This document shows positions 1 through 64,000 of a stretch of DNA of 64,000 bases, one piece after another. The stretch is from Acidobacteriota bacterium (GTDB lineage Bacteria > Acidobacteriota > Thermoanaerobaculia > Multivoradales > UBA5704), in NCBI GenBank assembly GCA_034666985.1, contig JAXDKS010000034.1, forward strand, positions 20,889-84,888. Reading direction: 5' to 3'. Under the pieces are notes generated by a model. That model was not told where the DNA came from. It searched no databases and saw only the letters and a list, made by a program, of their open reading frames with translations. Within the stretch, counting starts at the first letter, position 1, and the number at the start of each line of letters is the position of its first letter. Made by a program: the position numbers and the translations under genes.

Positions 1-203
1 AAGTACTCCTCGAGCTGTTGCCGCACCTCGGCGGTGTGGGAGGCGTCCTCGATGACCTCATCCCCCTGAGCCGCCATCCTGGCGGTCAGCTTCTGGGAAT
101 CCCGGCCGTGGCCGAACTCGATGCGGAGCACGGCGCCGTCCTCATCGACGACGCAGATCAGGGGGCCGCAGGGGCTGTCGACGGTGGTGGTGTACAAGGT
201 CAT
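1..203 (-). CDS. ogt: Methylated-DNA-protein-cysteine methyltransferase, N-terminal part (gene runs off the window start); its ATG at 203..201 overlaps the alkA stop as ATGA
   Basis: Minus-strand translation from 203 gives MTLYTTTVDSPCGPLICVVDEDGAVLRIEFGHG...QQLEEY, which has the typical Ogt N-terminal (SPxGxL...I.F...QLxEYF). It is translationally coupled to the upstream alkA. Confidence 0.6.
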   Translation of the reverse strand, partial: MTLYTTTVDSPCGPLICVVDEDGAVLRIEFGHGRDSQKLTARMAAQGDEVIEDASHTAEVRQQLEEY

Positions 204-1135
204 GCTTCACCTCCGAGGGATTGCCAGAAGTGGAAAGTGGCCCAGCTTCGATAGGGGGCGAAGGGCCGCATGAGCTCCCGCGTCGCGGCGGCGTCCGGCC
301 GGTCGGGGAGGGAGAAGAACTTGGCGAGGCCGCGCACCAGGCCGGAGTCGCCTACCGGCACGCAGTCCTCGAAGCCGAAGGCCCTCATCATCACGTAGTG
401 GGCGGACCAGGGGCCGAGGCCGCGCACGGCCAGGAGCGCGGCTTCGACCTCGGCGGCCGGGGCCGTGGCCAGGCGGTCGAGGTCCAGCTCGCCGGCGACG
501 ATCCGCTGGGCGACGCCCGTCAGGTACTCCGCCTTGCGCCGGGAGTACTGGACCTTCGCCAGCTCCTCGACTTCGAGATTGGCGACCGCCTCGGGCCTGG
601 GCGGCGCGAAGAGCCCGCCGGGAGCGGGAGCGCCGGCCCGCTCCACCAGCCGGCGGCGCAGGGTGAAGGCGAAGGCGAGGTTGATCTGCTGGCCGAGGAT
701 GGCCCAGGTCAGGCCGTCGAACGGGTCGGGCGTCTGAAGGATGCGCCAGCCGCGCCGGCCGGCGATCAGAGGCGCCAACTCGGGAGAGGCCGCGACGTGG
801 CTCTCAAAGGGCTCGGGATCGAGGTTCAGCCCGAGGAGGCGCAGCAGGTGATCGTGGGCGCGGGGCCCCGCGTCCGGAGGCAGGGGGCCGCGGGCCTCCA
901 GCGTGGCATGGGCGACCCGGGGCCCCATCTCCACCCGCAAAGCGGCGGGCGTGGCGCCGACCCAGAGGCCGAGTGCGAAGCTCCGCCCCTCCACCCGCGT
1001 GGTGAGGCTGCCGGGGTCCCGCCCCAGATACTTGAGCACCTGGGCGATCGGATAGCCGCGCGGGAGCGGCAGGCGAAAGGTGGCAACACTCGGAGCCATG
1101 GCGGGAATATAGCGGAAGGTGGCCCGCCGATCCAC
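200..1135 (-). CDS. alkA: DNA-3-methyladenine glycosylase II (HhH-GPD family, AlkA-like)
   Basis: A 311-aa ORF with the HhH-GPD core (WTAILGQQINLAFAFTLRRRLVE...GLGPWSAHYVMMRAFG..D). The exact start is uncertain; an alternative Met lies 36 nt downstream. Confidence 0.75.
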   Translation of the reverse strand: MDRRATFRYIPAMAPSVATFRLPLPRGYPIAQVLKYLGRDPGSLTTRVEGRSFALGLWVGATPAALRVEMGPRVAHATLEARGPLPPDAGPRAHDHLLRLLGLNLDPEPFESHVAASPELAPLIAGRRGWRILQTPDPFDGLTWAILGQQINLAFAFTLRRRLVERAGAPAPGGLFAPPRPEAVANLEVEELAKVQYSRRKAEYLTGVAQRIVAGELDLDRLATAPAAEVEAALLAVRGLGPWSAHYVMMRAFGFEDCVPVGDSGLVRGLAKFFSLPDRPDAAATRELMRPFAPYRSWATFHFWQSLGGEA

Positions 1136-1281
1136 CCGATTCTTGCTAGGAAATCACTACGGTGCTGCCGATAAACTGCCGATGAGATGCCGATAACCTG
1201 CCGATAAACGGTAAGCGCGGCGCGACGGGAGGGATCGGCGATTTCGATGCCGGAGCCGTTCTCCCGCTACAATCCCCGCCC

Positions 1282-2430
1282 ATGACGGCAGATCCCCGGG
1301 CCTACGTGCCGATCGACAGCGACAAGGCCCTGGCCGAGGTGGCTCAGGGGTGGGCCGAGGCGCCATTGCTGGGCCTCGACACCGAGTTCATCCGCACCAA
1401 CACGTTCTTCCATCGCCTGGGGCTCATCCAGGTCTCCGACGGCCGCACCTCCTGGCTGGTCGATCCCCTTGCCGCCCGCGACCTCTCGCCCCTGGCGGCG
1501 GTCTTCCGCTCGCCGGGGGTCAAGATCCTGCACTCGGCGAGCGAGGACATGGAGGTCTTCTACCGCGCTCTCGGCGTCCTGCCCGAGCCGCTCTTCGATA
1601 CCCAGATCGCCGGCGCCCTGGCTGGGGCCGGCGCCTTCTTGAGCTATCAGAAGCTCGTAGCCACCTACCTCGGGGTCGAGCTGGCCAAGGAGGAGACCCG
1701 CACCGACTGGCTCGCGCGCCCCCTCTCCCCCGCCCAGCTCGCCTACGCCGCCGAGGACGTGGCCTACCTGATCCCGCTCTACGAGAGGCTGACCGCCGAG
1801 CTGGGAGAGCTCGGGCGCCTGTCGTGGCCGTTCGAGGACTCGGCGGCCCTGGTCGACACCTCCCGCTTCGCGGAGGACTCCGAGGCGGCTTACCTCCGCG
1901 TCAAGGGGGCCGGGAGGCTCGACCGCCGGCAACTCGCCGCGCTCCAGACGCTGGCGGCGTGGCGAGACCGCGAGGCCCGGCGGCGCGACCTGCCCAGGAG
2001 CTTCGTGCTCAAGGACGACCTGCTCCTGGCCCTGGCCACGCGCCGGCCGGCGAACGAGCGGGAGCTCCAGAAGCTGCCCTCTCAGGACGCCCGGCAGGTG
2101 GCCCGGGATGGCGCCGTCTGGCTTCAGCTCCTGGAGGAGGCCGCGGCCCGGCTGGACGAGGAGCTGCCGCCGCGGATCACCGGCAAGCCCCTGTCGCCCG
2201 CCGTGCGCGACCTGGAGAACCGGCTGCGCGATCGGGTGCGGGAGAAGGCCGCGGCCCTGAACGTCCCGCCCGAGATCCTGGCCCCCCGCCGCACCCTGGA
2301 TGCCCTGATGCGGCTCACAGTGGGGAAGCCCGATCCCCGGCTTCCCCGAGAGCTCCAGGGCTGGCGGCGGGAGGTGATTGGCGAGGACCTCCTGCGCGAG
2401 GCCCTCGCCGTGACGCCGCCAGAGGCGTGA
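1282..2430 (+). CDS. rnd: Ribonuclease D (DEDDy 3'-5' exonuclease domain plus HRDC domain)
   Basis: LGLDTEFIRTNTFFHRLGLIQV...ILHSASEDMEVF...YAAEDVAYL motifs are followed by HRDC-like RRQLAALQTLAAWRDREARRRDLPRSFVLKDDLLLALA. Confidence 0.85.
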   Translation: MTADPRAYVPIDSDKALAEVAQGWAEAPLLGLDTEFIRTNTFFHRLGLIQVSDGRTSWLVDPLAARDLSPLAAVFRSPGVKILHSASEDMEVFYRALGVLPEPLFDTQIAGALAGAGAFLSYQKLVATYLGVELAKEETRTDWLARPLSPAQLAYAAEDVAYLIPLYERLTAELGELGRLSWPFEDSAALVDTSRFAEDSEAAYLRVKGAGRLDRRQLAALQTLAAWRDREARRRDLPRSFVLKDDLLLALATRRPANERELQKLPSQDARQVARDGAVWLQLLEEAAARLDEELPPRITGKPLSPAVRDLENRLRDRVREKAAALNVPPEILAPRRTLDALMRLTVGKPDPRLPRELQGWRREVIGEDLLREALAVTPPEA

Positions 2431-2527
2431 TTCAGTGGATGCGCGGTCCGTCCGAAATGTTTCTCGTCTCTCTTGAGCCGTCCGCCCCCGGATGGTAGTT
2501 TGACCCCGGAGGAGAACGGCAGGATCG

Positions 2528-4051
2528 ATGCGGAAGAGTCTCGTTGCATGGATAGTGGTGGCGGGGGCCCTGTGGCTGGCGTCGCGGAGCGGCGCCACGG
2601 TGCTCCGCTTCGACACCGCCGAGATCGTGCTGCGCTCCACCGCGACCTTCAACGCCGCCTCCGGCACCCCGAATCCGTTCACCGACGTCGACCTGACGGC
2701 ACGGGTGACCTCGCCCTCGGGCCGCGTCTTCAACGTCCGCGGGTTTTTCGACGGGGACGGCGCGGGCGGGGCCGTGGGCAGCGTGTTCAAGATCCGCGTC
2801 TACGCCGACGAGCCCGGCACCTGGCGCTGGGCCACCCTCAGCGACACAGAGGGGCTGAACGGCAAGAACGGCACGTTCTCCTGCGCGGGCACGCTGCCGG
2901 GCCCCTTCGGTGCCGGCCCGGTGGTGAAGAACCCGGAGCGGCCGCGCACGTTCAAGTATCAGTACGGCCGCCCGGTCTACCTGCTGGGCAAGTTCCTCGA
3001 CGCCGACGCGCCGTCGCCCCTCCAGTTCTCCCACACACTGCTCTCCGAGCGGCTCACCGACGTGGACCGCCAGGCGATGCTCGACCGTCATCTCGCCATG
3101 AAGCTCAACAAGATGAACGTCTACCTGGCCAACCGGGGGGACTATGGCGGCGTCTCCACGACGCCCTGGACGGGCTCGGCCGCAACTCCCGACCGGCGGC
3201 GTTTCGACCTCGGACGCTGGAAGACGTTCGAGACCTGGGTGCGCAAGCTGCGCGACGCCGGGATGGTGGCCCAACTCTGGTTCTTCGCCGACGACTCGGG
3301 CTTCGGCGATCTTCCGCAGGCCGACCGCCGCCTGCTGATCCAGTACGGCATGGCCCGCCTGTCGGGTTATGGGAACACGATGCTCACCCTGGCGCTGGAG
3401 TGGCAGGAGGGGTGGTCTGCTGCGGAGGTGGCGGAGTCCATGGCCTATCTGCGGTCGCAGAATCCCTGGGGCCGGCTGGCGTCGGTCCACGGCGTGACCG
3501 GTGATTTCTCCTTCCCCGCCGCGGACTGGGCCGACTACCTGGATACGCAGGCGGGCAACGACGCGGGACACGCGGATATCCACGAGCACGGGCTGCGCAA
3601 CCGCGCCCTGGCGGCCAAGCCCCTGATCCAGGAAGAGATCGGGCTCGGCGGCGAGGACGCCGCCCTGCGCAGGAAGTCCTGGGCCGCGTTCACGGCCGGC
3701 GCCGGCGGCTCCGGCTCGGGGGCTTTCCTGAAGCCCCTGGCGGACTTCGTCGCCCAGATCGCCTTCGAGCGCATGGACCCGGCCGACGAGCTGGCCCTGT
3801 CGCGCAACGCCTACGTCCTGGCGGAACAGGGACGGGCCTACGTCGTCTACCTCTACGACGGCGGCACCGTGCAACTGGATCTGCGGTGGGCCGCCAGCAC
3901 CTTCGACGTTCAGTGGTACGACCCGCGGCAGGGGGGCTTCCGCCCTGTCGGAGTCGTGATCGGAGGCCGGGCGCGGAGCTTCATCGCTCCCGCCGGCGGT
4001 GACTGGGTTCTCTACCTACGGTCTCGCTTTTCCTCGCCTCCTCCTATTTAG
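2528..4051 (+). CDS. Secreted protein with an N-terminal signal peptide, beta-sandwich N-domain and TIM-barrel-like C-domain (DUF5060/DUF4038 glycoside-hydrolase-like architecture)
   Basis: A 507-aa ORF with an N-terminal hydrophobic signal. The family assignment is from recall of the DUF5060+DUF4038 (GH140-like) pattern, not from a computed match. Confidence 0.55.
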   Translation: MRKSLVAWIVVAGALWLASRSGATVLRFDTAEIVLRSTATFNAASGTPNPFTDVDLTARVTSPSGRVFNVRGFFDGDGAGGAVGSVFKIRVYADEPGTWRWATLSDTEGLNGKNGTFSCAGTLPGPFGAGPVVKNPERPRTFKYQYGRPVYLLGKFLDADAPSPLQFSHTLLSERLTDVDRQAMLDRHLAMKLNKMNVYLANRGDYGGVSTTPWTGSAATPDRRRFDLGRWKTFETWVRKLRDAGMVAQLWFFADDSGFGDLPQADRRLLIQYGMARLSGYGNTMLTLALEWQEGWSAAEVAESMAYLRSQNPWGRLASVHGVTGDFSFPAADWADYLDTQAGNDAGHADIHEHGLRNRALAAKPLIQEEIGLGGEDAALRRKSWAAFTAGAGGSGSGAFLKPLADFVAQIAFERMDPADELALSRNAYVLAEQGRAYVVYLYDGGTVQLDLRWAASTFDVQWYDPRQGGFRPVGVVIGGRARSFIAPAGGDWVLYLRSRFSSPPPI

Positions 4052-4081
4052 CAGAATTCTTGAATGCGTTAGACTCATGTC

Positions 4082-4549
4082 ATGACAATCGATGACGAGG
4101 TGAGGCGGGCGACGAAGTTGCTGGAGACCGTCATGCAGGCGGCCGGGCTGACGCGGAAGGACCTGGATCAGAAGCTCGGAGCGGGACCGGGGTACGTCAG
4201 CCAGGTGCTGACGGGCAGGATGGAGCTGAAGCTCCGGCACATCCTCGCCATCCTGCACGCTCTGGAGGTAGAGCCCAGCGTCTTCTTCCAGACGCTGTAC
4301 CCGGAGAACCGGCCGTCGACGGACGCGGTGGTGATGGAGGAGTTCCTGCGGCGGTTCCAGCGGCTGGGCTTCGGCGCCCCCCCGGCCCCGCCGGCGCCAT
4401 CCCTGGACCCCCAGGAGCTCGAAAAGCTCATTCAGAGCGCCGTCCGCGCGGCCCTCTCCGAGCCGCCGGAGCGGGATGAAGAGGGCGCGTCGGGAGAAAA
4501 GCCGGGCAAAGGCCGGAGCTCCCGGAGCCGGACGACGCCGAAAGACTAG
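4082..4549 (+). CDS. XRE-family helix-turn-helix transcriptional regulator
   Basis: HTH_XRE signature LTRKDLDQKLGAGPGYVSQVLTGRMELKLRHILAILHAL; the C-terminal tail is Pro/Ala-rich. Confidence 0.7.
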   Translation: MTIDDEVRRATKLLETVMQAAGLTRKDLDQKLGAGPGYVSQVLTGRMELKLRHILAILHALEVEPSVFFQTLYPENRPSTDAVVMEEFLRRFQRLGFGAPPAPPAPSLDPQELEKLIQSAVRAALSEPPERDEEGASGEKPGKGRSSRSRTTPKD

Positions 4550-5949
4550 GGGCCGGCCGGATGCCGGAGGGTACTGGGCGATCGATCCAGCCGCCAGATC
4601 TCGGTCGTCACCGTCCGCAGCAGGGACTCCGTCACTCGATCCTTGTGCAGGGCTTCCTTGAACATCAGCAGCGCCCCGAGGGCCTCGCGGCGGATGCCGT
4701 TGGAGCGGAAGGCGGCCACCAACTCGTCGACCATGTGCCGAACCTCTGTGGTCCGTCCCTGGCGCAGCCAGAGGGCCGCCAGATGGAGGGAGATCAGGGC
4801 GATATCGGAGAGCAGGCCGGCGGCCTCGAATCCCTCCCGCACCCGCAGGAAGGAGCGTTCGGCCTCCTCGTCGTCGCCGAGGCCCGCCGCGATGTTCCCT
4901 TCGAGCCAGAGGACCCTCAGATCGTCAAAGCGTCCGCCGTAGGCGGCGTAGAGCGCCCGGAGGTTGCCGATCAGGGCTTGCGCCTCCGCACTCCGGCCGC
5001 AGTCGACCAGGCAGTGGAGCAGGTTGTGGGTCGCGGCGAGGACGATCTTCGGCTCGCGGCCCGCATCGATCTGCCGCAATCCTTGTCCCAGGTACTCCAC
5101 TGCCCGCTCGGATTCGAAGGCGTAGCCGAGCGCCATGCCCTGGCTGATGAGGGCCCGTCCCGCGGCATGGGGGTCGCCGTGCTGGCGGTGGATGGCCTGC
5201 ACACAGTCGAGGAGGAGGATCGCCTCGTCGAGCTTCCGCTGGTCCATATAGAGGGAGGCGGTGAGGTCCATGAGCCGGGCGAGCAGCAGGGGATCGCCGG
5301 TGCCGCGGCCAGCGATCTCCAGGGCCTGAGCGAGGTCGGCCTCGGCCGCCGAGAGGCAGTCGGCGACTCGGCGGGCGTTGCCCAACTCGGCCCTGGCACG
5401 GGCCCGCAGGTCGGCCGTCTCCGGGTCCACGCCGGAGTCGGCTTCCACGCGTTCGGCGATCTGGACCGCCAGCGAGGCGGCGAGGACCATCCCTTCCGGA
5501 TCGCTGTTGCTCAGGGCCCGGCAGAGCTCGAAGAGGGACTCGCACCGCTCGCGGTCGCCACGCGCCCCCGACGCCGCCGGCTCGGGCGCGGGGACCTCCC
5601 GGGGGAACAGCCTGAGCCGTCCGTCCGCTTCGGACCCCTCGCGGGCCAGGGCTCCGGCGTAGCGCCGGGCCGTGGAGAAGGCCTTGAAGAGAGGGAAATC
5701 ATACTCCGCGCCGTCGCCGGGAACCGGCTCGGGCACTCTCCGGTCGGCGGCCAGCACCAGCGACGCGAGAGGCGCCATCCGCTGGCGGCAGTGGTTGCAG
5801 CCGCGTATCAGGTGCGCGATCACCGGGGTTGCCTGGCGAGACGACATCTCGCCGAGCAGGAAGCACTCAAGCTCAGCGGCGCTGGGATGGCGTTCACCCC
5901 GATCTCCTCCTCTGGCCATAGGACCCTCCCCGAAGAAAAAAGATGTCAC
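4546..5949 (-). CDS. Putative anti-sigma-factor-like protein: N-terminal zf-HC2 zinc finger plus TPR-like helical repeats
   Basis: ELECFLLGEMS...HLIRGCNHCRQRM resembles the anti-sigma zf-HC2 motif; the remainder is alpha-helical repeat. No sigma factor is adjacent. Confidence 0.55.
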   Translation of the reverse strand: MTSFFFGEGPMARGGDRGERHPSAAELECFLLGEMSSRQATPVIAHLIRGCNHCRQRMAPLASLVLAADRRVPEPVPGDGAEYDFPLFKAFSTARRYAGALAREGSEADGRLRLFPREVPAPEPAASGARGDRERCESLFELCRALSNSDPEGMVLAASLAVQIAERVEADSGVDPETADLRARARAELGNARRVADCLSAAEADLAQALEIAGRGTGDPLLLARLMDLTASLYMDQRKLDEAILLLDCVQAIHRQHGDPHAAGRALISQGMALGYAFESERAVEYLGQGLRQIDAGREPKIVLAATHNLLHCLVDCGRSAEAQALIGNLRALYAAYGGRFDDLRVLWLEGNIAAGLGDDEEAERSFLRVREGFEAAGLLSDIALISLHLAALWLRQGRTTEVRHMVDELVAAFRSNGIRREALGALLMFKEALHKDRVTESLLRTVTTEIWRLDRSPSTLRHPAGP

Positions 5950-6041
5950 GCAATTCTCTCACAGTTTTCACGCCGAAGGAGCGTCTGCACTCGCATTGGC
6001 CCGCACCGCTCCCCCGGAGGGAGCGGTGCGGGGGAGCCCCC

Positions 6042-6359
6042 TCAGCCGTTGGGGTCGATCATGGGGCCGTGATCCGCATTGTCCAGCAACGGGTCGACGA
6101 CGACATCACCGGGGTTCAGGGGCAGCCTGGTGCCGCTCTTCTCGTGTGTGCCGCGGACGCCGACCCGGTCTCCGGGGGCCGGGATGCCCAGCCAGTCCAG
6201 GAGCTGATCGAGCAGGGACACACCGGTGACGATAGGGACCCGGAGAGTGTGCGGCCGATGGGCGGAGGTCGGCCCGGAGGCGGCCAGCGCGGGGGCGGCG
6301 ACGAGGACCAGGAGCAGCGCGACGGCGACCGTGAGGCGTCGGACGATGAGGTAAGACAT
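6042..6359 (-). CDS. Small secreted hypothetical protein
   Basis: An internal Met start with a strong RBS (GGAAAGGAGGGATTTGCG ATG); signal peptide MSYLIVRRLTVAVALLLVLVAAPALA. Confidence 0.5.
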   Translation of the reverse strand: MSYLIVRRLTVAVALLLVLVAAPALAASGPTSAHRPHTLRVPIVTGVSLLDQLLDWLGIPAPGDRVGVRGTHEKSGTRLPLNPGDVVVDPLLDNADHGPMIDPNG

Positions 6360-6716
6360 CGCAAATCCCTCCTTTCCGAGGGCCGGCCGGAGTCCTCCAT
6401 TGGCCTCCGGGCCCGCGGGGAATCTCAAGTGACGAGTTGCTGGGCGTATTGTGCGACAGAAGATCACGATTCGTCCGGCGATCAGACCCCCAGTTGAGAT
6501 TAGCACGGCTTTCAGAGCTTCCAGAGACACTTTCTCTTTCTTCAGTGCTTCCAGGTCACCCAAAGGAGTCACCGCGGCTCCGGCGGAGGGGAAAACCCTC
6601 GCCGAGGCCCCCCGGAGGCCGCTCCCGCTTGACAGGGTTCAGGCAGGAGTGTACAAAATCCCGGTTACGAGCTCCGAAAGAAGGGACCCGGCACGGAGGG
6701 AGAGGAGTCGATCCTC

Positions 6717-8318
6717 GTGAAGATGTCCCGGTTCATCTCCCGCGGTTTGATCTCCCGTGCTTTGCAGCTCGTGGGGACCGCGGCGGTCTTCGCTCTCGCC
6801 AGCCGGTTCTCCTCCCTCTTCAGCCTGCCCTCGGGCGCCTCGTTCCTCTTCCCGCCCGCGGGGGTGGCGCTGGCGGCGGCCGCCGCCTTCGGCCCTTGGG
6901 GCGTGGCCGGCGTGATGCTGGGCGTCCTCTGCTCCCCGTGGGGAGCGGCGTCTACCGCCTCCGGGCTCCTCCTGTTCTGTCTGGTCAACGGCCTCTCGGC
7001 GGCCATCACGGCCCGCGCCCTGCGCCAGCCCTTGCGGGGCACGGGCACGCGGCTGCGCCGGGCCTTTCTCTACGGCTGTCTGCTCAACAACCTGATCTCG
7101 GCGGTGGCCGGCACCCTGGCGCTGGCCCTCCTCGGCCGGCTGCCGTGGACGTTGCAGCCGCTGGCCAGGAATCTCTTCTCCTGGTGGACGAGCGATCTCA
7201 TGGCGGCCCTGGTGCTGGGGTTGCCGGCTATCCTCTGGCTGCGGCCGGAGCTGCTGCTGACGGACGGCCACCGCGAGCTGCTCCGCGGCTGGCTGCACAA
7301 CCGCTCTGCCGTCCTGGAGTGCGTGCTGATGACCCTCGCCGGGATCACGGCCATCGTCACCGTCGACCGGCTGGGCTGGGCCTTCCCTCACTGGCTCGCC
7401 ATCCCGCTGGTGATCCCCGTGGCCCTGGCCGCCATCCAGGGCGGCGCTGGCGCCGCCCTGGTGGTGAACTCGTTCGCCTCGGTGGCCTACCTGACCGTCT
7501 CGGTGCTCTCCGCCGGCCGCGATCCGGCCGCCCTCCAGCAGGCTCTGGCTCCGGTGTACACCACGGTGGGCGTGCTCAGCATGTTCGCCCTGGGAGGCGG
7601 TTGGCTCGCCGGCCGCAACCGCCTGCTGCTCGCCAAGGTGCGGGCCCACGAGCAGCAGCTCGAACGGGACTTCGAGCGCACCGTGGCGTCGCTGGCGGCG
7701 GCCATCGAAGCCAAGGACCCCACCACCGAGGGGCACGTGCAGCGGGTGGCCCACCTGGCGGTGCTGGTGGGCCGGCGTCTCGCCATGGACGAGCGCGAGC
7801 TGCGCCTGCTGCGCTACGGCGCCATGCTGCACGACGTGGGCAAGATCGGCGTGCCCGAGCGCATCCTCAACAAGCCCGGCAGCCTGACGCCCGCCGAGAA
7901 GACGGCCATGGAGGAGCACGTGGAGATCGGCCTGCGCATCATCCGCGACGTCGAGGTGCTGCGCGAGGTCGATCCCCTGATCCGCTACCACCAGGAGCGC
8001 TGGGATGGCGCCCGCACCGGCGTCCGCTATCCTGGCTACTTCGGCCTGGCGGGCGAGCAGATCCCCCTGGGCGCCCGCATCCTCTCCGTGGTGGACGCCT
8101 TCGACGCCATCACTCACGACCGTCCCTACCGCCGCGGCGCTCCCGTCGAGGTCGCCCTCCAGGAGCTGCGGCGTGAGGCCGGCCGCCAGTTCGATCCCCG
8201 GCTGGTGGAGATCCTCGACCAGATCCTGCGCGACGGCGAATGGCTGCGCACGGTCGAGGTGCCGGCGCTGTCGGCGGGTTACGCGGCGAGGGCGGGGCGC
8301 TATCCCGTGAACTTGTAG
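6717..8318 (+). CDS. Membrane-anchored HD-GYP domain phosphodiesterase (multi-TM sensor domain plus HD-GYP)
   Basis: GTG start preceded by GGAGGGAGAGGAG. The N-terminal about 300 aa is polytopic membrane. The C-terminal has the HD motif ([26 protein letters not shown]) and the [23 protein letters not shown] signature. Confidence 0.8.
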
Positions 8319-9001
8319 CCCAGCCGGTGCACGGTGATGACGTGCTTCGGGTCCGCGGGGTTGTCCTCGATTTTCTTGCGCAGCTTGGCGATGTGCATGT
8401 CCACCGTGCGGGTGAAGGGGATGGCGTTGTAGTCCCACACGGTGTCGAGGAGGGTCTCGCGGGTGACGATCTCGCCGCGGTGCTGGATGAAATAGGCGAG
8501 GAGCTGGAACTCGCGGGGCGACAGGTCGATCTCTGCGTTCCCCTTGCGGGCCTCGTGGCGCTTGAAGTCGATGACCACGTCGCTGAAGCGGTAGGTCTCC
8601 GGTGCCTCGGCCGCGGGGAGAGGGGGCCGCGCCCGGCGCAGCACGGCCTCGGCCCGGGCCAGCAGCTCCATGAAGCCGAAGGGCTTGGTGATGTAGTCGT
8701 CGGCCCCGAGCTTGAGCCCCAGCACCTTGTCGATCTCCTGGCCGCGGGCGGTGAGCATGATGATCGGCACGAGGTTGCCGCCGCTCCTGAGCTGCTTGCA
8801 GATGTCGAGGCCCGTCATTCGGGGCAGCATCACGTCGAGCAGGATGAGGTCCGGCGCCTCGGCGGTGGCGAGCTGAAGCCCGGCCTCGCCGTCGCGCGCC
8901 AGGGTCACCGCATAGCCCTCGTACTGGAAGCCGTCGCGCAGGGCGACGGACATGGCTTCGTCGTCTTCGACGATCAGGACGCGCGTGGTCATCGTGGTCA
9001 T
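8300..9001 (-). CDS. OmpR/PhoB-family DNA-binding response regulator
   Basis: Receiver domain (VLIVEDDE...LILLDVMLP...) plus winged-helix Trans_reg_C ([30 protein letters not shown]...[13 protein letters not shown]). It overlaps the upstream kinase stop. Confidence 0.85.
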
Positions 9002-9011
9002 GAGGATCTCG

Positions 9012-10691
9012 TCAGGCTTCGGAGGGCCGCTCCCGCGCCTCGGCCGGAGCGGCGAGCGGCTGGGTGTCGGGAGCATTGGGAGAGTCGATGGGCAGATGGA
9101 TGGAGAAGGTGCTCCCCTCGCCGGGCCGGCTCTCCACCGTCACCCGGCCGCGGTGGGCGTCGACGATGTGACGGACGATCGAGAGGCCGAGACCGCTCCC
9201 CTTGACGTCGTGGACCAGACCGGTGCTCACGCGGTGGAAGCGGTCGAAGATCTTGCGCTGCTCGTCGCGGGGGATGCCGATCCCCTGGTCGATGACCGAG
9301 ATGACGATCCAGTCGCCGTCGCGGCGCAGGGAGACGGTGATGTCGGTCTTGCCGTTCGCGCTTTTGAGATTCGAATACTTCACGGCGTTGTCCAGCAGGT
9401 TGGAGAGCGACTGGGCGATGGCTCCGGCGTCGATGCGCGCCGGCGGCAGCGGGGTCTCCGCTCCCTGGAGCACGATGTCGAAGCCGCTCTGGCGCAGGCG
9501 CACGCCGAAGGTCTTGAGCGTGCCGCAAACCACCTCGCGGACGTCGCAGCGCTCGAAGTGGTAGGTCTTGCGCCCGGACTCGATGCTGGCGAAGTCCAGG
9601 ATGTTGTTGACGAGCTGGGTCAGGCGCCGGCTCTCGGTCTCGATGTACTCGCCGTACTCGCGGGCCTTCTCCGGACCGTCCACCCGCCCCAGGCGCAGGA
9701 ATTCGGCAAAGACGCGGATCGAGGCCAGCGGCGTGCGCAACTCGTGGGAGACGTTGGAGACGAACTCGTTCTTCATCCGCGACAGCTTCATCTCCCGCGA
9801 CGCCGTGCGCAGGGCGAGGAGCACGCCGCCCACCAGCACCGTCGCCAGCGCGGCCGACAGGCCGACGTTGAGCAGGAAGTTGCGTCGCGCCACCACGGCC
9901 GGCGTAGTGTGGCGGCTGGCGAGGCCGATCGTCCAGTCGGTGAAGACCAGCGAGAAGGGCTTCTGCACCTCCATCCTCCGGCCGGGGAGCGGACCGTTGG
10001 TGTAGACGATCCGCCCCTTGGCGTCGGCCACCGAGACGATGGGCTCCATGTCGCTGGAATCGAAGGTGGCCAGCGATTGCTTGACGGCCTCCGGCAGCAC
10101 GTGGTCGCGGAAGTAGTCCTCGTCGAGCACCATGCCGGCGACGCCCACCACCCGAGAGGAGTCGTCGGTGATGGGGTAGAGGAGGATGCGGTAGTCGGGA
10201 TCCTTCTCCTCGACCATCAGCCGCACCCGCTCCAACCGGCCGCCCTTGTTGGCGAGGATCCGCCATGGCGAGCTGGCCACGTAGACGGCGCGCAGCTCCG
10301 GCGACCAGAGGGGCGGCTGGAAGGTGGCGCAGGAAGGATTGAAATAGAGAGGATGGTCGTCCTCGTTCTGAAACCTCTCCACGAACAGGCGCTTGACTCC
10401 CTCCACCCCCTTCTTCTTGAAGTGGAAGGCCGCCTTGGCGAGCTGGTCCTGGGTGAACACCGCGGCCGGCAGGTCGAGCACCCGCTCGGCGTTGGTGCGG
10501 TAGAAGTAGTCGACGTCCGTGGTGACCGCCTCCAGGAAGTTGTTGAGCCCGGCCTTGTGCACCAGGGTGGCGGTCTGGTCGAGACGCGCCAGCGACCGGT
10601 ACTGGAGCGCCAGCAGCACCAGCAGCGGAATCAGCACGGCGGTGAAACCGATCCACTGGGTATAGCGCTTCAGGGCCGGGGGCAGTCTCAT
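9012..10691 (-). CDS. Sensor histidine kinase with a periplasmic sensing domain
   Basis: The true start is an internal Met ([12 protein letters not shown]) of the 879-aa track ORF. Two TM segments flank an about 270-aa periplasmic domain. HisKA H-box [14 protein letters not shown], HATPase_c N/G boxes [24 protein letters not shown]. Confidence 0.85.
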
Positions 10692-10745
10692 GGCTGAGGG
10701 GAAGTCTAGAGCAAAAGGGGACCCCCGGAAGCGGGCGCTCCCCCT

Positions 10746-10801
10746 GTTTACAAATCGGTTACGCCGTTTGCAACGTTTTACGGCGCGTTGAGGACGTTTA
10801 C
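10746..10801. promoter_or_regulatory. Five direct GTTTAC-like hexamers at roughly 10-11 bp phasing in a divergent promoter region; candidate OmpR-family response regulator binding sites
   Basis: GTTTAC 10746, GGTTAC 10757, GTTTGC 10766, GTTTTA 10775, GTTTAC 10796. The array lies between the HK/RR operon start (10691, minus strand) and the lipoprotein gene (10854, plus strand). Confidence 0.3.
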
Positions 10802-10853
10802 GTGGCTGAGCCTCTAGTCTCCCAGCCATGGCGATGGAGACAGGAGGCGAGAA

Positions 10854-11084
10854 ATGAACCGGAAGGCCTTGACGACCATGATGGCCCTGGGGCTCGGACT
10901 GGGGCTCGCGGGCTGCACCCCCTCGCTGGCGGACCGCTCCTACACCCTGGTGCGGGACGGGGCTCAGAAGGCCCTCTCCGTCACCTTCTCGATCTCCGCC
11001 ACCGTCACCAACTGGCTGGCGCAGACACCGGAGACCCCGGAGGCTCCACCCTGTCCTCCCTGTGACAAGGCCCGTCGGAGCTGA
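10854..11084 (+). CDS. Small lipoprotein (signal peptide with LAGC lipobox)
   Basis: RBS GACAGGAGGCGAGAA ATG; MNRKALTTMMALGLGLGLAGC. Confidence 0.5.
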   Translation: MNRKALTTMMALGLGLGLAGCTPSLADRSYTLVRDGAQKALSVTFSISATVTNWLAQTPETPEAPPCPPCDKARRS

Positions 11085-11156
11085 GCCGGCCAGGATCCCG
11101 GAATCCCTGGGGAGCGCGGCACCCGGGCTCCCCATTTCTCCCGAAGGAGATGCTCC

Positions 11157-11618
11157 ATGAAGCGAACCCTCACTCTCCTCGTCCTCGCCCTCTCCCTCGC
11201 ACTGGCGTCCGCGGCCTTCGCCGGCGGCGAGAAGTGCGCTCACGACGCCAAGGTGGCCGCCGCCAAGACCAGGAAGGCCGAGCTCGCGGCCCACGGCTGG
11301 CTCGGGATCAAGACCGACAAGGACGCGGCCGGTGCCTATCGCGTCACCGCCGTGACCGCCAACAGCCCGGCGGCCCAGGCCGGCTTCCGCACCGGCGACG
11401 TGCTCCTCGCCGTCAACGGCGCCGCCTACAGCGACAAGGAAGCCGTCCACAAGGCGAAGAAGGAGTGCGCCGTGGGCAAGCAGGTCACCTACAAGGTGCG
11501 CCGCGACGGCGCCGAGAAGACGATCACCGCCACCCTGGCGCCGGTGCCCGACGCGGTGCTGGCCCAGTGGATGGAAGAGGATGCCCGCTCCTCGCAGGTA
11601 GCGCAGGGCTCGAACTGA
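11157..11618 (+). CDS. Secreted PDZ-domain protein
   Basis: RBS GAAGGAGATGCTCC ATG; signal peptide; PDZ core GAYRVTAVTANSPAAQAGFRTGDVLLAVNG. Confidence 0.7.
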   Translation: MKRTLTLLVLALSLALASAAFAGGEKCAHDAKVAAAKTRKAELAAHGWLGIKTDKDAAGAYRVTAVTANSPAAQAGFRTGDVLLAVNGAAYSDKEAVHKAKKECAVGKQVTYKVRRDGAEKTITATLAPVPDAVLAQWMEEDARSSQVAQGSN

Positions 11619-11636
11619 CCTGACCGGCATCACCAG

Positions 11637-11690
11637 CCCCCGCGGGACCACCCCAACAACCTCTCCCCTGGTGGTCCCGCGGGCCTTTTT
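11637..11690 (+). terminator. Rho-independent terminator after the PDZ gene
   Basis: A GC-rich 14-bp stem (CCCGCGGGACCACC / GGTGGTCCCGCGGG) followed by CCTTTTT. Confidence 0.65.
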
Positions 11691-11807
11691 CCCCCCTGGG
11701 ACCGTCGGCGTCCCTGTAAGCCAAACCCCCTGGGACCGCCGGCGTCCCGCCGGCCTCTAACTTTGCTTTTTCTCTCTCCGTCCCGGAACAATCTCTCGAT
11801 TCACCGG

Positions 11808-12228
11808 GGGAGCGTGACGCTCCCCGCGTACGACGCCTCCTCGTAAGAAGGGAGCGTGATCCTCCCTCTCTACGACGTTTCGTCGTACCGAGGGAGCATG
11901 ACTCTCCCTGTGTACGACGCCTCCTCGTAAGGAGGGAGCATGATCCTCCCTCCTTACGACGGCTCGTCGTACCAAGGGAGCACGACTCTCCCTGCGTACG
12001 GCGTCTCCTCGTAAGGAGGGAGCATGACCCTCCCTCCTTACGGCACCTCATCGGATCGAGGGAGCATGACGCTCCCTCCTTACGATGTCGCCATTTTCCG
12101 GGGGAGCGAAGCGCTCCCTGCGTACGACGGAGCAGCGTAAGGAGGGAGCGAGGCCCTCCCTCGGTACGATGAGACACCGTACCGGGAGATGAGGACGATG
12201 TACGGAGGGAGCAAGACGCTCCCTGGCT
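11808..12228. repeat. Tandem array of ten 42-bp units (the ninth is 62 bp), each with two adjacent imperfect palindromes
   Basis: GGGAGC unit starts at 11808, 11850, 11892, 11934, 11976, 12018, 12060, 12102, 12144 and 12206. Consensus GGGAGCRTGAYNCTCCC-TSCTTACGRCGNCTCNTCGTAAGGA. Both halves vary between units, so this is not CRISPR-like. Confidence 0.85.
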
Positions 12229-12238
12229 CAGATGGAGC

Positions 12239-12625
12239 TTACGTCTGGGGATCTTCCGCCGTCTCCGTGGGCGGCGTCTCGGCGTCCACGGGCTTCTTGG
12301 CGCGTTTCCGGCCGCGGAACGGTTGGATGCCGAACTCCGCCAAGCGCTCGTTGTCAGGGCCCAGATGATCCTTGAGGACCAGCCGCATGGCCGTGGCGAC
12401 CCGGCTTCCCTCCGCGAGCATCTCGTTGCGCTTCTGGGTCGCCTCCTGCTTGCGGGCGGCATGGAAGTCGCGCTCGGCGGTGAGCCTGTCGATCTCCTCG
12501 AGGAAGCGCGTGAGCTTGGCGTGAGCGTACTCCAGGAAAACATGCCCGGCCGTCGTCTCCGGCGTGATGGTGCGGGCAAAGCGTTGCAATTCGCCCATGG
12601 TCTCAGCGATCCGTATGCGGGGCAT
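12239..12625 (-). CDS. Hypothetical protein (128 aa); paralog of the ORF at 49763..50170
   Basis: RBS GGAGG 8 nt upstream of the ATG. Shares the C-terminal motif RLAEFGIQPFRGRKR (versus KLVEFGLRPFRSRRR in the paralog) and a helical core. Confidence 0.5.
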   Translation of the reverse strand: MPRIRIAETMGELQRFARTITPETTAGHVFLEYAHAKLTRFLEEIDRLTAERDFHAARKQEATQKRNEMLAEGSRVATAMRLVLKDHLGPDNERLAEFGIQPFRGRKRAKKPVDAETPPTETAEDPQT

Positions 12626-13433
12626 CGGGGGGCCTCCGTTGAGTTGGGGGGGATCTTACACCAGGTGCAGAGGGGGGAAGGGGGCTCCAGGGGTTGATCC
12701 TGGCGGCAAGGCGCCGAAGGCCGATGCCCTGGGAAGAAAAAAGTACCCCATCCTTGCGGCCTGAAAGGTCGCGAGAACCCAGCTCGAACGACTGGCTTCG
12801 TGGCCGCGGCCCGCAGTTTGCGAGCTTCTTCTGGCAGGCGGGATTCGGGGCGTTCTCCGTGAGCCAATCGCAAGTCGAAGACGTTCGAGCCTACATCCGC
12901 ATCAACGCGAGCATCACCGGGTCAAGTCGTTTCAAGAGGAGCTTCTGCATTCCTCAAAGCCTATGAGGTCGAGTTTGACGAACGCTACGTTTGGGATTGA
13001 AAAGCCTCTCGCGACCTTTCAGGTCGCAACGCTGTGTCATCTACTCCACCCAGGGCATCGGCCTTCGGCCTCAGCCCTGGGCTGGGATCTCTCGGCCCGT
13101 TGGGCCGGACGGCCTCTTTCCCGTCCACTTGGTACGACGTCCCCGAAGTTCTGGGTTGCCCTCTGTAGGGGACGATTCCTCCGCCCTCTCACAAGAACGG
13201 CGGAGAAAATCCGGAACGGCTTTAGGGGACGTAGTACTAGAGCCCGGCCGCTCCTGCGTTGCCGTGTCGCGGCGTTGACGTGGATTAGGAATCGGCATAG
13301 AATCCTATGGACCCATAGAATGAGAGACATACATCGGCCGAAGCAAACTGTCCCGGGGAGACCTCGACAACGATCGGCATTCTGGGGCGAAACGGGGAAA
13401 GGTTAATCTAGAGGTTGGGCGTCAGAGGGTAGC

Positions 13434-14453
13434 GTGGAACTGATCGATACCATCACTGTTCGGTACCAGGACAACGAACGGCTTATCATGCTGTTCCTTG
13501 GGGATCTTGCCTCTCTGCCGGAGAGTGAAGCCGTCGATGTCCTGATTGTGTCCGCCTTTCCAGATGACTACGTCCCGACGCGCACCAGCTTGATCGGAGC
13601 GCTGGCCCGTGCCGGCGTCTCGGTCGCCGATTTCGCCCGGGAAAAGGAGGTTGACCTCCGACAGTTCTCAAGCTGCTGGCTTTCCCGCCCGATCGAGCGA
13701 ACGGGTGTCCACTTCCGACGCCTATTGTGCTTCGAGCCGCTGTATCGTGGTGAAGCTCCGGAAGTCGTGGGGGACATTTTCCGCAGCATCGTTCCATTCA
13801 CGACGGGCAGTCCACCGATTTCTCAAGTCGCAATGCCTCTGGTTGCCTCGGGGGATCAAGGCGAGTCTGCCGAGGTGATGCTTGCGGCGTTGACTGACGC
13901 CTCCGTTCATTGGTTGTCCGTCGGGTTACCTCTCAATCGCATCAAGATTGTCCTTCGCGATTCGACCAATTTACAGTCGCTCCGCGAGACTTTTGCTGGT
14001 GTTAAGCGGCGTCACGCAGACACCGCATCTGCTCCACAGCAACCCAGCTTTCGCTTCGATGTCTTCGTCAGCTACTGTCATAAAAACAAAGAGGCAATCG
14101 ATGATCTCGTGAAGGAGCTGCAGGCCCGCCGTCCTGCCTTGAGCGTTTTCGTAGACCGATTGGAGCTACGCCCCGGTGCGGCTTGGCAGCAGCACATCTT
14201 CGAATCGCTCGATGAGTCGCGAAAGGTGATCTGTGCTTTCTCTCCGGACTACCTCGAATCGAAGGTCTGCAAGGAGGAATTTAACATTGCCCTGTTTCGA
14301 CACCGCGAGGCTGCAGATGGAGTTCTGCTCCCCCTTTATTTGTACACTGCTCAGCTGCCGACTTACATGAAACTCTTCCAATACGAGGATGTGCGAGAAG
14401 GCGACTGCGTGAAAATCGCACAGTCGGCTGAGAGGCTGCTCAACCAATTGTGA
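13434..14453 (+). CDS. TIR-domain protein: uncharacterised about 190-aa N-terminal domain plus C-terminal TIR domain
   Basis: GTG start with GAGGGT RBS. C-terminal FDVFVSYCHKNKEAIDDL...SVFVDRLELRPGAAW...VICAFSPDYLESKVCKEEF matches the TIR betaA, BB-loop and alphaC (SxxYxxSxWCxxEL) signatures. The local GC is about 50% against about 69% flanking. Confidence 0.7.
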   Translation: MELIDTITVRYQDNERLIMLFLGDLASLPESEAVDVLIVSAFPDDYVPTRTSLIGALARAGVSVADFAREKEVDLRQFSSCWLSRPIERTGVHFRRLLCFEPLYRGEAPEVVGDIFRSIVPFTTGSPPISQVAMPLVASGDQGESAEVMLAALTDASVHWLSVGLPLNRIKIVLRDSTNLQSLRETFAGVKRRHADTASAPQQPSFRFDVFVSYCHKNKEAIDDLVKELQARRPALSVFVDRLELRPGAAWQQHIFESLDESRKVICAFSPDYLESKVCKEEFNIALFRHREAADGVLLPLYLYTAQLPTYMKLFQYEDVREGDCVKIAQSAERLLNQL

Positions 14454-14674
14454 GTATGGCGCTGCGGCACGGTGCGGTTCATCGCCAGGAATAGGTTCCA
14501 GGCATTTATCGAAAGAGGTGGGGTTTGCTGAGTGCGGAAGCGAGGGTTACCGAAGAGCCCGGTGCGGGAAAACCGCACGCCGGGATCTGTGTGGGGGGTG
14601 CTGCGGCGTCCTACCGCGACTAGGCGTTCAAGCAGACTGAGGTTTATATATGGCGCGAAGGGAGCTTAGGGAGA

Positions 14675-15811
14675 ATGAACTCTAGTCTTGACTTTTCTGA
14701 ACTCACTCTGAGCCACCCTCACGATTTTTTTCGTGTAAAGCATGTGCCTGTTGAGCCCGGGACGTGCTTTGTGCTTATGCCCTTTTCGGAGGAATTCGCA
14801 ATCGTATTTGATGCAATCCAAGAAGCTCTAAGAGGGTTAATGGTATGTACGCGCGCCGATGACCTACTTCTTGGCGAATCTATTCTCGAACGTATACTTT
14901 TGGGGGTCGCCACTTCAGAATTAATAATTGCTGATCTTACTGGAAAGAATCCTAATGTATTTTACGAGCTCGCGATTGCTCATGCCAGAACGAAGAACGT
15001 CTTGCTCTTAGCACAAACCATAAAAGATGTGCCGTTTGATCTCCGCCCGTTCTTTTGCCACCGATATTCTGTCTCCTCGCGTGTAGGAATAGAGTCCTTG
15101 AAGACTGTTGTGCTCAAGGCGGCTCGAAAGGTGGTTTCTAAGCGATCCTCAAGACCCCTTGACAGTGCTATCACTCGGACCCAGCGTATTGTGGATTTCA
15201 TGGCGGACAAGCTCAAGCAGCCAGATGACTGTCGACAACTCGTCATTCGTATACAGGCAAGTATTTCGTCGTTGGGCAACTCGGCGCGTTTCGGTTTGCG
15301 AGGCCGTGAGAACAGGAAATATAACAGCCTCCTTGAGGAAGAGCGTGAGCTTCTAATTGAGCTGATCGAGCACGGGGCGAGCCTCCATGCTATCTTGTCA
15401 CCCCACCGCAGTATCTTAAGCCCTGAAGATAGTTCAGATGAGAGGTATGTTAGAATATCGAGAGTGATCTCCTTTCTAGAAAGGACGGATGATTGTCTGT
15501 CGAGATGTCAGGTGGCTTTGTCGCCGGTACGAAGCTCAAACCTACTTTTCTTTGGAGAGGAAATTCTATTCGAGGGGCACAAGACTGATGTCGAAAGGGG
15601 TTTCGGGTTGACTCTGATCTATACCGACCCTCACACACTACGGCTAAGGATCGGGGCATTTGACAAGCTCCTCGAGTCCGCTAAGCAGTTTACCTTAAAT
15701 CGATACAATACAAGACAAAAGAAGAGGGTTGACGGTTTGACGCTGAAGAAGGCGGCAATAAGAGGTCTCGAGGAAGCAAGGAGACCGGCACAAAATAGTG
15801 TTACGCCTTAA
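14675..15811 (+). CDS. Protein with an N-terminal nucleoside-2-deoxyribosyltransferase-like/SLOG-type Rossmannoid domain and an uncharacterised C-terminal domain
   Basis: CFVLMPFSEEFAIVFDAIQEAL..CTRADD...LIIADLTGKNPNVFYELAIAHARTKNVLLLA matches the NDT-like pattern (hhxMPF....RADD....ADhT..NPNVxYExGhAhA..K.Vhhh). Low-GC; adjacent to the TIR gene. Confidence 0.55.
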   Translation: MNSSLDFSELTLSHPHDFFRVKHVPVEPGTCFVLMPFSEEFAIVFDAIQEALRGLMVCTRADDLLLGESILERILLGVATSELIIADLTGKNPNVFYELAIAHARTKNVLLLAQTIKDVPFDLRPFFCHRYSVSSRVGIESLKTVVLKAARKVVSKRSSRPLDSAITRTQRIVDFMADKLKQPDDCRQLVIRIQASISSLGNSARFGLRGRENRKYNSLLEEERELLIELIEHGASLHAILSPHRSILSPEDSSDERYVRISRVISFLERTDDCLSRCQVALSPVRSSNLLFFGEEILFEGHKTDVERGFGLTLIYTDPHTLRLRIGAFDKLLESAKQFTLNRYNTRQKKRVDGLTLKKAAIRGLEEARRPAQNSVTP

Positions 15812-16226
15812 CAAAAGCGCTGCACAGAGATGTATTGAAGGAGGCGGTTCGGAAGTGACCGAAGTCGGGGGCTGGGGGAGGTGACGTGGCGACTTCTGGC
15901 TCTCTGAAGCTCTATCTTGCCTCTGTCTGGGCACACCTCTCCTCACATGAGCCTGCGAGCTTCCATTGGCCCTCCGTCGGGCAGGCAACTGTCATAGATC
16001 GGATCGCGGGCCGGCTATCCGGCCACGAAGGGCATGCCCGGCGGGAAACTCCCGTCCGGGAAGCGCGCCTCGCGATCGCCTTGCTTCAGCTTCTCGGCCG
16101 CGGAGCGGAAGGCAGCTACGAACCAGGAGTACACTTCTGGGCGGCTCCGTGGAGCTTCCCGTCACCAGTCGGCACGCCCTGTTGCCCGGCGCTCCGGTCG
16201 TGTTAGCCTAGGGCCAGGAGGCCGCC

Positions 16227-16490
16227 ATGCAACACCGCTTGACCATCGATTACGGCGACGACGTCCTCTTCAGCAGCGGCTTGACGCGCGGAGCCTTCGA
16301 CGAAGAGGCCCGCTTCCTCCTTGCCGCGAAGCTCTACGAAGTGGGCCGGCTGAGCTCGGGCCTCGCCGCAAAGCTCTGCGGGAAAGGCAGGGTGGACTTT
16401 CTCCTCACCCTCCCGCGGATCGGCGTTGCCATGAGCAACCTCCAGCCCGAGGATCTCGACTCCGAGGTGGAGTTCATGCGGCGTGGCTGA
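16227..16490 (+). CDS. UPF0175-family antitoxin
   Basis: LLAAKLYEVGRLSSGLAAKLCGKGRVDFLLTLPRIGV. Its stop overlaps the GTG start of the downstream DUF3368 gene. Confidence 0.7.
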   Translation: MQHRLTIDYGDDVLFSSGLTRGAFDEEARFLLAAKLYEVGRLSSGLAAKLCGKGRVDFLLTLPRIGVAMSNLQPEDLDSEVEFMRRG

Positions 16491-16959
16491 ACCGATTGTC
16501 GTGAACACCGGGCCGCTGGTCTCCTTCGCCAGAATCGGCTGCCTGGATGTGATCGGCTGCTTGCCCTACGAGTTTCTTTGCCCAGCGGAAGTCTGGCAGG
16601 AGCTCGACGAAGGGCGCGCCTCGGGCCATCCTTGGGCCGCGCCAGCCTGGCTCAAGAAGAAGCCCCTGGTCAAACCGCCCTCACCCGCCTTGCTGGCTGG
16701 CCTCGACCTGGGAGAAGCCGCAGTCATCCAACTTGCCCTTGACCTCGGCGTCCGCACCGTGGCGATCGACGAATGGAAGGGGCGCCGCGGCGCCCTCGCT
16801 TCGGGCCTCAGAGTCACCGGGTCGCTGGGACTCCTGGGCCGCGCGAAGGCCGAGGGCCTGATCTCGGAGTTGAAGCCTCTCATCACGAAGGCGATAGACG
16901 CCGGGATCTGGTACAACCGCGAGCTCGTCAGGAGCTTTCTGGAGGCCGCCGGCGAGTGA
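16483..16959 (+). CDS. DUF3368 PIN-like ribonuclease toxin
   Basis: GTG start; IVVNTGPLVSFARIGCLDV...LDLGEAAVIQLALDLGVRTVAIDEWKGRRGA...LLGRAKAEGLI. Confidence 0.7.
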   Translation: MAEPIVVNTGPLVSFARIGCLDVIGCLPYEFLCPAEVWQELDEGRASGHPWAAPAWLKKKPLVKPPSPALLAGLDLGEAAVIQLALDLGVRTVAIDEWKGRRGALASGLRVTGSLGLLGRAKAEGLISELKPLITKAIDAGIWYNRELVRSFLEAAGE

Positions 16960-17051
16960 TAAATGGCTAAGTTTTTCGGAGGTTGCGCTCCGGGCCCGCA
17001 ATCGGCTCCGCCCGTTGCCACGCCCCAGGGGGCTTTCCCCTTTCGGAACGT

Positions 17052-17819
17052 TTACCGGAATCCCACCTTCACCACCGCCCGCCCGAGGTGAACCTCATCC
17101 CCCGCCTGCAGGCGCACACCCCGGCGGTCGTGGGCGCTGACGTCGATGGACTTGCCGCCGCGGTAGATGCGGGTGCCCGAAGCGTTCTGCTCGGCGCGCA
17201 GCCAGTAGCCGTTCGTAGCCCCGTCCCAGGCGATACGGGCGTGCTCGCGGGAGACCGTCTGGTTGATCTCCCCCTGCTCGCGGAAGGCCACGTCGTTGCG
17301 CCGCCGCACCCGGCCGTCGGAATCCGTGACCTCCTCCAGGCGGCCGAGGTAGATCCGGTCGCCGGCGAGCTCGTAGACCCGCTGGGTGGAGGTGCCCTTG
17401 AGCACGGTCACCTCCAGGGTTGGCCGGGCCTCCGGAGGGGGCGGGGGGGCGGCCTCGGTCTTGGCGTACTCCACCCAGAAGCGGCGCTCGCCGAAGGCGG
17501 GGCCGGCCGTCTCGTCGAAGGCCGTCTCGATCTCCAGGCCGGCGGGGACGGGGCAGCCGCGCTCCCGCAGCCGGGCCGCGATCTCCTCCTTCAGGTTCCA
17601 CCCCTCGCGCACCACGGCCTCCAGCTCCGTGCGCACCTGGGGCTCGGGAGCCAGCAGGTGGATGCACAGCCGGTTGAAGGGGAACAGCCGCTTGCCGCCA
17701 CCCACGGCGATCACCCGGCTCTCGACCTCGTCGAGGATCGCCCGCCGGATCTCCAGGGGGGAGGTGCCTTTCATCCAGGGCTTGAGCCAGTCGCGCATCT
17801 TGCCGATCAGGTCGCTCAT
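17052..17819 (-). CDS. FHA-domain protein (FhaB-like) at the 3' end of the STPK/PP2C cell-wall cluster
   Basis: C-terminal FHA: YLGRLEEVT..NDVAF...VSREHARIAWDG..YWLRAEQNASGTRI. Confidence 0.75.
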   Translation of the reverse strand: MSDLIGKMRDWLKPWMKGTSPLEIRRAILDEVESRVIAVGGGKRLFPFNRLCIHLLAPEPQVRTELEAVVREGWNLKEEIAARLRERGCPVPAGLEIETAFDETAGPAFGERRFWVEYAKTEAAPPPPPEARPTLEVTVLKGTSTQRVYELAGDRIYLGRLEEVTDSDGRVRRRNDVAFREQGEINQTVSREHARIAWDGATNGYWLRAEQNASGTRIYRGGKSIDVSAHDRRGVRLQAGDEVHLGRAVVKVGFR

Positions 17820-17854
17820 CGCATTATTTATCCTCGTTGCGGCTCGTTGCGGGC

Positions 17855-20800
17855 TCAGGGCGGCGGCTGCGATGACGGCGATGGTGGGACCGGTTGCGGA
17901 GCTCCCCGGAGGATCCCCAGCTCCGCGGCGGTCTTCACGATCTCGCCCGCCGCCGGCGCCGCCAGCCGGCCGCCGTAGCCGCCGTGCTCGATGATGACAC
18001 CGAAGGCGATCTTCCGGCCGCTCGAGGTGGCGTTGTAGGGGGCGAAGCCGATGAACCAGGAGTGGGAGCCCTTGTCCTTGACCTCCGCCGTCCCCGTCTT
18101 GCCGGCGATGGCCGGCTCGATGCCGCCGAGGAAGCGGGCCGCCGTCCCCTCCGTCACCACCCGGCGCAGGGAGCCGGCGAGGCTGCGGGCCAGCTCGGAG
18201 CTCAGGATCGGCACGGGCTCAGCCCGCCGGGTGTTGCTCTCGTCCTGCACCCAGCGCCCCTCGGGCATGGTGCCGCCATCGGCCACGGTCGCCGCCACCC
18301 GCGCCATCTGGAACGGCGTCGCCACCACTTGGCCCTGGCCGTAGGAGGCCTGGGGCAGGGCGTCTTTGAGCTGCGCCGGCGTGTTCGGCCGCGCCACGGA
18401 GATGCCCAGGGCCTTGGCCGTCTCGAGCAGCGCCTCCGGCCCCACCTCGTAGGTGCCGAGCTGGGCGAAGAAGGCGTTGCAGGAGACCACCAGTCCCCGG
18501 TCGAGATTGACCGCGCCGTGGGGCGAGTGGTCTGTGGGATCGTCGCGGATGGCCTTGCCCCATCCCCGCACGGAATTGCCCACCCGGCCGTCGGAGAGCA
18601 GCCGGCACTCGAAGGTCTTCGCCGCCAGCTCCGGATTCTTGCGCAGGGCCGCCATGGCCGTGACCACCTTGAAGGTCGACCCCGGCGGATAGATCCCATA
18701 CCGCGCCCGGTCGATGAGCTCGCTGCGGGCCTCGTCCCCTTCTCCTCGCCCTTGTTGTCCTTTGGGCCATGGATAGCTCACCGAAGCCAGCAGGTCGCCG
18801 GTGCCCGCGTCCATCACCACCGCGGCCCCGCCGTAGCCCGCCTGCCGGGCGTAGCGCTCCAGCACCTCGGCGGCCTTGAGCTGCAGCCGGACGTCGATCG
18901 ACAGGCGCAGCGTGCGGTCGCGGTCGAGGATGCGCCGCACGGCCGGATGGTCCGGGCGCCAGCGATAGCGCAGCAGAGGGACCAGCTCGCCATAATCGAG
19001 CTGGATCTCGCGCGTCACGCCGCCATTCGGCTGGAGCACCTCCACGACCCCCGCGAAGTCGTCGTAGCCCTGGAGGCGGATGCGCGAGTCGCGCTCGGCG
19101 TAGGAGGTGTTGGGCGCTCCCCAGTTAACCCGGTCGTTCAGATCCCCCAGGAGGTGGAACGTCTTGCCGCCGAAGGGATAGTAGCGGTCGCCCTGCACCG
19201 GGTGCCGCGGCGTCTCCAGAGAAGAGCCCAGCCGTTCGAGGATCGCCCGCCGGCGGTCGAGCTCGGCGGGATCGCTGGTGGCCAGCAGCACGCCGTTGCG
19301 ATCGACGATGTTGCCCCGCGGGATGCTCTGGGCGATGTCCACCAGGCGGGGGTTGTACTGGTAGCGGCGGAAGCCGTCCCCCTGCAGGGTGAGGGCGCCG
19401 CGGGCGAGGAAGCGGTCGGGCTGGACCACCTGCACCTGGACGATCTTGAAGAGGATGGAGGCAAGGACGGCGGCCATGGCGACCGCCGCCCACCGCGCCG
19501 CTCCCCGGAACCGCCGCGTCTCCTCGCCCGTGCCCGGCCGCGCGGAGACGGCGGCCAGCATGCCGAGGATCAGGAAGTTGGCGAACATCGCCGTCCGCCC
19601 CGAGCTCAAGAACGGGGAGACGACGCCCGAGAGGGGGAGGACCCCCACGACGCCGCCCGCGATGAGCAGGATCTGGAAGGCGACCAGCACCGTCAGCCCG
19701 AGGGCGAGGAAGAAGCTGTAGACCCCCTGGGCCCGGTAGGCGGCGCGGAAGCCGCGCGCCACCAGGACGACGTAGAGGGCCACCACCACCGCCAGCCCCA
19801 CGAAGCCCAGCTCCTCGCCCACCGCCGCCAGCACCAGGTCGGTGTGGACCGCCGGCACCCGTTGCGGCTGCCCGAGGCCAAGGCCGGTGCCGGAGAGCGC
19901 GCCGCCGGCCAGGGCCCACAGCGACTGCGCGAGATGGTCGCCGCCGCGGAAGGAGTTGTCCCACGGCGACAGCCACATCGAGAGGCGGCCGCTCACCGTG
20001 CGGGGGATGCCCAGGCGGTAGCCGATCCAGAAGGCGACGACGATCAGCACCGTGCCCAGCAGGGCCATCCACGGCTGGCCGCGGGCGATGCAGTAGAGGC
20101 TGAGGAAGAGAAAGGCGAGGACGATCGCCGGCCCCAGGTCGCGCTGGAAGAAGAAGAACAGCAGGACCAGGGCGATGGCGAGGAGCGGCGGCAGCAGGTA
20201 TTCCAGCTTGGGGATGCCCAGGCGGGCGAGGGGCCCCGGCAGGGCCCGGGTCTCCGGCAGCTCGCGCAGGAACTCCCAGCGGTCGAAGAAGTAGCCGGCG
20301 AGGAAGAGGACGATGAGGATCTTGATCGCCTCCACCGGCTGGAAGCCCAGCAGGTTCACCTTGGCGTCGCTCCCCTCGGGGCCGCTGCCGAAGAGGATGA
20401 GCACGGCCGAGAGGAGGAACGCGCCGAGCAGCGGCACGAAGCTCATCCGCCGCAGGGGCGAGCGCTCGTAGTCCACCAGGCTGCCGGCGATCATCAGAGC
20501 GCAGCCCCCCACGACCCCCTGGACGAAGGTGAGGAAGAGGGGGAGGTCGCGCAACGGATCGCGGATGCTCACCATCACCGCGAGGCCCAGCCCGGTCAGC
20601 GCCAGGACGATGGGCAGCAGCAGTGGATCCCCCTGGAAGCGCCGCAGGCGCCAGACGACGTGGACGGCGAGGAAGGCGGCGAAGAAGAGGGCCGTCCACA
20701 GCCAGAAGGAGCCGCGGAACTGGCCCGGCGTCCGCACCACGAGCCGCGGCTTGACGCGGCGAAGCTGGTTCAGGGTGAAGAGGCTGAGCGAGGAGACCTC

Positions 20801-21270
20801 GCCTCCCCCCGGCCGCTGCCGAGCCTGAGCCAGACGTTCGCGGAAGCCCGTGAGGCGGCGGTCGCCCTCGATCTCCGAGACGGGGACGCGGATGCGCGCC
20901 AGCTCGCCGACGTTGGGGATCGCTCCCTGGTGGGCCCGTTTCCAGACCTCCTGGGCCACGAACGACCTCTCGGCCGAGCTGTCGAAGCCGTCGAGCACGG
21001 GCAGGAGCTGGTCCGAGCCGCGCAGGGCGTTGACGTTCACCACCTCGCCCGAGGCGAGCTTCGGGTCGAAACCGTCCAGAGCCTTGACCGTCGCCAGATA
21101 GGAGAGGATCAGGGCGAGCAGGACGACCAGACCAGCGGCGCCGAGGAGGACGGCCTCCCGGCCGCGGGACGGAGCGCCGGGCAGACCAGGCAGATGAAAG
21201 CCGCCGCCTCGGACGGGAGGAGAGCCGTCCCGGCGCTGGCGGTCGGCGGCGGTGCTGCGGGTCACGGCCA
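17855..21270 (-). CDS. Fused SEDS glycosyltransferase (FtsW/RodA family) and class B penicillin-binding protein transpeptidase
   Basis: A single continuous reading frame; start taken at MAVTRSTAAD (ATG 21270). About 10 TM SEDS region (..FLSSGRTAMFANFLILGML), then a TM helix and PBP dimerisation plus transpeptidase domains with STFK, SCN and KTGT motifs. Confidence 0.75.
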
Positions 21271-21297
21271 TGCGGGGGACCTCATGCGTGACGTGTT

Positions 21298-21461
21298 CCC
21301 ACTGTAGAGACGCCCCGTGGGGAACCCCGCGGGGCGTCTCTGGGGCGGCGACATCGGTTCGGCCTCCCAGACGCTCCGCGGGTGCGCTGGGGCAAGCGGG
21401 ACCTTCCTCTCCGCTTCGGAGACGCCCCACGGGGTACCCCGTGGGGCGTCTCTACAGTGGG
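21298..21461. repeat. Two copies of a 43-bp palindromic element in inverted orientation, separated by 78 bp, in the intergenic gap between the pkn stop and the rodA-pbp start
   Basis: CCCACTGTAGAGACGCCCCGTGGGGAACCCCGCGGGGCGTCTC at 21298..21340, and its near-identical reverse complement at 21419..21461. Each copy is internally palindromic. Confidence 0.6.
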
Positions 21462-21551
21462 ACCGGACCACTCCCCTCTCTCCCGGCTCGGCGGCGCCGC
21501 AACCGGTCCGACTTCCTCGAATCTGGGGATCGGGCACTGCGGGCGCGATCC

Positions 21552-23519
21552 TCACTGGAACCCGAGCTCCTCGAGCCGGCTCTCGATCTGCGCCAACTGG
21601 ATCTGGACGGCGGTGCGGTTGGCGTTCGAGTCGCCGTAGGGGGAGATCTCGCGGTAGAGGTCGATGGCCTGGCTGGAGTGGTCCTTGGCGACCTCCAGGA
21701 GCTCGGTCTCCTGGTCGGTCCCCCTCGCTCTCTGGGCCTGCGCCAGGAGCTGCTGGGACTGCAGACGGTGGGCATCGGCCATCATGGCCTTCTCGCGGCG
21801 GCCCCAAGGGTAGTTGCGGCGCTGGAGCTGGCTCAGGGTCTCCTCCAGCTTCGGCAGGTCGGGCTGCTCGTAGGAGTAGACCCGGGCGAGGCCCAGGTAT
21901 GGGTCCGGCCACTCCGGGACCAGCTTCGCCGACTGCTCGAACTTGTCGACGGCGTCCTGGAGCTTCTCCTGGGCCTCCTTGCGCTGCCCCTTGGCCCGCA
22001 TTCCCTGGGAGTCGATGCGGTCCACGTGGGCCTGGGCGTACAGCATCTTGGCCCGCGCCGAGCGGTCGCGGTAGTCCACGTCCACCGCCTCCTTCAGGAG
22101 GTCGTGGGCCTTCTGCCACCCCCGCTGCGTGGTGGTCGGGGAATCGCCCCGGTAGGTGGCCAGGATGCGGTCCGCCGATCTCACCAGCGCCTCCTTCAGC
22201 TCCTGGCGCACCTCTCCCATGCCGAGCAGCGCGTACGGCGCGATGCGACGGTAGCGGGCCCACAGGGCGTCGAGGTCGGGCGAGGCCTCGGTCGCGAGGT
22301 CGTGGCGGATGGCGCCCGCCTCGCTGCGCACCCACACCTGGGAGGCGAGGCCCACGGCCCCGAGCAGCAGGGCGAGGGTGAAGTACAGCGGCCAGCGCTG
22401 GGCCTTCGCGGGCGGCGGGGCCGGCGGCGGCTCGGCGGGCAGGGGAACGGCGGCTGCAGCCGGCTCGGTCAGCTCGGTGAGCTCGACGGTGCGCCGGGTG
22501 GCGCCCAGTCCGTTTTCAGGGAGAGGGCCGGTGCGCCGCGTCTCGCCGGAGCGGAACGAGCCCGAGTCGTCGAGCGGCGGACGGGTGCGGCGGGTGGCGC
22601 TGAGATCCTCATGAGGATCCCTCTCCATCTCTTTCCGAACCTGCTCTTCCCGCGCCTGCTCGCTGGGTAGCGGCTTGCCCTCGATCCAGGCCGCGAGGTC
22701 CACGCACATCTCCGCCGCGGTGGCATAGCGACGGGCCACGTCGTAGTCGAGGCTCCTCTCGATGATGCGCCGCAGGCCGGGGGAGATGTCCGGCGGCAGC
22801 GCCTCCGGCGGCCGGCCGGAGCGGATCTTCCCCTCCACCTCCTCCGGATCGCCGCCGTCGAACGGCGAGTAGCCCGCCACCATCAGGTAGAGGACGACGC
22901 CGAGGGCCCAGAGATCGGAGTGGCGGTCGACCCCGCCGCGGTCCAGCCGCTCCGGCGGCGTGTAGGGTAGGCTGCCGAAGAGGTTGACGGTGAACCGCCG
23001 GGTCTGCGACAGGTGCTTGGCGATGCCGAAGTCCAGCACCCGCACCCGGTCGCCGTCCTGCAGGCGGATGTTCTCCGGCTTGATGTCGCCGTGGACGATG
23101 CCGTAGATCTTGCGGCCGCCGACCTCCGCCGAGAACTGGTGGCAGACCTCCAGCATCTCGCAGAGTTGGACGGCGATACCGGCGGCCCGGTCCTGATCCA
23201 GGGAACCGTGCGACAGGATCTGCGACAGGTCCGTGCCGGCCACGTACTCCATGGCCACCCAGAAGAAGTCGCCGTCCTGCCCCCACTCGTAGACCGTCGC
23301 TACCTGCGGGGCGACGCGGGAGAGCTGCTCCTGGAGCGAGACGCCGTTCTTCTCCGCCTGGAGCATCTCCGGATCGGCGCGGTTGGCGCGCACGACTTTC
23401 AGGGCCACCTCGCGGCCGGAGTCGGGGTCCCAGGCCAGGTAGACGTCGCCGATCGCGCCGCGACCGAGGAAGTCGCGCAGCTCGAAGCGTCCTACCTGAT
23501 GGGCGGCGAGCATCGTCAC
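21552..23519 (-). CDS. Ser/Thr protein kinase with a C-terminal TM and extracellular helical (TPR-like) region
   Basis: Hanks kinase motifs GRGAIGDVYLA..ALKVV, HGDIKPENI, VLDFGIA, SLPYTPPE. Its start overlaps the PP2C stop (ATGA). Confidence 0.85.
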   Translation of the reverse strand: MTMLAAHQVGRFELRDFLGRGAIGDVYLAWDPDSGREVALKVVRANRADPEMLQAEKNGVSLQEQLSRVAPQVATVYEWGQDGDFFWVAMEYVAGTDLSQILSHGSLDQDRAAGIAVQLCEMLEVCHQFSAEVGGRKIYGIVHGDIKPENIRLQDGDRVRVLDFGIAKHLSQTRRFTVNLFGSLPYTPPERLDRGGVDRHSDLWALGVVLYLMVAGYSPFDGGDPEEVEGKIRSGRPPEALPPDISPGLRRIIERSLDYDVARRYATAAEMCVDLAAWIEGKPLPSEQAREEQVRKEMERDPHEDLSATRRTRPPLDDSGSFRSGETRRTGPLPENGLGATRRTVELTELTEPAAAAVPLPAEPPPAPPPAKAQRWPLYFTLALLLGAVGLASQVWVRSEAGAIRHDLATEASPDLDALWARYRRIAPYALLGMGEVRQELKEALVRSADRILATYRGDSPTTTQRGWQKAHDLLKEAVDVDYRDRSARAKMLYAQAHVDRIDSQGMRAKGQRKEAQEKLQDAVDKFEQSAKLVPEWPDPYLGLARVYSYEQPDLPKLEETLSQLQRRNYPWGRREKAMMADAHRLQSQQLLAQAQRARGTDQETELLEVAKDHSSQAIDLYREISPYGDSNANRTAVQIQLAQIESRLEELGFQ

Positions 23520-25300
23520 CGGTGTCCTCTCGGTCTATTTCGGGTAGGCCGGGCGGGCGTCGGTGCCGGTGTGGGCGTGGCTGTTGGGCCAGGCGTCGCT
23601 GCTCCGGCAGGTGCTGCTGCCGCCACCCGCACGGCCTCGGCCCGCGCCGCGCCGCCGAAGGAGTTCCAGGCGAAGACCTCCTCGGCCCGCTCCGGCGCCG
23701 GCAGCGTCACGCCGCCACCACCGTTGCCCTCGATCCGGTTCTCGATCAGCACGGGCCGCGATGCGTCCCGCGCCTCGACGCCGGGCCGGGGCGTGCCCGA
23801 CGGCGGCCGGCCGTTGCGGAGGATGAGGTTGTTGGCCAGGGTGGGAGAGGCGTTGCCCTCCACCAGCACGCCGCCGCCGGGGTTGTCGTGCAGGAAGCTG
23901 GCCCGCACCGTGGAGCGGTCGTCGCCGGAGACGTCGATGCCGGCCGTCACGGCGCCCGTGATCTCGACCCCCTCGATCGCGACCACGGAGTCCGCCAGCC
24001 GCAGCCCCACCTGGAGCGGTGTCTGCGGCGCCTGCGGGTCGCCCGCGATGCGGAAGCCGGCGAAGAGCGCGTCGTCGACTCCCTGGGCCGAGACGGCCGG
24101 GACGGCGCTGCCGGCAGGAGGCAGGATCACGGCCCCCCGGGGAACGCGGCTCACCAGGTCGACGCCCGAGCGGAGCTGGATCGTCTCGCGGTACTGGCCG
24201 GGGGCCACCTCCACCGTCTGCCCCGGCCGGGCCTTCGCCAGCGCCTCCGTGATCGTGGCGGCGCCGCCGTCCCCGACCCCCACGCGCAGGACGTCGTCGC
24301 CGCCCGCGGTCGGCCGTGATTTCCCGGGAAGGGGGAGGAGCCCGCTCTGGCCCAGGGCGGCCACGGCAAAGGCGCCGAGCACGAGGCCATAGAGAAGGAA
24401 GGCCGGACGGCTGACGAAGGCGCCGAGGAGCCAGCCCATCCGCGATCGGGAGGCGTGCTGGGCCCGGTGCAGGTCCGGCCGCGTCGGGGTGGAAGCGGTT
24501 TGACCCCGCGCTTGGTCGCGGACGCTCGCGGCGTAGCGCTCGCCCTCGACCAGCACCGCCGAGACGTTGTCCTTGCCGCCGGCGGCGTTGGCCGCGGCGA
24601 TCAACGCCTGCACGGCCTGTTGAGGATCGTCGGCGTGGGCCTCGACAGCGTCGCGGATGGCCTCGGAGGTCACCAGGTCCGACAGGCCGTCGCTGCACAG
24701 CAGAAGGGCCGTGTCAGGCTCGAAGGCGATGCGGGTGACCTCGATGAACCCCTCCTCGTCCGGCTCGTGAGGAGCGGAGCCGACGTCGCGGAAGATCTCG
24801 TTGCGCCGCGGATGGCTCATGGCCTCCGCCTCCGAGATCTCCCCCTGGTCCTCGCGGGCGCCGACGGGGGAGTGATCGCGGGTGATCTTGCGGATCTCCC
24901 CCCGCCGCAGCCGGTAGAGGCGGCTGTCGCCCACGTGGCCGATGGTGGCCTGGTCGCCGTCCACCACCGCCACGGTAAGGACGCAGGCCATCCCGGCCAG
25001 GGCGGGCTGCGCCTGAGCCCGATCCCAGATCTGCTTGTTGGCGAGGGCGATGGCTTCGCGGATCAGGCGGGTGGCGTCGGTGGTGCGGCGCGACAGGCGG
25101 GCCTGGAGGATCTCGACGGCCGTCTGCGCCGCGATCTCGCCCCCGGACTCGCCCCCTACGCCGTCGACGACGGCATAGATCCCCCGTTCGGCATCACAGA
25201 GGACGCGGTCCTCGTTGTTCTCCCGCTCCCGGCCCGGATCGGAGAGGGCCGCGGCCAGGGGTCGCTTCGCGGTGGCAGACGCGGCCGTTGTCTTCGCCAT
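23516..25300 (-). CDS. PP2C-family Ser/Thr phosphatase (PstP-like) with a TM segment and a C-terminal parallel beta-helix repeat region
   Basis: YAVVDGVGGESGGEIAAQ...ACVLTVAVVDGDQATIGHVGDSRLY...LLLCSDGLSDLV...GGKDNVSAVLV. Confidence 0.85.
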   Translation of the reverse strand: MAKTTAASATAKRPLAAALSDPGRERENNEDRVLCDAERGIYAVVDGVGGESGGEIAAQTAVEILQARLSRRTTDATRLIREAIALANKQIWDRAQAQPALAGMACVLTVAVVDGDQATIGHVGDSRLYRLRRGEIRKITRDHSPVGAREDQGEISEAEAMSHPRRNEIFRDVGSAPHEPDEEGFIEVTRIAFEPDTALLLCSDGLSDLVTSEAIRDAVEAHADDPQQAVQALIAAANAAGGKDNVSAVLVEGERYAASVRDQARGQTASTPTRPDLHRAQHASRSRMGWLLGAFVSRPAFLLYGLVLGAFAVAALGQSGLLPLPGKSRPTAGGDDVLRVGVGDGGAATITEALAKARPGQTVEVAPGQYRETIQLRSGVDLVSRVPRGAVILPPAGSAVPAVSAQGVDDALFAGFRIAGDPQAPQTPLQVGLRLADSVVAIEGVEITGAVTAGIDVSGDDRSTVRASFLHDNPGGGVLVEGNASPTLANNLILRNGRPPSGTPRPGVEARDASRPVLIENRIEGNGGGGVTLPAPERAEEVFAWNSFGGAARAEAVRVAAAAPAGAATPGPTATPTPAPTPARPTRNRPRGHR

Positions 25301-25389
25301 TTATCGCTTCTCCCGGGCGAGGAAGGCGATCGTAGCCCCGAGGGCGAGGAGCGCGATCAGCAGGGCCCAGCGGGCGAAGAACAAGGCCG

Positions 25390-26265
25390 TCACGCGCCGG
25401 CTGTCCTCTCGAAGTCCAGGTAGATCACCCCGGCGAGGCCGATGCGGGCCTTGTCGGGGAGGTCCGCCCAGCGGTCCAGGTCGCGCACACCGCCGTCCGC
25501 GTTCTCGAGGCTGCGGGGGAGGGGCGTGCCGTTGACCGTGGTGCCCAGCTTGGAGAGGTCCTTGATGCGGAACTTCCCGTCCGTGGTGCGCTGCAGCCGG
25601 GCATGCTCCCGCGACACGTCGAGCGAGGTGTCGAGCGAGAGGTCGGCCCAGACGTCGGGAGCCTGGCGGCCGATGACGATCTCATCCTTCAGCATGAGGA
25701 AGGTGTGCTTGCCGCGGTCGTCCTGATAGACGAGGCGAGCGAGAGCGTCAGGCCGGGACTCGGCCGTCCCACCTGTCGCCACCGCCGCGGTATCCCGCTT
25801 GGTGGTCATCTGCGGCTGGCCGAACTTGCGGGTGGTGGAGATGCGCTGGGTCCTGGAGCCCGCGCCGTACCCTGCCTCGGGTGGACGGGCGAACTCGGAG
25901 ATCACCTCGACGTCGCCCGGGTTCAGGGTGGCGTTGGGGTCCTCCTGGAAGCGGATGGTCCACTTCCCCTCGGCGCTGACGTACCTGGGAGCGACCGGCG
26001 CGGCATCCTTCTTCTTGGGCAGCATGCGGGCGAAGGCCGGCGCCGAGCCGCGGTTGAGCCGCGTCAGCTCGCCGTCGAGCAATGCCACGGCCTCCGACTC
26101 CAGCTCGCGGAACAGGGTCCGCAGATGGTCGTAGTCGTCGGGATGGAGATAGATCGTATAGATGCTGGGCACGATGGTCTTGGTGACCAGCGGCTCCATG
26201 CCTTCCCGCATGTTCTCGCCGATGGCGAGCACGACGTCCCGCCCCGTGACGCGTTCCCTGCTCAA
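25390..26265 (-). CDS. FhaA-like protein (N-terminal DUF3662-type domain plus C-terminal FHA)
   Basis: N-terminal ..MEPLVTKTIVPSIYTIYLHPDDYD.. and C-terminal FHA IVIGRQAPDVWADLSL...VSREHARLQ..GKFRIKDLSKLGTTVNG. Confidence 0.75.
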   Translation of the reverse strand: MSRERVTGRDVVLAIGENMREGMEPLVTKTIVPSIYTIYLHPDDYDHLRTLFRELESEAVALLDGELTRLNRGSAPAFARMLPKKKDAAPVAPRYVSAEGKWTIRFQEDPNATLNPGDVEVISEFARPPEAGYGAGSRTQRISTTRKFGQPQMTTKRDTAAVATGGTAESRPDALARLVYQDDRGKHTFLMLKDEIVIGRQAPDVWADLSLDTSLDVSREHARLQRTTDGKFRIKDLSKLGTTVNGTPLPRSLENADGGVRDLDRWADLPDKARIGLAGVIYLDFERTAGA

Positions 26266-26463
26266 TCCGAACCCTCCCGAGGCCCCGCCAGGCTCCCGCC
26301 GGGCAGGCGGGTCCCGCGGGACCGAAATCGACCCCTTCGAGTATATCCGTACGGAATCGGGGACGGGGGGTTGCAGGAGTGAGACCCAGGAGTAGAGAAC
26401 AGGGGGCTTGCCCTGGAGCCAGGTATTCGATAAGAATGTCGAGTTCCTCGCGGAAACGACCGG

Positions 26464-27036
26464 CTCGTGGTGGACGTGCCGGGCAGGCTGGAGCGCTACC
26501 GTCCGCGGCTGCGATACTTCCTGCTGGATGAAGGGCGGCTCGCGCAGGACGAGGAGCTGGGGTCGCTGCGCAACCTGGCAGCGGTGCTGTTCCGGCTGGA
26601 GAGGAGCCGCAGCTCAAAAGAGGTCGCACGGGGATTGGCGGTCCTCGTGGAGTTGCTGCCAGGACCGGAGAAGGCGCCGTTGCGCCGGGCCTTCCTGGTA
26701 TGGTTCGAGCAGGTTTTCCTGCCGGAGCGCTTGCCGGGCGTCGAGATCCCCGGAATGACGGATCTTCAGGAGGTCAAGTCGATGCTTGAAGAACGAGTCG
26801 TGGAATGGACGCGGGAGTGGGAGCAGAACGGTATTGAAAAGGGCTTTGAGAAGGCTCGGAGAGAGGATCTTGCAGTGATTCGAGGCGTACTGGTGAAGCA
26901 GCTCGAAGGACGCTTCGGCCCCCTGTCCGATGGCACGCGGGAGCGCTTGGAGGCGATCGGCTCCATGGAGGCTCTGGCGGAACTGCTCACCCAGGTCCCT
27001 ATGGCATCCTCTCTCGCCTCTCTGGGTCTGGCCTGA
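26464..27036 (+). pseudogene. Truncated Rpn-family (YhgA/transposase_31-like) recombination-promoting nuclease, retaining only the C-terminal DUF4351-type half
   Basis: LERYRPRLRYFLLDEGRL...LRNLAAVLFRLERS...VLVKQLEGRFGPLSDGTRERLEAIGSMEALAELL resembles the Rpn C-terminal. The upstream PD-(D/E)XK part is absent or frameshifted; a PW..FDKN.EFLAE remnant sits in another frame at 26408. Confidence 0.45.
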
Positions 27037-27315
27037 TCTAGCGTTATCCGTCCGGGCCTAGTTCTGTGACCGCGGGCTGACGCCTCGAATCGCGTCACAG
27101 CCGGTTTAGACGCCGCCACGGTGCTCCGCGCCTCCCTGGCCGACGTCAACGCGTCCGGACAGATCCTCCTCTGGGTGACCTTCGAGGACGGCACTGTCGC
27201 CCTGTACCGGACGCAGCACGGGGGCGTCCGCTGATCGAAAAAATTCCAGCGCAGAAATCCGGTAGAAGCGCTTCGCCGGACGGCATAAGGTGCTCTCCAC
27301 AGCGGCCGGTCAAGT

Positions 27316-28210
27316 TCAATCGTGAATCAAAATGGTACTAGTTCCACCGGGCTTGCCGAGAGGCATCAGAACGATCGTGTTTTTGTTTCCAATGACTAAT
27401 GCAGATGAGATGTCGAGCGTTAGCTCCTCGTTATCCGCAAGCCCGACAACCTCGAACTTCTTGCCGTTCACCTGGATGCGCAGATGTTTAAGCCCGGGTG
27501 CACCGTTCTTGATGGTAACTTTGTTCTCGGTTTGCGGGACGTCGGTATATGTCTCGACAATAGGTTGCCCGCTATAGCGGATCAAGCTGATCAGCACCGG
27601 ATCGCAGATGACGCAGCATTCCTCCGGAGTACACATTGATAATTCGACGACTGAACGCACCCCCTCGGTGATCTTTGTGGCCGTGGTGATTACAGGTTCA
27701 ATGGTGCCGACTGTAAACGGCGGGATGTCCACTGTGACGTTTTCTTCCTTCACAACTGATATACTGCCGATTCCATTCGTCGTCTGCTGCGCTTCGATCT
27801 CCACCCGCGTCGGCGAACCGGGTAACAGGCGCGGCACAGCACAAGCTACCTTGGCGACGCACACTCTCCTGTTCAGATCCTTGTTAAACTTGCAGCATTC
27901 CTTGTCAGTGCAGCACACTCGGCGGCCATCAAACGAGATAGCCGGATCTTGATCGCAACACTCCGAAAACCCTTTCTTGGGACAGCAGCAGTCGGACCCA
28001 AGTGTGGTGCCGCACTTGAAGTAATCGGTTCCCTCTACTCCGGCGCAGTGCCCAGGGCTGCACACTTCGCCGGCATCGACCGCATTGGTACTTAAAAGGC
28101 CCAGGCTGCCTCCCAAAAGAATGGTGGCCAAGAGTCCCATCAACCAGGGCCTGTAGAATGCCTCCACGATAGATGACTTTTTCGTGGTGTCCCTTGAATG
28201 GTTTGCCATT
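27316..28210 (-). CDS. Secreted or membrane-anchored cysteine-rich hypothetical protein in a lower-GC patch
   Basis: RBS GGGAGGACAGCA ATG. N-terminal TM/signal (LMGLLATILLGGSLGLL). Cys-rich module (CSPGHCAGV..KCGTTLGSDCCCPKKGFSECCDQD..CCTDKECCKF). GC about 50%. Confidence 0.5.
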
Positions 28211-28844
28211 GCTGTCCTCCCAAGTCTTTCCCAGGTGTCAGCCGTTGCCGCCTGGGCTGTTGTTGAGGCTTTTCCACACGACATCCAGACATCCCCATGA
28301 TGGGGGCTTTTACACGGGTGAGCCTTACATGAGTGTAAGGAGTTGTCAATGATATAGATGCATCAACCTCTTGCCATATAGAGAGGCCGGAGCGCGGATG
28401 AGATCCGTTCGCAGGGGGAGCCACTTCGCTTCGCGGAGCGCTCATCTTCTGGAACAGACCGAGAAGTTGCTAAGGTTTCCCAGCACCCGTGATTACCTGT
28501 AGAGCCGGTCTCATAAATGGCTCCCGGGATCTGGGCTGCTCCAAGAAAAGCCCGTCCTGCTTACTTCGCCTAAGCCCCCGTAGTTGGGCTAAATAAATGG
28601 GTACTTATTGGTATAGAGCATAAAATTGAAGAACATCCCGAGAGTTCGGCAGAAGCAAACAAGGCGTTGCTATACACGATCTGTAAGAGACTTCAAGAGG
28701 CTGGCGTCAATTTAGTGCATATTCCAACAAATGGACGCGATACGAATATTCAGAAGAGGCTGGCCTGATTTCCTTGATAGGCCATGTCTCGAATGAGAGC
28801 ACGTTCGATAAGGTGAAGCATAGGAGGGCCGGGATGATGAGGGT

Positions 28845-29513
28845 CTATAGCAGCCCCATCTCCAGCGACCACAGCACCGCCTGCGTCCGGTCGCGCGCCC
28901 CGAGCTTGCCCAGAATGTTGGAGACATGGATCTTCACCGTCCCCTCGGCGGTGCCCAGGGCTTCGGCGATCTCGCGGTTGGTGCAGGCGGCGGCGAGGAG
29001 ACGGAGGACTTCGATCTCGCGAGGCGTCAGGGTTTCCACCAGGGCCGGGGCCGGCGCTTGGAGAGGCGGACGGGCGTGGAGACCCCGCAGGAGCGATTCG
29101 GTCACCGCGGGCTGCAGGCAGGTGCCTCCCTCGGCCAGGGTCTCGATGGCTCCCACGAGCTGTGAGAGCGAGACGTCCTTGCGGAGGAAACCCTTCGCCC
29201 CTTCGCGGATCGCTTTCAGGACCAGATCCCGGTCGTCGAAGGTGGTGAGCACCAGACAGGGAGGCGCGTCCGGCTTCTCCTGGAGGGCCCGCAAGACTCC
29301 CAGGCCGTCCAGCCGGGGCATGCGGACGTCGAGGATCACGACGTCCGGTCTCTCCTCCGCGATGAGGCGCAGGGCCTCCTCGCCGTCCCCGGCCTCGGCG
29401 GCGATCTCGATGCGCGAGTCCAGCTCCAGGAGCTTGCGGATTCCCTGACGCACCAGGGTCTCGTCCTCGGCGATGAGGACGCGGAGGATGCGGAGGACAT
29501 CTCCGGAGGTCAC
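28845..29513 (-). CDS. NarL/FixJ-family response regulator (receiver plus LuxR-type HTH)
   Basis: GTG start overlapping the kinase stop (GTGA). VLIAEDE..VVILDVRMP..; LTPREIEVLRLLAAACTNREIAEALGTAEGTVKIHVSNILGKLG. Confidence 0.85.
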   Translation of the reverse strand: MTSGDVLRILRVLIAEDETLVRQGIRKLLELDSRIEIAAEAGDGEEALRLIAEERPDVVILDVRMPRLDGLGVLRALQEKPDAPPCLVLTTFDDRDLVLKAIREGAKGFLRKDVSLSQLVGAIETLAEGGTCLQPAVTESLLRGLHARPPLQAPAPALVETLTPREIEVLRLLAAACTNREIAEALGTAEGTVKIHVSNILGKLGARDRTQAVLWSLEMGLL

Positions 29514-30700
29514 GCCCCCCTCCGCACCGGCACCAGGGCGGCCACGGCGAAGCCCATCCCCGGTCGGGTTGCCACCTCCAGGCTGCCGCCGGCGCTCTCC
29601 AGGCGCTCGCGCATGCCGGCGAGGCCACGGCCGGCCGCGACTTCCTCGGCTCCCCGGCCGTCGTCCCGCGCCCGCACCTCGATGGCGCCGTCCTCCTGCG
29701 TCACGTCGAGCCAGAGGTTCTCGGCCCCGGCGTGCTTGGCGGCGTTGGTGACGATCTCCTGGCAGCAACGCAGCAGCAGGTGGGCCACCCCGGCATCCTC
29801 CACCGTGAGATCGTCCGGCAGCCGCAGGTGGACCCGCGGCCGCGGCATCTCCTCCGTCATCGCCTCCAGGGCCCGGCGCAGATCGAGGGGCTGGGCCCGG
29901 CCCAGGGTGTCCACGATCTCGCCGATGTCCGTCAGCACCTGACGGGTGAGGGACTGCGCCACCTGGACGGGCTCCAGACCTGGGCCCTCGATCCGGTGAG
30001 AGGCCACCTCCAGGTTGAGCGAGAGGGCCACCAGCCGGTGCCCCACGCCGTCGTGGAGCTCGCGGGCGATGCGCAGCCGCTCGGCCGCCCGGCTGCTCTG
30101 GGCCAGCAGCTCGCGGGCCGAGCGCAACTCGGCGTTGGTGCGCGCCAGCTCCTCCCGTCCCCGGGTCTCCCGCTCCAGGACCGCGAAGGCGAGGAACGCC
30201 AGGATCTGGAACCCGAGATAGGGCGGCGCCAGCAGCAGCGACGGCCGGGGCGACCAGTGGATGCCGATGGCGATCCCCAGGAGGAGGGTCTGGACGGCGA
30301 TCCAGACGAGACCCGTTCGGCGGGAGACCCGCGAGGCGAGCTGCATGGCCACCAGGACGAGGAGCGTGCCCTCGAAGCCGTCGCACAGGAGGAGGACGAG
30401 GACCATCACGCAAGCCGCCTGGAACGCCAGCAGCGCCAGCCCGATTTTCCGGGGGAGCTCCCGATCGCCCGCCGTCATCCAGAAGGCGACGGCGAAGAGG
30501 AGCCACGCCGGGAGCCAGCCCGCGAACCTGGCCGGCCTGATCTCCGAGAGCTGCATCCAGATCGGCAGGCCCACGCCCAGCCAAACCGCGAGGCCGCCCC
30601 AGCGCAGGAGCCGGTGATGCTCGCGGGTGGCGCGGGTGATGGAGATCATGGGATGGATGATAGCCCCGCCCTGCATCCCGCCGCATAGGCCGGAAGGCAT
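29510..30700 (-). CDS. Sensor histidine kinase, HisKA_3 (NarX/DesK-like) family with a 5-6 TM sensor
   Basis: H-box RELHDGVGHRLVALSL; HATPase_c ..EIVTNAAKHAGA...RDDGRG..GRGLAGMRERLE. The start may be one of several internal Met codons. Confidence 0.8.
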   Translation of the reverse strand: MPSGLCGGMQGGAIIHPMISITRATREHHRLLRWGGLAVWLGVGLPIWMQLSEIRPARFAGWLPAWLLFAVAFWMTAGDRELPRKIGLALLAFQAACVMVLVLLLCDGFEGTLLVLVAMQLASRVSRRTGLVWIAVQTLLLGIAIGIHWSPRPSLLLAPPYLGFQILAFLAFAVLERETRGREELARTNAELRSARELLAQSSRAAERLRIARELHDGVGHRLVALSLNLEVASHRIEGPGLEPVQVAQSLTRQVLTDIGEIVDTLGRAQPLDLRRALEAMTEEMPRPRVHLRLPDDLTVEDAGVAHLLLRCCQEIVTNAAKHAGAENLWLDVTQEDGAIEVRARDDGRGAEEVAAGRGLAGMRERLESAGGSLEVATRPGMGFAVAALVPVRRGA

Positions 30701-30778
30701 AGTCCCCGCCTACCTCCGGCGGGCCATGCGGAAGCCATGGTTCCCCTCGTACGATGACCGGCGAAGGAGGAAGACCCC

Positions 30779-31330
30779 ATGACCCTGTCCCGCAGACACG
30801 TCCTGAAAGGAGGCATCCTCATGACCGCCGGAGTGATCGCCGCCGGAAGCTCATCCCTGCTCTCCCAGCAGCAACAGCCGCCATCTTCGCCGCAGCCATC
30901 GCAACCATCGCAGCCATCGCCCCTGACCAGTATCCCCGACCGCGGGCCTCGTCTGGATCTCGACCTGGTCCGCGAGTTCGTCATCGCCGGCCACGGCAAC
31001 CTCGAGCGGGTGAAGGAGATGCTCGCGCAGCAGCCCGCCCTGATCAACGCCACCTGGGATTGGGGAGCGGGGGATTGGGAGACCGCCCTGGGCGGCGCCT
31101 CCCACATGGGCAACAAGCCCATCGCCGAGTACCTCCTGTCGCACGGCGCCCGCATGGACGTCTTCTGCGCCACCATGATGGGCAAGACCGAGATCGTGAA
31201 GGGCTTCCTGGCGGACGATCCCAAGGTGGTGGACCTCAAGGGGCCGCACGGCATCTCCCTCCTCCGCCACGCCAAGGCGGGCAAGCAGGACGCGCTGGTG
31301 GAGATGCTGGTGGGAGCGGGAGCGAAGTGA
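30779..31330 (+). CDS. Tat-signal ankyrin-repeat protein
   Basis: MTLSRRHVLKGG twin-arginine motif; a PSQPSQPS low-complexity linker; ankyrin repeats (..GHGNLERVKEMLAQQPALINAT.., ..HMGNKPIAEYLLSHGARMDV..). Confidence 0.75.
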   Translation: MTLSRRHVLKGGILMTAGVIAAGSSSLLSQQQQPPSSPQPSQPSQPSPLTSIPDRGPRLDLDLVREFVIAGHGNLERVKEMLAQQPALINATWDWGAGDWETALGGASHMGNKPIAEYLLSHGARMDVFCATMMGKTEIVKGFLADDPKVVDLKGPHGISLLRHAKAGKQDALVEMLVGAGAK

Positions 31331-31333
31331 GAG

Positions 31334-31780
31334 CTACCCGATCTCCTTGGACATGATGTCCCGGTCATAGGCCACGAACCCCACCCGGCGATAGAGGGCC
31401 TGGGCCTCCGCCTTGTACCGCTCGACTACGAGGTGGATAGCTCGAATGCCCAGCTCGCGGCAGACCCCCTCGGCCGCCGCGAGCGCCTGGGTTCCCAGCC
31501 CCCGTCCCCGGTGGCCGGGGGCGATGTACAGCTCGTCCACCACGGCATTGCGCCCATGGAACTCCAGGCTGAAGCCGAAGGTGAGCACGAGATAGCCAAT
31601 CACCGTCCCGCCGTCGTCCACGACGAAGACCCGTCCCAGGCTGGAATCCTCCAGGAGACGGCCCAGATTCGCCCGCGACTCCTCCTCGCGGAAGGTGTAG
31701 CCGTCTTCCGCGAAGAAATCCCGGTGGAGGGCCAGCACGGCTTCGAGATCGGCAGGTGTGGCGTTTCGGGGATTGGCCAT
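31334..31780 (-). CDS. GNAT-family N-acetyltransferase
   Basis: Start taken at MANPRN. Acetyl-CoA binding motif ELYIAPGHRGRGLGTQAL. Confidence 0.75.
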   Translation of the reverse strand: MANPRNATPADLEAVLALHRDFFAEDGYTFREEESRANLGRLLEDSSLGRVFVVDDGGTVIGYLVLTFGFSLEFHGRNAVVDELYIAPGHRGRGLGTQALAAAEGVCRELGIRAIHLVVERYKAEAQALYRRVGFVAYDRDIMSKEIG

Positions 31781-31874
31781 TCGTCTCCTTATATCGCATC
31801 TCTTGCTCCGCTTCCCGCGCCCCGAGGCCCCGCCAGCGTGCGGGATCGGATATCGTCCCGTCGGAGGTTCTGCG

Positions 31875-32516
31875 ATGAAGATCGTCTCGGTGAACGTGGG
31901 GCTCCCCAGGCCCGTCGAGTGGCGCGGCCGGCGGATCATGACCGGCATCTTCAAGGATCCCATCGCCGGGAGGATCGCCGTGCGCAAGCTCAACCTGGCC
32001 GGCGACCGCCAGGCCGACCTCTCGGTGCACGGAGGAATCCACAAGGCGGTGTACGCCTATCCTTCGGAGCACTACCCCTTCTGGCGCAACGAGTTGGAGA
32101 TGTCCGACCTCCCCTGGGGCGCCTTTGGCGAGAACCTCACCACCGAGGGCTGGTGGGAGGACGAGATCCACATCGGCGACCGCTTCCGCGCCGGCACCGC
32201 GGAATTCGTCGTCACCCAGCCCCGCATGCCCTGCTTCAAGCTGGCCCTGAAATTCGACCGCGACGACGTCGTCGAACGCTTCCTCGAAAGCGGCCGCCTC
32301 GGCTTCTACCTCGCCGTCGAGAAGGAAGGAGAGCTAGGGGCGGGCGACCCCTTCGAGCGCATTCATGAAGATGAGCGCCACGTCAGGGTCGTGGACATCG
32401 TTCAGCTTTACGTGGATCGGCAGGCCAGGCCGGATATGGATCTGCTGCGCCGGGTGATGGCAGTGGAGGCTCTGCCGGAGTCTTGGCGGGAGCATTTCCT
32501 GAAGCGGCTGGGGTGA
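31875..32516 (+). CDS. MOSC-domain protein (YiiM-like)
   Basis: MKIVSVNVGLPRPVEWRGRRIMTGIFK...GDRQADLSVHGG..KAVYAY...GENLTTEG. Confidence 0.75.
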   Translation: MKIVSVNVGLPRPVEWRGRRIMTGIFKDPIAGRIAVRKLNLAGDRQADLSVHGGIHKAVYAYPSEHYPFWRNELEMSDLPWGAFGENLTTEGWWEDEIHIGDRFRAGTAEFVVTQPRMPCFKLALKFDRDDVVERFLESGRLGFYLAVEKEGELGAGDPFERIHEDERHVRVVDIVQLYVDRQARPDMDLLRRVMAVEALPESWREHFLKRLG

Positions 32517-32560
32517 GAAAACAAGGCGGATCTTGACCGAAGCAGGGTAGAATTTATGGG

Positions 32561-33421
32561 ATGCCAGATCAGCCGTGCTCATTTTGTGGCCACTCAGTAC
32601 CGATCGAGGCGAGCTTTTGTCCTCACTGTGCGCGACCAAGCCTCTATCCCAACGTAAGAGCAGCCGAGCAAGAGACCGAGCGCAAGGCCCTGGCCGCACG
32701 CTATCTCCTCGCCGTCCAGGACGCGGAGAGCCGCGGTTGCGGAAAGGCGGTGCGCTCCTTCGAGTCCGCCGCCGACTCGTCCCATGCGGTCCTCTCCCGT
32801 TCCCTCGCAGAAGTAGAGCGGCTCGCCAGCTCGGACCGCCAGCTTTATGCGACGTACTACCAGCTCCTCGATGCCGAAGTGAAGCTGCCTGCCGGCGACG
32901 TGTGGGATCCGCTGCGTCGCCTGGCCGACGAAGCGCTCTTTCCCGGATACAAGGAGAAGATCCGATTCGCCGCCCTGTCGCTCGATGGCATGGGGCTGCC
33001 TGGCTACGGCGAATGCTCGCTGGTGCTGAAGGAGGAGATGATCGCCCATCGGGCTTCCCTCCTGGAGGGAAATTCGGCACTTTTAATGAGAAATTGGGCC
33101 TATAATGTTCCTGCAGGGTCGCGCGCCGTGTGGAACGAACGTGGGCGCCTCTGTGTGGCGAAGCTCGCAGCCCGCTTGCGGCCAGAGACGACGGAGGCGG
33201 ATTTTGCTTCCCTCCTGCTCCGATCCGGGGTGAGCCCGGAGGACGACGAGTTCGTCGAGGTCCACATCTGGGGACCCATGTCCAGTCGGACGTTCGCGCG
33301 CGTCGTCCTCCTTCCTCTCGCGGGAGCCCGTCGGCCCGCCGAGACAAGGGTGAAGGCCCTGTGTGCCAAGTTGGTGCAGGCCGGCATCGATCTGGAAAGG
33401 AAACAGCCATGGACGCCTTGA
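32561..33421 (+). CDS. Hypothetical protein with an N-terminal zinc-ribbon (CxxC...CxxC)
   Basis: CSFCGHSVPIEASFCPHCARP; the rest has no recognised family. Confidence 0.45.
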   Translation: MPDQPCSFCGHSVPIEASFCPHCARPSLYPNVRAAEQETERKALAARYLLAVQDAESRGCGKAVRSFESAADSSHAVLSRSLAEVERLASSDRQLYATYYQLLDAEVKLPAGDVWDPLRRLADEALFPGYKEKIRFAALSLDGMGLPGYGECSLVLKEEMIAHRASLLEGNSALLMRNWAYNVPAGSRAVWNERGRLCVAKLAARLRPETTEADFASLLLRSGVSPEDDEFVEVHIWGPMSSRTFARVVLLPLAGARRPAETRVKALCAKLVQAGIDLERKQPWTP

Positions 33422-33864
33422 TCTCAGCGCAGGCCGGTACCGCCCTCCTCATCCAGGGCTCGGATCTGGCCTCGATCCACGTGGATTCACCTGACAGGGC
33501 GATCCCGCGTCGTGCAGAAGAAGCTCACCTGCTCTTCGGCGAGGCCCTGGATCTCCAGATCCTCGAGGGCGTAGACCGTGATCAGGTTGTCCGTCGGCTC
33601 ACCCATGAAGTTGGCGTAGCGGAGGCCCTCCAACTTTCCCTGATCCTCCTCGACCCTGAGCTGTCAGAGGAGGTCCGGAGTGAGGCGGCGGAAGATCTCG
33701 ATGGCCTGCTGCCCGAGAAGGAATGTCGCGAAGGACTGGAGCGCGTCCTCTTCGCGCACCCGCTTCCATCGACGGCGGATCTCTCGGGCGCTTTGGCCCA
33801 TTCTGGACCAGCTTCTCGTGTCCAGGATCTCCTGCGCCAATTGGCAGACCTACACCGTCGATAG
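33409..33864 (+). CDS. Hypothetical protein (weak call)
   Basis: An ATG overlapping the upstream gene's end; acidic, Leu-rich product; no family recognised. Confidence 0.25.
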   Translation: MDALISAQAGTALLIQGSDLASIHVDSPDRAIPRRAEEAHLLFGEALDLQILEGVDRDQVVRRLTHEVGVAEALQLSLILLDPELSEEVRSEAAEDLDGLLPEKECREGLERVLFAHPLPSTADLSGALAHSGPASRVQDLLRQLADLHRR

Positions 33865-34185
33865 CTGAGGTTCATCGGGCCTGGATCGTCCTTCCTGATT
33901 CCTTGTTCGCGAGCCCTGCCGACCGTCGGCGTTTCCGGGCCGCGATGGTTCGCGAAGGGCTGTTCAGAGAGCTCGTCCTGGTCCGCCGAGCGGGAACCTC
34001 GGTTGAGACCTTCCTCCGAAGGATTCGAGGATACCGGCCTGTGATGCAGGCTTGGGTCTCGCCTTTTCGCCGTCATGTGCTGCACTCGCGACGGCAGGAT
34101 CCAGCCGCGAAAGAAGCGGATAGTGCCGCGCCGCGGGCTGCTGCGCCTTGGGAGACTCGAAGAGGCTGAGCCAGCGGAGGGAGAT

Positions 34186-34992
34186 TCATCTCCTCCGCCT
34201 CCCACCCGCCATCTCCTCCTCATCCTCCTCCAACAATCTCTCCTCCTTCAACACATCCTTCCGGTACTGCTCCTCGAACGACACCTTGTGCTCCCCCGGG
34301 GCGAGCCTGGCGATCTTCGCCGCCCAAGTCGGGGCTTCCTTCGGCGTCTTCCACCCGCCGGAAAGACCGCCAAGCTCCAGGAGGATCTTGAGGAGGGCGA
34401 AGACGGCGAAGGGGGCTTGCGGGATGTCGAAGAACATCACGCCGAACATCCCGAAGACGATCGCGAGATGCACCACCATGGTTCGTCCGATCGAACGCTG
34501 GGCCAGGTCGCGGATCCAGGCGAAAGGACGCTCCTTGAAGTTCTGGCAGTCGAGGGCGAAGCTCCCGACCAGGATCAGCGCAATCGCGGCGAGCCCCTTC
34601 CCGAGCGCCGAGAGGTGGACGGCGGCGTCGGGCCGATCCTTCAGCATCAAGCCGAGGATCACCGCGAGGAAGAGGCCGTGGATCAGGTTGAAGCCCAGGG
34701 AGCCGGTGACGAACTCGGGCACGAAGGCTTTGAAGGGCTTGTCGTTCTGCTTGATGCCGAGCTGGGGCCGGTAGTACCCCCGCTTATGCGTCAGCCGCCG
34801 GTGGAGGAGCATCCTCAGGGCGATGAAGAAGGTCCCCAGCACGGTCTCACACCAGTAGAGGACCAACGCCGTCCCCCACGACCAGCCGAGGAAGTAGACG
34901 CCATAGAGGGCGACGCCGTTGAGGGTCAGGACCTGAAGCAGGGCGAAGGCCCGGGACGGCGCGGTCGACGGCGGCTTGTCTTCTGACAAGGG
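34186..34992 (-). CDS. Polytopic membrane hypothetical protein
   Basis: Putative TTG start after GAGAGGAGGA; 6-7 TM helices; acidic C-terminal tail. Confidence 0.45.
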   Translation of the reverse strand, partial: PLSEDKPPSTAPSRAFALLQVLTLNGVALYGVYFLGWSWGTALVLYWCETVLGTFFIALRMLLHRRLTHKRGYYRPQLGIKQNDKPFKAFVPEFVTGSLGFNLIHGLFLAVILGLMLKDRPDAAVHLSALGKGLAAIALILVGSFALDCQNFKERPFAWIRDLAQRSIGRTMVVHLAIVFGMFGVMFFDIPQAPFAVFALLKILLELGGLSGGWKTPKEAPTWAAKIARLAPGEHKVSFEEQYRKDVLKEERLLEEDEEEMAGGRRRR

Positions 34993-35126
34993 AAAGTCCT
35001 CCTCTCGGGAAAAGCTGAAAACAAGGACCTCAAGGACCTCAAGGACTGCAAGGACGACAAGGACAATCAAGAGACTGAGACCTTCCCCGTCCCTGCTGTC
35101 CTTGCAGTCCTTTATGTCCCTTCCTC

Positions 35127-36806
35127 CTACTCCTCGGCGTCAGCCCCCGTGATCTGCGAAGCCCGGCGGCGGGCCCTGACGCCCTCGGGCCGCACGACCT
35201 TGCGCCTCACTCCCGCGATCTGCTCGACGACGTGGTGCGCGGAGAGCACCGCGCCCTCCTGCCAGCCGGGCAGGTAGGAAACCTGATCGCCCACGACCTG
35301 GAACTGCTTGTCGGGATCGAGGAGCCGGTCATAGGCCTGCTGCTGGCCGCCCTCATAGGTCCAGTCGGCCCAGCCGCCCCGCTGGTGAGGCACGAGCTGC
35401 CAGGCGATCGAGAGCCCGAGCTCCAGGGGGACGAACTGCGCGAACCGGGGGTGGAGCCGCTCGGCCCCTTCCTGGGCCTTCTTCAGGCGCGCATCCAGGG
35501 ACAGCTTGCCGAAGTCCTCGGCGATCTTGCCGAAGTTATAGGCCCCGGTGAGCACTCCCTTCGTCTCCTTGAAGAAGCCGGAGGAGGGATACCACATCTG
35601 TGTGATGTCATGATTGATCCAACTGATGCCGCCGTAGATCTGGTTCTCCTGATCGGGCGCCTCCCAGAAGCGCTCGTTCGCCTGCCAGCCCACCTTGCAG
35701 GTGTTGGCGAACGGGACCGCGCCCACGGCGTCCCGATACCGCTGGCTGAAGGACTCCTCCTTGGAGATGATCCCGTGCAGCAGCGGCAATGGGATGTTGC
35801 TGATGCAATAGTCCGCCTTCGTCTCCGCCTGCCGGCCGCCGGCGAGGTAGGCGATCCGCACCTCCTTGTCGCCGTTGGTGATCTTGACCACCTCGGCGCC
35901 GAGGACGATCCAGCTTTCCACCTGCTTGGCCAGGGCTTTGGCGAAATGGTCCATGCCACCCACGGGCTGGAAGAGGGTGGGCTGCCACTCGTAGTCCTCG
36001 GGCTGGTAGAAGCGGTGGCGCCAGAACTCCGAATTGAGAAGTTGCTTGAGCTTGAGCGGCGTCTCGATGGTGCCCGGCTCGTCGACCCCCGGCGGCACCC
36101 GGAAGCCGGAGCGGGAGGAGCCCTCGTAGCGATATCCGGCCTTGGGATTGACCTTGCCGAAGGAGACGAGCAGCGACAGGAGCTTCTCCTTTTCGTCGGC
36201 GGACAGCTCGTCGTCCAGCGCCTTCTTGCGCACCGCCTTGGCGAGCAGCTCGGAGACGTAGCCGCGGGTGTCGTTGGCCACTTGGCGGTTCTTCTTGGGC
36301 TCTCCGTCGAACGCCTTTTGGGCCGAAGTCTGGAAGAGGTTGGCGCGGGTCTCCATGACGTAGATTTCGAGCTCCACGTTGAGGTCGCGGCAATAGGAGA
36401 GCACGGCCTGGTGATGGTAGGGGATGCGGCCCGGGCCGGCGTTGAGGTATTGGCCTGGAGCAAAGTGGCAGACCTGATCGGGAAAGCCGATCTGGGGGAT
36501 GACGTCGTCCGCGCGGACGGTGAAGCTACGGCCGCCGGGGCGCGCCTGCGCCTCCAGGATCTGCACCTCGAAGCCCGCCCTCTGGAGCTCGAGGGCCGCC
36601 GTCAGCCCGCCGACCCCGGCGCCCAGGATCACCACCTTCTTGCCGGTTCCGATCCCCGCCGGCAGCTTCGGCGGGCCGGCATAGGCCTCGGGGGTGCGGA
36701 GCATCCCCAGCGCCACCATGGTCTCGTAGACCGCGGCCGAGCCGCCGGCCAGGCCCACCATCTGCAGGAAATCGCGTCGCGTCCATCGCCCTCGCGGATC
36801 GTTCAT
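35127..36806 (-). CDS. Tat-exported flavin-containing amine oxidase (L-amino-acid/monoamine oxidase family)
   Basis: RRDFLQMVGLAGG Tat motif; the FAD Rossmann motif KVVILGAGVGGLTAALEL; amine-oxidase-like core. Confidence 0.8.
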   Translation of the reverse strand: MNDPRGRWTRRDFLQMVGLAGGSAAVYETMVALGMLRTPEAYAGPPKLPAGIGTGKKVVILGAGVGGLTAALELQRAGFEVQILEAQARPGGRSFTVRADDVIPQIGFPDQVCHFAPGQYLNAGPGRIPYHHQAVLSYCRDLNVELEIYVMETRANLFQTSAQKAFDGEPKKNRQVANDTRGYVSELLAKAVRKKALDDELSADEKEKLLSLLVSFGKVNPKAGYRYEGSSRSGFRVPPGVDEPGTIETPLKLKQLLNSEFWRHRFYQPEDYEWQPTLFQPVGGMDHFAKALAKQVESWIVLGAEVVKITNGDKEVRIAYLAGGRQAETKADYCISNIPLPLLHGIISKEESFSQRYRDAVGAVPFANTCKVGWQANERFWEAPDQENQIYGGISWINHDITQMWYPSSGFFKETKGVLTGAYNFGKIAEDFGKLSLDARLKKAQEGAERLHPRFAQFVPLELGLSIAWQLVPHQRGGWADWTYEGGQQQAYDRLLDPDKQFQVVGDQVSYLPGWQEGAVLSAHHVVEQIAGVRRKVVRPEGVRARRRASQITGADAEE

Positions 36807-36847
36807 CGTCTCCTCCCTTTGGAATTGCCTCTATATAGTAGCTGGCC

Positions 36848-37609
36848 ATGGATTCCCGAGCCGGGGACCGCTTCCCCCTCACCCGCCGCTCTGTGGTGGA
36901 GGCCACCCGCGATGCCGACCCCGACGTGCGCCGCCAGGGTTGGGAGTCCCTCGTGGCGTCTTACTGGCGGCCGGTCTACAAAGTGCTCCGGGTGCGCTGG
37001 CGTCTCGACCGCGAGGACGCCGAGGACCTCACCCAGGAGTTCTTCGCCTCGGCCCTGGTCAAGGGGACCTTCGAGCGGTACGATCCCGGGAAAGCCCGGT
37101 TCCGGACGTATCTCCGCACCTGCCTGGACGGTTTCGCCGCCAACGAGCGCAAGGCCGCCCGGCGCCTCAAGCGGGGAGGCGGGCAGTCGTTCCTCTCCCT
37201 GGACTTCGCGGGAGCGGAGGAGGAGCTGCGACGCTACGGAGCCGGCGAGGAGCTCGACGTGGAGGAGTACTTCCATCGCGAATGGGTGCGCGCGCTCTTC
37301 GGCCTCGCGGTCGAGGACCTGCGGCGCTGGAGCGAGGCCACGGGAAAGGCGGTCCACTTCCACCTCTTCGAGCGCTACGACCTCGAAGGTCCGGACGCGC
37401 CCGAGCGCCCCACCTATGCCGAGCTCGCCGCGGAGACGGGCCTGCCCGCCACCCAGGTGACCAACTACCTGGCGGCGGTGCGGCGGGAGCTCCGTCGGCT
37501 CGTCCTGGAGCGTCTGCGGGAGCTCACCGGCTCGGAGCGGGAGTTTCGCGACGAGGCACGGCTGATCCTGGGGATTGACCCCGTAAAATCGCCAGGAGGG
37601 CCGAAATGA
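36848..37609 (+). CDS. ECF-type RNA polymerase sigma factor
   Basis: Region 2 DAEDLTQEFF; region 4 HTH YAELAAETGLPATQVTNYLAAVRRELRR. Its stop overlaps the downstream kinase start (ATGA). Confidence 0.8.
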   Translation: MDSRAGDRFPLTRRSVVEATRDADPDVRRQGWESLVASYWRPVYKVLRVRWRLDREDAEDLTQEFFASALVKGTFERYDPGKARFRTYLRTCLDGFAANERKAARRLKRGGGQSFLSLDFAGAEEELRRYGAGEELDVEEYFHREWVRALFGLAVEDLRRWSEATGKAVHFHLFERYDLEGPDAPERPTYAELAAETGLPATQVTNYLAAVRRELRRLVLERLRELTGSEREFRDEARLILGIDPVKSPGGPK

Positions 37610-38625
37610 ACGGGATCTCCGACGCCGCGCTCCATCACCTGCGCGAGGTGGCCGACGAGCCGGACCTCTCGGGCACGCCCTACGAGATCGTCGAGACTCT
37701 GGGCCGCGGCGGCATGGGCACCGTCTATCTCGCCCGCGACCTCCGCCTCGACCGCGAGGTGGCCCTGAAGGTCGTCCAGCTCCCCGAAGGTACGGGCGAT
37801 CTGGAGCGCCTGCTGCGCGAGGCCCGCGTCCTGGCCCGGCTGGAGCATCCCGGCATCGTGCCCGTCCACGACGCCGGCCTGCTGCCTTGCGGTCGGGCCT
37901 TCTACGCCATGAAACGCGTCCGTGGCCAACAGCTCGATGAATACGCCCGTGCCGCGCCTCTCCCCGAGCGCCTGCGCGCCTTCGAACGCATCTGCGAGGC
38001 CGTGGCCTTCGCCCACGCTCACGGCGTGATCCACCGTGACCTCAAGCCCGAGAACGTCATGGTGGGTCCCTTCGGCGAAGTGCTGGTGATGGACTGGGGG
38101 GTGGCGAAGGTGGCCCCTCACCTGGTTGGAGCGTTTTGCTGTTCTCCCTCTTCTCCCGGTGATGAGGGCCTTGGGCGGGGACGCTCTGCGGCAAAGTTAG
38201 CGCTTATGGGGGCCAGGGGTGAGGGTTCGGGTGGGGGAACCGAGGCCGGCACCATCCTCGGTACTCCCGGCTACATGCCCCCCGAGCAGGAGCGTGGCGA
38301 GGTGGATCGCATCGACGAGCGCGCGGACGTCTGGGCTCTCGGGGCCCTCCTCGGCTTCCTTCTGAAAGGGAAGGAGCCGCCGCCCCGGCCTCTGGAGGCC
38401 ATCCGCCGGCGGGCCATGGCCACGGAGCCGGCGCAGCGCTACCCGCAGGTCGAGGAGCTGGCGGCGGACCTCTCCCGCTACCTCGCCGGGCTGCGCGTGG
38501 ACGCCCACCAGGAGACCGTGCTGGAGCGGGCCGGCCGCTTCGTCCGCCGCTACCGCACGCCCATCCTCCTGATCCTGGCCTACCTCGTCATGCGGGTGCT
38601 GCTGATTTTTTTCCTGGATCGTTGA
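37606..38625 (+). CDS. Ser/Thr protein kinase cotranscribed with the ECF sigma factor; C-terminal TM
   Basis: GRGGMGTVYLA..ALKVV, HRDLKPENVMV, MDWGVAK, GTPGYMPPE. Confidence 0.8.
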   Translation: MNGISDAALHHLREVADEPDLSGTPYEIVETLGRGGMGTVYLARDLRLDREVALKVVQLPEGTGDLERLLREARVLARLEHPGIVPVHDAGLLPCGRAFYAMKRVRGQQLDEYARAAPLPERLRAFERICEAVAFAHAHGVIHRDLKPENVMVGPFGEVLVMDWGVAKVAPHLVGAFCCSPSSPGDEGLGRGRSAAKLALMGARGEGSGGGTEAGTILGTPGYMPPEQERGEVDRIDERADVWALGALLGFLLKGKEPPPRPLEAIRRRAMATEPAQRYPQVEELAADLSRYLAGLRVDAHQETVLERAGRFVRRYRTPILLILAYLVMRVLLIFFLDR

Positions 38626-38691
38626 TTGGACATTTTTGATCGGACAGTTAAAGGGAATCCCGGGAACGTTGAACAGGACTTCCAGGAGGGA

Positions 38692-39055
38692 CATGCGAAT
38701 GAACAAACCGCTTTTTGGGCTGATCCTCGGTGGCATTCTCGGCGTTTTCGACGGACTGACGGCGCTCCTCTCGGCACCGGAGACCAGGACTCAGATCGCC
38801 AGCATCGTCGTCGGCTCGACCTTCAAAGGCCTCGTGGCCGGGCTGCTCATCGGCTTCTTCGCCCGCAAGGTGAAGTCGCTCCCCTTGTGCATCCTCTTCG
38901 GCTTGGCCGTGGGGGCGCTGTTCGCGTATTTCGTTACCCTGGGCACCCCTTATTTCTGGAAGATCATCCTGCCGGGCAGCGTGGTCGGGATCATCGTGGG
39001 CTACGCCACCCAGAAGCACCAGGAAACGCCAGCGGTCCAGAAGACGGCGACTTGA
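38692..39055 (+). CDS. Small integral membrane protein (4 TM)
   Basis: AGGAGGGAC upstream of MRMNKPLFGLILGGILG. Confidence 0.45.
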
Positions 39056-39087
39056 ATTACGATCCGGACAGGGAAAGGAGAACCAAC

Positions 39088-39654
39088 ATGGCACGCGAAG
39101 GATTCCATCTGCGCTGGCTCGCGGCGGCGGCCCTGCTGGCGGCGCTGGCGCTTCCCGGCGTCCAAGCCCAGGGCGCCCGGGGTGAGGACGTCTCGGACAA
39201 GGTCGACGCCCGCATCGCCTTCCACCTGCTCCAGGGCTTGGCGGGCGACTGGACCGGCACGGCGGGGAAGGACATTCCGGCCACGGTGACCTACCGGGTG
39301 GGCTCCAACGGCACGATCGTGACGGAGATGTTGTTTCCAGGTACCGACCACGAGATGATGACCGTGTACTACCTCGAGGGCAAGAACCTGGTGGCCAACC
39401 ACTACTGTGCCGTGGGCAATCAGCCCCACTACAAGCTCGACACCGCGAAATCGACCCTCAAGGAGCTGGTCTTCGCCTTCGACGGCGGCACCAATCTCGA
39501 GCCCAACAAGGACACGCACGTCCACGATGGCAGGATCGCCTTCGTCGATAAGGACAAGCTCGAAGCCTCCTGGTCCGCCTACGCTGGCGGCGAGAAGCGG
39601 GGCTCCCACGACTTCCACCTGACGCGGGCGGCGGGGAAGCAGCCCGCAAAGTAG
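39088..39654 (+). CDS. Secreted hypothetical protein
   Basis: RBS GGAAAGGAGAACCAAC ATG; signal peptide ..ALALPGVQAQG. Confidence 0.5.
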   Translation: MAREGFHLRWLAAAALLAALALPGVQAQGARGEDVSDKVDARIAFHLLQGLAGDWTGTAGKDIPATVTYRVGSNGTIVTEMLFPGTDHEMMTVYYLEGKNLVANHYCAVGNQPHYKLDTAKSTLKELVFAFDGGTNLEPNKDTHVHDGRIAFVDKDKLEASWSAYAGGEKRGSHDFHLTRAAGKQPAK

Positions 39655-39695
39655 GTCCACCCTGATCCTCGGCGGCGGCTGCGCGCCGCCGGGGC

Positions 39696-42062
39696 CTACC
39701 GCGAGAACCCGGGATAGGGCACGACCTTGGCGTCCACTCCATCGGACGCGTGAAGGTCGGCCGCGGCCTGCGTCGCGTCCTGCTCGGAAGAGAAGGGTCC
39801 GAAGGCGACCGTGCAGACAGCGTGGCCGTTCTCCTCCCGGGGAAGGAGGAAGGCGCCCCGGCCGGAGAAACGGGCAAGCGCGCGAGCGGCGTCGATCCAG
39901 TCCTCGGAAGCGAACACCTGCACGATGGGAGAGCCCGCCGTCATCCGGGTCGGCGTTTCCCCGGCACGGGCCGCGTCGAGCCGGCAGGTTGCCGTGAGCC
40001 GCTGCCAGGTGGCGGGATCGATGATGGGGAAGGATGGGGTCGTCGGACTCGGGGTCGGCGTCGTGTCGAAGGAACCGGGGAACTGCGGGCCCGGGCTGCC
40101 GAGGGTCGGACCCGAGTCGGCGATGGGAGGACCCGGGCTGGCAATGTCCTGCGATCCCGTCGTGGCGACAGAGGCCGGCTCCGGCGCGGACCGCGAGCGG
40201 AGCAGGAACACCGAGAGACCGACTACCGCCACGGCGATCATGGCGGCCACGCCCATCCAATTCCCCCGGCGCTGGCCGGACCGGACCGGAGGCGGCGAGT
40301 GCGATCCAGGATAGGCGGCCGTACCAGCCGGCGGCGGAGGGGGCAAGGGCTGGGCCGCGGCCACGGCAGCAGGGAGCGGGGGACGAGGGGGAGCCACGGC
40401 CGTGGCGTCGCCGTCATCTTCATTGGCCTCGTCGCTCGGAGGCTGCGGAGCCGTGGGGAACGCGACGACCGTGGCGTTCAGATCGAAATCCCCCTTGCCT
40501 CCAGGCAGGAGCTGGAAATGGAGCCGCCGCAGCTCCTCGGGAGGCAGGCTCCGCGCCGGCTCCTCCGGCAACGGGTCCTGCCAGTAGGTGGGACGCACGA
40601 AGTTCGGACGGCCCAGGGAGATTGCGTACCGCCACTCCTCCTCGACGTAGGGCGAGCGCAGAGCGTTCCACGACCAGAAGAGCTGGAAGACGTCCGCCTT
40701 CTGGATCAGATCTTTCAGCCGGTCGTTCCATACCTCGCCCGCGCGCAACTCGTGGACGTCCCGCAGATAGCGGTCGCCGAGGGTGCGGGCATAGCGCTCG
40801 AATTCCTCGACGATGCCGGCGTCCCGATGGGAGTACGATGGGAAGATGTTGCGGAACGGCCGGCTCGCGACCCGCTCAGTCGGCACGGACGGAGGCGCCG
40901 GGCCGCTGGCGATCCGGGCATCGACCCGGATGGCGAGGCTGACCTCGGCCAGGATGATGCTCCCCCAGAACACGCTCATCCGGCCGCGGACGGCCGTGCC
41001 TGCGAGCTCCGGCCCGGCCCGGATCCGGAACTCCTCCCGATGCACGGACTCCAGCCACAGGAACGTCCGCCGGGGCGGATTGACCTCGAACCCCGGGATC
41101 TCCGGCACGAACGTGATCTCCGCCTCATGGGGGATGGCGTAGCGGCTGTCCTGCTTGACGTCCGCATACCCCTGAGCCATGTCGCCGAGGATCTTCCGGG
41201 CCTGCGCCCGCACTTCCTCGACCGGGTCCGGCTCATCCGCCGGAGCGTCTGGCGGCAGCTCCTCCAGATGGGCGAACGCCAGCAGCGGAAACCACTTCAA
41301 CGGCTCCACCGCCCGCGGGCGGTACACCGTGAACTGGACGTTCTCGTGAAGAGGGAGCGCCTTGTCGGGAGGAACGTGGGCCGGCGAAGGCTCGGGCGCC
41401 GGAGCCGACACCGGAGCGAGTAGGGGAGCCTCCCTGGCCAAACCCTGTTCCTGGATCGCCTTCCAAAGATCCTCCAGAACCCGCTCGGCAAAAGCATCCA
41501 ACCGAGCCGCCCGGCCGAGACCATCGCTCCAACCGCAGGAATAGCCGTCCAGGACCGGCCGTCCCGAAGCCCGGATGCGATCCTTCAGCTTGGTGAGGCG
41601 GGAAGCTGCCGCTTCATTCTCAGGAAGGAACCGTTCCCGCTGCGCCTCGGGAACCGACAAGGGGAACCGGCGGTCCCTGAAATAGAAGAAGCTCCGGGTC
41701 TTACCCGGCTCGCGAAGAGCCCCCTGAAGGATCTCGAGCTCCACCATGCTCCGGCCGGGGTCCTCCGCCAGCCAGGGCTGCGCCGCCACCAGAGCCAGAG
41801 GGACCGCCGCCGGAGGCTCGCCATACCGCTCCCCCAGCAGCCCCACGAAGATCTGGCACCCCTCGATCTCCCGGAACCGCCGCGCCAGGTCCCACTCCTC
41901 CCCCTTGACCTTGGCAGGATCGACGACGACGATCTCGATCCCCAGCCTCTGCGCCCGCTCCCGGAGCTCGGGCAGGACGAGGCCCTCGATGACGGCGCGT
42001 TCGCCGTCCATCTCCCCGGGGAGGGATGCGAGGTAGAGGCGGAGGGGAGAGGGAGGAGGCAT
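39696..42062 (-). CDS. Multidomain protein: N-terminal DUF4062-like domain, central TIR domain, single TM helix and C-terminal SPOR (peptidoglycan-binding) domain
   Basis: DUF4062-like LYLASLPGEMDGERAVIEGLVLPELRERAQRLGIEIVVVD..IFVGLLGERYG. TIR: IFPSYSHRDAGIVEEFERYARTLG...DVFQLFWSWNALRSPYVEEEWRYAI. TM: WMGVAAMIAVAVVGLSVFLL. SPOR: VQVFASEDWIDAARALARFSGRGAFLLP..AVCTVAFGPFSSEQDATQAAADL. Confidence 0.65.
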   Translation of the reverse strand: MPPPSPLRLYLASLPGEMDGERAVIEGLVLPELRERAQRLGIEIVVVDPAKVKGEEWDLARRFREIEGCQIFVGLLGERYGEPPAAVPLALVAAQPWLAEDPGRSMVELEILQGALREPGKTRSFFYFRDRRFPLSVPEAQRERFLPENEAAASRLTKLKDRIRASGRPVLDGYSCGWSDGLGRAARLDAFAERVLEDLWKAIQEQGLAREAPLLAPVSAPAPEPSPAHVPPDKALPLHENVQFTVYRPRAVEPLKWFPLLAFAHLEELPPDAPADEPDPVEEVRAQARKILGDMAQGYADVKQDSRYAIPHEAEITFVPEIPGFEVNPPRRTFLWLESVHREEFRIRAGPELAGTAVRGRMSVFWGSIILAEVSLAIRVDARIASGPAPPSVPTERVASRPFRNIFPSYSHRDAGIVEEFERYARTLGDRYLRDVHELRAGEVWNDRLKDLIQKADVFQLFWSWNALRSPYVEEEWRYAISLGRPNFVRPTYWQDPLPEEPARSLPPEELRRLHFQLLPGGKGDFDLNATVVAFPTAPQPPSDEANEDDGDATAVAPPRPPLPAAVAAAQPLPPPPPAGTAAYPGSHSPPPVRSGQRRGNWMGVAAMIAVAVVGLSVFLLRSRSAPEPASVATTGSQDIASPGPPIADSGPTLGSPGPQFPGSFDTTPTPSPTTPSFPIIDPATWQRLTATCRLDAARAGETPTRMTAGSPIVQVFASEDWIDAARALARFSGRGAFLLPREENGHAVCTVAFGPFSSEQDATQAAADLHASDGVDAKVVPYPGFSR

Positions 42063-42199
42063 GGCTATCCTTGATTTTATTCCAAGAAGGACGACCCGAA
42101 CACCATCCAGCCCGTGCTAGCATAGAGCTGGAGGGTGTTGCTTTCTGGCGGGCAAAATGCTTTGATGACGCGTCCCGTCGGGGAAAGGCAGACACGTGT

Positions 42200-42973
42200 A
42201 TGAGCGTCCTTCCGCTCGAACAGGAGATTGAATACCCCACCTCCGACGGCCAGCCCATGGCCGAGACCCCTCTTCATCGGAAGGTGATGAACGACCTCAT
42301 CGGGGGCTTGGAGGACCGTTACGCCCAGGAGCCAGACGTCTGGGCTGGAGGCAACCTCTTCCTTTGCTACGAGGAAGGCAACCCGGCGGCGTGCGTGGCC
42401 CCGGACGTGCTGCTGGCCAAGGGGGTGCCGAAGTGGGACCGGCCGAACTATCTCCTCTGGGAGGAAGTGCCGCCCAGCTTGGTGGTGGAGATCACGTCGA
42501 AGAAGACCCGGCGGGATGACCAGGGCAAGAAGAAGTCGCTCTACGAGCGGCTTGGCGTCGAGGAGCTGGTCCTGTTCGATCCCTACGGAGAGTACCTGCG
42601 GCCGCGGCTCCAGGGTTACCGGCTCGTCAAGGGGCATTATCAACCGGTCCCCCTGGAGCAGGACGGGGCATTCCTGAGCCAGACGACAGGCCTGCTCTTC
42701 CACCCTGAGGGGAAGCGATTACGGCTGGTGGATGCCGTCACCGGAGAGCGGTACCTGTGGCGCGAGGAGTCCGAAGCGGCCCGGAAGGCAGAAGCCGCCG
42801 CCCGTCGGGCCGCGCAGAGAAGAGCCGCCAAGGAGGCCGCCGCCCGCCAGGCTGCGGAGGCGAGAGCTGCGGAAGCGGAGGTGAAGGCCGCTGAAGAGGC
42901 GGCAGCTCGACAGGCCGCCGAAGAGCAGGTTCGGGCCTTGAAAGCGGAACTGGACCGGCTGCGGAAGGGCTGA
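42200..42973 (+). CDS. Uma2-family (DUF820) PD-(D/E)XK endonuclease with a Lys/Ala/Glu-rich coiled-coil tail
   Basis: EYPTSDGQPMAETPLH...APDVLL..G..E..PSLVVEITSKKTRRDD..KKSLYERLGVEELVLFDP is the Uma2 restriction-endonuclease-like core. Confidence 0.75.
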   Translation: MSVLPLEQEIEYPTSDGQPMAETPLHRKVMNDLIGGLEDRYAQEPDVWAGGNLFLCYEEGNPAACVAPDVLLAKGVPKWDRPNYLLWEEVPPSLVVEITSKKTRRDDQGKKKSLYERLGVEELVLFDPYGEYLRPRLQGYRLVKGHYQPVPLEQDGAFLSQTTGLLFHPEGKRLRLVDAVTGERYLWREESEAARKAEAAARRAAQRRAAKEAAARQAAEARAAEAEVKAAEEAAARQAAEEQVRALKAELDRLRKG

Positions 42974-42991
42974 CCCGCGCGCCGGAGCGGC

Positions 42992-44788
42992 CTAGGGAGG
43001 AGTCAGAGGCTTGGTGACGAACGCCGCACGCCAGTCAGCCTGCTCCAAGAGTTGGATTTGGCAAAAATACTCCGCCTGGGCGCCCAGTTCCTTGGAGGAC
43101 ATCGCCCTCTTGGAGCTCAACAAACTGGTCAGCAAAGCACTCAACCTCGCTCGCAAGGCTTTGGAGCGCCGGAAAATTCGCTCAAACTCGCCCTGATGGG
43201 AAATGCCTTCAACGGCGGCACCGACAGCCGGCAGGACGACCGCACAGAGGCTCAGCAGGAGGATTGCAGCGGCGGCGACAAATTTACCCAGCCGGGGATC
43301 TGCTTCTTCACCAAGCCACAGGTGAACAAGGCACGCCACTAGAGTGGCGGGGAAAAGCCATTTTACCACTAGCGAATGCAGACGATGGTGTGCGAGCTCC
43401 ATCCTCGCGGAGGTCTCCGCGTGGTACTTGACCTGCCCCTTCACCGCGTCCGCGAGCACTTGACGATAGGTTTCCAGGAAGGCTGCATCCATTCTTGAAG
43501 AAACCATCCCTAACTCACGAGCAATCGCTCGAAAGTACCAATTGAACCAAGTCCTGCCGGGATCTTCTTCGAGGTGTGCAGGGACTTCAAAGGCAGGAGT
43601 CACCCGAGCAAGGGGTATCAGGTACTGCATCTGCCTGAAGCCTTCGGCGAGAAGCCGATAATCGATCCATCGCTCATGGAGATGGAAGCGCTGGTTCCCC
43701 AGCCACACCAAGATCAATATGGCGGTGATCAACACCAGCTCAACCCAAAACGCATCGTGGTACCCTTCTTTGTAGATACCGAAGAAGGCTGAGAATACGG
43801 CAGCGGCGCCGAGCCCATAGGTTAGGATGAACAGACTGCGATAGATATCTCCATAAGTATTGGCGAGATCGTCTGCGCGCTTTAAATGAATCTGGCAGCC
43901 ATTAAGAAGCTTATGCCCTATACGGCTGTTGGGTTCCTCAAGGCTGGCCCAACGATCCTCCGCCGGCTGATCGCCACCGTTTAGGCCATTGTTGCCTGTC
44001 TCTTCGAGGCGCTTTTCCCAACCACGGGCGATGAAATTGCGGAACGTTTTGTAGATCGGTATCGGCTTGGGCTGCTTCTCCCCGAGAAATCGCTCCAGAG
44101 GCTTGGGACTGACGTCCGTTGGCATCTCGAAGATAGGTTTTAGACGATTCAAGAGATGGCCGAGATCCGTTTTTCTTGGGGGTTCCCCAGGATTCGTACC
44201 TCGTTCCAAGAGGCAGATCTCGTGCTCTGGACGGGAATTGATCCAGATGATTGGAATGCTTCGAGAGAGCGCTTCGGTGGCCACAGCCCCCGGATCCCCT
44301 TTTTCTCCCTGCTCGCCGTTCCACACAGCGATGAGTACATCGCACTGACGTAGAACGGCCTGTCCCACGGTCTCACGTGCTGCAGGCTTGTCATCCGAGG
44401 AACCATCCAACTCGACCTTTACCGAATCAAGACCCCAAAGATCATCGAAGATCTCATGCCATTCTGCGGTCAGGAACTTCTTCCTGTATTCCTCATGCGC
44501 TACGGATAAGAGGCACTGCAGCTCAAATTTCTGCTGAATGGCCTCACGCGTGACTACCAGTTCGGCTCCTTCTCCCAAAGGAGAGATGATGCGCATCGTC
44601 GGGTTCTCGCTTATGTATAATCCCTTGCAGGGACTACGGAGATCGCCGGCGCATTCACGGAGTTTTTTGAGAGCTTCTTGAATTTTTTTAATGAGGAGTT
44701 CATTGGATGTCTCGGAACGCAAATCGCAGCCCGTTACGCCGACGCGTACAACCAGTCGTGTTCCCGTCGATGGTCTTTTCTGTATCAT
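42992..44788 (-). CDS. SLOG-domain protein fused to a 4-TM (tandem 2TM, SLATT-like) membrane effector region
   Basis: N-terminal Rossmannoid SLOG-like domain (RVGVTGCDL...ISPLGEGAELVVTREA...CDVLIAVWNGEQGEKGDPGAVATEA), paralogous to the upstream gene. Two pairs of TM helices separated by a soluble helical segment. GC about 52%. Confidence 0.6.
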   Translation of the reverse strand: MIQKRPSTGTRLVVRVGVTGCDLRSETSNELLIKKIQEALKKLRECAGDLRSPCKGLYISENPTMRIISPLGEGAELVVTREAIQQKFELQCLLSVAHEEYRKKFLTAEWHEIFDDLWGLDSVKVELDGSSDDKPAARETVGQAVLRQCDVLIAVWNGEQGEKGDPGAVATEALSRSIPIIWINSRPEHEICLLERGTNPGEPPRKTDLGHLLNRLKPIFEMPTDVSPKPLERFLGEKQPKPIPIYKTFRNFIARGWEKRLEETGNNGLNGGDQPAEDRWASLEEPNSRIGHKLLNGCQIHLKRADDLANTYGDIYRSLFILTYGLGAAAVFSAFFGIYKEGYHDAFWVELVLITAILILVWLGNQRFHLHERWIDYRLLAEGFRQMQYLIPLARVTPAFEVPAHLEEDPGRTWFNWYFRAIARELGMVSSRMDAAFLETYRQVLADAVKGQVKYHAETSARMELAHHRLHSLVVKWLFPATLVACLVHLWLGEEADPRLGKFVAAAAILLLSLCAVVLPAVGAAVEGISHQGEFERIFRRSKALRARLSALLTSLLSSKRAMSSKELGAQAEYFCQIQLLEQADWRAAFVTKPLTPP

Positions 44789-44805
44789 TTATGTCCTCAT
44801 TTCGC

Positions 44806-45477
44806 TCAGCTCATGCCGCGCGCAGTCAAGACTCTTCCGATCGCTTCGGAGAGTCCGTTCATCGAATCGTATAAGAGAGGAGCAATCGACCTTAGTAGAA
44901 AAATCTCCTCGTGGGGTCGTACCCATACAGTAGTAATTCCTCGTGCGATGGCTTCTTTCACGATTTGCCCTGTACCACCCTGTCCTGCCGGAGATTGACC
45001 ATTCCATATAGCGATCAGGATGTCAGAGTGGAGAAGGACCCATCGACCCACCTCCTCGTAAGCTTTGTTTTCATGCTCGCGGGAACCCGCCAGCTCAATG
45101 ACTTGCGTGGTACGCTCTAACAGAGCATGAAACGCCGTCTTGGATTCTGGGATCGTGAAATCCTTCTCGTACTCCTGGCGTGAGAAAGGCAGCGGGCTCT
45201 GAAGCTCATAGCCAAGCATCAATCCTTCTTCAGCTACGATGCGATCGGCACCTTCGGCGAGAGGTGAGACGACTTTGAGGAGGAGCTCTTCTCTGACGTC
45301 TGGATGCCGTTCAGAGAGCCGACGAGCGATCTCCTTGACCTGGGCCAGGACTTTACGGACCGATCCTCTCAAAAGCGCCTGGTCGTATCCCGCTTCGGAT
45401 AAGCCTTTGGTCCGATGGCCGGTGACGCCGACTCGGAGTGTCGGCGGTGAGCCGAGTGGACTCTCCTGTGAGACCAT
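44806..45477 (-). CDS. Standalone SLOG-domain protein (LOG/YpsA-like Rossmannoid nucleotide-binding fold)
   Basis: LRVGVTGHR..VVSPLAEGADRIVAEE...HSDILIAIWNGQSPAGQGGTGQIVKEAIARGI; the GGTG motif is as in the LOG/SLOG PGGxGT motif. It is the first gene of an operon with the SLOG-SLATT gene. Confidence 0.6.
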   Translation of the reverse strand: MVSQESPLGSPPTLRVGVTGHRTKGLSEAGYDQALLRGSVRKVLAQVKEIARRLSERHPDVREELLLKVVSPLAEGADRIVAEEGLMLGYELQSPLPFSRQEYEKDFTIPESKTAFHALLERTTQVIELAGSREHENKAYEEVGRWVLLHSDILIAIWNGQSPAGQGGTGQIVKEAIARGITTVWVRPHEEIFLLRSIAPLLYDSMNGLSEAIGRVLTARGMS

Positions 45478-45658
45478 ATGCGAACCGATTATAAACTATT
45501 CGCCGCGGCCGGCTCGGGTTCGCCGGCGAACCTCTGACTCCTGGGCCACCCCTCCCGGCCTGATCCTTGCAGCCGCTCACCTCAGGGACCGAGCCGGGCC
45601 TCCGGTCCCTCCACTACCATCTCTGACGCAGTCGCCCGGCCCCAAGGAGGACCCTCCT

Positions 45659-45874
45659 ATGGCTGAGATCCGAGTCGAGAAGAAGAAAGGCGTCCCCGTC
45701 TGGGCGATCCTGCTTGCCCTGATCATCCTGGCTCTCATCGTCTGGGCCGTTTCCTCGCTGCGCAGTCGCGGTCGCCAGCAGGACGTCGACCATACGGCGG
45801 CCCTCGCGGGACTGACGCAGGTCATCGTCCTCGAAACCCGCGAGACCTTCGTCCCCACCGCCCGGTGCGCCTGA
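45659..45874 (+). CDS. Small single-TM hypothetical protein
   Basis: RBS CCAAGGAGGACCCTCCT ATG; PVWAILLALIILALIVWAV. Confidence 0.4.
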   Translation: MAEIRVEKKKGVPVWAILLALIILALIVWAVSSLRSRGRQQDVDHTAALAGLTQVIVLETRETFVPTARCA

Positions 45875-45913
45875 CGGGGCTCTTCGGAGGGGTGCACGGC
45901 TGCGCCCCTCCTG

Positions 45914-48140
45914 TCAAGGCGCGGCCAGATCGACCACCACCTCACGGTCGGCCGTCAGCTCGATGGGTTGCTCCTGCACCTTCTGCCCGCGCATATCCTG
46001 AATCCGCAGCCGGTAGGTCCCTGCCTGGAGGCGCTCGAAGCGAAGGACGCCATTCTGGCTGGAGACGCCGTTCTGGCCGAACGCATTCTTGATGAGCGTA
46101 CTGCCGTCGGTATCCAGGAGAGTGGCGAGGAAGGACTCGTCCGGATGGGCGGAGCGGACCGTGAGGGTGAGGTCTCCCATGCGGAAGTCGAGGTCGAGCG
46201 TAGCCTCGGTCGCACCAGGAGGAATGTGGATCCTCCCTGTGGCCAGTCTGGCTGGAGATCCATAGAATAGAGGTCCCGATCCCGATGTGTAGCTCGCGGT
46301 GATCGTCCAGTCTCCGGGCCAGAGGCCTGTCTGACGGTAGTGGCCGTTTTCGTCCACGGTCCAGGGACCAGATCTATAGCTCGGGGGCCCTTCGGCTTGA
46401 AAGGACTGGATGGTCTCGCCCGGCTCCAGTCCCAGGATGCGGCCGGTGAGGACGATGTTCGGTCCCAGTTGGATCTCGACGTCTTCGACCGGCGCTCCCA
46501 CGACCACGATCGGCCGCTCCGCGTCCCGGCTGGAGTAGCCCTCCGCCGAGACGGACAGGTCATAGGTCCCATCGGTCACGCCGACCGCGAACGAGCCATC
46601 CGCCAGAGTTTGGGTCTGAAAGTGTGCGTAGGTATTTCCGCTAAACCGGAGGCTGGCCCCCACGATCGGCTCTCCTCCCGGTCCGGTGACCCGCCCCCGG
46701 ATCTCGGAGACGGGAGGGAACTGGAGGTCGTGCACCACCTCCGTCAGCCCGGCGGGTGGGGTGAGCTCGGCCGTGGCGAAACGGTCTCCGGCCTGGGCGT
46801 GCAAACTCCAATGTCCTGGCGGGAGGTTTGGGACCTCGAACCGGCCCTCGGAATCGATGGCGGCCTGGACTTCGCGAAGAGAGCCGGCCACCACGGAGAC
46901 AGAAATCTTGTCCATGGCTGCGGGATCGATGCCCAGGACGCGCCCTTTCAGGATCAGGCCGTAGCTGAGCCGGATCTCCACGCCGTCGATCGGCCGGTCT
47001 TCCACCGTGATGCCGCCGGTTTCCGTGGGGGCGAACCCGTCCTTCTCGGCCAGCAGCTTATGGACTCCCTTGTCCCCCGACAGCAGGAACGAGCCGTCCG
47101 CCAGGGTCGACGTCGATCGACACCGGCACCTGTCGTCGGTGATGAGCACCCCCGCGACCGGCGCGCCGTCGGGTCCGATCACCCGGCCGCGGATCTCGAA
47201 ATGCTGAACGGGACGCAGGACGAGATCGATCCGTGTCCCCTCAGGGCGAATCAGGAATTTTCCGTTCATGTCGAAAAATCGGCATGCCTCGTCTCGACAG
47301 CCCCCTCCCCGGTCTCAACCCCTTCCAGAAGGAAGTTTCCGCCCTCGTCGCTGGAGGCCGTGACGGAGCTCCTGGGTCCTGAGAGACGGATCCATGCCCC
47401 CACGACGGGGTGGCCTTCCGGGTCGGCGACGTGGCCGCTCACCGTCACTCCCGGATCCATCCGGATCTTCAATCCATCCAATCCCGGGAGGGACGTCGAG
47501 AGTATCGAGGCGTGTGCTGAGATGCCCTGCACCACCGGCGCCCACTTCGTACCGTCCCGCCCCTCCCAGCTCCACGGTGAAGGTCCCCTCGACGCCGGTG
47601 AGAGCCGAGCTGACGAAGGGGCACGGCGGGTCCGGCATGATGAGGTCGTTTCCCTCCCAGCGGGTGCGAGTGGGCCAGGCGGAGACCGTCACGCCGGAGA
47701 GGGGCTCGCCGCCGGCGTCCACGACATGCCCGGCGAGATGGACGGTCGGCGTGAGCACGATACGCGGCTCCGCGGACGCCGGACCCTTCGCCGGAAATTC
47801 TGTCGGCGTGTAGCCCTTGCGGCAGGCCCGAAGCTGTTCATGGTCTCCCACTGCCCGCTCGCGCAGCTCGAAGCGGCCATCCGGACCGCTGAGGGTGGCG
47901 GGGCCCGCCTGATAGGTGGCCTGGGTGATCTCGGCGTAATTTTCGGGCACCACCCAGATCTCCACGCCCTCTACCGGGCGGTCTGAGGGATCGACGATCC
48001 GCCCCGCGACCCGTGTCCGCCTTTCCAGCGTGAAGGTCCCGAGGCTTACCGGCCCCTGTCCTGCCGGCACCGAGATCATCTTTTTCGCCAGGGGGAGGCG
48101 AGCAGAGCCAAGCCCAGAAGGACTCGAAGAAGATGACGAA
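45914..48140 (-). pseudogene. Carboxypeptidase-regulatory-like (CarbopepD_reg_2) beta-sandwich repeat protein, disrupted by at least three frameshifts at homopolymer runs
   Basis: The signal peptide MLRHLLRVLLGLALLASP (from 48140) is out of frame with the body. Frame shifts fall at A5 (about 48075), in 47400-47535, and at T5 (about 47275). Repeats of ..RGRV.GPDG.P..GV.I... occur. Confidence 0.45.
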
Positions 48141-48279
48141 GCATGTTGAGGGGTTACGCAAGGATGATTCCAGCCCGGTCTCCCGAGGGGAACCGCGCGG
48201 AAAGAGGAGTTTTGGGTTCAAGGGGCTGGACGCATGTCCAGATTTATGGACAGGAGAGGTCGTCTTGAGTTACGCGCCA

Positions 48280-49707
48280 TCACTGCACATACCCCAGCGC
48301 CCGCAGCCGCTTCAACGCCTCGGGATCGAGCGGCACCCGCTCCCGGCGGGTGATCCCCAGTCTCTTCCGAGCCCGGTCGCCCTCCGCTTCGAACCGGTCG
48401 AGGAGCCGCCCGCCCTCGGCGGTCTTCTCGGGGGAGGAGGCGGAGAGGTCCGCCGTCTCCCCGGGATCTCGGACGAGGTCGTACAACTCCTGCCGGCCGC
48501 TGGTCATCCAGCGGATGAGCTTGAAGCCTCCGAAGAGGACGGCCACCCGCTCTTCGATCCGCTGCAGGCCCGTGCTCAGGAGCGGCTCGGCAGGGAGGGG
48601 TTCGCCCCGCAGGAGGGGAGTGAGGGAGCGGGCCACGGGGTAGACGGCGGGGAGAGGGCGGCCGGCGAGGTCCAGGATGGTGGCGGCAAGGCTCGCGGTC
48701 GAGACAGGGGTGTCCGCCGCTCCCCGCCGTGACTCTCTGGGGAGCTTCACCAGGAAGGGCACACGGAGGAGCTCCTCGAAGAGGGTGTGGCCGTGCCCCA
48801 CGCCGCCGTGCTCCCAGAGCTCCTCGCCGTGGTCCGAGAGGAGGATGACGAGCGTGTCCTCATAGAGGCCGGACCGCTTGAGGTCCGCCATCAGCGAGCC
48901 CACGGCGGCGTCCACCCAGCGGACCTCGGCCCCATAGAGCTGGCGGATCCACTCCCTCTCGGCCGAGGAAGGATCGCGCTGGTGCAGGCGGATCGCCAAG
49001 TGCTCCTCGGCCGTGAGGCGCGGTCCCATCCCCGGCGGGGGCGCCATTCCTTTCAGATAGGCGGCCGGAGGCTCGTAGGGAGTGTGGGGATCGTAGAAGT
49101 GGATCCAGAGGAAGAACGGCTCCTTGCCATGCGCTCGCAACCACTTCGACGCGACGCCGGCGAGCTGATCCGGATCGGCCGGCCTTTTCCCAGTCACCCC
49201 GGACGTTCCCGGGAAGGCGGTGTACTCCTGGAATCCCTGAGCGAGATGGACCTCCCGTCCCAGGAGAGGGCTCGAAACCAGGGCCGCCGTCCGATATCCC
49301 GCACGGCGCAAGGCCTCGGCGACCGTCGTCAGCCGATCCGGGACCCGACTCCCAAGCCCCGTAGCGAGGTGCACCTGGGGCGACACCCCCGTCATCACCG
49401 ACGCCAGAGCGGGCAGGGTCCACGGAGCGGGGGAGCGGGCCTGACGGAAGACCACCGAGTCGTCGGCCAGCGCGTCGATGGCGGGCGTTCCCGGCGTCTG
49501 CGCCCGGTAGCAGGACAAGGCGTCCGCCCGCAGGGTGTCGATCGTGATGAGGAGGATGCGGCGAGGCCTGGGAGCCGGCGGTCTCGACGCCCCCAGAAGG
49601 AGGATGAGGAGGGCCGAAACGGCGAGAAGGGGTAGGAACGAGCTACAAAGTTGGGTCATTCGGAGACCGAACACACGACCGAATCCGGTAATGGACTTCC
49701 CAGGCAT
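48280..49707 (-). CDS. Sulfatase (alkaline-phosphatase superfamily)
   Basis: LLITIDTLRADAL...(sulfatase CxPxR-region equivalents) ..LLSDHGEELWEHGGVGHG; N-terminal TM/signal. Confidence 0.75.
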   Translation of the reverse strand: MPGKSITGFGRVFGLRMTQLCSSFLPLLAVSALLILLLGASRPPAPRPRRILLITIDTLRADALSCYRAQTPGTPAIDALADDSVVFRQARSPAPWTLPALASVMTGVSPQVHLATGLGSRVPDRLTTVAEALRRAGYRTAALVSSPLLGREVHLAQGFQEYTAFPGTSGVTGKRPADPDQLAGVASKWLRAHGKEPFFLWIHFYDPHTPYEPPAAYLKGMAPPPGMGPRLTAEEHLAIRLHQRDPSSAEREWIRQLYGAEVRWVDAAVGSLMADLKRSGLYEDTLVILLSDHGEELWEHGGVGHGHTLFEELLRVPFLVKLPRESRRGAADTPVSTASLAATILDLAGRPLPAVYPVARSLTPLLRGEPLPAEPLLSTGLQRIEERVAVLFGGFKLIRWMTSGRQELYDLVRDPGETADLSASSPEKTAEGGRLLDRFEAEGDRARKRLGITRRERVPLDPEALKRLRALGYVQ

Positions 49708-49720
49708 CCCCTGAGGATAC

Positions 49721-49755
49721 GGTGAAAACGGGGGGCGTGCGTGGGCACGCCCCCC
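49721..49755 (-). terminator. Rho-independent terminator downstream of the small hypothetical gene
   Basis: GGGGGGCGTGC / GCACGCCCCCC stem, followed on the minus-strand transcript by GUUUUCACC. Confidence 0.55.
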
Positions 49756-49762
49756 AGAGAGA

Positions 49763-50170
49763 TCAGCGGACAGGATTGCCGGGGGCAGAGACTCCGGTCG
49801 TGGGAGGCGGGGTGGGCTTCTCCGTCGTGGGCGGCTGGGCGTCGGTCAGCCGGCGGCGGCTCCGGAACGGACGCAACCCGAATTCGACGAGCTTCTCCGC
49901 CCGATTCCCGTAGTGCTGCTTGACGCCGGCCCGCAGGAAAGTGGCGAGCTTCCTGCCCTCGTCCATCACATCCTGAAGCTGCTTCGAGACGTCCTGCTTG
50001 CTGGCCGTGAGAGTGGCCTGCTGGCTGGAGAGGTTCTCCGCCCTTCCGAGGATCTCCCCGAGCTGTGTCCGATGCGTCTCCAGATGGGGGAGATCACCGC
50101 TGTTCGTGACGATGGAAGTGCCGAGCTGCCGCCACCCGCTGAGGGTGACTCCATTCTGATCCCGTGCCAT
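49763..50170 (-). CDS. Hypothetical protein (135 aa); paralog of the ORF at 12239..12625
   Basis: Strong RBS GAAAGGAGAAGGAAC ATG; C-terminal KLVEFGLRPFRSRRR motif shared with the paralog. Confidence 0.5.
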   Translation of the reverse strand: MARDQNGVTLSGWRQLGTSIVTNSGDLPHLETHRTQLGEILGRAENLSSQQATLTASKQDVSKQLQDVMDEGRKLATFLRAGVKQHYGNRAEKLVEFGLRPFRSRRRLTDAQPPTTEKPTPPPTTGVSAPGNPVR

Positions 50171-50379
50171 GTTCCTTCTCCTTTCAAGAGTCCGGCACCG
50201 ATAGGATGCCGGAGAAGTGACGATCAACAGCTAAGGACACCTTCGAGAGACCGGATGAGAACATAGATGTCTGAACATGTCAACATGCTTCTGATATCTT
50301 CTACGTTCGGGACGGGAAAAGCGTTTGGCTACCCGGATTTTTGAGATGAGGAGAGCGTGGAGGATCGACTTGTGCGGAA

Positions 50380-50720
50380 ACAGCGTGCACCCGGGGGAGC
50401 ACGCCGTGCACCGTGGGGAAGCTGGCATGCACCGTGGGGAAGGCGGCATGGACCGTGGGGAAGCCGGCGTGGACTCCAGTGCATGCTTGAACAACCGAAG
50501 GGAAGCTGGGCATCCCTCTGGGGAACGCCTCATGCACGGCAGGGAGGCTGAGCTTCCCCCGGGTGCACGGCCCCTGCACTCTGGGGAAAGGAGCATGAAC
50601 CCTGGGGAAGTTGCCCTGCACTCCAGGGAAGTTGCTGTGGGATCTGGGGAGCGGTCACTTCCCCGTGGTGCGCCGCGACTTCCCCAGGGTCCTTGCGCGG
50701 TGCACTCTGGGGAATGACGC
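50380..50720. repeat. Tandem array of about fourteen 21-bp units
   Basis: Consensus TGCACYNTGGGGAAGNNGSCA, with a TGGGGAA core every 21 bp; degenerate at the 3' end. Both strands translate to heptad-repeat ORFs; coding status is unresolved. Confidence 0.8.
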
Positions 50721-50821
50721 GATCCCCGGGTGCCCTGACGTCTGCCCCCGAGGGATCGGCTTCTGCACGCTGGGGAGAGGCTCAGGATCCGCCGTGCAGC
50801 GGCCGATCCTGAGTGTCGATC

Positions 50822-51934
50822 CTAGGCCTTCCCTTCGAAGAGCGCCTCGGTCGGCAGCGTCTCCGGCCCCTTCTCCGTGCAGACCGCGTAGTGGCCGGCG
50901 TACATCGACACCCCCGCGTACTCTCCCCGCTTGTTCAGGACGTAGAAATTCAAATCGAAGGCCGGCCGGCCGCGGTCGTTGAGCAGCCGCTTCTCGACAG
51001 TATTGGCGACGACCCGCTTGAGCGCCTCCATGCCGGCGTCCTTCGGGTGAGCACCGCGGCGCATGGCCTCGACGATGAGGAAGGAGGAGAGATTGTAGAG
51101 ATTGGCCTCGCCCCGGCCCGTGGACCCGGCGGCCCCGACCTCCCCGTCCACGTACAGGCCGGCCCCGAGGATGGGGGAGTCGCCCACGCGGCCCGGGATT
51201 TTCCAGGACAGACCGCTGGTCGTCGTCACCCCGCAGATCTCGCCCTTGGCGTTGATGCCGTCGCAGTTGATCGTGCCCCACAGGTGCTCCGGACGGAGGA
51301 GCCCCTCGCGGGCCATCTGCAATGCCGCCTGGAAGCCCGCCTCACTGCGCTTCTGGGGATCGAGATAGTGGCCCGGATCGATCCGGCGCTTCCATTCGAG
51401 CCAGAGACGGCGGGACTTCTCGGTGTTGAGGTCGTCCTCGATCTTGAACCCCAGATGGCGGGCGAACTCCTGCGCCCCCTTGCCGACCAGCAGATGGTGG
51501 TCCGTCTGCTCCAGGACCGCCTTGGCCACGAGCGACGGAGTCCGCACCCCTTCGAGCGCCGCGACCGCGCCCGCCTGCCGCCGCGGTCCATGCATGCAGG
51601 ACGAGTCGAGCTGTACGACTCCCTCCGCATTCGGCAGGCCGCCATACCCGACGCTGTCCTCCTCGGGATCGAGCTCGAGGATGTTCACCCCCGCGACCAC
51701 GGCGTCCAGCACGTCGGACTCCTGCGTGATCATCCCGAACGCCTTCTGAACGCCCGTCACGTCGCCGCCGTTCTTGAACACGTTGCCGTTGGCCGAGGAG
51801 ATGACGACCGGCCTGGCGGCCTTCGGGGCGATCACGGCCGGAGCCTGGCCGAGCAGCCCCTTCGGAGCCGTTGCAGCTAGCCCGGCGGCGGCGCCGGCGA
51901 GGATGAAGTCACGACGGTTCAGCGGCTTGCTCAT
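50822..51934 (-). CDS. Tat-signal N4-(beta-N-acetylglucosaminyl)-L-asparaginase/isoaspartyl peptidase (Ntn-hydrolase asparaginase-2 family)
   Basis: RRDFILAGAAAGLA Tat motif; GVVQLDSSCMHG..; autoproteolytic GTINCDGI..TTTSGL. Confidence 0.8.
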   Translation of the reverse strand: MSKPLNRRDFILAGAAAGLAATAPKGLLGQAPAVIAPKAARPVVISSANGNVFKNGGDVTGVQKAFGMITQESDVLDAVVAGVNILELDPEEDSVGYGGLPNAEGVVQLDSSCMHGPRRQAGAVAALEGVRTPSLVAKAVLEQTDHHLLVGKGAQEFARHLGFKIEDDLNTEKSRRLWLEWKRRIDPGHYLDPQKRSEAGFQAALQMAREGLLRPEHLWGTINCDGINAKGEICGVTTTSGLSWKIPGRVGDSPILGAGLYVDGEVGAAGSTGRGEANLYNLSSFLIVEAMRRGAHPKDAGMEALKRVVANTVEKRLLNDRGRPAFDLNFYVLNKRGEYAGVSMYAGHYAVCTEKGPETLPTEALFEGKA

Positions 51935-52171
51935 CGTCTGGTCTCCCTGTGTCGGTTTGACTACTCGGGCATTCTAAGACGAAATACAGGCTCGCCGGGG
52001 ACCATTTCATCCTCTGGGGTGCCCCGGAGTCCAGTCGGAGCATGGACTCCGCCGCCCACTGACCCCAGGTCCTCAAGGAATTTACGGCGCACCGGGCAGG
52101 GACATCTAGCAGTAGGGGTGCTAAACTGAAGCCTTTAGACAGGTCTGAGTTGCGAAAGCGTCAAGTGCTCT

Positions 52172-53335
52172 ATGCTACCTTTGCCTGAGATCGGAAGGCG
52201 CATTAGAACCCTCCGTGAGGAGTTGGATATCCCGCGGGCCGACCTCGCTGCGGCGTGCGGCGTCGCGGAAGCCGTTATTGAGCAGCTTGAAGCCGGTCGG
52301 CTAGAGCAGGTGCCCGGGGACTACATACTCATCGTTGCCCGTCTCCTTAAGGTAGACTTCCGCTGGTTCATCTCCGAAGATCTCGATGGGATTGAACAGG
52401 GGACTAGGAGGATTTTTAGGGCTCTCTCTCAGGGTACTTCACGGGATCGTGTTGCTATAAGGCGCTTCGTTGGCTTCTGTTTAAACGAAAGCGAGCTTGA
52501 GAAGCTACTCGGTATCCACAGAATTTCTTTGCCTGTGGTTTATCCCGCGCCCGAATCGAGGCGACAGCTCTATAAGGAGCAGGGTCCGGCAGCCGCGCGG
52601 GCAGAGCGGGTTAGGCTGAATCTAGGCCTTAAGCCGATCTTTAATGTGTTCTCCATAATAAGATCCCAAGGATTGAGACTGAGCCGGCAGAAGCTCGACA
52701 GCAAGGAAATCTCTGGTTTAACTGTCTTTCATCCCCGCGCGGGAACGGCGATCCTTGTGAACTACGAAGAGGATATGTATCGGCAGTTCTTCTCTGCTGC
52801 CCACGAATACGCTCATGCTCTCTTTGATGGGCGAGAGTTGGAGGAAAAGAGAGTCCTAGTCTCCTACAAGAAGGTCTATGATTGGACCGAGATTCGCGCG
52901 AACACCTTTGCCGCTGAATTTCTGCTACCGCAAGAAGCGCTTGCCCAGTATGCGCGGCCTCGAGACCTTTCGTCGCTAACAGCCATCATTGACCAGATTG
53001 CCCGAGATTACCGCGTTAACACTGAGACTGTTGCTATTCGCGCCAAAGAGGTTGGCTGGATTTCTGATAAGACGCTGAGTTCGTTTAGAGAAAAGAAACC
53101 AATTGTGATTCCGAGGGCAGATAAGCAAGATCCTGAGCTATCAGATGATCTGACTTCCCTGCAGGTCGAACGCTGGAAAGCACTGATCGCACAGGGCGTC
53201 AGCGTTTATTATGCGGAGCTATGCCGCCGTGCTCTTACAAGTGACCTTATAACTTTCGGGAGATTTGCGGAATTGCTGGATCTCACTCCAGAAGAGGCTT
53301 CTGAATTCATCCAGATGGCAGGGCTGGCTTTATGA
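52172..53335 (+). CDS. XRE-type HTH regulator fused to an ImmA/IrrE-family (DUF955) metallopeptidase domain
   Basis: N-terminal HTH (IGRRIRTLREELDIPRADLAAACGVAEAVIEQLEAGR). HEXXH in AAHEYAHALF. GC about 50%. Confidence 0.75.
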   Translation: MLPLPEIGRRIRTLREELDIPRADLAAACGVAEAVIEQLEAGRLEQVPGDYILIVARLLKVDFRWFISEDLDGIEQGTRRIFRALSQGTSRDRVAIRRFVGFCLNESELEKLLGIHRISLPVVYPAPESRRQLYKEQGPAAARAERVRLNLGLKPIFNVFSIIRSQGLRLSRQKLDSKEISGLTVFHPRAGTAILVNYEEDMYRQFFSAAHEYAHALFDGRELEEKRVLVSYKKVYDWTEIRANTFAAEFLLPQEALAQYARPRDLSSLTAIIDQIARDYRVNTETVAIRAKEVGWISDKTLSSFREKKPIVIPRADKQDPELSDDLTSLQVERWKALIAQGVSVYYAELCRRALTSDLITFGRFAELLDLTPEEASEFIQMAGLAL

Positions 53336-53871
53336 GAGTGATCGGTGCTGTCAGCGGTTGGATGCTGGACAGCTCGACTTTCATAAACGCTCTCGTCGTG
53401 AAGAAGGTGTGGATATTGTCGGCAATTCGAACGCCGCTGTTCCTTCCGGAGTACGTATTCCGAATCGAGCTCGGCACAGGGGCGCGGCGAGAGACTCGCC
53501 ACGAGGCTCAGGCCTTGGTTTCACGAGGCCAAGCCTGCATCGAACATCTTACACTCGGGGATCTCGATCGGATTGCCGAACTATGCGCGCCGAAGCGTAT
53601 AGGCATTGGTGAGATTTGCTGCGCGGTCATCGCTGAACGATCTGATCGCGGCGTGCTTTGCGACGATTACAAGGCGCATCGGTGGCTTTGTGAGCGTGTC
53701 GGAGTGGCGGAGTGGGAGTCGATCGAGGAAATCCTAGTGGCTGGGGGAATCGCGAACTACCTTAGCGAATATGACGTCGAAGATTGCCAAGGGCTTCTTA
53801 CGAAGAATAGATACAGATGCAAGTATGATCTTCGCCTAGAGCTCTTACGGTGTCGAAATTCACCTGAGTAA
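53332..53871 (+). CDS. DUF4411-like PIN-fold protein, translationally coupled to the ImmA/IrrE gene
   Basis: ATGA overlap; N-terminal MLDSSTFINAL and later acidic clusters (..IGIGEICCAVIAERSDRGVLCDDYKA) are consistent with the PIN-like DUF4411 that typically follows DUF955 genes. Confidence 0.5.
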   Translation: MRVIGAVSGWMLDSSTFINALVVKKVWILSAIRTPLFLPEYVFRIELGTGARRETRHEAQALVSRGQACIEHLTLGDLDRIAELCAPKRIGIGEICCAVIAERSDRGVLCDDYKAHRWLCERVGVAEWESIEEILVAGGIANYLSEYDVEDCQGLLTKNRYRCKYDLRLELLRCRNSPE

Positions 53872-53877
53872 CGTGGC

Positions 53878-54225
53878 TCAGAGAGGAAGAAACTCCACCC
53901 GATCCGAGAAGTCGGCCGGATCTGCTACTTGGGCGATCAACTCCAGATCACGGACACAGTCCCCGATCGTGACATGGAGTTGATGAGCGAAGATGACTCC
54001 GGGAAAGGAGCGGCCTTCGGTCTGTCGTTTTCTGGCTTCGGCCAGCAGGTCCTCGTCCTGCGAGAAGAGCACCCTTCCAAGTGCGGCAGCCCGGTCCAGC
54101 ACTGCGGGATCGTCTATTCCGGACCGACCATCCTCCTGGACGGCAAGGACATCGATTCCTCGGAGACGCAGTCCACTGGTGATGGCCCGATGGACGTTTT
54201 CGTCCATGTAGAGGATGAGTCCCAA
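53878..54225 (-). CDS. DUF5615-family PIN-like toxin
   Basis: ILYMDENVHRAITSGLRLRGIDVLAVQEDG..DDPAVLDRAAALGRVLFSQDEDL. Confidence 0.7.
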   Translation of the reverse strand: MGLILYMDENVHRAITSGLRLRGIDVLAVQEDGRSGIDDPAVLDRAAALGRVLFSQDEDLLAEARKRQTEGRSFPGVIFAHQLHVTIGDCVRDLELIAQVADPADFSDRVEFLPL

Positions 54226-54228
54226 GTC

Positions 54229-54555
54229 TCAGTCCGCTCGATTTTGACTGCGGACCTTGGCGGCCAAGAGGGAAGGCCCGGCCTCGCGCCGGGCGGCTTC
54301 GGCGTACTGGGACCTGCGGTCGATGTCCGCGTCAAGCTCCTCTTGGTGATCCCAGTAGTAGGCCAGCGCGGAGTGGATCTGCCCCAAGCTCAGATCGGGG
54401 TGCTGGAAGTGGATCTCCTCCGGGCTCCAGCCGTGGGCTCTTTGTCCCATGACGAGCTCGACGACCTTCATCGTGGTTCCGGAAATGATGGGGTTCCCTC
54501 TGTCATCGTGTTCCACGTGAGGGTAGGTGGCGGGGGCTCTGAGTGGTGCGCTCAT
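54229..54555 (-). CDS. DUF433-family antitoxin partner of DUF5615
   Basis: ..GNPIISGTTMKVVELVMGQRAHGWSPEEIHFQHPDLSLGQIHSALAYYWDH. Confidence 0.7.
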   Translation of the reverse strand: MSAPLRAPATYPHVEHDDRGNPIISGTTMKVVELVMGQRAHGWSPEEIHFQHPDLSLGQIHSALAYYWDHQEELDADIDRRSQYAEAARREAGPSLLAAKVRSQNRAD

Positions 54556-54587
54556 GCTTGGTCTCCTAAGTGAAGTCTAACCCAAAA

Positions 54588-54684
54588 TCTGCACCCGGCC
54601 GTAGAGATCGCGCAGCAGTCCGAGCCGCCCGACTTGATGGAGATAGAGAAGTGGCGAGGTGTTGCAGACGACCAGCCGGTCAGG
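54588..54684 (-). pseudogene. Truncated DUF3368 PIN-like toxin remnant (36 codons) downstream of a UPF0175 antitoxin
   Basis: MPDRLVVCNTSPLLYLHQVGRLGLLRDLYGRVQILG-stop matches only the N-terminal beta1-alpha1 of DUF3368 (compare IVVNTGPLVSFARIGCLDV at 16483). Its ATG overlaps the antitoxin stop. Confidence 0.45.
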
Positions 54685-54931
54685 CATTGAGGATGTCTTG
54701 GCGCAGCTCCTCCTCCGTTATCTGGAAGGGGGAAACCTGGAAGCGCCGCAGCCCCAGCAGGAACTCGACCCGCGCCATCCCGGCCAGTCTCGCAGCTCCT
54801 CCCGAGGACAGCTTCCCGAGCTCGAACAGCTTCACGGCAGCCAACAGCTTGAGATCCCGAGCGAAGGACTCGGCGTCGGTCTTGAGGCTGATCAGCGTCT
54901 CCTCGGGGATGTCCAACTGCACTGCGCTCAT
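54680..54931 (-). CDS. UPF0175-family antitoxin (orphaned by toxin truncation)
   Basis: Start MSAVQL after GGAGAG; LKLLAAVKLFELGKLSSGGAARLAGMARVEFLLGL. Confidence 0.65.
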   Translation of the reverse strand: MSAVQLDIPEETLISLKTDAESFARDLKLLAAVKLFELGKLSSGGAARLAGMARVEFLLGLRRFQVSPFQITEEELRQDILNA

Positions 54932-55161
54932 CGTGCTCTCCTCGTCCAGAAGTTTAGCCCAAAATCCTTCGGTGTAGTCCGTTTCAATCTCCGGAGACCT
55001 GTCCACCTCCCTCGTCCACTGGAGATGAGATGCCAGAGACCTCCGGGCTGGGCGGGCCGTGGAGCAAGGATGAAATCGGGACGGTTCGGCGGGTTGCTCA
55101 TCGTCTGGCCTGCTGGAGTAGGTACTGATGGCCCGGGGATTGTAGCCCGGACGGGGAGACG

Positions 55162-56295
55162 TCAGCCCTCGCTCTGGAGGAACGAGGACGCCTTGTTCTC
55201 AAGCAGAAGCCGCTGCTCGCGATCCAGCTCGGTCCGCAGCTCTTCCTCAGACGGCAGCACCAGCCGGTATTTGCTGGCAAAAAGTCGCTCGCTGCCGTGC
55301 AGGATGGAGTACCGCACCACGGAAGCGTCCCTCTGGGCACAGAGGATGATGCCGACGGTTGGATTGTCTCCCGGGCCGCGCCGCTGCTCGTCGTACATGC
55401 GGATGTACATGTCCATCTGACCGATGTCCTGATGGGTCAGCTCGCCTGCCTTGAGCTCGAAGAGCACGAAGCACTTGAGGAGATAGTTGTAGAAGACGAG
55501 GTCCAGATAGAAGTCCTTCGACTCCGTGCTGACGCGCTGCTGCCGGGCGACGAAGGCAAAGCCCTTGCCGAGCTCCAGCAGGAAGGCCTGGAGCTTCTCG
55601 AGCAACGCCTCCTCCAGCGTGGACTCCAGCAGCTTGCCTGTATTCGGCAGCCCCAGGAACTCCAGCACCACGGGATCACGGACGAAATCGCGCGGGGATT
55701 GCACCAGCGCTTCCAGCCTCTGGACAGCCTCTTCACGCACGGACCGCCGCTCCTTGCTGGTGAGGAGGCGCTCGTAATACAACGTCCCAATCTGGCGTTC
55801 CAGAGCGCGAGAGCTCCAGTTTTGTCCGGCAGCTTCCCGCATATACCACTGTCTAACTTGAGGGTCCTCGACCCGCAGCAGAAGCCGGTAATGGGTCCAG
55901 CTCAATTCGGAACGCACTGCGTTCCAAATCGGGAAGCCCAGAAAGAAGGCTCGCATGTGGCGCAGGTTCCGTTCGTCAAACCCCCTGCCGAACTCCGCCG
56001 TCAGCCTCTCCGCCAAGCGGGACAGCAGCTTCGTGCCGTACTGGGCGCGGCTTGCTCCCCTCTGCTCGAACTCCACGATGTGCCGTCCCACCTCCCAGTG
56101 GGTCCGCACCTGAACCGCGTCCACCGCACGCAAGGCCTGCTGGCGGGCCTTATGAATCAGAGTCCGCAACTGCCCGAGCAGCCGGCCGAAGGCGGGTGGA
56201 GCTGCCAGCGTCAAGGTCGCTTTTCTGGCGCCCTTCTTCGTAACGAGCTTCTCACGCCGTTGCGGGAGAGGACGTTTCCTGGGGCTTGGTGGCAC
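55162..56295 (-). CDS. YhcG-family (DUF1016) PD-(D/E)XK nuclease
   Basis: N-terminal DUF1016 helical region (..HWEVGRHIVEFEQRGASRAQYGTKLLSRLAERL..FGRGFDERNLRHMRAFF); C-terminal PDDEXK (..FYLDLVFYNYLLKCFVLFELKAGELTHQDIGQMDMY). Confidence 0.75.
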   Translation of the reverse strand: MPPSPRKRPLPQRREKLVTKKGARKATLTLAAPPAFGRLLGQLRTLIHKARQQALRAVDAVQVRTHWEVGRHIVEFEQRGASRAQYGTKLLSRLAERLTAEFGRGFDERNLRHMRAFFLGFPIWNAVRSELSWTHYRLLLRVEDPQVRQWYMREAAGQNWSSRALERQIGTLYYERLLTSKERRSVREEAVQRLEALVQSPRDFVRDPVVLEFLGLPNTGKLLESTLEEALLEKLQAFLLELGKGFAFVARQQRVSTESKDFYLDLVFYNYLLKCFVLFELKAGELTHQDIGQMDMYIRMYDEQRRGPGDNPTVGIILCAQRDASVVRYSILHGSERLFASKYRLVLPSEEELRTELDREQRLLLENKASSFLQSEG

Positions 56296-56451
56296 ATGGA
56301 TAGAGTACGAGGGTATTTTTCTGACGTCAATAGCGCTGAGATCTGGGAGATTGGGATGGCTCGAAGTCGACGAGATCTGTGACGCACTGCGTCACAGATC
56401 GGGCATGCCTGTGGGGCCAGCTCAATTCGGAACGCACTGCGTTCCAAATCG
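55897..56451. repeat. Perfect 35-bp direct repeat (CCAGCTCAATTCGGAACGCACTGCGTTCCAAATCG) at 55897..55931 (inside the yhcG-like CDS) and 56417..56451 (upstream intergenic)
   Basis: An exact match by eye. Each copy contains the hairpin GGAACGCA-C-TGCGTTCC. The copies bracket the 5' 400 nt of the YhcG gene plus its promoter. Confidence 0.6.
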
Positions 56452-56611
56452 AAACCCCCTGAATCCCGGACACCTGTCCGGCCCTCCGCCCGGACACCTG
56501 TCAACCTGCCGTGTCCGCGGACAGCCGTCCGGACATCCTAAGTCTCTCATCTACAGCGATTTATCTTGCCGGGCACGCGTGGCACACCGGTTGCTCTCTA
56601 GGGCCGGCGCC

Positions 56612-57886
56612 ATGATTCAAGAGACGGATTCGATGGACCAGATCGTATCGAAGGGGCCGGGGATTTCCCGGAAGACCAAGGTGTGGATGGCGATGGCGGG
56701 GGGGATGGTGATCGCCTTCGTTCTCCTTTGGCCGGCGGTGAAGCGGTGGGCTCGGGCGGAGCAGTCGGTGGACTTTTCGCGGTTGCAGATCGCGACCGTG
56801 GTGCGGGGGGACCTGGAGCGGGACGTTTCCGCCCAGGGGCGGGTGGTGGCGGCCAATCATCCCAAGCTCTATAGCCCGACGCAGGGGATCGTTGCTCTGG
56901 CGGTCCGGCCCGGCGAGTCGGTGAAGGCGGGGCAGGTGCTCGCCAGGATCGCCAGCCCGGATTTGGACAGCTCCCTCAAGCAGGAGCAGTCCCGTCTCCA
57001 GTCGCTGGAGTCCGAGCTGTCGCGGACGGACCTTTCGACCCGGCAGCAGAACCAGGCCGACGAGCAGACTTTGAAGCTGCGGCGCGTGCGCCTGGACGCC
57101 GCCCGCCGCGATCTTCAGCGGGCCGAGACGCTGCGCGCCGACGGTTTGCTCAACGAGGTGGAGCACGAGCGCGCCAAGGACGCCGTGCGGGTGGCCGAGG
57201 TGGAGCTCGAGCAGGCGGAGGGTGGCGGCAAGCTCGGACACGAGGCGCGCGACTTCGAGATCCAGGACCGCCGGCGGCAGATCGATCGCCAACGTCTGGT
57301 GGTGGATGACCTCCAGCGCCGGGTGGGCGAGCTCACGCTGCGGGCGCCGTTCGACGGTATGGTCGCCACGGTCGACGTCCAGGACCGCGACGCCGTGGCT
57401 CCCAACACCGCCATCCTCACCATCGTGGACCTCTCGCAGCTCGAGGTGGAGGCGCAGATCCCCGAGAGCTATGCGCCCGACGCGTTGCCCGGCACTCCGG
57501 CCCTCGTCAACGTCGACGGCCGGGAGATCCCGGGCCGCCTGACGGCCGTCTCGCCCGAAGTGCGAGCGAGCCAGGTAGAGGGAACTGTGGCCTTCGCGGG
57601 CGTAGTGCCCGAGGGGCTGCGGCAGAGCCAGCGGGTGGCCGTGCGGCTCCTGCTGGAGAAGCACTCCGGAGTGCTCAAGGTGCCCCGCGGTCCGTTCCTG
57701 GACAGCGGCGGAGGCCGGCAGATCTACGTGCTGGCGGAGGGCCTCGCCACGCTGCGGTCCATCCGGGTGGGAGCGATGAGCGTCTCGGAAGTGGAGGTGG
57801 TGGAGGGCCTGCGCGAGGGAGAGCAGGTCGTGCTCTCCGAAATCCAACAGTTCAACGGCGCCAGGACCGTGCTGGTGCGGCGCTGA
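56612..57886 (+). CDS. HlyD-family membrane fusion protein (MacA-like periplasmic adaptor)
   Basis: N-terminal TM; coiled-coil; beta-barrel and MP domains (..LRAPFDGMVATVDVQ..). Confidence 0.8.
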   Translation: MIQETDSMDQIVSKGPGISRKTKVWMAMAGGMVIAFVLLWPAVKRWARAEQSVDFSRLQIATVVRGDLERDVSAQGRVVAANHPKLYSPTQGIVALAVRPGESVKAGQVLARIASPDLDSSLKQEQSRLQSLESELSRTDLSTRQQNQADEQTLKLRRVRLDAARRDLQRAETLRADGLLNEVEHERAKDAVRVAEVELEQAEGGGKLGHEARDFEIQDRRRQIDRQRLVVDDLQRRVGELTLRAPFDGMVATVDVQDRDAVAPNTAILTIVDLSQLEVEAQIPESYAPDALPGTPALVNVDGREIPGRLTAVSPEVRASQVEGTVAFAGVVPEGLRQSQRVAVRLLLEKHSGVLKVPRGPFLDSGGGRQIYVLAEGLATLRSIRVGAMSVSEVEVVEGLREGEQVVLSEIQQFNGARTVLVRR

Positions 57887-57900
57887 CAGAGGAGGAAACT

Positions 57901-58635
57901 GTGTTGAAGATGGAAGGGGTCACGAAGATCTATCGCACCGGCCTGGTGGAAACCCGCGCCCTTCGCAATTTTTCTCTGGAGGTCGAAGAGGGAGAATTCG
58001 TCACCATCACCGGTCCTTCGGGCTCGGGCAAGACGACCTTTCTGAACGTCGCCGGTCTGCTCGACGCCTTCGACGAGGGAAAGTACTGGCTCGACGGCCT
58101 CGACGTCAGCCGGCTCACCGACCGCGAGATGTCGCGCATCCGCAATGAGAAGATCGGGTTCATTTTCCAGAGCTTCAATCTGATTCCGGATCTCGACGTG
58201 TTCGACAACGTCGACGTGCCGCTGCGGTACCGGCGGCTGGCGGCGAAGGAGCGCCGGGAGCGCATCGAGCGCGCCGTCGCTCAGGTGGGGCTCACGTCGC
58301 GGCTGCGCCACCTGCCGTCGCAGCTCTCGGGCGGCCAGCAGCAGCGGGTGGCCATCGCCCGGGTGCTGGCCGGCGATCCCAAGCTGATTCTGGCCGACGA
58401 GCCGACGGGCAACCTCGACTCGGGGATGGCGCGCGAGATCATGGACCTGCTCGAAGAGATCAACCGCGCTGGGGCTACCCTCGTCATGGTCACCCACAAT
58501 CCCGAGTACGCGGCCCGCGCTCACCGCCGCCTTCACATCGCCGACGGCCGGCTGGTGGATCTCGAGCGCATCACACCGCTGCCTTTGAACCGGCGGACCG
58601 GCGAGGCGCGGCAGGCCGCCGCGCCGGCCGGCTGA
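57901..58635 (+). CDS. ABC transporter ATP-binding protein (MacB/LolD-type)
   Basis: Walker A GPSGSGKTT; signature LSGGQQQRVAIARVLA; Walker B LILADEPTGNLD. Confidence 0.85.
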   Translation: MLKMEGVTKIYRTGLVETRALRNFSLEVEEGEFVTITGPSGSGKTTFLNVAGLLDAFDEGKYWLDGLDVSRLTDREMSRIRNEKIGFIFQSFNLIPDLDVFDNVDVPLRYRRLAAKERRERIERAVAQVGLTSRLRHLPSQLSGGQQQRVAIARVLAGDPKLILADEPTGNLDSGMAREIMDLLEEINRAGATLVMVTHNPEYAARAHRRLHIADGRLVDLERITPLPLNRRTGEARQAAAPAG

Positions 58636-58654
58636 GACGTCTGAGGATACCGCC

Positions 58655-59980
58655 ATGCTGCTCTACAACCTCCGTCTCGCCTGGCACAGCCTGCGGCGCT
58701 ACCCGATGCTCTCGGCCTTGATCATCGCCGGCATCGCCCTGGGCGTCGGCGTGGCCACGCCGGCCATCACCACCCTTCACGTTTTGGGGCAGGACCCGAT
58801 CCCGCAGCGCAGCAGCGTTCTCTACTACGTCCGCATGGATTCCTGGGACCCGGTAGCTCCCCATCCCTCGGCGAGCGGAATTCCGTCGCAAATTACCTAC
58901 CGCGATATGCGAGAGATCATGAAGAGCCGAATTCCGGTACGCCAGACGGCGTCCTTCCCGGCCGCGCTGTACATCTATCCCGCGGACCGCAACGTTCGGC
59001 CTTCGCGGGAAACGGTGCGCCTGGTCTTCAGCGACTTTTTCCCCATGTTCGACGTGCCGTTCCGCTACGGCTCGGGATGGGACAAAGCGGCGGACGCCAA
59101 GCCCGAAGCGGTAGTGGTGATCAGCCATGCTCTGAACGCCCGGCTGTTCGGCGGTCATGACAGCGTCGGCCGGACGATCCGCATCGCCGACCGCGAGCTC
59201 CGGGTGGTGGGCGTGCTCGCGCCGTGGCGCCCCCGGATCCGCTTCTATGATCTGCTCGGCAATGCCACCCGCGAGCCGGAGTCGATCTTCATGCCGTTCA
59301 ACTGGATCGAGCCGATGGAGATCCATTCCGCCGGCACCCGCGACGGCTGGAAGGCGATGGAGGGCAATCCCACGTACCTGGAGAGCCTCCATGCTTCGGA
59401 GACCGTTTTCCTCCAGATGTGGGTGGAGCTGCCCGACCCGGCGCGAGCCCGGGCCTACCACGATTTTCTCGATGCCTACGTCCGCGAGCAGAAGAGGTTC
59501 GGACGATTCCAGCGTCCGCTCGACAACCGGGTGACGCCCCTCCTCGATCTCATGGCCGAGTGGCAGATCGTGGGGCCGTATTTCAAGGCGATCGCGGCGA
59601 TTTCCATCCTTTTCCTGATCGTCGCGTCGCTCAATCTGATCGGTCTCTTCCTGGGGAAGTTCCTGGCGCGAGCGCCCGTCGTCGGCATCCGGCGCGCACT
59701 GGGGGCGAGCCGCTCAGCGATCTTTTTGCAGCACCTGATCGAATGCGAGCTGGTAGGGCTGATCGGCGGCGGGCTCGGCCTCCTGATGTCCGCCGGTGTG
59801 CTGGCGGTCATGAACAAGGGTTTCGAGCGGATAACCCACATCGAGGATCTCTTCCAGCTCGATGCCGTCATGGTGCTGGCTGCCGTCCTGCTGTCGCTGG
59901 CCGCCGGGGCGATCGCCGGGATCTATCCCGCCTGGCGCATCTGCTCGCTCCCGCCCGCCCAACATCTCAAGAATCAGTAG
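58655..59980 (+). CDS. ABC transporter permease (FtsX/MacB-like; 4 TM with a large periplasmic domain)
   Basis: N-terminal TM; an about 250-aa periplasmic region; the C-terminal FtsX 3-TM bundle (..IRRALGASRSAIFLQHLIE..). Confidence 0.8.
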   Translation: MLLYNLRLAWHSLRRYPMLSALIIAGIALGVGVATPAITTLHVLGQDPIPQRSSVLYYVRMDSWDPVAPHPSASGIPSQITYRDMREIMKSRIPVRQTASFPAALYIYPADRNVRPSRETVRLVFSDFFPMFDVPFRYGSGWDKAADAKPEAVVVISHALNARLFGGHDSVGRTIRIADRELRVVGVLAPWRPRIRFYDLLGNATREPESIFMPFNWIEPMEIHSAGTRDGWKAMEGNPTYLESLHASETVFLQMWVELPDPARARAYHDFLDAYVREQKRFGRFQRPLDNRVTPLLDLMAEWQIVGPYFKAIAAISILFLIVASLNLIGLFLGKFLARAPVVGIRRALGASRSAIFLQHLIECELVGLIGGGLGLLMSAGVLAVMNKGFERITHIEDLFQLDAVMVLAAVLLSLAAGAIAGIYPAWRICSLPPAQHLKNQ

Positions 59981-60007
59981 CTCTGGGACCGAACGAGGAG
60001 ACCGATC

Positions 60008-61201
60008 ATGGAATTCGGACCGATTCTCCGTGCCGCGATCCACCACCGGGCGCGCACCATCCTGATCGTCGCCGAGGTGGCGCTCACCCTGGCGATCGTC
60101 ACCAACTGCCTCAGCCTGATCCGCAACCTCAAGTCCTTCCTGACCCACGAGTCCGGCTTCGACGACGACAACATGCTGTCGGTCGTCAGCGAGCCTTTCG
60201 ACGTGGCCTTCAAGGAGGACGCGTACCAGATTGCCAGCATCGACGACGACGTGCGCCGGCTGGGCGCGATGGCTGGGGTCAGCGCGGCGAGCACCACGAA
60301 TTTCCTGCCGTGGGCGGGCAGCGGCAACTCGGGCGAGGTCAAGATCGTCGGTGGCCCGGACACCAGGTTCCGCTCGCAGCAGTATGTGGCGGACCCCCAC
60401 TTGTTCGACACGCTGGGAGTCCACGTCATCCGCGGCCGGACCTTCACTCCGCAGGAGTACGAAAGCTCCGCATCCCCGAACAACACCGCCTTCAGCACCG
60501 TCGTCACGAAGGCTCTGGCGGACCGGATCTTTCCAGGCGAGGAGGCCCTCGGCAAGCGTCTCGAGAATCCTGACCATACTCAGGTCTACACGATTGTCGG
60601 CATCATCGACAAGTTCTATAACCCGTTCGAGCCGATCGACGAGCACGCCTGTTTCTTTCCGGGGCGCAGCAACTCCTACCTGGTGCGCGCCGAGCCGGGG
60701 AAGGCGGAGTTGCTCGTGCCCAGGATCGAACGTGCCCTGCTGCGAGCGAACGACGGCCGCAACGTGCGGGTGCGGACCCTCCGTGAGGTCAGGTCCGACT
60801 ATGACTACAGCTATCAATTGGCCGTGATTCCCCTGAACCTCGTGATGATTCTCCTCATCGTCGTCACCGCCCTGGGAATCGTCGGGATCACCTCCTTCTC
60901 GGTCGCCGAGCGGCGGCGGCAGATCGGCACCCGGCGGGCGCTGGGCGCCACGCGGGAAGCCATCCTGCGTCACTTCCTGTTGGAGAACTGGCTCGTCACC
61001 ACCGCCGGCGCGCTCCTCGGGCTGGGCCTCGCCGTCGCCCTCAACGTCGGCCTGGTTACCCTGGTCGCAGGAGCGAAGATCGAGTGGCCGGTGCTCGCTG
61101 CCGGCGTGGCTCTGCTGTGGACGGTCGGTCTGCTCGCGACGCTCGGCCCGGCGCTGCGCGCCTCGCGGGTGCCGCCGGCGATCGCGACGCGGAATGTGTA
61201 G
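60008..61201 (+). CDS. Second ABC transporter permease (FtsX/MacB-like)
   Basis: Same architecture: ..IGTRRALGATREAILRHFLLENWL.. in the C-terminal FtsX domain. Confidence 0.8.
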   Translation: MEFGPILRAAIHHRARTILIVAEVALTLAIVTNCLSLIRNLKSFLTHESGFDDDNMLSVVSEPFDVAFKEDAYQIASIDDDVRRLGAMAGVSAASTTNFLPWAGSGNSGEVKIVGGPDTRFRSQQYVADPHLFDTLGVHVIRGRTFTPQEYESSASPNNTAFSTVVTKALADRIFPGEEALGKRLENPDHTQVYTIVGIIDKFYNPFEPIDEHACFFPGRSNSYLVRAEPGKAELLVPRIERALLRANDGRNVRVRTLREVRSDYDYSYQLAVIPLNLVMILLIVVTALGIVGITSFSVAERRRQIGTRRALGATREAILRHFLLENWLVTTAGALLGLGLAVALNVGLVTLVAGAKIEWPVLAAGVALLWTVGLLATLGPALRASRVPPAIATRNV

Positions 61202-61217
61202 GCCCTCATCACCCCGG

Positions 61218-61261
61218 CCCTCTTCTCCCAGCCTTCCCACCGCCCGCCAGGGAGAAGAGGG
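61218..61261 (+). terminator. Stem-loop after the ABC permease gene (12-bp stem CCCTCTTCTCCC / GGGAGAAGAGGG)
   Basis: A perfect 12-bp inverted repeat with a 20-nt loop and no clear U-tract. Confidence 0.35.
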
Positions 61262-61392
61262 AGAGGTTAGTCAGAAGAAGAAGCAGCTTCTTGCGCATCG
61301 TCGTACCTCCGGGGAAAAAGTGAAACTTGTCGATATCCTTCAATAAGGTGCCTGCGAGGGATCGTGCCGGGACAGTGGGGTATATATAGAGG

Positions 61393-62811
61393 ATGTCCGC
61401 CCTCGAGGTCCTGATCGTCGAAGACCAGCCGGCCGTCTCGACCGCGCTTCAAGTGCTGTTCGAGATCCGGGGGATCCCCTGCGTCGCCGCCCGAAGCCCG
61501 GAGGAGGCGCTGCGGGTTCTGGCGGGGAAGGTGGGGGATACGATCGGCGTGGTCCTCCAGGACATGAACTTCCGTCCCGAGGCCACGTCGGGCGAAGAGG
61601 GAGTGGCCCTCTTCCGGGAGATCCGGCGGCGAGACCCGGGGCTGCCCATCCTTCTGATCACGGCCTGGACCTCGCTGGAGACGGCCGTCCAACTCGTCAA
61701 GGAGGGAGCGGCGGACTACCTGGCCAAGCCTTGGGATGACGAGAAGCTCCTGGCCTCGGTGCGCAACCTCCTGCGCCTGCGTGAGCTGCAGCTCGAGAAC
61801 GCCCGGCTGCGCAGCCGCTCGCAGCGGACGTGGGAGGATTTGGCGGAGCGCTACGACCTCTGCGGCGCCGTGTGGGCCAGCGACCGGATGCACGGGGTGG
61901 CGACCCTCGCCCTCCAGGTAGCCAAAGGGGACGTGCCGGTGCTGATCACGGGTCCCAGTGGCGCGGGCAAGGAGAAGCTGGCGGAGATCGTCCAGGCGAA
62001 CTCGGGCCGGCGGGAGCGTCCCTTCGTGCGGGTCAACGCCGGGGCCCTGCCGGACGAGCTTCTGGAGAGCGAGCTCTTCGGCGCCGAGGCGGGCGCCTAC
62101 ACGGGAGCCACCCGCCGGCGGGTCGGCCGCTTCGAGGCGGCGGACGGCGGCACCCTCTTCCTCGACGAGATCGGCAACCTCTCGGCCTCGGGGCAGGCCA
62201 AGCTCCTGCGCGTCCTCCAGAGCGGCCGCTTCGAGCGCCTTGGGAGCAGCGAGACCCGGCGGGTGGACGTGCGACTCATCTGCGCCACCAACGCCGACCT
62301 CCGCCGCGAGATGGCGACCGGCCGCTTCCGCGAGGACCTCTTCTATCGTCTGAACGTCATCGAGCTCCAGGTGCCGCCCCTGGGCGACCGGCCGGAGGAC
62401 GTGATCCCCCTCGCCGAGCGCTTCCTCCGCGATCTTTCCCCGGCACCGACCGGCTCGCTCTGGAGGCTCGATCCCGACGCCCGCGAGATCCTCGTACGGC
62501 ATCCCTGGCCGGGCAACGTCCGCGAATTGGAGAACACCCTGCGCCGGGCCGTGCTGGTGGCTTCGGGGGACACGATCGGTTCTGAGGATCTGGGACTCGG
62601 GGCCGCACCCGTTGGCGCCGCGCCCGCTCCTCTTTCCGAAGCCGCGGGCAACGATCTCCTCCTGGCCGAGCGGGTGCGGATCGAGCGCGCCCTGGAGGAA
62701 GCGGGAGGCATCGTGGCCAAGGCCGCCGAGATCCTCGGGCTCTCCCGCCAGGCGCTCTACCGCAAGATGGAGAAGCACGGATTGACGGTGGAGCGGCGGC
62801 TGCGGGGATGA
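61393..62811 (+). CDS. Sigma-54-dependent response regulator (NtrC family: receiver plus AAA+ sigma-54 activator plus Fis-type HTH)
   Basis: VLIVEDQP..; Walker A GPSGAGKE; ESELFGAEAGAYTGA (a GAFTGA variant); C-terminal HTH AKAAEILGLSRQALYRKM. Confidence 0.85.
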   Translation: MSALEVLIVEDQPAVSTALQVLFEIRGIPCVAARSPEEALRVLAGKVGDTIGVVLQDMNFRPEATSGEEGVALFREIRRRDPGLPILLITAWTSLETAVQLVKEGAADYLAKPWDDEKLLASVRNLLRLRELQLENARLRSRSQRTWEDLAERYDLCGAVWASDRMHGVATLALQVAKGDVPVLITGPSGAGKEKLAEIVQANSGRRERPFVRVNAGALPDELLESELFGAEAGAYTGATRRRVGRFEAADGGTLFLDEIGNLSASGQAKLLRVLQSGRFERLGSSETRRVDVRLICATNADLRREMATGRFREDLFYRLNVIELQVPPLGDRPEDVIPLAERFLRDLSPAPTGSLWRLDPDAREILVRHPWPGNVRELENTLRRAVLVASGDTIGSEDLGLGAAPVGAAPAPLSEAAGNDLLLAERVRIERALEEAGGIVAKAAEILGLSRQALYRKMEKHGLTVERRLRG

Positions 62812-62822
62812 TCTAGGATCTC

Positions 62823-62923
62823 GTCAACGCAGAAACAACGGTCTTCGTAGGGTGCGCTGTGCGCACCACAACCGCTCCTGGTGCGCACAGCGCACCCTAC
62901 GGATCAGGCAATCCTGCGTTGAC
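62823..62923. terminator. Long nested hairpin (outer 10-bp stem, inner perfect 22-bp stem, 10-nt loop) after the NtrC-type gene
   Basis: GTCAACGCAG...GTAGGGTGCGCTGTGCGCACCA-caaccgctcc-TGGTGCGCACAGCGCACCCTAC...CTGCGTTGAC. Confidence 0.45.
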
Positions 62924-63001
62924 AGATCGCTAGTGATATTTCTTTGCGCCGATAAGCTTGCTGGGCTGTCCGAACGAGCGTAGCTTGAGGGGCACGCCGC
63001 T

Positions 63002-64000
63002 ATGAGCTTCCAGACGGATGATCTGTCGCTGCTTGTCCTCGGTATCGAGGGTGATCAGCCCCCGGACGCCGAGCAGCCCGCGCTGCCGAATGGAATCCAT
63101 TGCCGCTGGCTTTTCGCGCCGGAACGGGGATTTCCCTGGGCGGGCTTCTATCTCTTCCGCCGCGAGACCCGGCCCTCCCGTCCGCGCTGCCTGAGCCCGG
63201 AGCTCCGCCGCTTCCATCCCGGCAACTCCCAGAGCCTCAGCGTGGAGACGCCGGTCGGCCGCCTCAGCAGCGCCAAGCCTCTCGTCTTCACCGAGGAATT
63301 CCCTCCGGACGGAGCGGTCGAGGTCGATCTCAACCAAGGGACCCTGCTGCGCTTCGACCTGCCGCCGGGAGTCGAGGCGCGGCGCGTGGACGTATGGATC
63401 GGCTTGCGCAGCGCGGGCCCTGCGACGACGCGAACCTGCGTCGACTTCCGCACTTTCCCCGCCGGCAGTGGACCGAGCCCGCGGACCGAGAAAGGGGCCG
63501 TCTTCACCACCGAGACGCCGCAGGTCAGCCCGCCGATCGCCCTAGCGACGATCGTGCAGTGGTCGCTTTCCCTTCGGGGCCTCCTGACGAGCCGCCAACT
63601 CACGATCGACCTCCCCTGCCCGGCCACGAGCGTCGACCTGCTGCTCACCAGCCGGATGGATCTCAGGATCGAGATCCTGGCGGCGGATGGCAAGAGCCTC
63701 GGGGTGAAGAGCTTCGTGTCCGGGGCCTTGCAGTTGGGGAGTGTGACGTTGACCGGCCCCGCGATCGCCAAGGTCGTCCTCACCGGCCCCTCCATCGACT
63801 CGGCGCTCCTGCACCAGATCTGCTGGGAGTGCCCGGCGACCGGCTCGGGGCCGGGGGCTCCGATCGAGGTCGCCGCTCTGACCGAAAAGGGAGTGGCAGC
63901 GCAGACGGTCGTCCAGGGGAACGCCGGACAGGTCGTCGCGGCCACACTGGAGGGCCAGGAGATCACCGCCGTCCAGGCCAACCTGGGGAATGCCGTGCTC
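63002..64000 (+). CDS. Hypothetical protein, 5' part (runs off the window end); absent from the ORF track because no stop lies in the window
   Basis: Manual translation from ATG 63002 (GAGGGG 11 nt upstream) gives a stop-free, compositionally protein-like frame: MSFQTDDLSLLVLGIEGDQPPDAEQPALPNGIHCRWLFAPERGFPWAGFYLFRRETRP...LTGPAIAKVVLTGPSIDSALLHQICWEC... The antisense ORFs here are Arg/Ser-rich and look spurious. Confidence 0.4.
   Translation, partial: MSFQTDDLSLLVLGIEGDQPPDAEQPALPNGIHCRWLFAPERGFPWAGFYLFRRETRPSRPRCLSPELRRFHPGNSQSLSVETPVGRLSSAKPLVFTEEFPPDGAVEVDLNQGTLLRFDLPPGVEARRVDVWIGLRSAGPATTRTCVDFRTFPAGSGPSPRTEKGAVFTTETPQVSPPIALATIVQWSLSLRGLLTSRQLTIDLPCPATSVDLLLTSRMDLRIEILAADGKSLGVKSFVSGALQLGSVTLTGPAIAKVVLTGPSIDSALLHQICWECPATGSGPGAPIEVAALTEKGVAAQTVVQGNAGQVVAATLEGQEITAVQANLGNAVL

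What the first reader, a model, noticed from the sequence alone, without database searches (positions are those of the whole stretch)
39696..42062. Unusual DUF4062-TIR-TM-SPOR protein: a cytoplasmic TIR module tethered to a periplasmic septal-peptidoglycan-binding domain
Seen in sequence, a single 788-aa ORF reads in order:
- a DUF4062-like N-domain (LYLASLPGEMDGERAVIEGL...IFVGLLGERYG);
- an about 300-aa unassigned region;
- a TIR_2-like domain (IFPSYSHRDAGIVEEFERYA...LFWSWNALRSPYVEEEW);
- one TM helix;
- a C-terminal SPOR-like domain (VQVFASEDWIDAARALARF...AVCTVAFGPFSSEQDATQAAADL).

Established knowledge: SPOR domains bind denuded glycan at division septa. TIR and DUF4062 modules occur in conflict/NTPase-type defence proteins.

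Inference: an NADase or signal-generating module coupled to a sensor of cell-wall or septal state, possibly triggered by phage-induced envelope damage or lysis. I do not know this combination as a described system.
Basis: partly seen in the sequence, partly recalled or inferred. Interest (0 to 1): 0.75.

Follow-up and report, generated by a model that had tools for sequence, protein, structure and literature searches.

The report
Membrane TIR/NIR sensor of Thoeris-like operon
The 788-residue protein is real and built as described: two NAD-cleaving-type domains inside the cell are tethered by one membrane helix to a cell-wall-binding SPOR domain outside, and it is the last gene of a conserved operon with a nucleotide-sensing membrane-pore-type protein, so it looks like a new wall-connected variant of the Thoeris family of bacterial immune signalling systems.

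Summary
**Observation: confirmed.** The ORF lies on the minus strand (39696-42062, 788 aa).
- TIR_2 scores 50 bits (cut-off 28).
- SPOR scores 25-29 bits (cut-off 21).
- The N-domain is just below the Pfam DUF4062 cut-off, but matches the solved human TEP1 DUF4062/NIR NADase domain at E = 4.5e-23.
- There is one TM helix (602-621).

**New findings.**
- The "unassigned" middle holds a confidently folded beta-sandwich, here called X (about 238-386). It has no Pfam model. It precedes this TIR subtype in all 228 relatives checked. The family has about 1,500 clusters and is usually fused to kinases.
- The gene closes a conserved operon: SLOG (223 aa), then SLOG-DUF4231/SLATT 4TM (598 aa), then this gene. 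A Uma2 gene is inserted on the other strand.
- Relatives of the 4TM protein in many phyla are followed by TIR, DUF4062 or SIR2 genes. Nine are TIR-TM-DUF4189.

**Best reading (confidence 0.5).** A Thoeris-like system, closest to type VII and to the unvalidated "SLOG and 4TM" candidate of Yirmiya et al. 2025. Its NADase-type signal generator is membrane-anchored and carries a periplasmic peptidoglycan-binding domain.

**What is not shown.** Whether SPOR senses wall damage or only anchors the protein is untested. No defence function is shown.

**Verdict.** New variant of a known kind; interest 0.62.

The parts
39696..42062 (-). Whole gene, 788 aa: NIR(DUF4062) - linker - X beta-sandwich - TIR_2 - Pro-rich linker - TM - Pro/Ser/Thr linker - SPOR
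   Evidence: ORF and translation. Pfam hits. Orthologues 55-84% identical in Thermoanaerobaculia MAGs.
41448..42044 (-). N-terminal NIR/DUF4062 TIR-like NADase-type domain, aa 7-205. Candidate catalytic Glu in 'GRSMVELEI' (E108/E110).
   Evidence: phmmer against PDB hits the TEP1 NIR domain 11gz_A at E = 4.5e-23 over 7-205; E108 and E110 align with TEP1 E-M-E. Pfam DUF4062 scores 21.4 bits, below cut-off. The second Glu is kept in distant orthologues P0034, P0035, P0039 and P0061.
40905..41351 (-). X domain, aa about 238-386: unannotated beta-sandwich with one long helix, obligately N-terminal to this TIR subtype
40443..40856 (-). TIR_2 domain, aa about 403-540, with invariant Glu476 in 'SPYVEEEW'
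   Evidence: Pfam TIR_2 50 bits, E = 5e-13. A family profile hits the TIR domains of Cat1 and 9m0n, with E476 aligned to the Glu of their S-x-W-[CV]-x-x-E motif, which from my own knowledge is the TIR catalytic Glu. E476 is invariant in 20 of 20 diverse family members.
40200..40259 (-). Single transmembrane helix, aa 602-621 (WMGVAAMIAVAVVGLSVFLL)
   Evidence: Kyte-Doolittle 19-residue maximum of 2.58; the only segment above 1.6. The helix is conserved in 30 orthologues, with more K/R on the N-side, 87 against 56.
39699..40025 (-). Periplasmic C-terminal module, aa 680-788: a helix carrying invariant C693, then the SPOR domain (Pfam 712-781) carrying invariant C750
   Evidence: Pfam SPOR 25 bits in the whole protein and 29.2 bits alone; 14 of 20 orthologous C-termini hit SPOR, best 6.4e-10. 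The only PDB profile hits are RlpA SPOR domains, and they are weak (E = 0.5). The invariant Cys pair is seen.
42200..42973 (+). Uma2-family (putative restriction-endonuclease-like) gene inserted on the opposite strand between the effector gene and the TIR gene. Probably not a core part. The start at M59 of the ORF is inferred.
   Evidence: Pfam Uma2 69 bits. PADLOC PDC-S03 candidate models, E = 1.9e-8. The same insertion is in L009 at 65% identity and is absent in L001, L006, L008 and L089.
42992..44788 (-). 598-aa predicted effector: N-terminal YpsA-like SLOG domain (with degenerate motifs) plus four TM helices (DUF4231 + SLATT-type)
44806..45477 (-). 223-aa stand-alone SLOG paralogue with intact family motifs (GVTGHR, LAEGADR, GGTGQ); first gene of the operon
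   Evidence: 34% identical to the N-terminus of the 598-aa protein, E = 9e-28. Motif comparison. Orthologues sit in the same position in L001 and L009.

Best explanation
The 788-aa protein is the membrane-anchored, NAD+-processing component of a Thoeris-like signalling system.

**Anatomy (shown).**
- The cytoplasmic part carries two TIR-fold NADase-type domains. One is an N-terminal NIR/DUF4062 domain. The other is a TIR_2 domain, always preceded by a dedicated beta-sandwich (X).
- One TM helix and a Pro/Ser/Thr-rich linker place a disulfide-stabilised SPOR domain in the periplasm.
- Upstream, on the same strand, lie a stand-alone YpsA-like SLOG protein and a SLOG-4TM (DUF4231 + SLATT-type) protein.

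**Proposed mechanism (inferred).**
1. A trigger clusters or re-arranges the sensor. The preferred trigger is a change in peptidoglycan seen by SPOR: denuded glycan strands made by phage or host amidases and lysins. A cytoplasmic phage component seen by X or NIR is the alternative.
2. TIR-fold enzymes are active only as oligomers, so clustering switches on NAD+ cleavage or cyclisation.
3. An ADP-ribose-derived product (a cADPR-type molecule) is bound by the SLOG domains.
4. The SLATT 4TM protein oligomerises and permeabilises the inner membrane, giving growth arrest or death of the infected cell.

**Shown:** domain identities, conserved catalytic-type Glu residues, topology indicators, operon conservation.
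**Inferred:** enzymatic activity, the ligand, the trigger, the defence role.
For: **Domains.** TIR_2 scores 50 bits, and the invariant E476 aligns to the TIR motif Glu. The NIR domain matches the TEP1 NADase domain at E = 4.5e-23, with the Glu pair conserved. SPOR is above the Pfam cut-off and is recognised in 14 of 20 orthologues.

**Operon in close relatives.** The SLOG-4TM gene sits directly upstream and co-oriented.
- L001: genes of 224, 601 and 809 aa; the first two overlap by 1 bp and the next gap is 7 bp.
- L006: 616 aa then 818 aa.
- L008: 571 aa then 837 aa.
- L009: same order as the window.
- L089: 630 aa then 459 aa.
- Nine further pairs share a contig length between the two hit lists.

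**Across phyla.** Of 52 downstream ORFs next to relatives of the 4TM protein, 18 have TIR_2, 4 have SIR2_2, 3 have DUF4062 and 3 have the CAP12/Pycsar TIR. Nine have DUF4189; the TIR-TM-DUF4189 layout was confirmed in L003, L013 and L033.

**Literature.**
- DUF4062/NIR hydrolyses NAD+ in defence systems (10.64898/2026.05.01.722283; 10.64898/2026.09.04.749371).
- TIR+SLATT is type VII Thoeris, signalling by cADPR, and 'SLOG and 4TM' is listed as a candidate effector (10.64898/2025.12.03.692087, Table S2).
- YpsA-clade SLOGs are implicated in cADPR sensing, and SLATT is predicted to be an ADPr-derivative-gated membrane effector (PMC9503650).

**The outside domain matters.** Sister proteins have LysM, OmpA, TonB_C or PEGA after the TM instead of SPOR.
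Against: - No enzymatic or phage data exist for this family. The two 'SLOG and 4TM' operons tested by Yirmiya et al. gave no defence in E. coli.
- PADLOC and NCBIfam do not recognise the three genes as a system.
- The locus sits at a conserved chromosomal position in Thermoanaerobaculia, with flanks PRC, MOSC, amine oxidase and DUF6498. It looks vertically inherited rather than carried on a mobile element. It is absent from IMG/VR.
- Orthologous loci exist where the X-TIR cassette is missing: NIR-TM-SPOR only, in L089, P0055 and P0056. The TIR is therefore dispensable for the pairing, and which domain makes a signal is unclear.
- The X-TIR module is mostly fused to Ser/Thr kinases and Hsp70-like ATPases, with no SLOG-SLATT nearby in the one case examined (L090). 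It may be an adaptor rather than an enzyme.
- In the window an opposite-strand Uma2 gene interrupts the operon.
- I could not compare the effector with ThsH or the 'SLOG and 4TM' sequences. Only IMG ids are given.
Confidence: 0.5

Rival explanations
1. Same Thoeris-like system, but SPOR is only a tether or localiser that places the protein at septal or denuded peptidoglycan. It is not the sensor. Infection is sensed in the cytoplasm by the X beta-sandwich or the NIR domain, as in ordinary ThsB, Avs or Swarozyc proteins that bind phage proteins.
For: - Known NIR and TIR defence proteins are activated by cytoplasmic phage proteins: portal, terminase, lambdap79.
- X is a conserved, dedicated domain fused to the TIR in every relative. 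That is what a built-in regulatory or sensing domain would look like.
- Partners of the same SLOG-4TM family include soluble NIR-NACHT-TPR (L014) and TIR-NACHT (L004) proteins with cytoplasmic sensor repeats.
Against: - The periplasmic module is well conserved, with an invariant Cys pair.
- In sister proteins it is replaced by other wall or envelope-binding domains rather than lost.
- The TIR-TM-DUF4189 layout recurs independently next to the same effector family.
- A mere membrane anchor would not need a folded wall-binding domain.
Confidence: 0.25
2. It is not an anti-phage system. It is a housekeeping or stress pathway of Thermoanaerobaculia that links cell-wall or septal state to NAD/ADP-ribose signalling and membrane permeability. 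Candidate roles are a division checkpoint, envelope-stress suicide or a developmental switch.
For: - The syntenic chromosomal position is conserved across several genera-level relatives, which suggests vertical inheritance.
- There is no hit in viral contigs and no PADLOC system call.
- SPOR domains are septal by established knowledge.
- The X-TIR module is embedded in many kinase, FHA and Hsp70 signalling proteins.
Against: - The effector cassette is compositionally foreign: GC 0.55 against 0.70 for the TIR gene.
- It has been exchanged or has diverged fast: 49% identity where the TIR protein is 84% identical.
- The site collects toxin-antitoxin and Uma2 insertions.
- Relatives of the effector pair with Avs-like NIR/TIR-STAND proteins and sit next to an Apyc1-like gene in L004.
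- All of these are typical of conflict systems.
Confidence: 0.15
3. The 788-aa protein is a self-contained NAD+-depleting effector, with two NADase domains switched on by envelope damage. The neighbouring SLOG/SLATT genes form an independent system that merely shares a defence hotspot.
For: - NIR domains act as NAD+-depleting effectors, not signal generators, in all systems characterised so far.
- In the window the genes are separated by an opposite-strand Uma2 gene.
- L005 has the SLOG-4TM gene without any TIR/NIR neighbour.
- L007 and L090 have relatives of the sensor without the SLOG-4TM gene.
Against: - Gaps between the two genes are tight, 7 to 70 bp, and they are co-oriented in L001, L006, L008 and L089.
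- Relatives of the 4TM protein are recurrently paired with TIR, SIR2 or NIR genes across phyla: at least 25 of 52 downstream ORFs.
- A SLOG sensor with no cognate nucleotide generator would be unexplained.
Confidence: 0.1

Closest known systems
Type VII Thoeris (ThsB TIR + ThsH SLATT effector, cADPR signal; Yirmiya et al. 2025, bioRxiv 10.64898/2025.12.03.692087)
   Same: A TIR-domain gene lies next to a SLATT-type membrane effector gene in one operon. The predicted logic is the same: a TIR product gates a membrane-breaching oligomer.
   Different: - Here the effector carries an N-terminal YpsA-like SLOG domain and four TMs (DUF4231 + SLATT_1-type).
- There is an extra stand-alone SLOG gene.
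- The TIR protein is a 788-aa multi-domain membrane protein with an additional NIR domain, an X domain and a periplasmic SPOR domain, not a small soluble ThsB.
- Homology of the effector to ThsH was not tested, because no sequences were available.
'SLOG and 4TM' candidate Thoeris effector (same preprint, Tables S1/S2; Streptomyces sp. GKU 895, Ca. Nitrospira nitrosa)
   Same: The description matches the 598-aa protein: a SLOG domain plus four TM helices encoded next to a TIR gene.
   Different: - The candidate is unvalidated. Both operons tested gave no defence in E. coli.
- The listed TIR partners are ordinary TIR domains. None is described with NIR, X, TM or SPOR.
- Sequence identity to the window's effector could not be checked.
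Type I Thoeris ThsA (SIR2-SLOG) and YpsA-clade SLOG sensors
   Different: The output is a 4TM SLATT-type module rather than a SIR2 NADase. The fused SLOG has lost the family motifs, which an extra stand-alone SLOG retains.
NIR/DUF4062 defence proteins (Swarozyc, Evangelion, Vulcan, Vesta, NIR-Avs) and the human TEP1 NIR domain
   Same: The N-terminal 205 residues are a clear member of this domain family (E = 4.5e-23 to the TEP1 structure), with the Glu motif kept.
   Different: - Described NIR proteins are soluble. They are fused to HEAT, STAND or auxiliary regions and act as NAD+-depleting effectors.
- None is described with a second TIR domain, a TM helix, a periplasmic domain or a SLOG-SLATT partner. 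No such terms occur in the three preprints.
SPOR-domain division proteins (FtsN, DedD, DamX, RlpA)
   Same: A single-pass or anchored envelope protein with a C-terminal periplasmic SPOR domain after a flexible Pro-rich linker. This bitopic N-in/C-out layout resembles FtsN and DedD.
   Different: The cytoplasmic part is 600 residues of NADase-type domains instead of a short tail. An extra N-terminal helix and a conserved Cys pair flank the SPOR domain. Glycan binding is untested.
Toll-like / IL-1 receptors (analogy only)
   Same: The architectural logic is shared: an extracellular ligand-binding domain, one TM helix and a cytoplasmic TIR domain.
   Different: The orientation is opposite: type II, with TIR N-terminal to the TM. 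The ectodomain is unrelated. Animal TLR TIRs are scaffolds, whereas this one keeps the catalytic Glu. No homology beyond the TIR fold is implied.

Membership tests
TIR domain (Pfam TIR_2, STIR clan) | Match to the family HMM above the curated cut-off | tested here: met
   50 bits against a cut-off of 28, E = 5e-13, residues 406-495. TIR_2 was found in 54 of 55 family representatives.
TIR domain (Pfam TIR_2, STIR clan) | Conserved catalytic glutamate of NAD+-cleaving TIRs (S-x-W-C-x-x-E position) | tested here: met
   E476 is invariant in 20 of 20 diverse members. It aligns with the Glu of 'SDWCWDE' in Cat1 and of 'SEWVKKE' in 9m0n.
TIR domain (Pfam TIR_2, STIR clan) | NAD+ hydrolase or cyclase activity | not testable with these tools
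   Needs biochemistry.
NIR / DUF4062 TIR-like NADase | Match to Pfam DUF4062 above the curated cut-off | tested here: not met
   21.4 bits against a cut-off of 24.7 for this protein. Orthologues and L029/L014 partners do pass: 31-56 bits.
NIR / DUF4062 TIR-like NADase | Significant full-domain similarity to an experimentally characterised member | tested here: met
   phmmer to the TEP1 NIR domain structure 11gz_A: E = 4.5e-23, residues 7-205 against 6-216.
NIR / DUF4062 TIR-like NADase | Catalytic glutamate (E97 KpSwz, E108 PsAvs2, E1008 TEP1) | tested here: inconclusive
   Query E108 and E110 align with TEP1 E-M-E. E110 is kept in distant orthologues. Which TEP1 Glu is E1008 could not be fixed from the chain numbering.
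SPOR domain | Match to Pfam SPOR above the curated cut-off | tested here: met
   25 bits in the whole protein and 29.2 bits for the isolated C-terminus, against a cut-off of 21. 14 of 20 orthologues match, best 6.4e-10.
SPOR domain | RNP-like beta-alpha-beta-beta-alpha-beta fold | not tested
The only support is sequence-level: the sole PDB profile hits are RlpA SPOR domains, and they are weak, E = 0.5.
SPOR domain | Extracytoplasmic location | tested here: inconclusive
   The indicators all point outward. There is a single TM after 600 residues with no signal peptide. The K+R bias is 87 against 56. An invariant Cys pair lies in the C-terminal part. No dedicated topology predictor or experiment was available.
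SPOR domain | Binding to denuded (amidase-processed) glycan strands | not testable with these tools
   Needs binding assays.
Thoeris-type TIR signalling system | TIR gene in a conserved operon with an effector carrying a ligand-sensing domain | tested here: met
   The SLOG-4TM gene lies directly upstream in the window, L001, L006, L008, L009 and L089, and nine more pairs share a contig. The SLOG fold is confirmed. Relatives of the effector are followed by TIR, SIR2 or NIR genes across phyla.
Thoeris-type TIR signalling system | Protection against phage, dependent on the TIR catalytic Glu | not testable with these tools
   The two 'SLOG and 4TM' candidates tested by Yirmiya et al. were negative in E. 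coli.
Thoeris-type TIR signalling system | Enrichment next to known defence genes | tested here: inconclusive
   PADLOC gives no system hits; only the Uma2/PDC-S03 candidate and generic kinase models match. TA modules vary at the site. L004 has an Apyc1-like gene, WYL and a TIR-NACHT gene nearby. There are no viral-contig relatives.
SLATT membrane effector (for the 598-aa partner) | Match to SLATT/DUF4231 HMMs above cut-off | tested here: inconclusive
   The window protein scores 22.8 bits on DUF4231, below the 24.7 cut-off. Homologues at 33-36% identity pass SLATT_1 (29.0 and 33.7 against 26.3) and DUF4231 (25.4).
ZU5/UPA (FIIND) autoproteolytic domain (for domain X) | Fold match clearly above generic beta-sandwiches | tested here: inconclusive
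ZU5/UPA (FIIND) autoproteolytic domain (for domain X) | H-F-S / S-F-S type cleavage motif with a Ser/Thr/Cys nucleophile | tested here: not met
   The invariant motif is L-A-F-A-H-L, and the conserved E-I-T-F is followed by V/L. No conserved nucleophile follows either Phe.

The most novel reading that the evidence does not exclude
This is a bacterial 'receptor-type' TIR pathway. A Thoeris-like immune signal generator (TIR plus NIR) would be gated from outside the cytoplasm by a peptidoglycan-binding ectodomain. Damage or remodelling of the wall, such as phage lysins or amidase-denuded glycans, would be transduced across the membrane into an NAD-derived second messenger that opens a SLOG-SLATT pore. 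The recurrence of TIR-TM-ectodomain partners next to the same effector family (SPOR, LysM, OmpA, TonB_C, PEGA, DUF4189) would make outside-in TIR signalling a general, overlooked mode in bacteria.
Probability: 0.3. Interest if true: 0.85.

Novelty: new variant of a known kind. Interest (0 to 1): 0.62.

Why it matters
All characterised Thoeris, NIR and TIR defence proteins sense infection inside the cytoplasm. A signal generator wired to a periplasmic peptidoglycan-binding domain would add envelope surveillance to NAD-derived immune signalling. It would also give a bacterial counterpart, in logic, to ectodomain-TM-TIR receptors.

The locus offers several concrete handles:
- a protein with two different TIR-fold NADase-type domains, which makes it testable which one signals and which one depletes;
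- an unannotated beta-sandwich domain that defines a TIR subfamily of at least 1,500 clusters, mostly fused to kinases;
- a SLOG-4TM effector class that has been predicted but never validated, here with a natural duplication that separates an intact SLOG from a degenerate one.

If it proves ordinary, it still extends the catalogue of Thoeris-like configurations to Acidobacteriota.

Tried and rejected
- **PADLOC and NCBIfam.** On the 788-aa protein they gave only a weak TIR sub-match and nothing, respectively. PADLOC gave nothing for the two SLOG proteins.
- **Paralogues in the window.** tblastn of the protein against the window found no second copy of any of its domains.
- **X against PDB by sequence profile.** Only a chance hit, E = 0.2.
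- **Single-sequence TIR search against PDB.** It gave a spurious ribosomal eL13 hit. A family profile was needed.
- **Profile of the 598-aa family against PDB sequences.** Nothing. Only the fold search identified SLOG.
- **afdb50 fold library.** Not available.
- **IMG/VR scans.** No relatives of the effector or of X.
- **My first taxonomic guess.** I thought Planctomycetota, from sulfatase and CarboxypepD_reg neighbours. I dropped it once the hits named Thermoanaerobaculia/Acidobacteriota.
- **'TIR is the obligatory partner of SLOG-4TM in this lineage'.** Rejected, because orthologous loci carry NIR-TM-SPOR without X-TIR.


Full report

Yes. The window holds a 788-codon ORF at 39696-42062, on the minus strand, starting with ATG.

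Pfam results on the whole protein:
- TIR_2 at residues 406-495: E = 5e-13, 50 bits, cut-off 28.
- SPOR at 712-781: 25 bits, cut-off 21.
- DUF4062 at 33-83: 21.4 bits, just under the 24.7 cut-off.

The weak DUF4062 call is rescued decisively. Residues 7-205 match the solved DUF4062/NIR domain of human TEP1 (PDB 11gz_A) at E = 4.5e-23.

There is a single strongly hydrophobic helix at 602-621. The gene has the high GC3 (0.84) of its neighbours. A 100% identical protein and a series of full-length orthologues at 55-84% identity exist, named by their sources as Thermoanaerobaculia/Acidobacteriota MAGs.

**2. Anatomy**

- **NIR/DUF4062 domain, about 1-205.** 'GRSMVELEI' aligns with TEP1 'GRSVTEMEV'. 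The second Glu (E110) is kept in distant orthologues.
- **Pro/Ala linker.**
- **TIR_2 domain, about 403-540.** Its invariant E476 aligns with the Glu of the conserved S-x-W-C-x-x-E motif in Cat1 and another solved TIR. From my own knowledge, that position is the catalytic Glu of NAD+-cleaving TIRs.
- **Pro-rich linker, TM 602-621, Pro/Ser/Thr linker.**
- **C-terminal module, 680-788.** 14 of 20 orthologues hit Pfam SPOR (best 6.4e-10). The only PDB profile hits are RlpA SPOR domains, and they are weak (E = 0.5). Two cysteines, C693 and C750, are invariant.

**3. Topology**

- There is no signal peptide, and 600 residues precede the only TM helix.
- Flanking K+R totals are 87 (N-side) against 56 (C-side) over 30 orthologues.
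- The invariant Cys pair occurs only in the C-terminal part.
- Sister proteins carry LysM, OmpA, TonB_C or PEGA after their TM helix.

All of this points to TIR-in/SPOR-out.

**4. Modular evolution**

- Among the 120 best homologues, X and TIR always occur together (115 of 115).
- Architectures are N-X-TIR (50), X-TIR with other partners (36), N-X-TIR-SPOR (25), N-SPOR without X-TIR (5), X-TIR-SPOR (3) and a double X-TIR (1).
- An exhaustive profile search with X alone finds 1,982 cluster representatives at E <= 1e-3, and 1,517 at <= 1e-10.
- In 113 of 113 new representatives, X is immediately followed by this TIR.
- In a sample of 55, partners are Ser/Thr kinases (25), Hsp70-like ATPases (9), WD40 repeats and others.
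- The NIR domain is present in only 3 of the 113, and SPOR in none.

So X-TIR is a large, unannotated, promiscuous two-domain cassette. The window's architecture is a small branch of that family.

**5. Context: the key result**

On the same strand, directly upstream, lie a 223-aa gene (44806-45477) and a 598-aa gene (42992-44788).

*The two upstream proteins*
- The N-terminus of the 598-aa protein is a paralogue of the 223-aa protein (34% identity, E = 9e-28).
- AlphaFold models the 598-aa protein with pLDDT 92.7: an alpha/beta domain plus long helices. I count four hydrophobic TM segments in the helical half from its sequence.
- The membrane half gives a sub-threshold DUF4231 hit here (22.8 bits). 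Homologues at 33-36% identity pass DUF4231 for TM1-2 and SLATT_1 for TM3-4.

*Conservation of the gene order*
- L001: genes of 224, 601 and 809 aa; the first two overlap by 1 bp and the next gap is 7 bp.
- L006, L008 and L089 have the pair.
- L009 has the same arrangement as the window.
- Nine further pairs share a contig length between the two hit lists.

*Two qualifications*
- In the window and in L009, a Uma2 gene on the opposite strand is inserted between effector and sensor.
- L089 carries SLOG-4TM followed by NIR-TM-SPOR without X-TIR, at the same syntenic site. The constant partner in this lineage is therefore the NIR-...-TM-SPOR protein.

**6. Wider survey**

- The SLOG-4TM family has more than 524 relatives in species-representative genomes of many phyla.
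- Of 52 co-oriented downstream ORFs of at least 190 aa, 18 have TIR_2, 14 TrkA_N (3 of them with RyR), 9 DUF4189, 4 SIR2_2, 3 DUF4062 and 3 the CAP12/Pycsar TIR.
- Nine downstream ORFs carry DUF4189. TIR-TM-DUF4189 was confirmed directly in L003, L013 and L033. This is again a TIR tethered to an extracytoplasmic, Cys-rich domain.
- Other partners are DUF4062-NACHT-TPR (L014), TIR_2-NACHT beside an Apyc1-like gene (L004) and NIR-X-TIR-2TM in a Pyrinomonadaceae MAG (L029).

The recurrent pairing of this effector with NAD+-processing domains is what a nucleotide-signalling system predicts.

**7. Literature**

- Three 2026 preprints show that DUF4062 (NIR) is a TIR-like NADase used in anti-phage systems and in TEP1, with a catalytic Glu. 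None mentions TM, SPOR, SLOG or SLATT.
- Yirmiya et al. (2025) define type VII Thoeris as TIR + SLATT effector signalling through canonical cADPR. They list 'SLOG and 4TM' among candidate effectors. The two operons they tested did not protect E. coli.
- Iyer et al. (2022) place cADPR-sensing SLOGs in the YpsA clade. They describe SLATT as a predicted ADPr-derivative-gated membrane effector.
- No paper in the library contains both 'SPOR domain' and 'TIR domain'.

**8. Most likely mechanism**

I rate this reading at 0.5: a Thoeris-like system in which the 788-aa protein is the NAD+-processing signal generator and the SLOG/SLOG-4TM proteins are receptor and effector.

- **Shown:** domain identities, conserved catalytic-type residues, topology indicators, operon conservation.
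- **Inferred:**
  - activation by oligomerisation;
  - an ADPR-derived messenger;
  - SLOG binding and SLATT pore formation;
  - a defence role;
  - most speculative, that SPOR reports peptidoglycan damage rather than merely anchoring the protein.

Rivals:
- SPOR as anchor, with cytoplasmic sensing by X or NIR (0.25).
- A non-defence link between wall or division state and NAD signalling (0.15). This is supported by vertical inheritance at a fixed chromosomal site and by the YpsA resemblance.
- A stand-alone NAD+-depleting effector unrelated to its neighbours (0.10).

**9. Arguments for a conflict system**

- The SLOG genes are compositional outliers: GC 0.55 against 0.70 for the TIR gene.
- The effector is only 49% identical in L001, where the sensor is 84% identical. 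That suggests cassette exchange or fast evolution.
- The site accumulates TA and Uma2 insertions.

**10. Arguments against**

- There is no PADLOC system call.
- There are no viral-contig relatives.
- Yirmiya et al. obtained negative results for the candidate type.

**11. Verdict**

This is a new variant of a known kind: a Thoeris-like TIR/NIR + SLOG-SLATT system.

Three features are, as far as I could find, undescribed:
- the membrane-anchored sensor with a periplasmic peptidoglycan-binding domain;
- NIR and TIR together in one protein;
- the X domain.

Noticed in passing
window 44806-45477 and 42992-44788; L001, L009 versus L006, L008, L089, L003-L005: Where a stand-alone SLOG gene is present, the SLOG fused to the 4TM protein has lost the family motifs: GVTGHR becomes GVTG-CD, LAEGADR becomes LGEGAE, and GGTGQ becomes KGDPG. 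The stand-alone copy keeps them. Loci without the extra gene keep intact motifs in the fused SLOG. This looks like duplication followed by subfunctionalisation.
   Followed up: partly
window 42992-45477 versus 39696-42062: The two SLOG genes have GC 0.55 (GC3 0.57-0.61). The TIR gene has GC 0.70 (GC3 0.84) and the window 0.66. The L001 sensor is 84% identical to the query but its effector only 49%. This suggests the effector cassette was exchanged or evolves much faster.
   Followed up: partly
window 13434-14453 (+) and 14675-15811 (+): A second, unrelated TIR locus lies in a low-GC island (GC about 0.52). It has a 339-aa protein with a canonical C-terminal TIR (TIR_2 73 bits; MyD88/TIRAP-type PDB hits). 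It is followed by a 378-aa protein whose N-terminus looks, by eye only, like a nucleoside-2-deoxyribosyltransferase or 'CMP hydrolase' domain, as in type VIII Thoeris effectors.
   Followed up: partly
window 42200-42973 (+); L009 8509-9282 (-): A Uma2-family gene (PADLOC candidate PDC-S03) is inserted on the opposite strand between effector and sensor genes. The same insertion is in the closest relative L009 at 65% identity. It is absent from L001, L006, L008 and L089.
   Followed up: partly
P0029 and P0241-P0353 (relatives, not in the window): The X-TIR cassette is fused mainly to Ser/Thr kinases (25 of 55) and Hsp70/MreB-like ATPases (9 of 55). There are a few fusions to WD40 repeats and to T6SS parts (ImpA_N, VipA/VipB). 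One protein, P0029, has two identical-type X-TIR modules flanking a kinase.
   Followed up: partly
L005 (4541-5938 and 6001-7902): A Thermoanaerobaculia locus, at a site with some of the same flanking genes, has a 465-aa protein and then SLOG-4TM, with no TIR/NIR gene adjacent. The 465-aa protein has an NDT-like N-terminus (by eye) plus TPR repeats, reminiscent of the type VIII effector ThsI.
   Followed up: no
L004, L035, L053 and 11 other loci: TrkA_N (+/- RyR) membrane proteins are the second most common neighbour of SLOG-4TM genes (14 of 52 downstream ORFs). They may be a second, channel-type effector, as with the 'ion channel' type X Thoeris.
   Followed up: no
window 36848-39654 (+): An ECF-type sigma factor (Sigma70_r2) and a 339-aa Ser/Thr kinase, followed by ORFs of unknown function, converge on the 3' end of the TIR gene. 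The sigma-kinase pair is also next to the locus in L005 and L006.
   Followed up: no
window 17855-21430 (-): A 1191-aa ORF fuses an FtsW/RodA (SEDS) glycosyltransferase domain with a penicillin-binding transpeptidase domain.
   Followed up: no
window 52172-54573 (+): Another low-GC stretch (0.54) encodes an HTH + Peptidase_M78 (ImmA/IrrE-like) protein followed by two small ORFs with no Pfam hit. This is typical of mobile-element or defence regulators.
   Followed up: no
L007 1404-5921: The most distant SPOR-bearing orthologue examined (P0035, 42% identical) has a 1505-aa protein with no confident Pfam domain upstream, instead of SLOG-4TM.
   Followed up: no

Follow-up and report, generated by a model that had tools for sequence, protein, structure and literature searches.

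Genes for a TIR–SPOR protein, a SLOG protein and a SLOG–SLATT membrane protein as a candidate Thoeris-like unit interrupted by a Uma2 gene

Related systems

Thoeris systems combine a TIR protein that makes a signal with an effector that responds to it. In type I, which pairs the TIR protein ThsB with the SIR2–SLOG protein ThsA, the SLOG domain senses 3'cADPR, while the validated type VII joins a TIR protein (ThsB) to a SLATT protein (ThsH) through a cADPR signal (bioRxiv 10.64898/2025.12.03.692087). Once it has bound its ligand, ThsH presumably oligomerises to breach the membrane; it is described as SLATT only, with the ligand pockets between SLATT protomers, and no SLOG is mentioned (bioRxiv 10.64898/2025.12.03.692087). 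A further candidate effector type, termed 'SLOG and 4TM', appears in Tables S1 and S2 of Yirmiya et al. (2025, bioRxiv 10.64898/2025.12.03.692087), with effectors listed under IMG identifiers 2691454910 and 2862473379, and two such operons tested in E. coli gave no defence. NADase activity has also been described for DUF4062 domains, with E1008 of human TEP1 serving in catalysis (bioRxiv 10.64898/2026.05.01.722283); in this group, Swarozyc and Evangelion are single NAD+-depleting proteins made of DUF4062 and an auxiliary region.

Gene arrangement and composition

The window analysed here is a 64,000-nucleotide stretch of contig JAXDKS010000034.1 from an Acidobacteriota bacterium. An ORF check found all four genes of interest where the sequence-only reading had placed them, and sequence and structure searches upheld its TIR, Uma2, SLOG and SLOG–SLATT domain calls (Table 1). 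The genes had been described as lying on opposite strands, which is true of Uma2 only: the free SLOG gene (D), the SLOG–SLATT gene (C) and the TIR gene (A) share the minus strand and succeed one another as D→C→A in the manner of an operon. GC content declines towards the right, as had been noted (A 0.70, Uma2 0.66, C 0.55 and D 0.55). At third codon positions, A (GC3 0.84) and Uma2 (0.81) are both host-like, in contrast to 0.57–0.61 for D and C, and the low GC of the latter two genes suggests that they are of horizontal origin. No classical defence island was seen directly flanking the D–C–A unit in the window.

Table 1. Features of the locus, in window coordinates
Feature	Positions	Strand	Details
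A	39696-42062	-	788 aa; DUF4062 + TIR + one membrane helix + SPOR
A, SPOR (peptidoglycan-binding) domain	39720-39929 (residues 712-781)	-	PF05036; follows Pro/Ser/Thr-rich linker
A, single transmembrane helix	40200-40256 (residues 603-621)	-	hydrophobicity score 2.58
A, canonical TIR domain	40503-40865 (residues 400-520)	-	TIR_2 E=5e-13
A, DUF4062 TIR-like NADase-type domain	41448-42044 (residues 7-205)	-	phmmer to 11gz_A
Divergent intergenic region A/Uma2	42063-42199	.	sequence inspection
Uma2, ORF	42026-42973	+	likely true start 42200
Uma2-family PD-(D/E)xK nuclease, between C and A	42200-42973	+	257 aa; coiled-coil tail; start as in JGI gene call; PF05685 3.6e-19
C	42992-44788	-	598 aa; SLOG + SLATT, four membrane helices
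C, helical membrane domain, first hairpin SLATT/DUF4231	43016-43930 (residues 287-591)	-	DUF4231, SLATT_1, hydrophobicity
C, fused SLOG, degenerate pocket	44189-44761 (residues 10-200)	-	AF2, Foldseek, conserved-column count
D	44806-45477	-	223 aa; free SLOG

A membrane-anchored protein with two NADase-type domains

The Pfam DUF4062 profile matched A only weakly (21.4 bits, under its cut-off of 24.7), and the assignment was firmed up by a phmmer match (E=4.4e-22) between this region and 11gz_A, the crystal chain of the TEP1 TIR-like domain. In that alignment, the A segment SMVELEILQ pairs with SVTEMEVMQ of 11gz_A and Glu110 is conserved; with the column placed from the crystallised range 895–1113, Glu110 would occupy the position of the TEP1 catalytic residue E1008. 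The position of TEP1 Arg908, counted by hand along the same alignment, is apparently taken by Gly16. In the second, canonical TIR domain, Glu476 (SPYVEEEW) aligns with the catalytic Glu found in BcThsB (WVRYEI) and in other Thoeris TIRs. The SPOR domain, at 25 bits, exceeded its cut-off of 21 (E=2.4e-5), and SPOR-like matches were also obtained in the orthologues of A, those in loci L001, L002 and L006 sharing the whole succession of DUF4062/TIR, helix and SPOR. Hydrophobicity predicts that DUF4062 and TIR are cytoplasmic and SPOR periplasmic. A thus resembles the DUF4062 NADases in its N-terminal domain. In contrast to Swarozyc and Evangelion, it also contains a canonical TIR, a membrane helix and SPOR on the same chain, and its gene is associated with one for a SLOG–SLATT protein.

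A SLOG–SLATT protein with a decayed pocket and a free SLOG partner

In the AF2 model of C (pLDDT 89), the N-terminal domain matched ShosA (8zva) and DprA (3uqz) in Foldseek with probability 1.0, giving it the Rossmann-like three-layer fold of YpsA, DprA and LOG that marks the SLOG (SMF/DprA-LOG) superfamily. The remainder of the protein contains four transmembrane segments in a hydrophobicity scan (residues 320–338, 346–364, 470–488 and 504–522), and no internal repeat was detected in this membrane domain. DUF4231 matched residues 306–389 with 22.8 bits when the whole protein was searched, below the cut-off of 24.7, and with 25.6 bits when the C-terminal half was searched alone, while NCBIfam SLATT_1 reached 5e-6, below its own cut-off. 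Across the C family (n=40) these profiles were found in 36 (DUF4231), 13 (SLATT_1) and 4 (SLATT_4) members.

The SLOG pocket was judged by three conserved glycine-rich and acidic motifs: that of the loop following strand 1, (A)EGxD and GGT. In C the corresponding segments (GVTGCD, SPLGEGAEL and GEKGDPG) fail on conservation, and the domain keeps only 27 of 45 conserved columns compared with a family median of 43; the pocket residues gone include H21, R22, A74, D78, F98, D106, Y140, G168 and T169. D, on the other hand, carries GVTGHR, SPLAEGADR and GQGGTG, motifs that vary little or not at all within its family. The two are paralogues, D and the N-terminal 200 residues of C being 34% identical (E=9e-28). 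The same contrast holds for every C protein with a D partner (n=3), with 26–30 of the 45 columns conserved in C and 39–42 in the accompanying D, whereas most C relatives hold an intact SLOG within C alone. D, a YpsA-like SLOG, is a lineage-specific duplicate that seems to have assumed the task of ligand binding, and we propose it as the ligand-binding subunit.

The SLOG region of D and C matched nothing in Pfam, NCBIfam or PADLOC, and no PADLOC model matched either protein; this SLOG family is without a sequence model of its own. The 61 relatives of D gave weak matches only, to YAcAr (8), DprA (8), cpYpsA (3) and YpsA (1). Likeness to YpsA itself, a B. subtilis SLOG protein that inhibits cell division, is limited to 15% identity, and the genomic context and partners differ.

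Conservation of the TIR–C pairing

Of 80 loci with a C relative, spread over many phyla, 36 have a TIR gene no more than 1 kb from that relative, and 44 have one within 4 kb. The 34 TIR genes at 500 bp or less amount to 4.5 per 10 kb, against 0.09–0.25 per 10 kb at a distance of 4–10 kb, a roughly 20- to 50-fold higher density next to C relatives. The neighbourhood of TIR and effector genes that characterises Thoeris is thus conserved, and the earlier suggestion that TIR and SLOG–SLATT belong together, which would have fallen if the genes were never co-localised elsewhere, is borne out. For the other 36 loci, a search up to 4 kb from C revealed no TIR gene; a number of these contigs are short, and some of the loci have TrkA_N or DUF4062–NACHT partners instead.

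The TIR partners have unrelated architectures, in which TIR is combined with DUF4189, SIR2, TPR–PDZ, AAA_35, WD40, STAND, PNP, FGE-sulfatase or DUF4062, and the TIR domain is therefore the constant element. On an annotated Caballeronia plasmid, a DUF4231 protein is followed by a TIR protein and then by a WD40 protein. In L002 and L006 the gene that immediately follows C is an orthologue of A itself, and in L022 it is a more distant homologue (37% identity). In L002, D, C and A form a tight operon in which the ORFs of D and C overlap, with A beginning 8 nt past the C stop; the C–A gap in L006 is 10 nt.

Judged by architecture and published description, the closest known class to D–C–A is the 'SLOG and 4TM' candidate Thoeris type, in which an N-terminal SLOG and four transmembrane helices, an architecture identical to that of C, are encoded beside a TIR gene. 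The TIR of the Nitrospira example of Yirmiya et al. resembles, at E=2e-6, the TIR that L041 encodes directly upstream of its C relative; a search for the Nitrospira locus with the Nitrospira TIR sequence returned only relatives of 55–64% on short contigs that lacked the effector. Whereas 'SLOG and 4TM' systems are plain two-gene operons, the present locus has a split sensor (D plus a decayed fused SLOG) and a Uma2 interruption, and its TIR protein additionally contains DUF4062, a membrane helix and SPOR. With type VII Thoeris it shares the combination of a TIR signal maker and a SLATT membrane effector, but C, unlike ThsH, has a separate SLOG and a second transmembrane hairpin. It differs from type I in that the effector domain is SLATT and not SIR2; among the C-relative loci, SIR2 occurs only on the TIR partner of some relatives (L011, L019, L020 and L024), whereas in type I Thoeris it is on the effector ThsA.

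A second system combining TIR with a SLOG-type partner had been suspected at 13.4–15.8 kb of the window. This did not hold in profile–profile comparison, where the N-terminal domain of the partner was TIR-like (83% probability) and not a member of the present SLOG family (0.2%), and no more than 4 of the 80 related metagenome loci showed a TIR neighbour, though the contigs of these loci are short.

Proposed mechanism and alternative readings

We hold with moderate confidence that D, C and A were inherited together as one functional unit, that this unit is of the Thoeris kind, with a TIR signal maker and a responding effector, and that it was later split by insertion of Uma2, and we predict from the sequences that it is a candidate type of anti-phage alarm. 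A would be a single-pass inner-membrane protein with its two NAD-cleaving domains in the cytoplasm and its SPOR domain on the peptidoglycan in the periplasm. Damage to the envelope or peptidoglycan during phage entry or lysis, or some other infection cue, could cluster the TIR domains, which would then use NAD+ to make a messenger derived from ADP-ribose, for example a cADPR isomer. This messenger may be bound by the YpsA-like SLOG pocket, which is part of C in most relatives and is here kept by the free D, with the decayed SLOG of C probably serving as a docking module for D. The D/C assembly would open or oligomerise the four-helix SLATT domain into a putative pore, so that the membrane is depolarised and growth is halted before phage release. 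Weighing against this reading are the failure of the two 'SLOG and 4TM' operons to protect E. coli, the lack of a PADLOC model that matches C or D, the absence of a classical defence island beside the unit in the window and the 36 loci where 4 kb around C yielded no TIR gene. The producer, sensor and effector set put forward in the sequence-only reading agrees with published Thoeris logic in respect of D, C and A, but its treatment of D as sensor and C as effector in two separate units is oversimplified and needs revising, as most relatives have an intact SLOG within C.

The roles could also be reversed. C and D would then act as a sensor or regulator in the membrane, and A would kill by using its DUF4062 and TIR domains to deplete NAD+, as happens in Swarozyc, in Evangelion and with TIR effectors in CBASS and Pycsar. 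DUF4062 is a proven effector that hydrolyses NAD+ to ADPR and nicotinamide (bioRxiv 10.64898/2026.05.01.722283), A has two NADase-type domains with intact Glu residues, the C neighbour in L007 is a DUF4062–NACHT–TPR protein without TIR, and Yirmiya et al. caution that TIR may be the effector in unverified types. We nevertheless regard this reversal as unlikely, given that SLATT is both known and predicted as an effector and not as a sensor, that YpsA-like SLOG is a predicted ligand sensor and that of ThsA a proven one. Moreover, it is the TIR protein, and not C, that carries the varied fused domains of sensor type (WD40, TPR, STAND, SPOR and PDZ), the layout expected of a signal-making sensor.

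SPOR domains bind septal peptidoglycan. A physiological role can accordingly be imagined, in which SPOR directs A to denuded septal peptidoglycan, an NAD-derived signal reports division or wall stress, and SLOG/SLATT adjusts the membrane potential or brings about programmed death as an envelope or division checkpoint. In line with such a role, a periplasmic domain is present in roughly half of the TIR partners next to C, and across three Thermoanaerobaculia genomes A shows high conservation and a codon usage like that of the host. Its identity to the orthologue is 83% in L002 and 67% in L006, compared with 49% and 37% for C, and this much higher conservation, together with the host-like GC3, could mean that A serves a housekeeping function in its own right. 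A checkpoint function of the whole set is doubtful, however, as the partners are typical of conflict systems (STAND NTPases, SIR2 and WD40, with patatin beside free D-like SLOG proteins), the distribution is patchy across phyla with one copy on a mobilisable plasmid, and the low GC of D and C suggests horizontal acquisition.

Uma2 and the interruption of the operon

Uma2 had been counted as a component of the set. The Uma2-interrupted layout of the window recurs in its closest relative, L001, the only one of the 80 loci in which single-sequence phmmer, which could miss a divergent Uma2, found the gene; none was detected by this search in the other 79, including L002, L006 and L022 with their A homologues. 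Uma2 does not therefore co-occur conservedly with D, C and A, and it is best described as a late insertion that splits D–C from A. That all four genes make up one composite system with Uma2 as nuclease effector or sensor might be argued from its place inside the unit in two genomes and from the match of Uma2-like proteins to the PADLOC candidate family PDC-S03 (E=1.9e-8), but we consider this very improbable in view of the 79 loci, the opposite orientation, which breaks an otherwise tight operon, and a GC3 that matches the host and not D–C. Mere chance proximity of unrelated A and D–C genes, to which the GC3 gap and the opposed gene between them might point, deserves almost no credence beside the density of TIR genes next to C relatives and the D–C–A and C–A operons that have no intervening gene.

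If D, C and A are one unit split in this way, the insertion uncoupled A from D–C, and A would for that reason need a promoter of its own in the divergent region between A and Uma2. Such a promoter we can only infer, since a scan of this region for the sigma-70 consensus gave no match. On inspection, the region contains an AT-rich stretch, GGAATAAAATCAAGG, immediately upstream of the ATG of A.

Gene content and domain architecture

An ORF check of the interval confirmed the four genes that the sequence-only reading had placed between 39696 and 45477, at the coordinates it had assigned to them. Its description of the genes as lying on opposite strands was right for the Uma2 nuclease gene only; the free SLOG gene D, the SLOG–SLATT gene C and the multidomain TIR gene A follow one another on the minus strand.

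Features of the D–C–A locus and the intervening Uma2 gene (window coordinates, or protein residues where stated)
Feature	Position	Strand	Description
A	39696-42062	-	788 aa; TIR_2 at residues 406-495, E=5e-13 (Pfam)
A SPOR	residues 712-781	-	25 bits, over cut-off (Pfam)
A membrane segment	residues 603-621	-	single strong hydrophobic segment
Uma2	likely start 42200	+	257 aa as called by JGI; PF05685 at 3.6e-19
C	42992-44788	-	598 aa; four hydrophobic helices
D	44806-45477	-	223 aa; 34% identity to C residues 1-200, E=9e-28

The DUF4062 match in A was below the Pfam threshold; what makes the assignment firm is a match at E=4.4e-22 between residues 7-205 and human TEP1, whose TIR-like domain has been crystallised (chain 11gz_A). 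Glu110 of A aligns with the TEP1 glutamate that we infer to be the catalytic E1008. In the canonical TIR domain, Glu476 (SPYVEEEW) sits in the alignment column of the catalytic glutamate of ThsB-type TIR domains. The hydrophobicity profile showed that the membrane segment stands between these N-terminal domains and a linker rich in Pro, Ser and Thr that is followed by the SPOR domain, with DUF4062 and TIR cytoplasmic and SPOR periplasmic. A thus joins the recently characterised DUF4062 and a canonical TIR, two NADase families, in one membrane protein, which raises the testable question of whether signal making and NAD+ depletion are divided between the two. The literature search returned no paper combining "SPOR domain" and "TIR domain". 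The approximately 195 residues between DUF4062 and TIR (206-399; window 41448-40866) had no Pfam match and were covered by long alignments to two orthologues (loci L002 and L006), and the JGI call shortens A to 771 aa, losing the conserved first DUF4062 strand (LRLYLAS).

The SLOG label given to D and to the N-terminal domain of C proved correct when AlphaFold2 models and structure matches were considered. The D model, built from 61 relatives, reached a pLDDT of 95, and the full-length C model a pLDDT of 89, with its N-terminal domain matching ShosA and DprA at probability 1.0. This SLOG family lacks a Pfam model of its own, and its relatives match YAcAr, DprA and YpsA weakly. In the PADLOC, NCBIfam and Pfam HMM libraries no SLOG match was obtained for D or C; the PADLOC HMMs gave no match of any kind to either protein, and D had none in any of the three. 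The SLATT label for the membrane half of C was likewise upheld, at the family level: DUF4231, which co-matches with Pfam SLATT models across the family, was found in 36 of 40 members, SLATT_1 in 13 and SLATT_4 in four. For C itself, the DUF4231 match was sub-threshold on the whole protein and over cut-off on the C-terminal half alone. The second helical hairpin was not detectable as a SLATT repeat, and a reading of the four helices as two such repeats was set aside (hhalign probability 0.4% for an internal duplication). The NCBI call shortens C to 534 aa, losing the first conserved SLOG strand (RVGVTG).

Association of TIR genes with SLOG–SLATT relatives

When a single genome for each GTDB species was scanned, relatives of C were located in at least 526 species, mostly of uncultured soil and sediment lineages (e.g. 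Acidobacteriota, Thermodesulfobacteriota and Planctomycetota). Eighty C loci were kept, each with up to 10 kb of flank per side, and TIR genes were identified by means of a TIR profile that had been derived from the same loci by iteration. Across the 80 loci, 34 TIR genes lay within 500 bp of C, corresponding to 4.5 per 10 kb, and the density at 4-10 kb from C was 0.09-0.25 per 10 kb. A TIR gene was present within 1 kb of C in 36 loci and within 4 kb in 44. The partners do not form one family: TIR was combined with DUF4189, SIR2, TPR-PDZ, DUF4062, AAA_35, WD40, STAND and TPR, nucleoside phosphorylase or FGE-sulfatase domains. Approximately half of the 36 adjacent partners consist of TIR, a single membrane helix and an extracytoplasmic domain, the periplasmic domains in partners of this build being SPOR, DUF4189, TPR-PDZ or FGE-sulfatase. 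The pairs span Acidobacteriota, Thermodesulfobacteriota, Dadabacteria, Planctomycetota, Proteobacteria and others, and a mobilisable Caballeronia plasmid encodes, by RefSeq annotation, a DUF4231 protein followed by a TIR protein and a WD40 protein. In the phage collection no C relative was found. The TIR domain therefore stays constant amid changing architectures and across many phyla, which is a classic signature of a functional link, and the association data support TIR plus SLOG-4TM as a real module.

Three other genomes encode a homologue of A directly downstream of C, in the same orientation. In Thermoanaerobaculaceae (L002) the D and C ORFs overlap, A begins 8 nt past the C stop codon and no Uma2 gene intervenes; this A is a true orthologue with DUF4062, TIR, membrane helix and SPOR (83% identity). 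A second true orthologue (L006; 67% identity) is separated from C by 10 nt, while the Pyrinomonadaceae protein (L022) is a more distant homologue, with 37% identity and no SPOR match. In the closest relative, L001, Uma2 interrupts the unit as it does in the window. Of the composite set proposed from sequence, the TIR, SLOG–SLATT and SLOG genes thus form a genuine unit by their shared neighbourhoods, from which Uma2 drops out.

The members of this unit differ in composition, with GC3 values of 0.57 for D, 0.61 for C and 0.84 for A. The split recurs in L001 (9983-15928) and L002 (9962-14878), although C identity among the three loci is only 49-75%. Compared with L002, A is 83% and C 49% identical, and compared with L006 the values are 67% and 37%. 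The cause could be that effector modules are swapped, or that a toxic gene is under selection for poor codons.

Several further neighbours of C relatives were observed. Genes directly upstream encode TIR plus nucleoside phosphorylase (PNP_UDP_1; L041, 4032-6419), TIR plus membrane helix plus FGE-sulfatase (L051, 8418-9968), and TIR plus DUF4062 in the reverse order to A (L018, 8108-9715). In 16 loci within L027-L053, from Acidobacteriaceae and Alphaproteobacteria, the gene right after C encodes a TrkA_N (NAD-binding) membrane protein of approximately 680 aa (e.g. L034, 11834-13864; L049, 11821-13815), in some cases also carrying RyR domains. Several of these loci have a TIR gene after the TrkA_N gene, 2-3.5 kb from C. 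The TrkA_N protein may act as an additional effector of a channel-like kind, or it may have a regulatory role.

A proposed split sensor

Among the 80 loci, a free D gene was present only in the window, L001 and L002. In the same three, the SLOG domain of C has lost H21, R22, A74, D78, F98, D106, Y140, G168 and T169, residues that 87-100% of the other family members retain. Of the 45 conserved family SLOG columns, the three C domains keep 26-30 and the D copies 39-42, with a family median of 43. The gain of D and the loss of the C pocket count as one evolutionary event, and the coincidence is therefore an observation and not a statistic. As judged from these sequences, the pattern fits a takeover of ligand binding by D, and decay of the C pocket with retention of the D pocket argues against D being a mere sponge. 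In this local variant, a small protein of its own now carries the predicted ligand pocket, so binding and gating should be separable in experiments.

Free D-like proteins are widespread beyond C loci. In a Gemmatimonadota locus (L081, 4868-6615), the gene for a 204-aa D-like SLOG protein overlaps the end of a patatin phospholipase gene, and this pair, in an operon, adjoins a 1306-aa nSTAND1-TPR protein; its make-up is that of the "SLOG Patatin" candidate in the literature.

The Uma2 insertion and local DNA signals

By single-sequence phmmer, a Uma2 gene beside C was found in only one of the 80 loci, L001, which marks it as a lineage-specific insertion outside the unit. A 12-nt imperfect direct repeat, AGGGAGGAGGCA (42050-42061) and AGGGAGGAGTCA (42994-43005), flanks Uma2, its copies lying exactly at the A start codon and the C stop codon. 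The 1.25 kb around Uma2 contain 16 short repeat families, this one included, and it was therefore not accepted as a target-site duplication, no other insertion scar having been found; it may be the scar of a duplication or have arisen by chance.

A scan of the locus for sigma-70 consensus promoters gave no matches, and terminator-like sites occurred at chance level only. AT-rich, -10-like elements lie 10-20 nt upstream of the ATG codons of D (TTTATAAT; 45478-45520, minus strand) and A (AATAAAAT; 42063-42100, minus strand), which hints at short-leader or leaderless transcripts. Divergent from D, a plus-strand ORF of approximately 71 aa (45659-45874), also called as a 71-aa gene by JGI, has a good GGAGG ribosome-binding site and encodes one hydrophobic helix (MAEIRVEKKKGVPVWAILLALIILALIVWAV...).

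Relation to Thoeris systems and proposed mechanism

Yirmiya et al. (December 2025; bioRxiv 10.64898/2025.12.03.692087) listed 29 candidate Thoeris types, one of them with an effector described as "SLOG and 4TM"; in that study, neither of the two operons of this type tested in E. coli, one from Streptomyces and one from Ca. Nitrospira nitrosa, conferred defence. C has the same architecture, a comparison made by architecture since those effectors are given as IMG identifiers only. The Ca. Nitrospira nitrosa TIR resembles the TIR gene directly upstream of the C relative in L041; a sequence search starting from it missed the protein itself, and no effector was present on the best contig (L164). 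D–C–A is best filed as a variant of a predicted Thoeris kind, to which it adds the putative split sensor, a SPOR-anchored TIR protein with two NADase domains and the interruption by Uma2. TIR plus SLOG-4TM is a predicted type that reaches across many species, and its sole test, in E. coli, failed. Many TIR partners sit in the membrane, carry periplasmic domains and may need their native envelope, which suggests how tests in foreign hosts could fail.

In type I Thoeris a SLOG domain senses 3'cADPR, and in type VII, where canonical cADPR is the signal, SLATT is the effector. By analogy, the present unit would resemble type VII in pairing TIR with SLATT and type I in its SLOG receptor. Aravind's group put forward the prediction that YpsA-clade SLOG and SLATT domains sense ADPR derivatives and control permeability. 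Given how the genes associate, which domains they encode, and the catalytic residues and topology observed, a Thoeris-type pathway is the best-supported reading of D–C–A, with its messenger, D–C contact, pore, trigger and anti-phage role modelled on such precedents. An infection-linked cue would activate membrane-anchored A, perhaps sensed through SPOR at the cell wall; A would convert NAD+ to an ADPR-derived messenger; the YpsA-like SLOG pocket, here in D docked on C, would bind it; and the SLATT domain of C would then breach the membrane.

A more specific version, which we consider unlikely, casts A as a bacterial counterpart of Toll-like receptors, in which SPOR would report wall damage (e.g. 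by phage lysins) through the helix to TIR and DUF4062, and a two-part receptor, formed when free D docks on C's decayed SLOG domain, would read the NAD-derived product and open the SLATT pore. If true, this would amount to a class of TIR immunity that senses the envelope.

Among the alternatives, the NADase domains of A could possibly act as the killing effector, as DUF4062 biology would allow. A rival is that D–C–A serves as an envelope or division checkpoint and not in defence, in keeping with the presence of SPOR, the resemblance to YpsA and the degree to which A is conserved. Chance proximity of A and D–C is contradicted by the enrichment of TIR genes beside C, and a single system of all four genes by the detection of Uma2 in only one other locus.

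The 13.4-15.8 kb locus and other low-GC islets

The proposal of a second TIR plus SLOG system at 13.4-15.8 kb was not upheld. Its TIR protein is real (13434-14453; 339 aa; TIR_2 at 3e-20), with no Pfam match in residues 1-195. In profile–profile comparison, the N-terminal domain of the 378-aa partner (14675-15811) matched TIR (probability 83%, E=9e-6), and its assignment as SLOG or NDT was rejected, with a SLOG family match of 0.2% probability. Among 80 metagenome loci carrying this domain, on short contigs, four had a TIR neighbour. Two TIR plus SLOG systems are thus unsupported, because the partner domain is TIR-like and few TIR neighbours were seen. The stretch 13434-15811 is a low-GC (0.51-0.59) islet in which a TIR gene is paired with a TIR-like one, with a sole full-length relative in metagenomes (50% identity).

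Other low-GC islets encode a 322-aa protein without a Pfam match (27316-28284) and an HTH plus Peptidase_M78 (ImmA/IrrE-like) protein followed by a 179-aa protein (52172-53871). Beyond 54 kb lie toxin–antitoxin-like small genes (UPF0175, DUF433 and DUF5615) and a DUF1016/YhcG nuclease.

Follow-up and report, generated by a model that had tools for sequence, protein, structure and literature searches.

The network of SLOG and SLATT domain proteins was reportedly predicted by Burroughs, Zhang, Schaffer, Iyer & Aravind in 2015. SLATT domains, named for their association with SMODS and SLOG, are predicted to form nucleotide-gated pores. Among the systems closest to the locus described here are type I Thoeris, with its SIR2-SLOG effector ThsA, the SLOG domain of which binds 3'cADPR, and type III Thoeris, in which multiple TIR proteins accompany a SLOG effector. 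Type VII Thoeris combines the TIR protein ThsB with the SLATT effector ThsH, which is thought to oligomerise upon ligand binding, and its signal is canonical cADPR. An untyped candidate Thoeris effector class has been named 'SLOG and 4TM', with representatives in Ca. Nitrospira nitrosa COMA1 and Streptomyces sp. GKU 895; two of its systems conferred no defence when tried in E. coli MG1655 (Yirmiya et al. 2025, bioRxiv 10.64898/2025.12.03.692087). This last class, in which a TIR gene adjoins one for a protein that begins with a SLOG domain and has four transmembrane (TM) helices, is the closest known kind to our locus, the likeness being one of description and of TIR profile.

The window, a stretch of 64,000 nucleotides from an Acidobacteriota bacterium, contains three genes on the minus strand that resemble a predicted type of anti-phage system, a three-part one in which an NAD-derived signal triggers cell suicide. 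With a probability that we put at roughly 60%, the three proteins make up a Thoeris-type system in which a TIR enzyme is coupled to a membrane effector, here in a 'split sensor' form. The first gene (44806..45477) encodes a standalone SLOG protein of 223 aa with all family-invariant motifs present. It is followed after 17 nt by a fused SLOG-SLATT gene (42992..44788) of 598 aa, encoding a partly degenerate SLOG domain and then two SLATT 2TM domains, with a Shine-Dalgarno-like GAGGA motif ahead of its ATG. NCBI's public model of this second gene (P0001) is 534 aa long and omits the first strand; homologues support the predicted full length of 598 aa. A promoter scan returned no sigma-70 promoters at the locus, and terminator-like sites occurred there at chance level only; a TATAAT hexamer lies at 45488-45493.

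Base composition sets the pair apart. The GC contents of the standalone and fused genes are 0.552 and 0.546 and their GC3 values 0.57 and 0.61, against 0.65-0.70 and 0.79-0.90, respectively, in every neighbouring gene. The dip is coextensive with the two genes, which bears out the low-GC patch reported in a preliminary description of this DNA. That description had also stated that no cyclase or SMODS gene adjoins the pair, and we found none within ±10 kb or in related loci. We rejected a CBASS system with a SLATT/4TM effector on the same ground, its CD-NTase/SMODS cyclase being found neither in the 20-kb neighbourhood nor in related loci.

The two SLOG copies are not equivalent sensors, one being intact and the other degenerate, and this contrast proved more informative than any other feature of the locus. 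The SLOG domain of the fused protein (aa 13-220; 44129..44752, minus strand) is a paralogue of the standalone protein (34% identity over 201 aa, E = 9e-28), as the preliminary description had held. It had further given both copies a (V/I)TGHR strand and a GGTG motif, and here the two diverge. The standalone protein carries G17-V-T-G-H21-R22, S71-P-L-A-E75-G76-A-D78-R and G167-G-T169 (GVTGHR, SPLAEGADR and GGT(G) in the shorthand of the family motifs). At the same positions the fused copy, which has lost most of these motifs, reads GVTGCD, SPLGEGAEL and KGDPGAV; its His-Arg dyad and GGT loop are gone and its GxD/E motif remains, as GxE. On these residues, the standalone SLOG is the proposed ligand-binding subunit.

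Both copies superpose on known SLOG members with a Rossmannoid alpha/beta fold. YpsA was the best structural match, and when the whole fused model was compared with the PDB in Foldseek, the sole match above noise was to ShosA, at the N-domain. As in the YpsA family, both copies bear the GxD/E signature, G76-A-D78 in the standalone protein, where it is invariant or nearly so across the family, and G-A-E in the fused one; this substrate-binding signature of the YpsA-like clade, which follows the second strand, is defined in Brzozowski et al. 2019 (PMC6459960). At the GGT loop the family consensus, GxGGTxQIVxEA, lacks a Glu at T+3, and neither the window proteins nor the family members matched Lysine_decarbox. 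Curated SLOG-clan models from Pfam, NCBIfam and PADLOC gave no match above threshold for either window protein, PADLOC having a model for neither, and searches of PDB sequences with both proteins and with profile A1 returned no match. Sub-threshold matches to SLOG-clan Pfam models were found within the family, to YAcAr (9/43), DNA_processg_A (8/43), cpYpsA (2) and YpsA (1). The SLOG clade to which these proteins belong is unannotated by Pfam, NCBIfam and PADLOC, and it comprises more than 12,000 cluster representatives.

The split between an intact and a degenerate copy recurs among relatives. In six loci with a small and a fused gene, it is the fused copy that is degenerate and the small one that is intact; nine others have two full-length paralogues, an intact one downstream and a degenerate or truncated one upstream. 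Whenever two paralogues occur together, one of them is intact and the other degenerate, a pattern that we regard as new. Single-copy fused genes, the majority form of the family, have an intact SLOG domain. Six natural Rosetta-stone fusions join SLOG, SLOG and SLATT in one protein, with the polarity of the standalone and fused gene pair; their first SLOG is intact in all six, and the second is degenerate in three and partly so in a fourth. The standalone SLOG is 49-55% identical to the intact fused N-domains of other lineages, against 34% to its own partner. Another effector, Patatin, is paired with the same SLOG family either in trans or in cis. The complementarity of intact and degenerate copies, the tight operon coupling and the natural SLOG-SLOG-SLATT fusions together argue for a pseudo-heterodimeric sensor.

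The SAVED domain of CBASS effectors is a fusion of two CARF-like halves. By analogy, the SLOG pair may be a duplicated nucleotide-sensor fold whose non-equivalent halves act together as a pseudo-dimer to control an effector. Unlike SAVED, the fold here is SLOG rather than CARF, and the halves occur, according to lineage, as separate genes, as full-length paralogues or fused.

Hydropathy analysis of the fused protein placed four hydrophobic helices in a 2+2 arrangement (aa 318-339, 343-366, 470-492 and 498-530), in agreement with the two 2TM units described previously. The first two helices fall in a DUF4231-type SLATT unit (aa 287-393; 43610..43930, minus strand) and the other two in a SLATT_1/SLATT_4-type unit (aa 435-590; 43019..43486, minus strand). 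In the window protein the first unit scored below cutoff with both Pfam DUF4231 (E = 1.3e-4; 22.8 vs 24.7 bits) and NCBIfam SLATT_1 (E = 5e-6; 26.5 vs 41 bits), and the second unit had no direct match to a SLATT model. Among family members, 41 of 46 matched DUF4231, 15 matched SLATT_1 and four matched SLATT_4. The region equivalent to the second unit exceeded the SLATT_1 gathering cutoff in P0033, P0065, P0070 and P0052, and both units were above cutoff in the first three of these. The SLATT identity that the preliminary description had assigned to the four-helix part is therefore supported at the level of the family, by the DUF4231 matches and the separate SLATT_1/SLATT_4 match on the second unit. 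The context is also that of SLATT domains, two 2TM hairpins fused to SLOG and beside a TIR gene. Internal duplication of a single 2TM unit was rejected, the halves having no similarity in hhalign and matching different SLATT subfamilies.

The third gene (39696..42062) encodes a TIR protein of 788 aa with a layout of DUF4062, a region without assignment, TIR, TM and SPOR; its start at 42062 is supported by a conserved N-terminal 'LRLYL'. The DUF4062 segment (aa 33-83; 41814..41966, minus strand) scored below cutoff (E = 3e-4; 21.4 vs 24.7 bits), and the domain was above cutoff (31.2 bits) in the L030 protein of orthologous architecture. Homologues of DUF4062 are NADases by experiment and act as NAD+-hydrolysing executioners (bioRxiv 10.64898/2026.05.01.722283). 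The TIR domain (aa 391-550; 40413..40892, minus strand; TIR_2 E = 5e-13) keeps its catalytic Glu (SPYVEEEW), a residue that is invariant in the alignment with ThsB-type TIRs. Beyond it lie a single hydropathy-defined TM helix (aa 600-626; 40185..40265, minus strand) and a SPOR domain (aa 712-781; 39720..39929, minus strand; 25.0 bits against a Pfam cutoff of 21), which would sit across the membrane from the TIR domain. The architecture is repeated in L002, L003, L009 and L014, with SPOR in L002, L003 and L009, and five related TIR proteins share a conserved SPOR domain. In a further clade a TM helix and then two DUF4189 domains come after the TIR. Partner TIR proteins overall carry variable domains (SPOR, DUF4189, STAND, WD40), and some partner proteins are SIR2_2-TIR fusions. 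A TIR partner in the form of a predicted DUF4062-TIR-TM-SPOR membrane protein appears to be new.

Of 79 independent loci, 30 have an adjacent TIR gene and 44 have one within 7 kb; an ad hoc TIR profile found none within 7 kb in the other 35. In every close relative, and on a plasmid from Caballeronia, a TIR gene directly follows the fused gene, and a downstream TIR gene also occurs in Dadabacteria/Thermodesulfobacteriota, Terriglobia and Aromatoleum. In L002 and L003 the small, fused and TIR genes form operons in which genes overlap or are 7 nt apart. Partners in loci without a TIR gene include DUF4062-NACHT, nSTAND1 and NAD-binding TrkA_N/RyR proteins, and the associates of the fused family as a whole are TIR proteins, STAND NTPases (nSTAND1, NACHT, AAA_35), WD40/TPR proteins and Patatin. 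These counts support the TIR gene as a partner, one of two neighbours singled out in the preliminary description, which had also suggested profiling its co-occurrence.

The other neighbour, a Uma2-family gene (42200..42973, plus strand; Pfam Uma2 E = 3.6e-19), belongs to a lineage-specific insertion of 944 bp (42048..42991, plus strand) flanked by a 12-nt direct repeat (42050-42061 and 42994-43005). The insertion is present in L009 and absent from L002 and L003, and Uma2 is single-copy in the window; we therefore rejected it as a component of the system. In this window the insertion uncouples the TIR gene from the standalone-fused operon. A TIR gene directly follows the fused gene in relatives across many phyla, and the TIR link is therefore syntenic and Uma2 incidental. 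No obvious defence island was seen at the locus; the nearest toxin-antitoxin genes are 7-10 kb away, and the TIR gene sits in conserved housekeeping synteny.

The history of the TIR gene and that of the effector genes differ. The TIR gene is 84% identical, like its flanks, in conserved chromosomal synteny, whereas the effector cassette is hypervariable, horizontally replaced and patchy in its taxonomic spread. The effector cassettes of four lineages are 41-75% identical and all still low in GC3. The comparison shows horizontal exchange of the low-GC two-gene cassette, separate from the vertically inherited TIR gene. Recent transfer followed by amelioration is insufficient by itself to explain the GC dip, since low GC3 is found in four lineages with cassettes so diverged; repeated exchange, or selection, would be needed. 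The scan found no relatives in viral contigs, so the link to mobile elements consists of one plasmid only.

A profile of the TIRs neighbouring this family scored 'SLOG and 4TM' TIRs at 44 bits and SLOG-linked TIRs at 44-52 bits; TIRs of types I and VII reached 13-16 bits. The single-gene form of our family, an intact SLOG with 4TM and a TIR gene downstream, fits the 'SLOG and 4TM' description. The window locus departs from it in the split sensor, with an intact standalone and a degenerate fused SLOG, and in its large DUF4062-TIR-TM-SPOR partner. A query with the Ca. Nitrospira nitrosa TIR recovered only TIRs of 55-64% identity, on short contigs, one of which (5 kb) ended before the neighbouring gene. 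As in type VII Thoeris, a TIR enzyme is paired with a SLATT membrane effector. ThsH, however, is annotated as SLATT only and its pockets are modelled between SLATT protomers, whereas here a dedicated SLOG pair precedes two SLATT units; membership of type VII was rejected because the TIR subgroup differs and the effector carries SLOG. As in Thoeris-type systems generally, a TIR with a catalytic Glu is encoded next to an effector, with the Uma2 insertion between them in the window.

We propose the following sequence of events. The 788-aa TIR protein would reside in the inner membrane with both of its NAD+-cleaving domains, which are recognisable in its sequence, on the cytoplasmic side. Upon a trigger, it would turn NAD+ into an ADP-ribose-derived signal. 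The standalone SLOG, which alone has the invariant pocket residues, would bind this signal, and together with the decayed SLOG at the N-terminus of the fused protein it would make up a pseudo-heterodimeric sensor. By analogy with SLATT effectors found in CBASS and in type VII Thoeris, the ligand may then reorganise or oligomerise the two SLATT 2TM domains, so that they breach the inner membrane and the infected cell stops growing or dies. The ligand, the pore and the abortive outcome of infection are inferred. A bolder version, which we hold only tentatively and consider doubtful, is an envelope-surveillance Thoeris-like system: the DUF4062 and TIR enzyme would read peptidoglycan via a periplasmic SPOR domain (or DUF4189 in the other clade), an NAD-derived messenger would act on a live/dead SLOG heteromer that gates a tandem-SLATT pore, and the enzyme would be inherited vertically while the low-GC effector pair is swapped between lineages.

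Signal flow might instead be reversed or parallel, with the DUF4062-TIR protein as an NAD+-depleting executioner and the SLOG-SLATT pair as a second effector or as its sensor or regulator. The TIR protein does carry two NADase-type domains, some partners are SIR2_2-TIR fusions typical of NAD depletion, the homologues of DUF4062 are executioners (bioRxiv 10.64898/2026.05.01.722283), and the TIR may be the effector in candidate types that are unverified, according to Yirmiya et al. (bioRxiv 10.64898/2025.12.03.692087). We nevertheless consider this arrangement unlikely: every SLATT studied so far is a membrane effector, SLOG is the ligand sensor in ThsA, the 'sensor-like' SPOR, DUF4189, STAND and WD40 domains of partner TIRs are as expected of an input component, and the profile places these TIRs together with the SLOG-linked Thoeris TIRs. 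The associates of the family (TIR, STAND NTPases, WD40/TPR, Patatin) are hallmarks of conflict systems, and this, with the hypervariable, horizontally replaced and patchily distributed cassette, makes a function outside immunity decidedly unlikely. Such an envelope or cell-division module, in which a septum-targeted (SPOR) TIR signals the state of peptidoglycan to a YpsA-like regulator and a membrane channel, would suit the conserved SPOR domains, the TM helix and two DUF4189 domains of the other clade, and a TIR gene inherited vertically with its flanks. It would also fit the inhibition of cell division by YpsA in Bacillus (PMC6459960), the lack of a defence island and the look-alike 'SLOG and 4TM' class without defence in E. 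coli.

The strict conservation of H21, R22, E75, D78 and the GGT loop would also suit catalysis. LOG-clade SLOGs are N-glycosidases, a role in degrading cADPR-type signals has been proposed for YpsA-like SLOGs of viruses, and pseudoenzyme receptors are common; the intact SLOG could then be an enzyme (e.g. an N-glycosidase) that processes or destroys the nucleotide signal, the small protein being an off-switch or antitoxin and the dead fused SLOG the true receptor. This is improbable, in our view, given that the LOG catalytic motif PGGxGTxxE is absent and that the Rosetta-stone fusions keep an intact SLOG covalently on the pore protein, an odd place for an antagonist. Moreover, the single fused SLOG is intact and alone in most genomes, so there it must at least sense the signal. 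Ordinary metabolism, that is, an active LOG-type phosphoribohydrolase beside a transporter fragment, is scarcely credible and is refuted as far as sequence and fold can do so: PGGxGTxxE is missing and the fold is not that of a transporter. A LOG enzyme with that complete motif and a transporter fragment were the two outcomes that the preliminary description had named as contrary to its reading, and by motif and fold neither was found.

Several predicted Thoeris types have no demonstrated signal or mechanism, and TIR-made nucleotide signals are an immune language common to bacteria, plants and animals. The split-sensor reading suggests why single-gene 'SLOG + 4TM' constructs may fail, since in some lineages the receptor would be a pair of SLOG domains of which one is the pocket subunit; the natural fusions and split forms define the functional unit of this class. 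Even if the system proves ordinary, it brings to light this SLOG clade, so far without annotation, and its more than 12,000 cluster representatives. Modular evolution is cleanly exemplified by an effector cassette that is replaced beside a conserved sensor. TIRs tethered to the membrane with extracytoplasmic SPOR or DUF4189 domains hint at envelope sensing, and if that reading is true, some TIR sensors would watch the cell envelope rather than the cytoplasm.

The small gene (44806..45477, minus strand, 223 aa), which encodes a standalone YpsA-like SLOG protein, and the fused gene (42992..44788, minus strand, 598 aa) were both present as same-strand open reading frames, as the preliminary description had proposed. 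They lie 17 nt apart, with GAGGA 5 nt ahead of the second ATG, in an Acidobacteriota MAG that is Thermoanaerobaculia-like. The lower-GC patch was likewise borne out: GC was 0.51-0.56 exactly across the two genes against 0.63-0.72 in their surroundings, and GC3 was 0.57 in the small gene and 0.61 in the fused gene against 0.79-0.90 in every neighbouring gene, including 0.84 in the adjacent TIR gene. Over their N-terminal 200 residues the two products were paralogous, as described (34% identity, E=9e-28). GVTGHR and GGTG had been ascribed to both copies; the small protein carries them, whereas the fused copy reads GVTGCD, SPLGEGAEL and KGDPGAV. The feature is real, and its first interpretation was largely correct.

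The N-terminus is cut short in two public gene models, and both errors would conceal domain features from automated annotation. The NCBI model of the fused gene (534 aa) is missing the first SLOG strand, and homologues align from residue 1; in the JGI model of the TIR protein (771 aa), the DUF4062 domain lacks its first strand, the conserved 'LRLYL'. Within an AT-rich patch, aatagtttataat, a perfect TATAAT (45488-45493, minus strand) stands 10 nt upstream of the small-gene ATG; the promoter scan was silent on it because there is no -35 match. No Shine-Dalgarno motif was found between this TATAAT and the ATG, so the transcript might be leaderless.

Hydropathy and an AF2 model agreed on four TM helices in the fused protein, in the 2+2 layout that had been described as two 2TM units. 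Its DUF4231 and SLATT_1 matches both fell below cutoff. DUF4231 was matched in 41 of 46 family members, and in several of these proteins the first 2TM unit matched DUF4231 and the second SLATT_1 or SLATT_4, each above gathering cutoff; the description as SLOG plus tandem SLATT thus holds. Similarity between the two units was not detectable, and a PDB search gave no likeness to the helical module, whose ABC-transporter matches were noise.

We aligned every SLOG copy from 88 loci to the family HMM. The pattern was consistent. Single-copy fused genes kept GVTGHR, SPLAEGAD and GGT. In loci with a standalone SLOG ahead of the fused gene (the window, L001, and relatives' loci L002-4, L009 and L010), it is the fused copy that has degenerated, the standalone one being intact; in loci with two full-length paralogues side by side (L005, 6, 13, 16, 17, 20-22 and 29), the upstream copy has degenerated and the downstream one is intact. 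The small protein is 49-55% identical to intact fused N-domains elsewhere, against 34% to its own partner. An exhaustive profile search yielded 12,389 cluster representatives of the SLOG family, six of which (723-836 aa) are SLOG-SLOG-tandem-SLATT fusions. The first SLOG is intact in 6/6; the second is degenerate in three (P0265, P0313 and P0357) and partially degenerate in P0247, the same order as in the gene pair. These Rosetta-stone fusions argue that the small and fused products would work as one unit. The family is also fused to, or neighbours, Patatin, in agreement with the 'SLOG Patatin' candidates of Yirmiya et al. (bioRxiv 10.64898/2025.12.03.692087). One large ATPase-containing protein (P0248, 1187 aa) ends in a C-terminal tandem SLOG pair without TM helices, and in P0364 (618 aa) Patatin is fused to SLOG; judging by these architectures, the SLOG pair seems to serve several effectors as a portable sensor module.

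The TIR gene (39696..42062, minus strand) encodes 788 aa comprising a DUF4062 segment, a TIR_2 domain with its catalytic Glu kept, one TM helix and a SPOR domain. This layout recurs in L002, L003, L009 and L014; another clade has TIR, TM and then two DUF4189 domains. Our literature search found no paper naming both a TIR and a SPOR domain. Just past the gene (36848-38625, plus strand), an ECF-like Sigma70_r2 gene and the gene for a Ser/Thr protein kinase with a TM helix at its C-terminus overlap each other, possibly forming a sigma/regulator pair; the sigma gene likewise adjoins the TIR gene in L003.

The link of the TIR gene to the small and fused genes is syntenic. L002 and L003, from related Thermoanaerobaculaceae, have small gene, fused gene and a gene for a TIR protein of about 800 aa in that order, overlapping or 7 nt apart. 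Dadabacteria and Thermodesulfobacteriota have a full-length paralogue, the fused gene and a TIR protein of about 450 aa; Terriglobia have the fused gene, SIR2_2-TIR and nSTAND1-TPR; and Caballeronia plasmid pSBC2-4 has a DUF4231 protein, a TIR protein and a WD40 protein. When one genome per species was scanned, relatives turned up in at least 519 genomes across many phyla. With an ad hoc TIR profile, a TIR ORF lay within 400 bp in 30 of 79 independent loci, within 1.2 kb in a further three and 2-7 kb away in 11. The conserved order and this proximity uphold the TIR protein as the partner suggested earlier. TIR-less loci often have DUF4062-NACHT-TPR, nSTAND1 or TrkA_N(+RyR) proteins instead, and DUF4062 was recently demonstrated to be a TIR-like NADase (bioRxiv 10.64898/2026.05.01.722283). 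In four TIR-less loci (L024:5105-6904, L042:8834-10867, L035:8793-9917 and L094:3303-8463, the last with an additional DUF4062-STAND-WD40 giant), SLOG-SLATT or a standalone SLOG adjoins TrkA_N (NAD-binding) and RyR proteins. The RyR domains are curious beside a likely ADPR-type sensor, since animal ryanodine receptors are gated by cADPR.

A Uma2 nuclease had been noted immediately alongside. Its gene (42200-42973, plus strand) sits in a 944-bp insertion (42048-42991) between the fused-gene stop and the TIR-gene start. The window and L002 share 85-90% nucleotide similarity as far as 45549 and again from 42047, and the segment, single-copy in the window, is missing from L002 and common to the window and L009, the closest relative. 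An 11/12-nt direct repeat, AGGGAGGAG[G/T]CA, flanks it (42050-42061 and 42994-43005), its copies covering the fused-gene end and the TIR-gene start; the same insertion in L009 has a shorter CCTCCCT match at its flanks. Either a target-site duplication or microhomology could account for the repeat, and the segment would then have inserted as a unit. Uma2 is not part of the TIR link.

Five flanking proteins, including TIR, are 84-92% identical between the window and L002, whereas the small protein is 58% and the fused protein 49% identical. Against L009 the TIR protein is more distant (66%), yet the fused protein is closer (75%). Low GC3 is common to the cassettes of the window (42992-45477), L002 (7327-9806), L003 (7325-9737) and L009 (6986-9464), but not to their TIR genes: it was 0.49-0.61 in four lineages with a genome GC3 of about 0.8. 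Such values in cassettes diverged to 41-75% protein identity are at odds with simple amelioration after one old transfer. Together, the identity contrast and the cassette-only low GC3 indicate that the two-gene cassette was replaced or exchanged separately from the TIR gene.

Outside the swapped cassette, inside the flank conserved between genomes, a 71-aa ORF (45659-45874, plus strand) with one TM helix and no Pfam match diverges from the small gene; its counterparts have 71 aa in L002 and 73 aa in L003. At 52172-55478 (L001:1-3306), 7-10 kb off the operon, lies a cluster typical of mobile/defence neighbourhoods: a YhcG/DUF1016 nuclease, toxin-antitoxin-like pairs (UPF0175 with a truncated DUF3368, DUF433 with DUF5615) and HTH_3-Peptidase_M78 (ImmA/IrrE-like). 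A UPF0175/DUF3368 pair is immediately upstream of the small SLOG gene in L002.

A Thoeris-type pathway is the most likely reading. Past domain identity, synteny, motif pattern and fusions, we infer its steps: the TIR protein, whether or not its DUF4062 domain takes part, would make an ADPR-derived signal; the intact SLOG, paired with the decayed one, would receive it; and the tandem SLATT domains would then permeabilise the membrane. Alternatively, the TIR protein may serve in NAD depletion, the intact SLOG may be an enzyme, or the genes may have a non-immune envelope or division role, which SPOR and YpsA suggest. The Thoeris-type pathway has working parallels in type VII Thoeris (TIR and SLATT, cADPR) and in types I and III (SLOG receptors), but all differ in architecture. 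The closest published kind is the untyped 'SLOG and 4TM' candidate class, which gave no defence in E. coli (Yirmiya et al. 2025, bioRxiv 10.64898/2025.12.03.692087); its effectors are likened by their published description, and its TIRs share a profile subgroup with those of the present loci. The present locus is a variant of a predicted, unverified kind, with a split or pseudo-dimeric sensor, a membrane-anchored TIR-SPOR partner and a swapped cassette.
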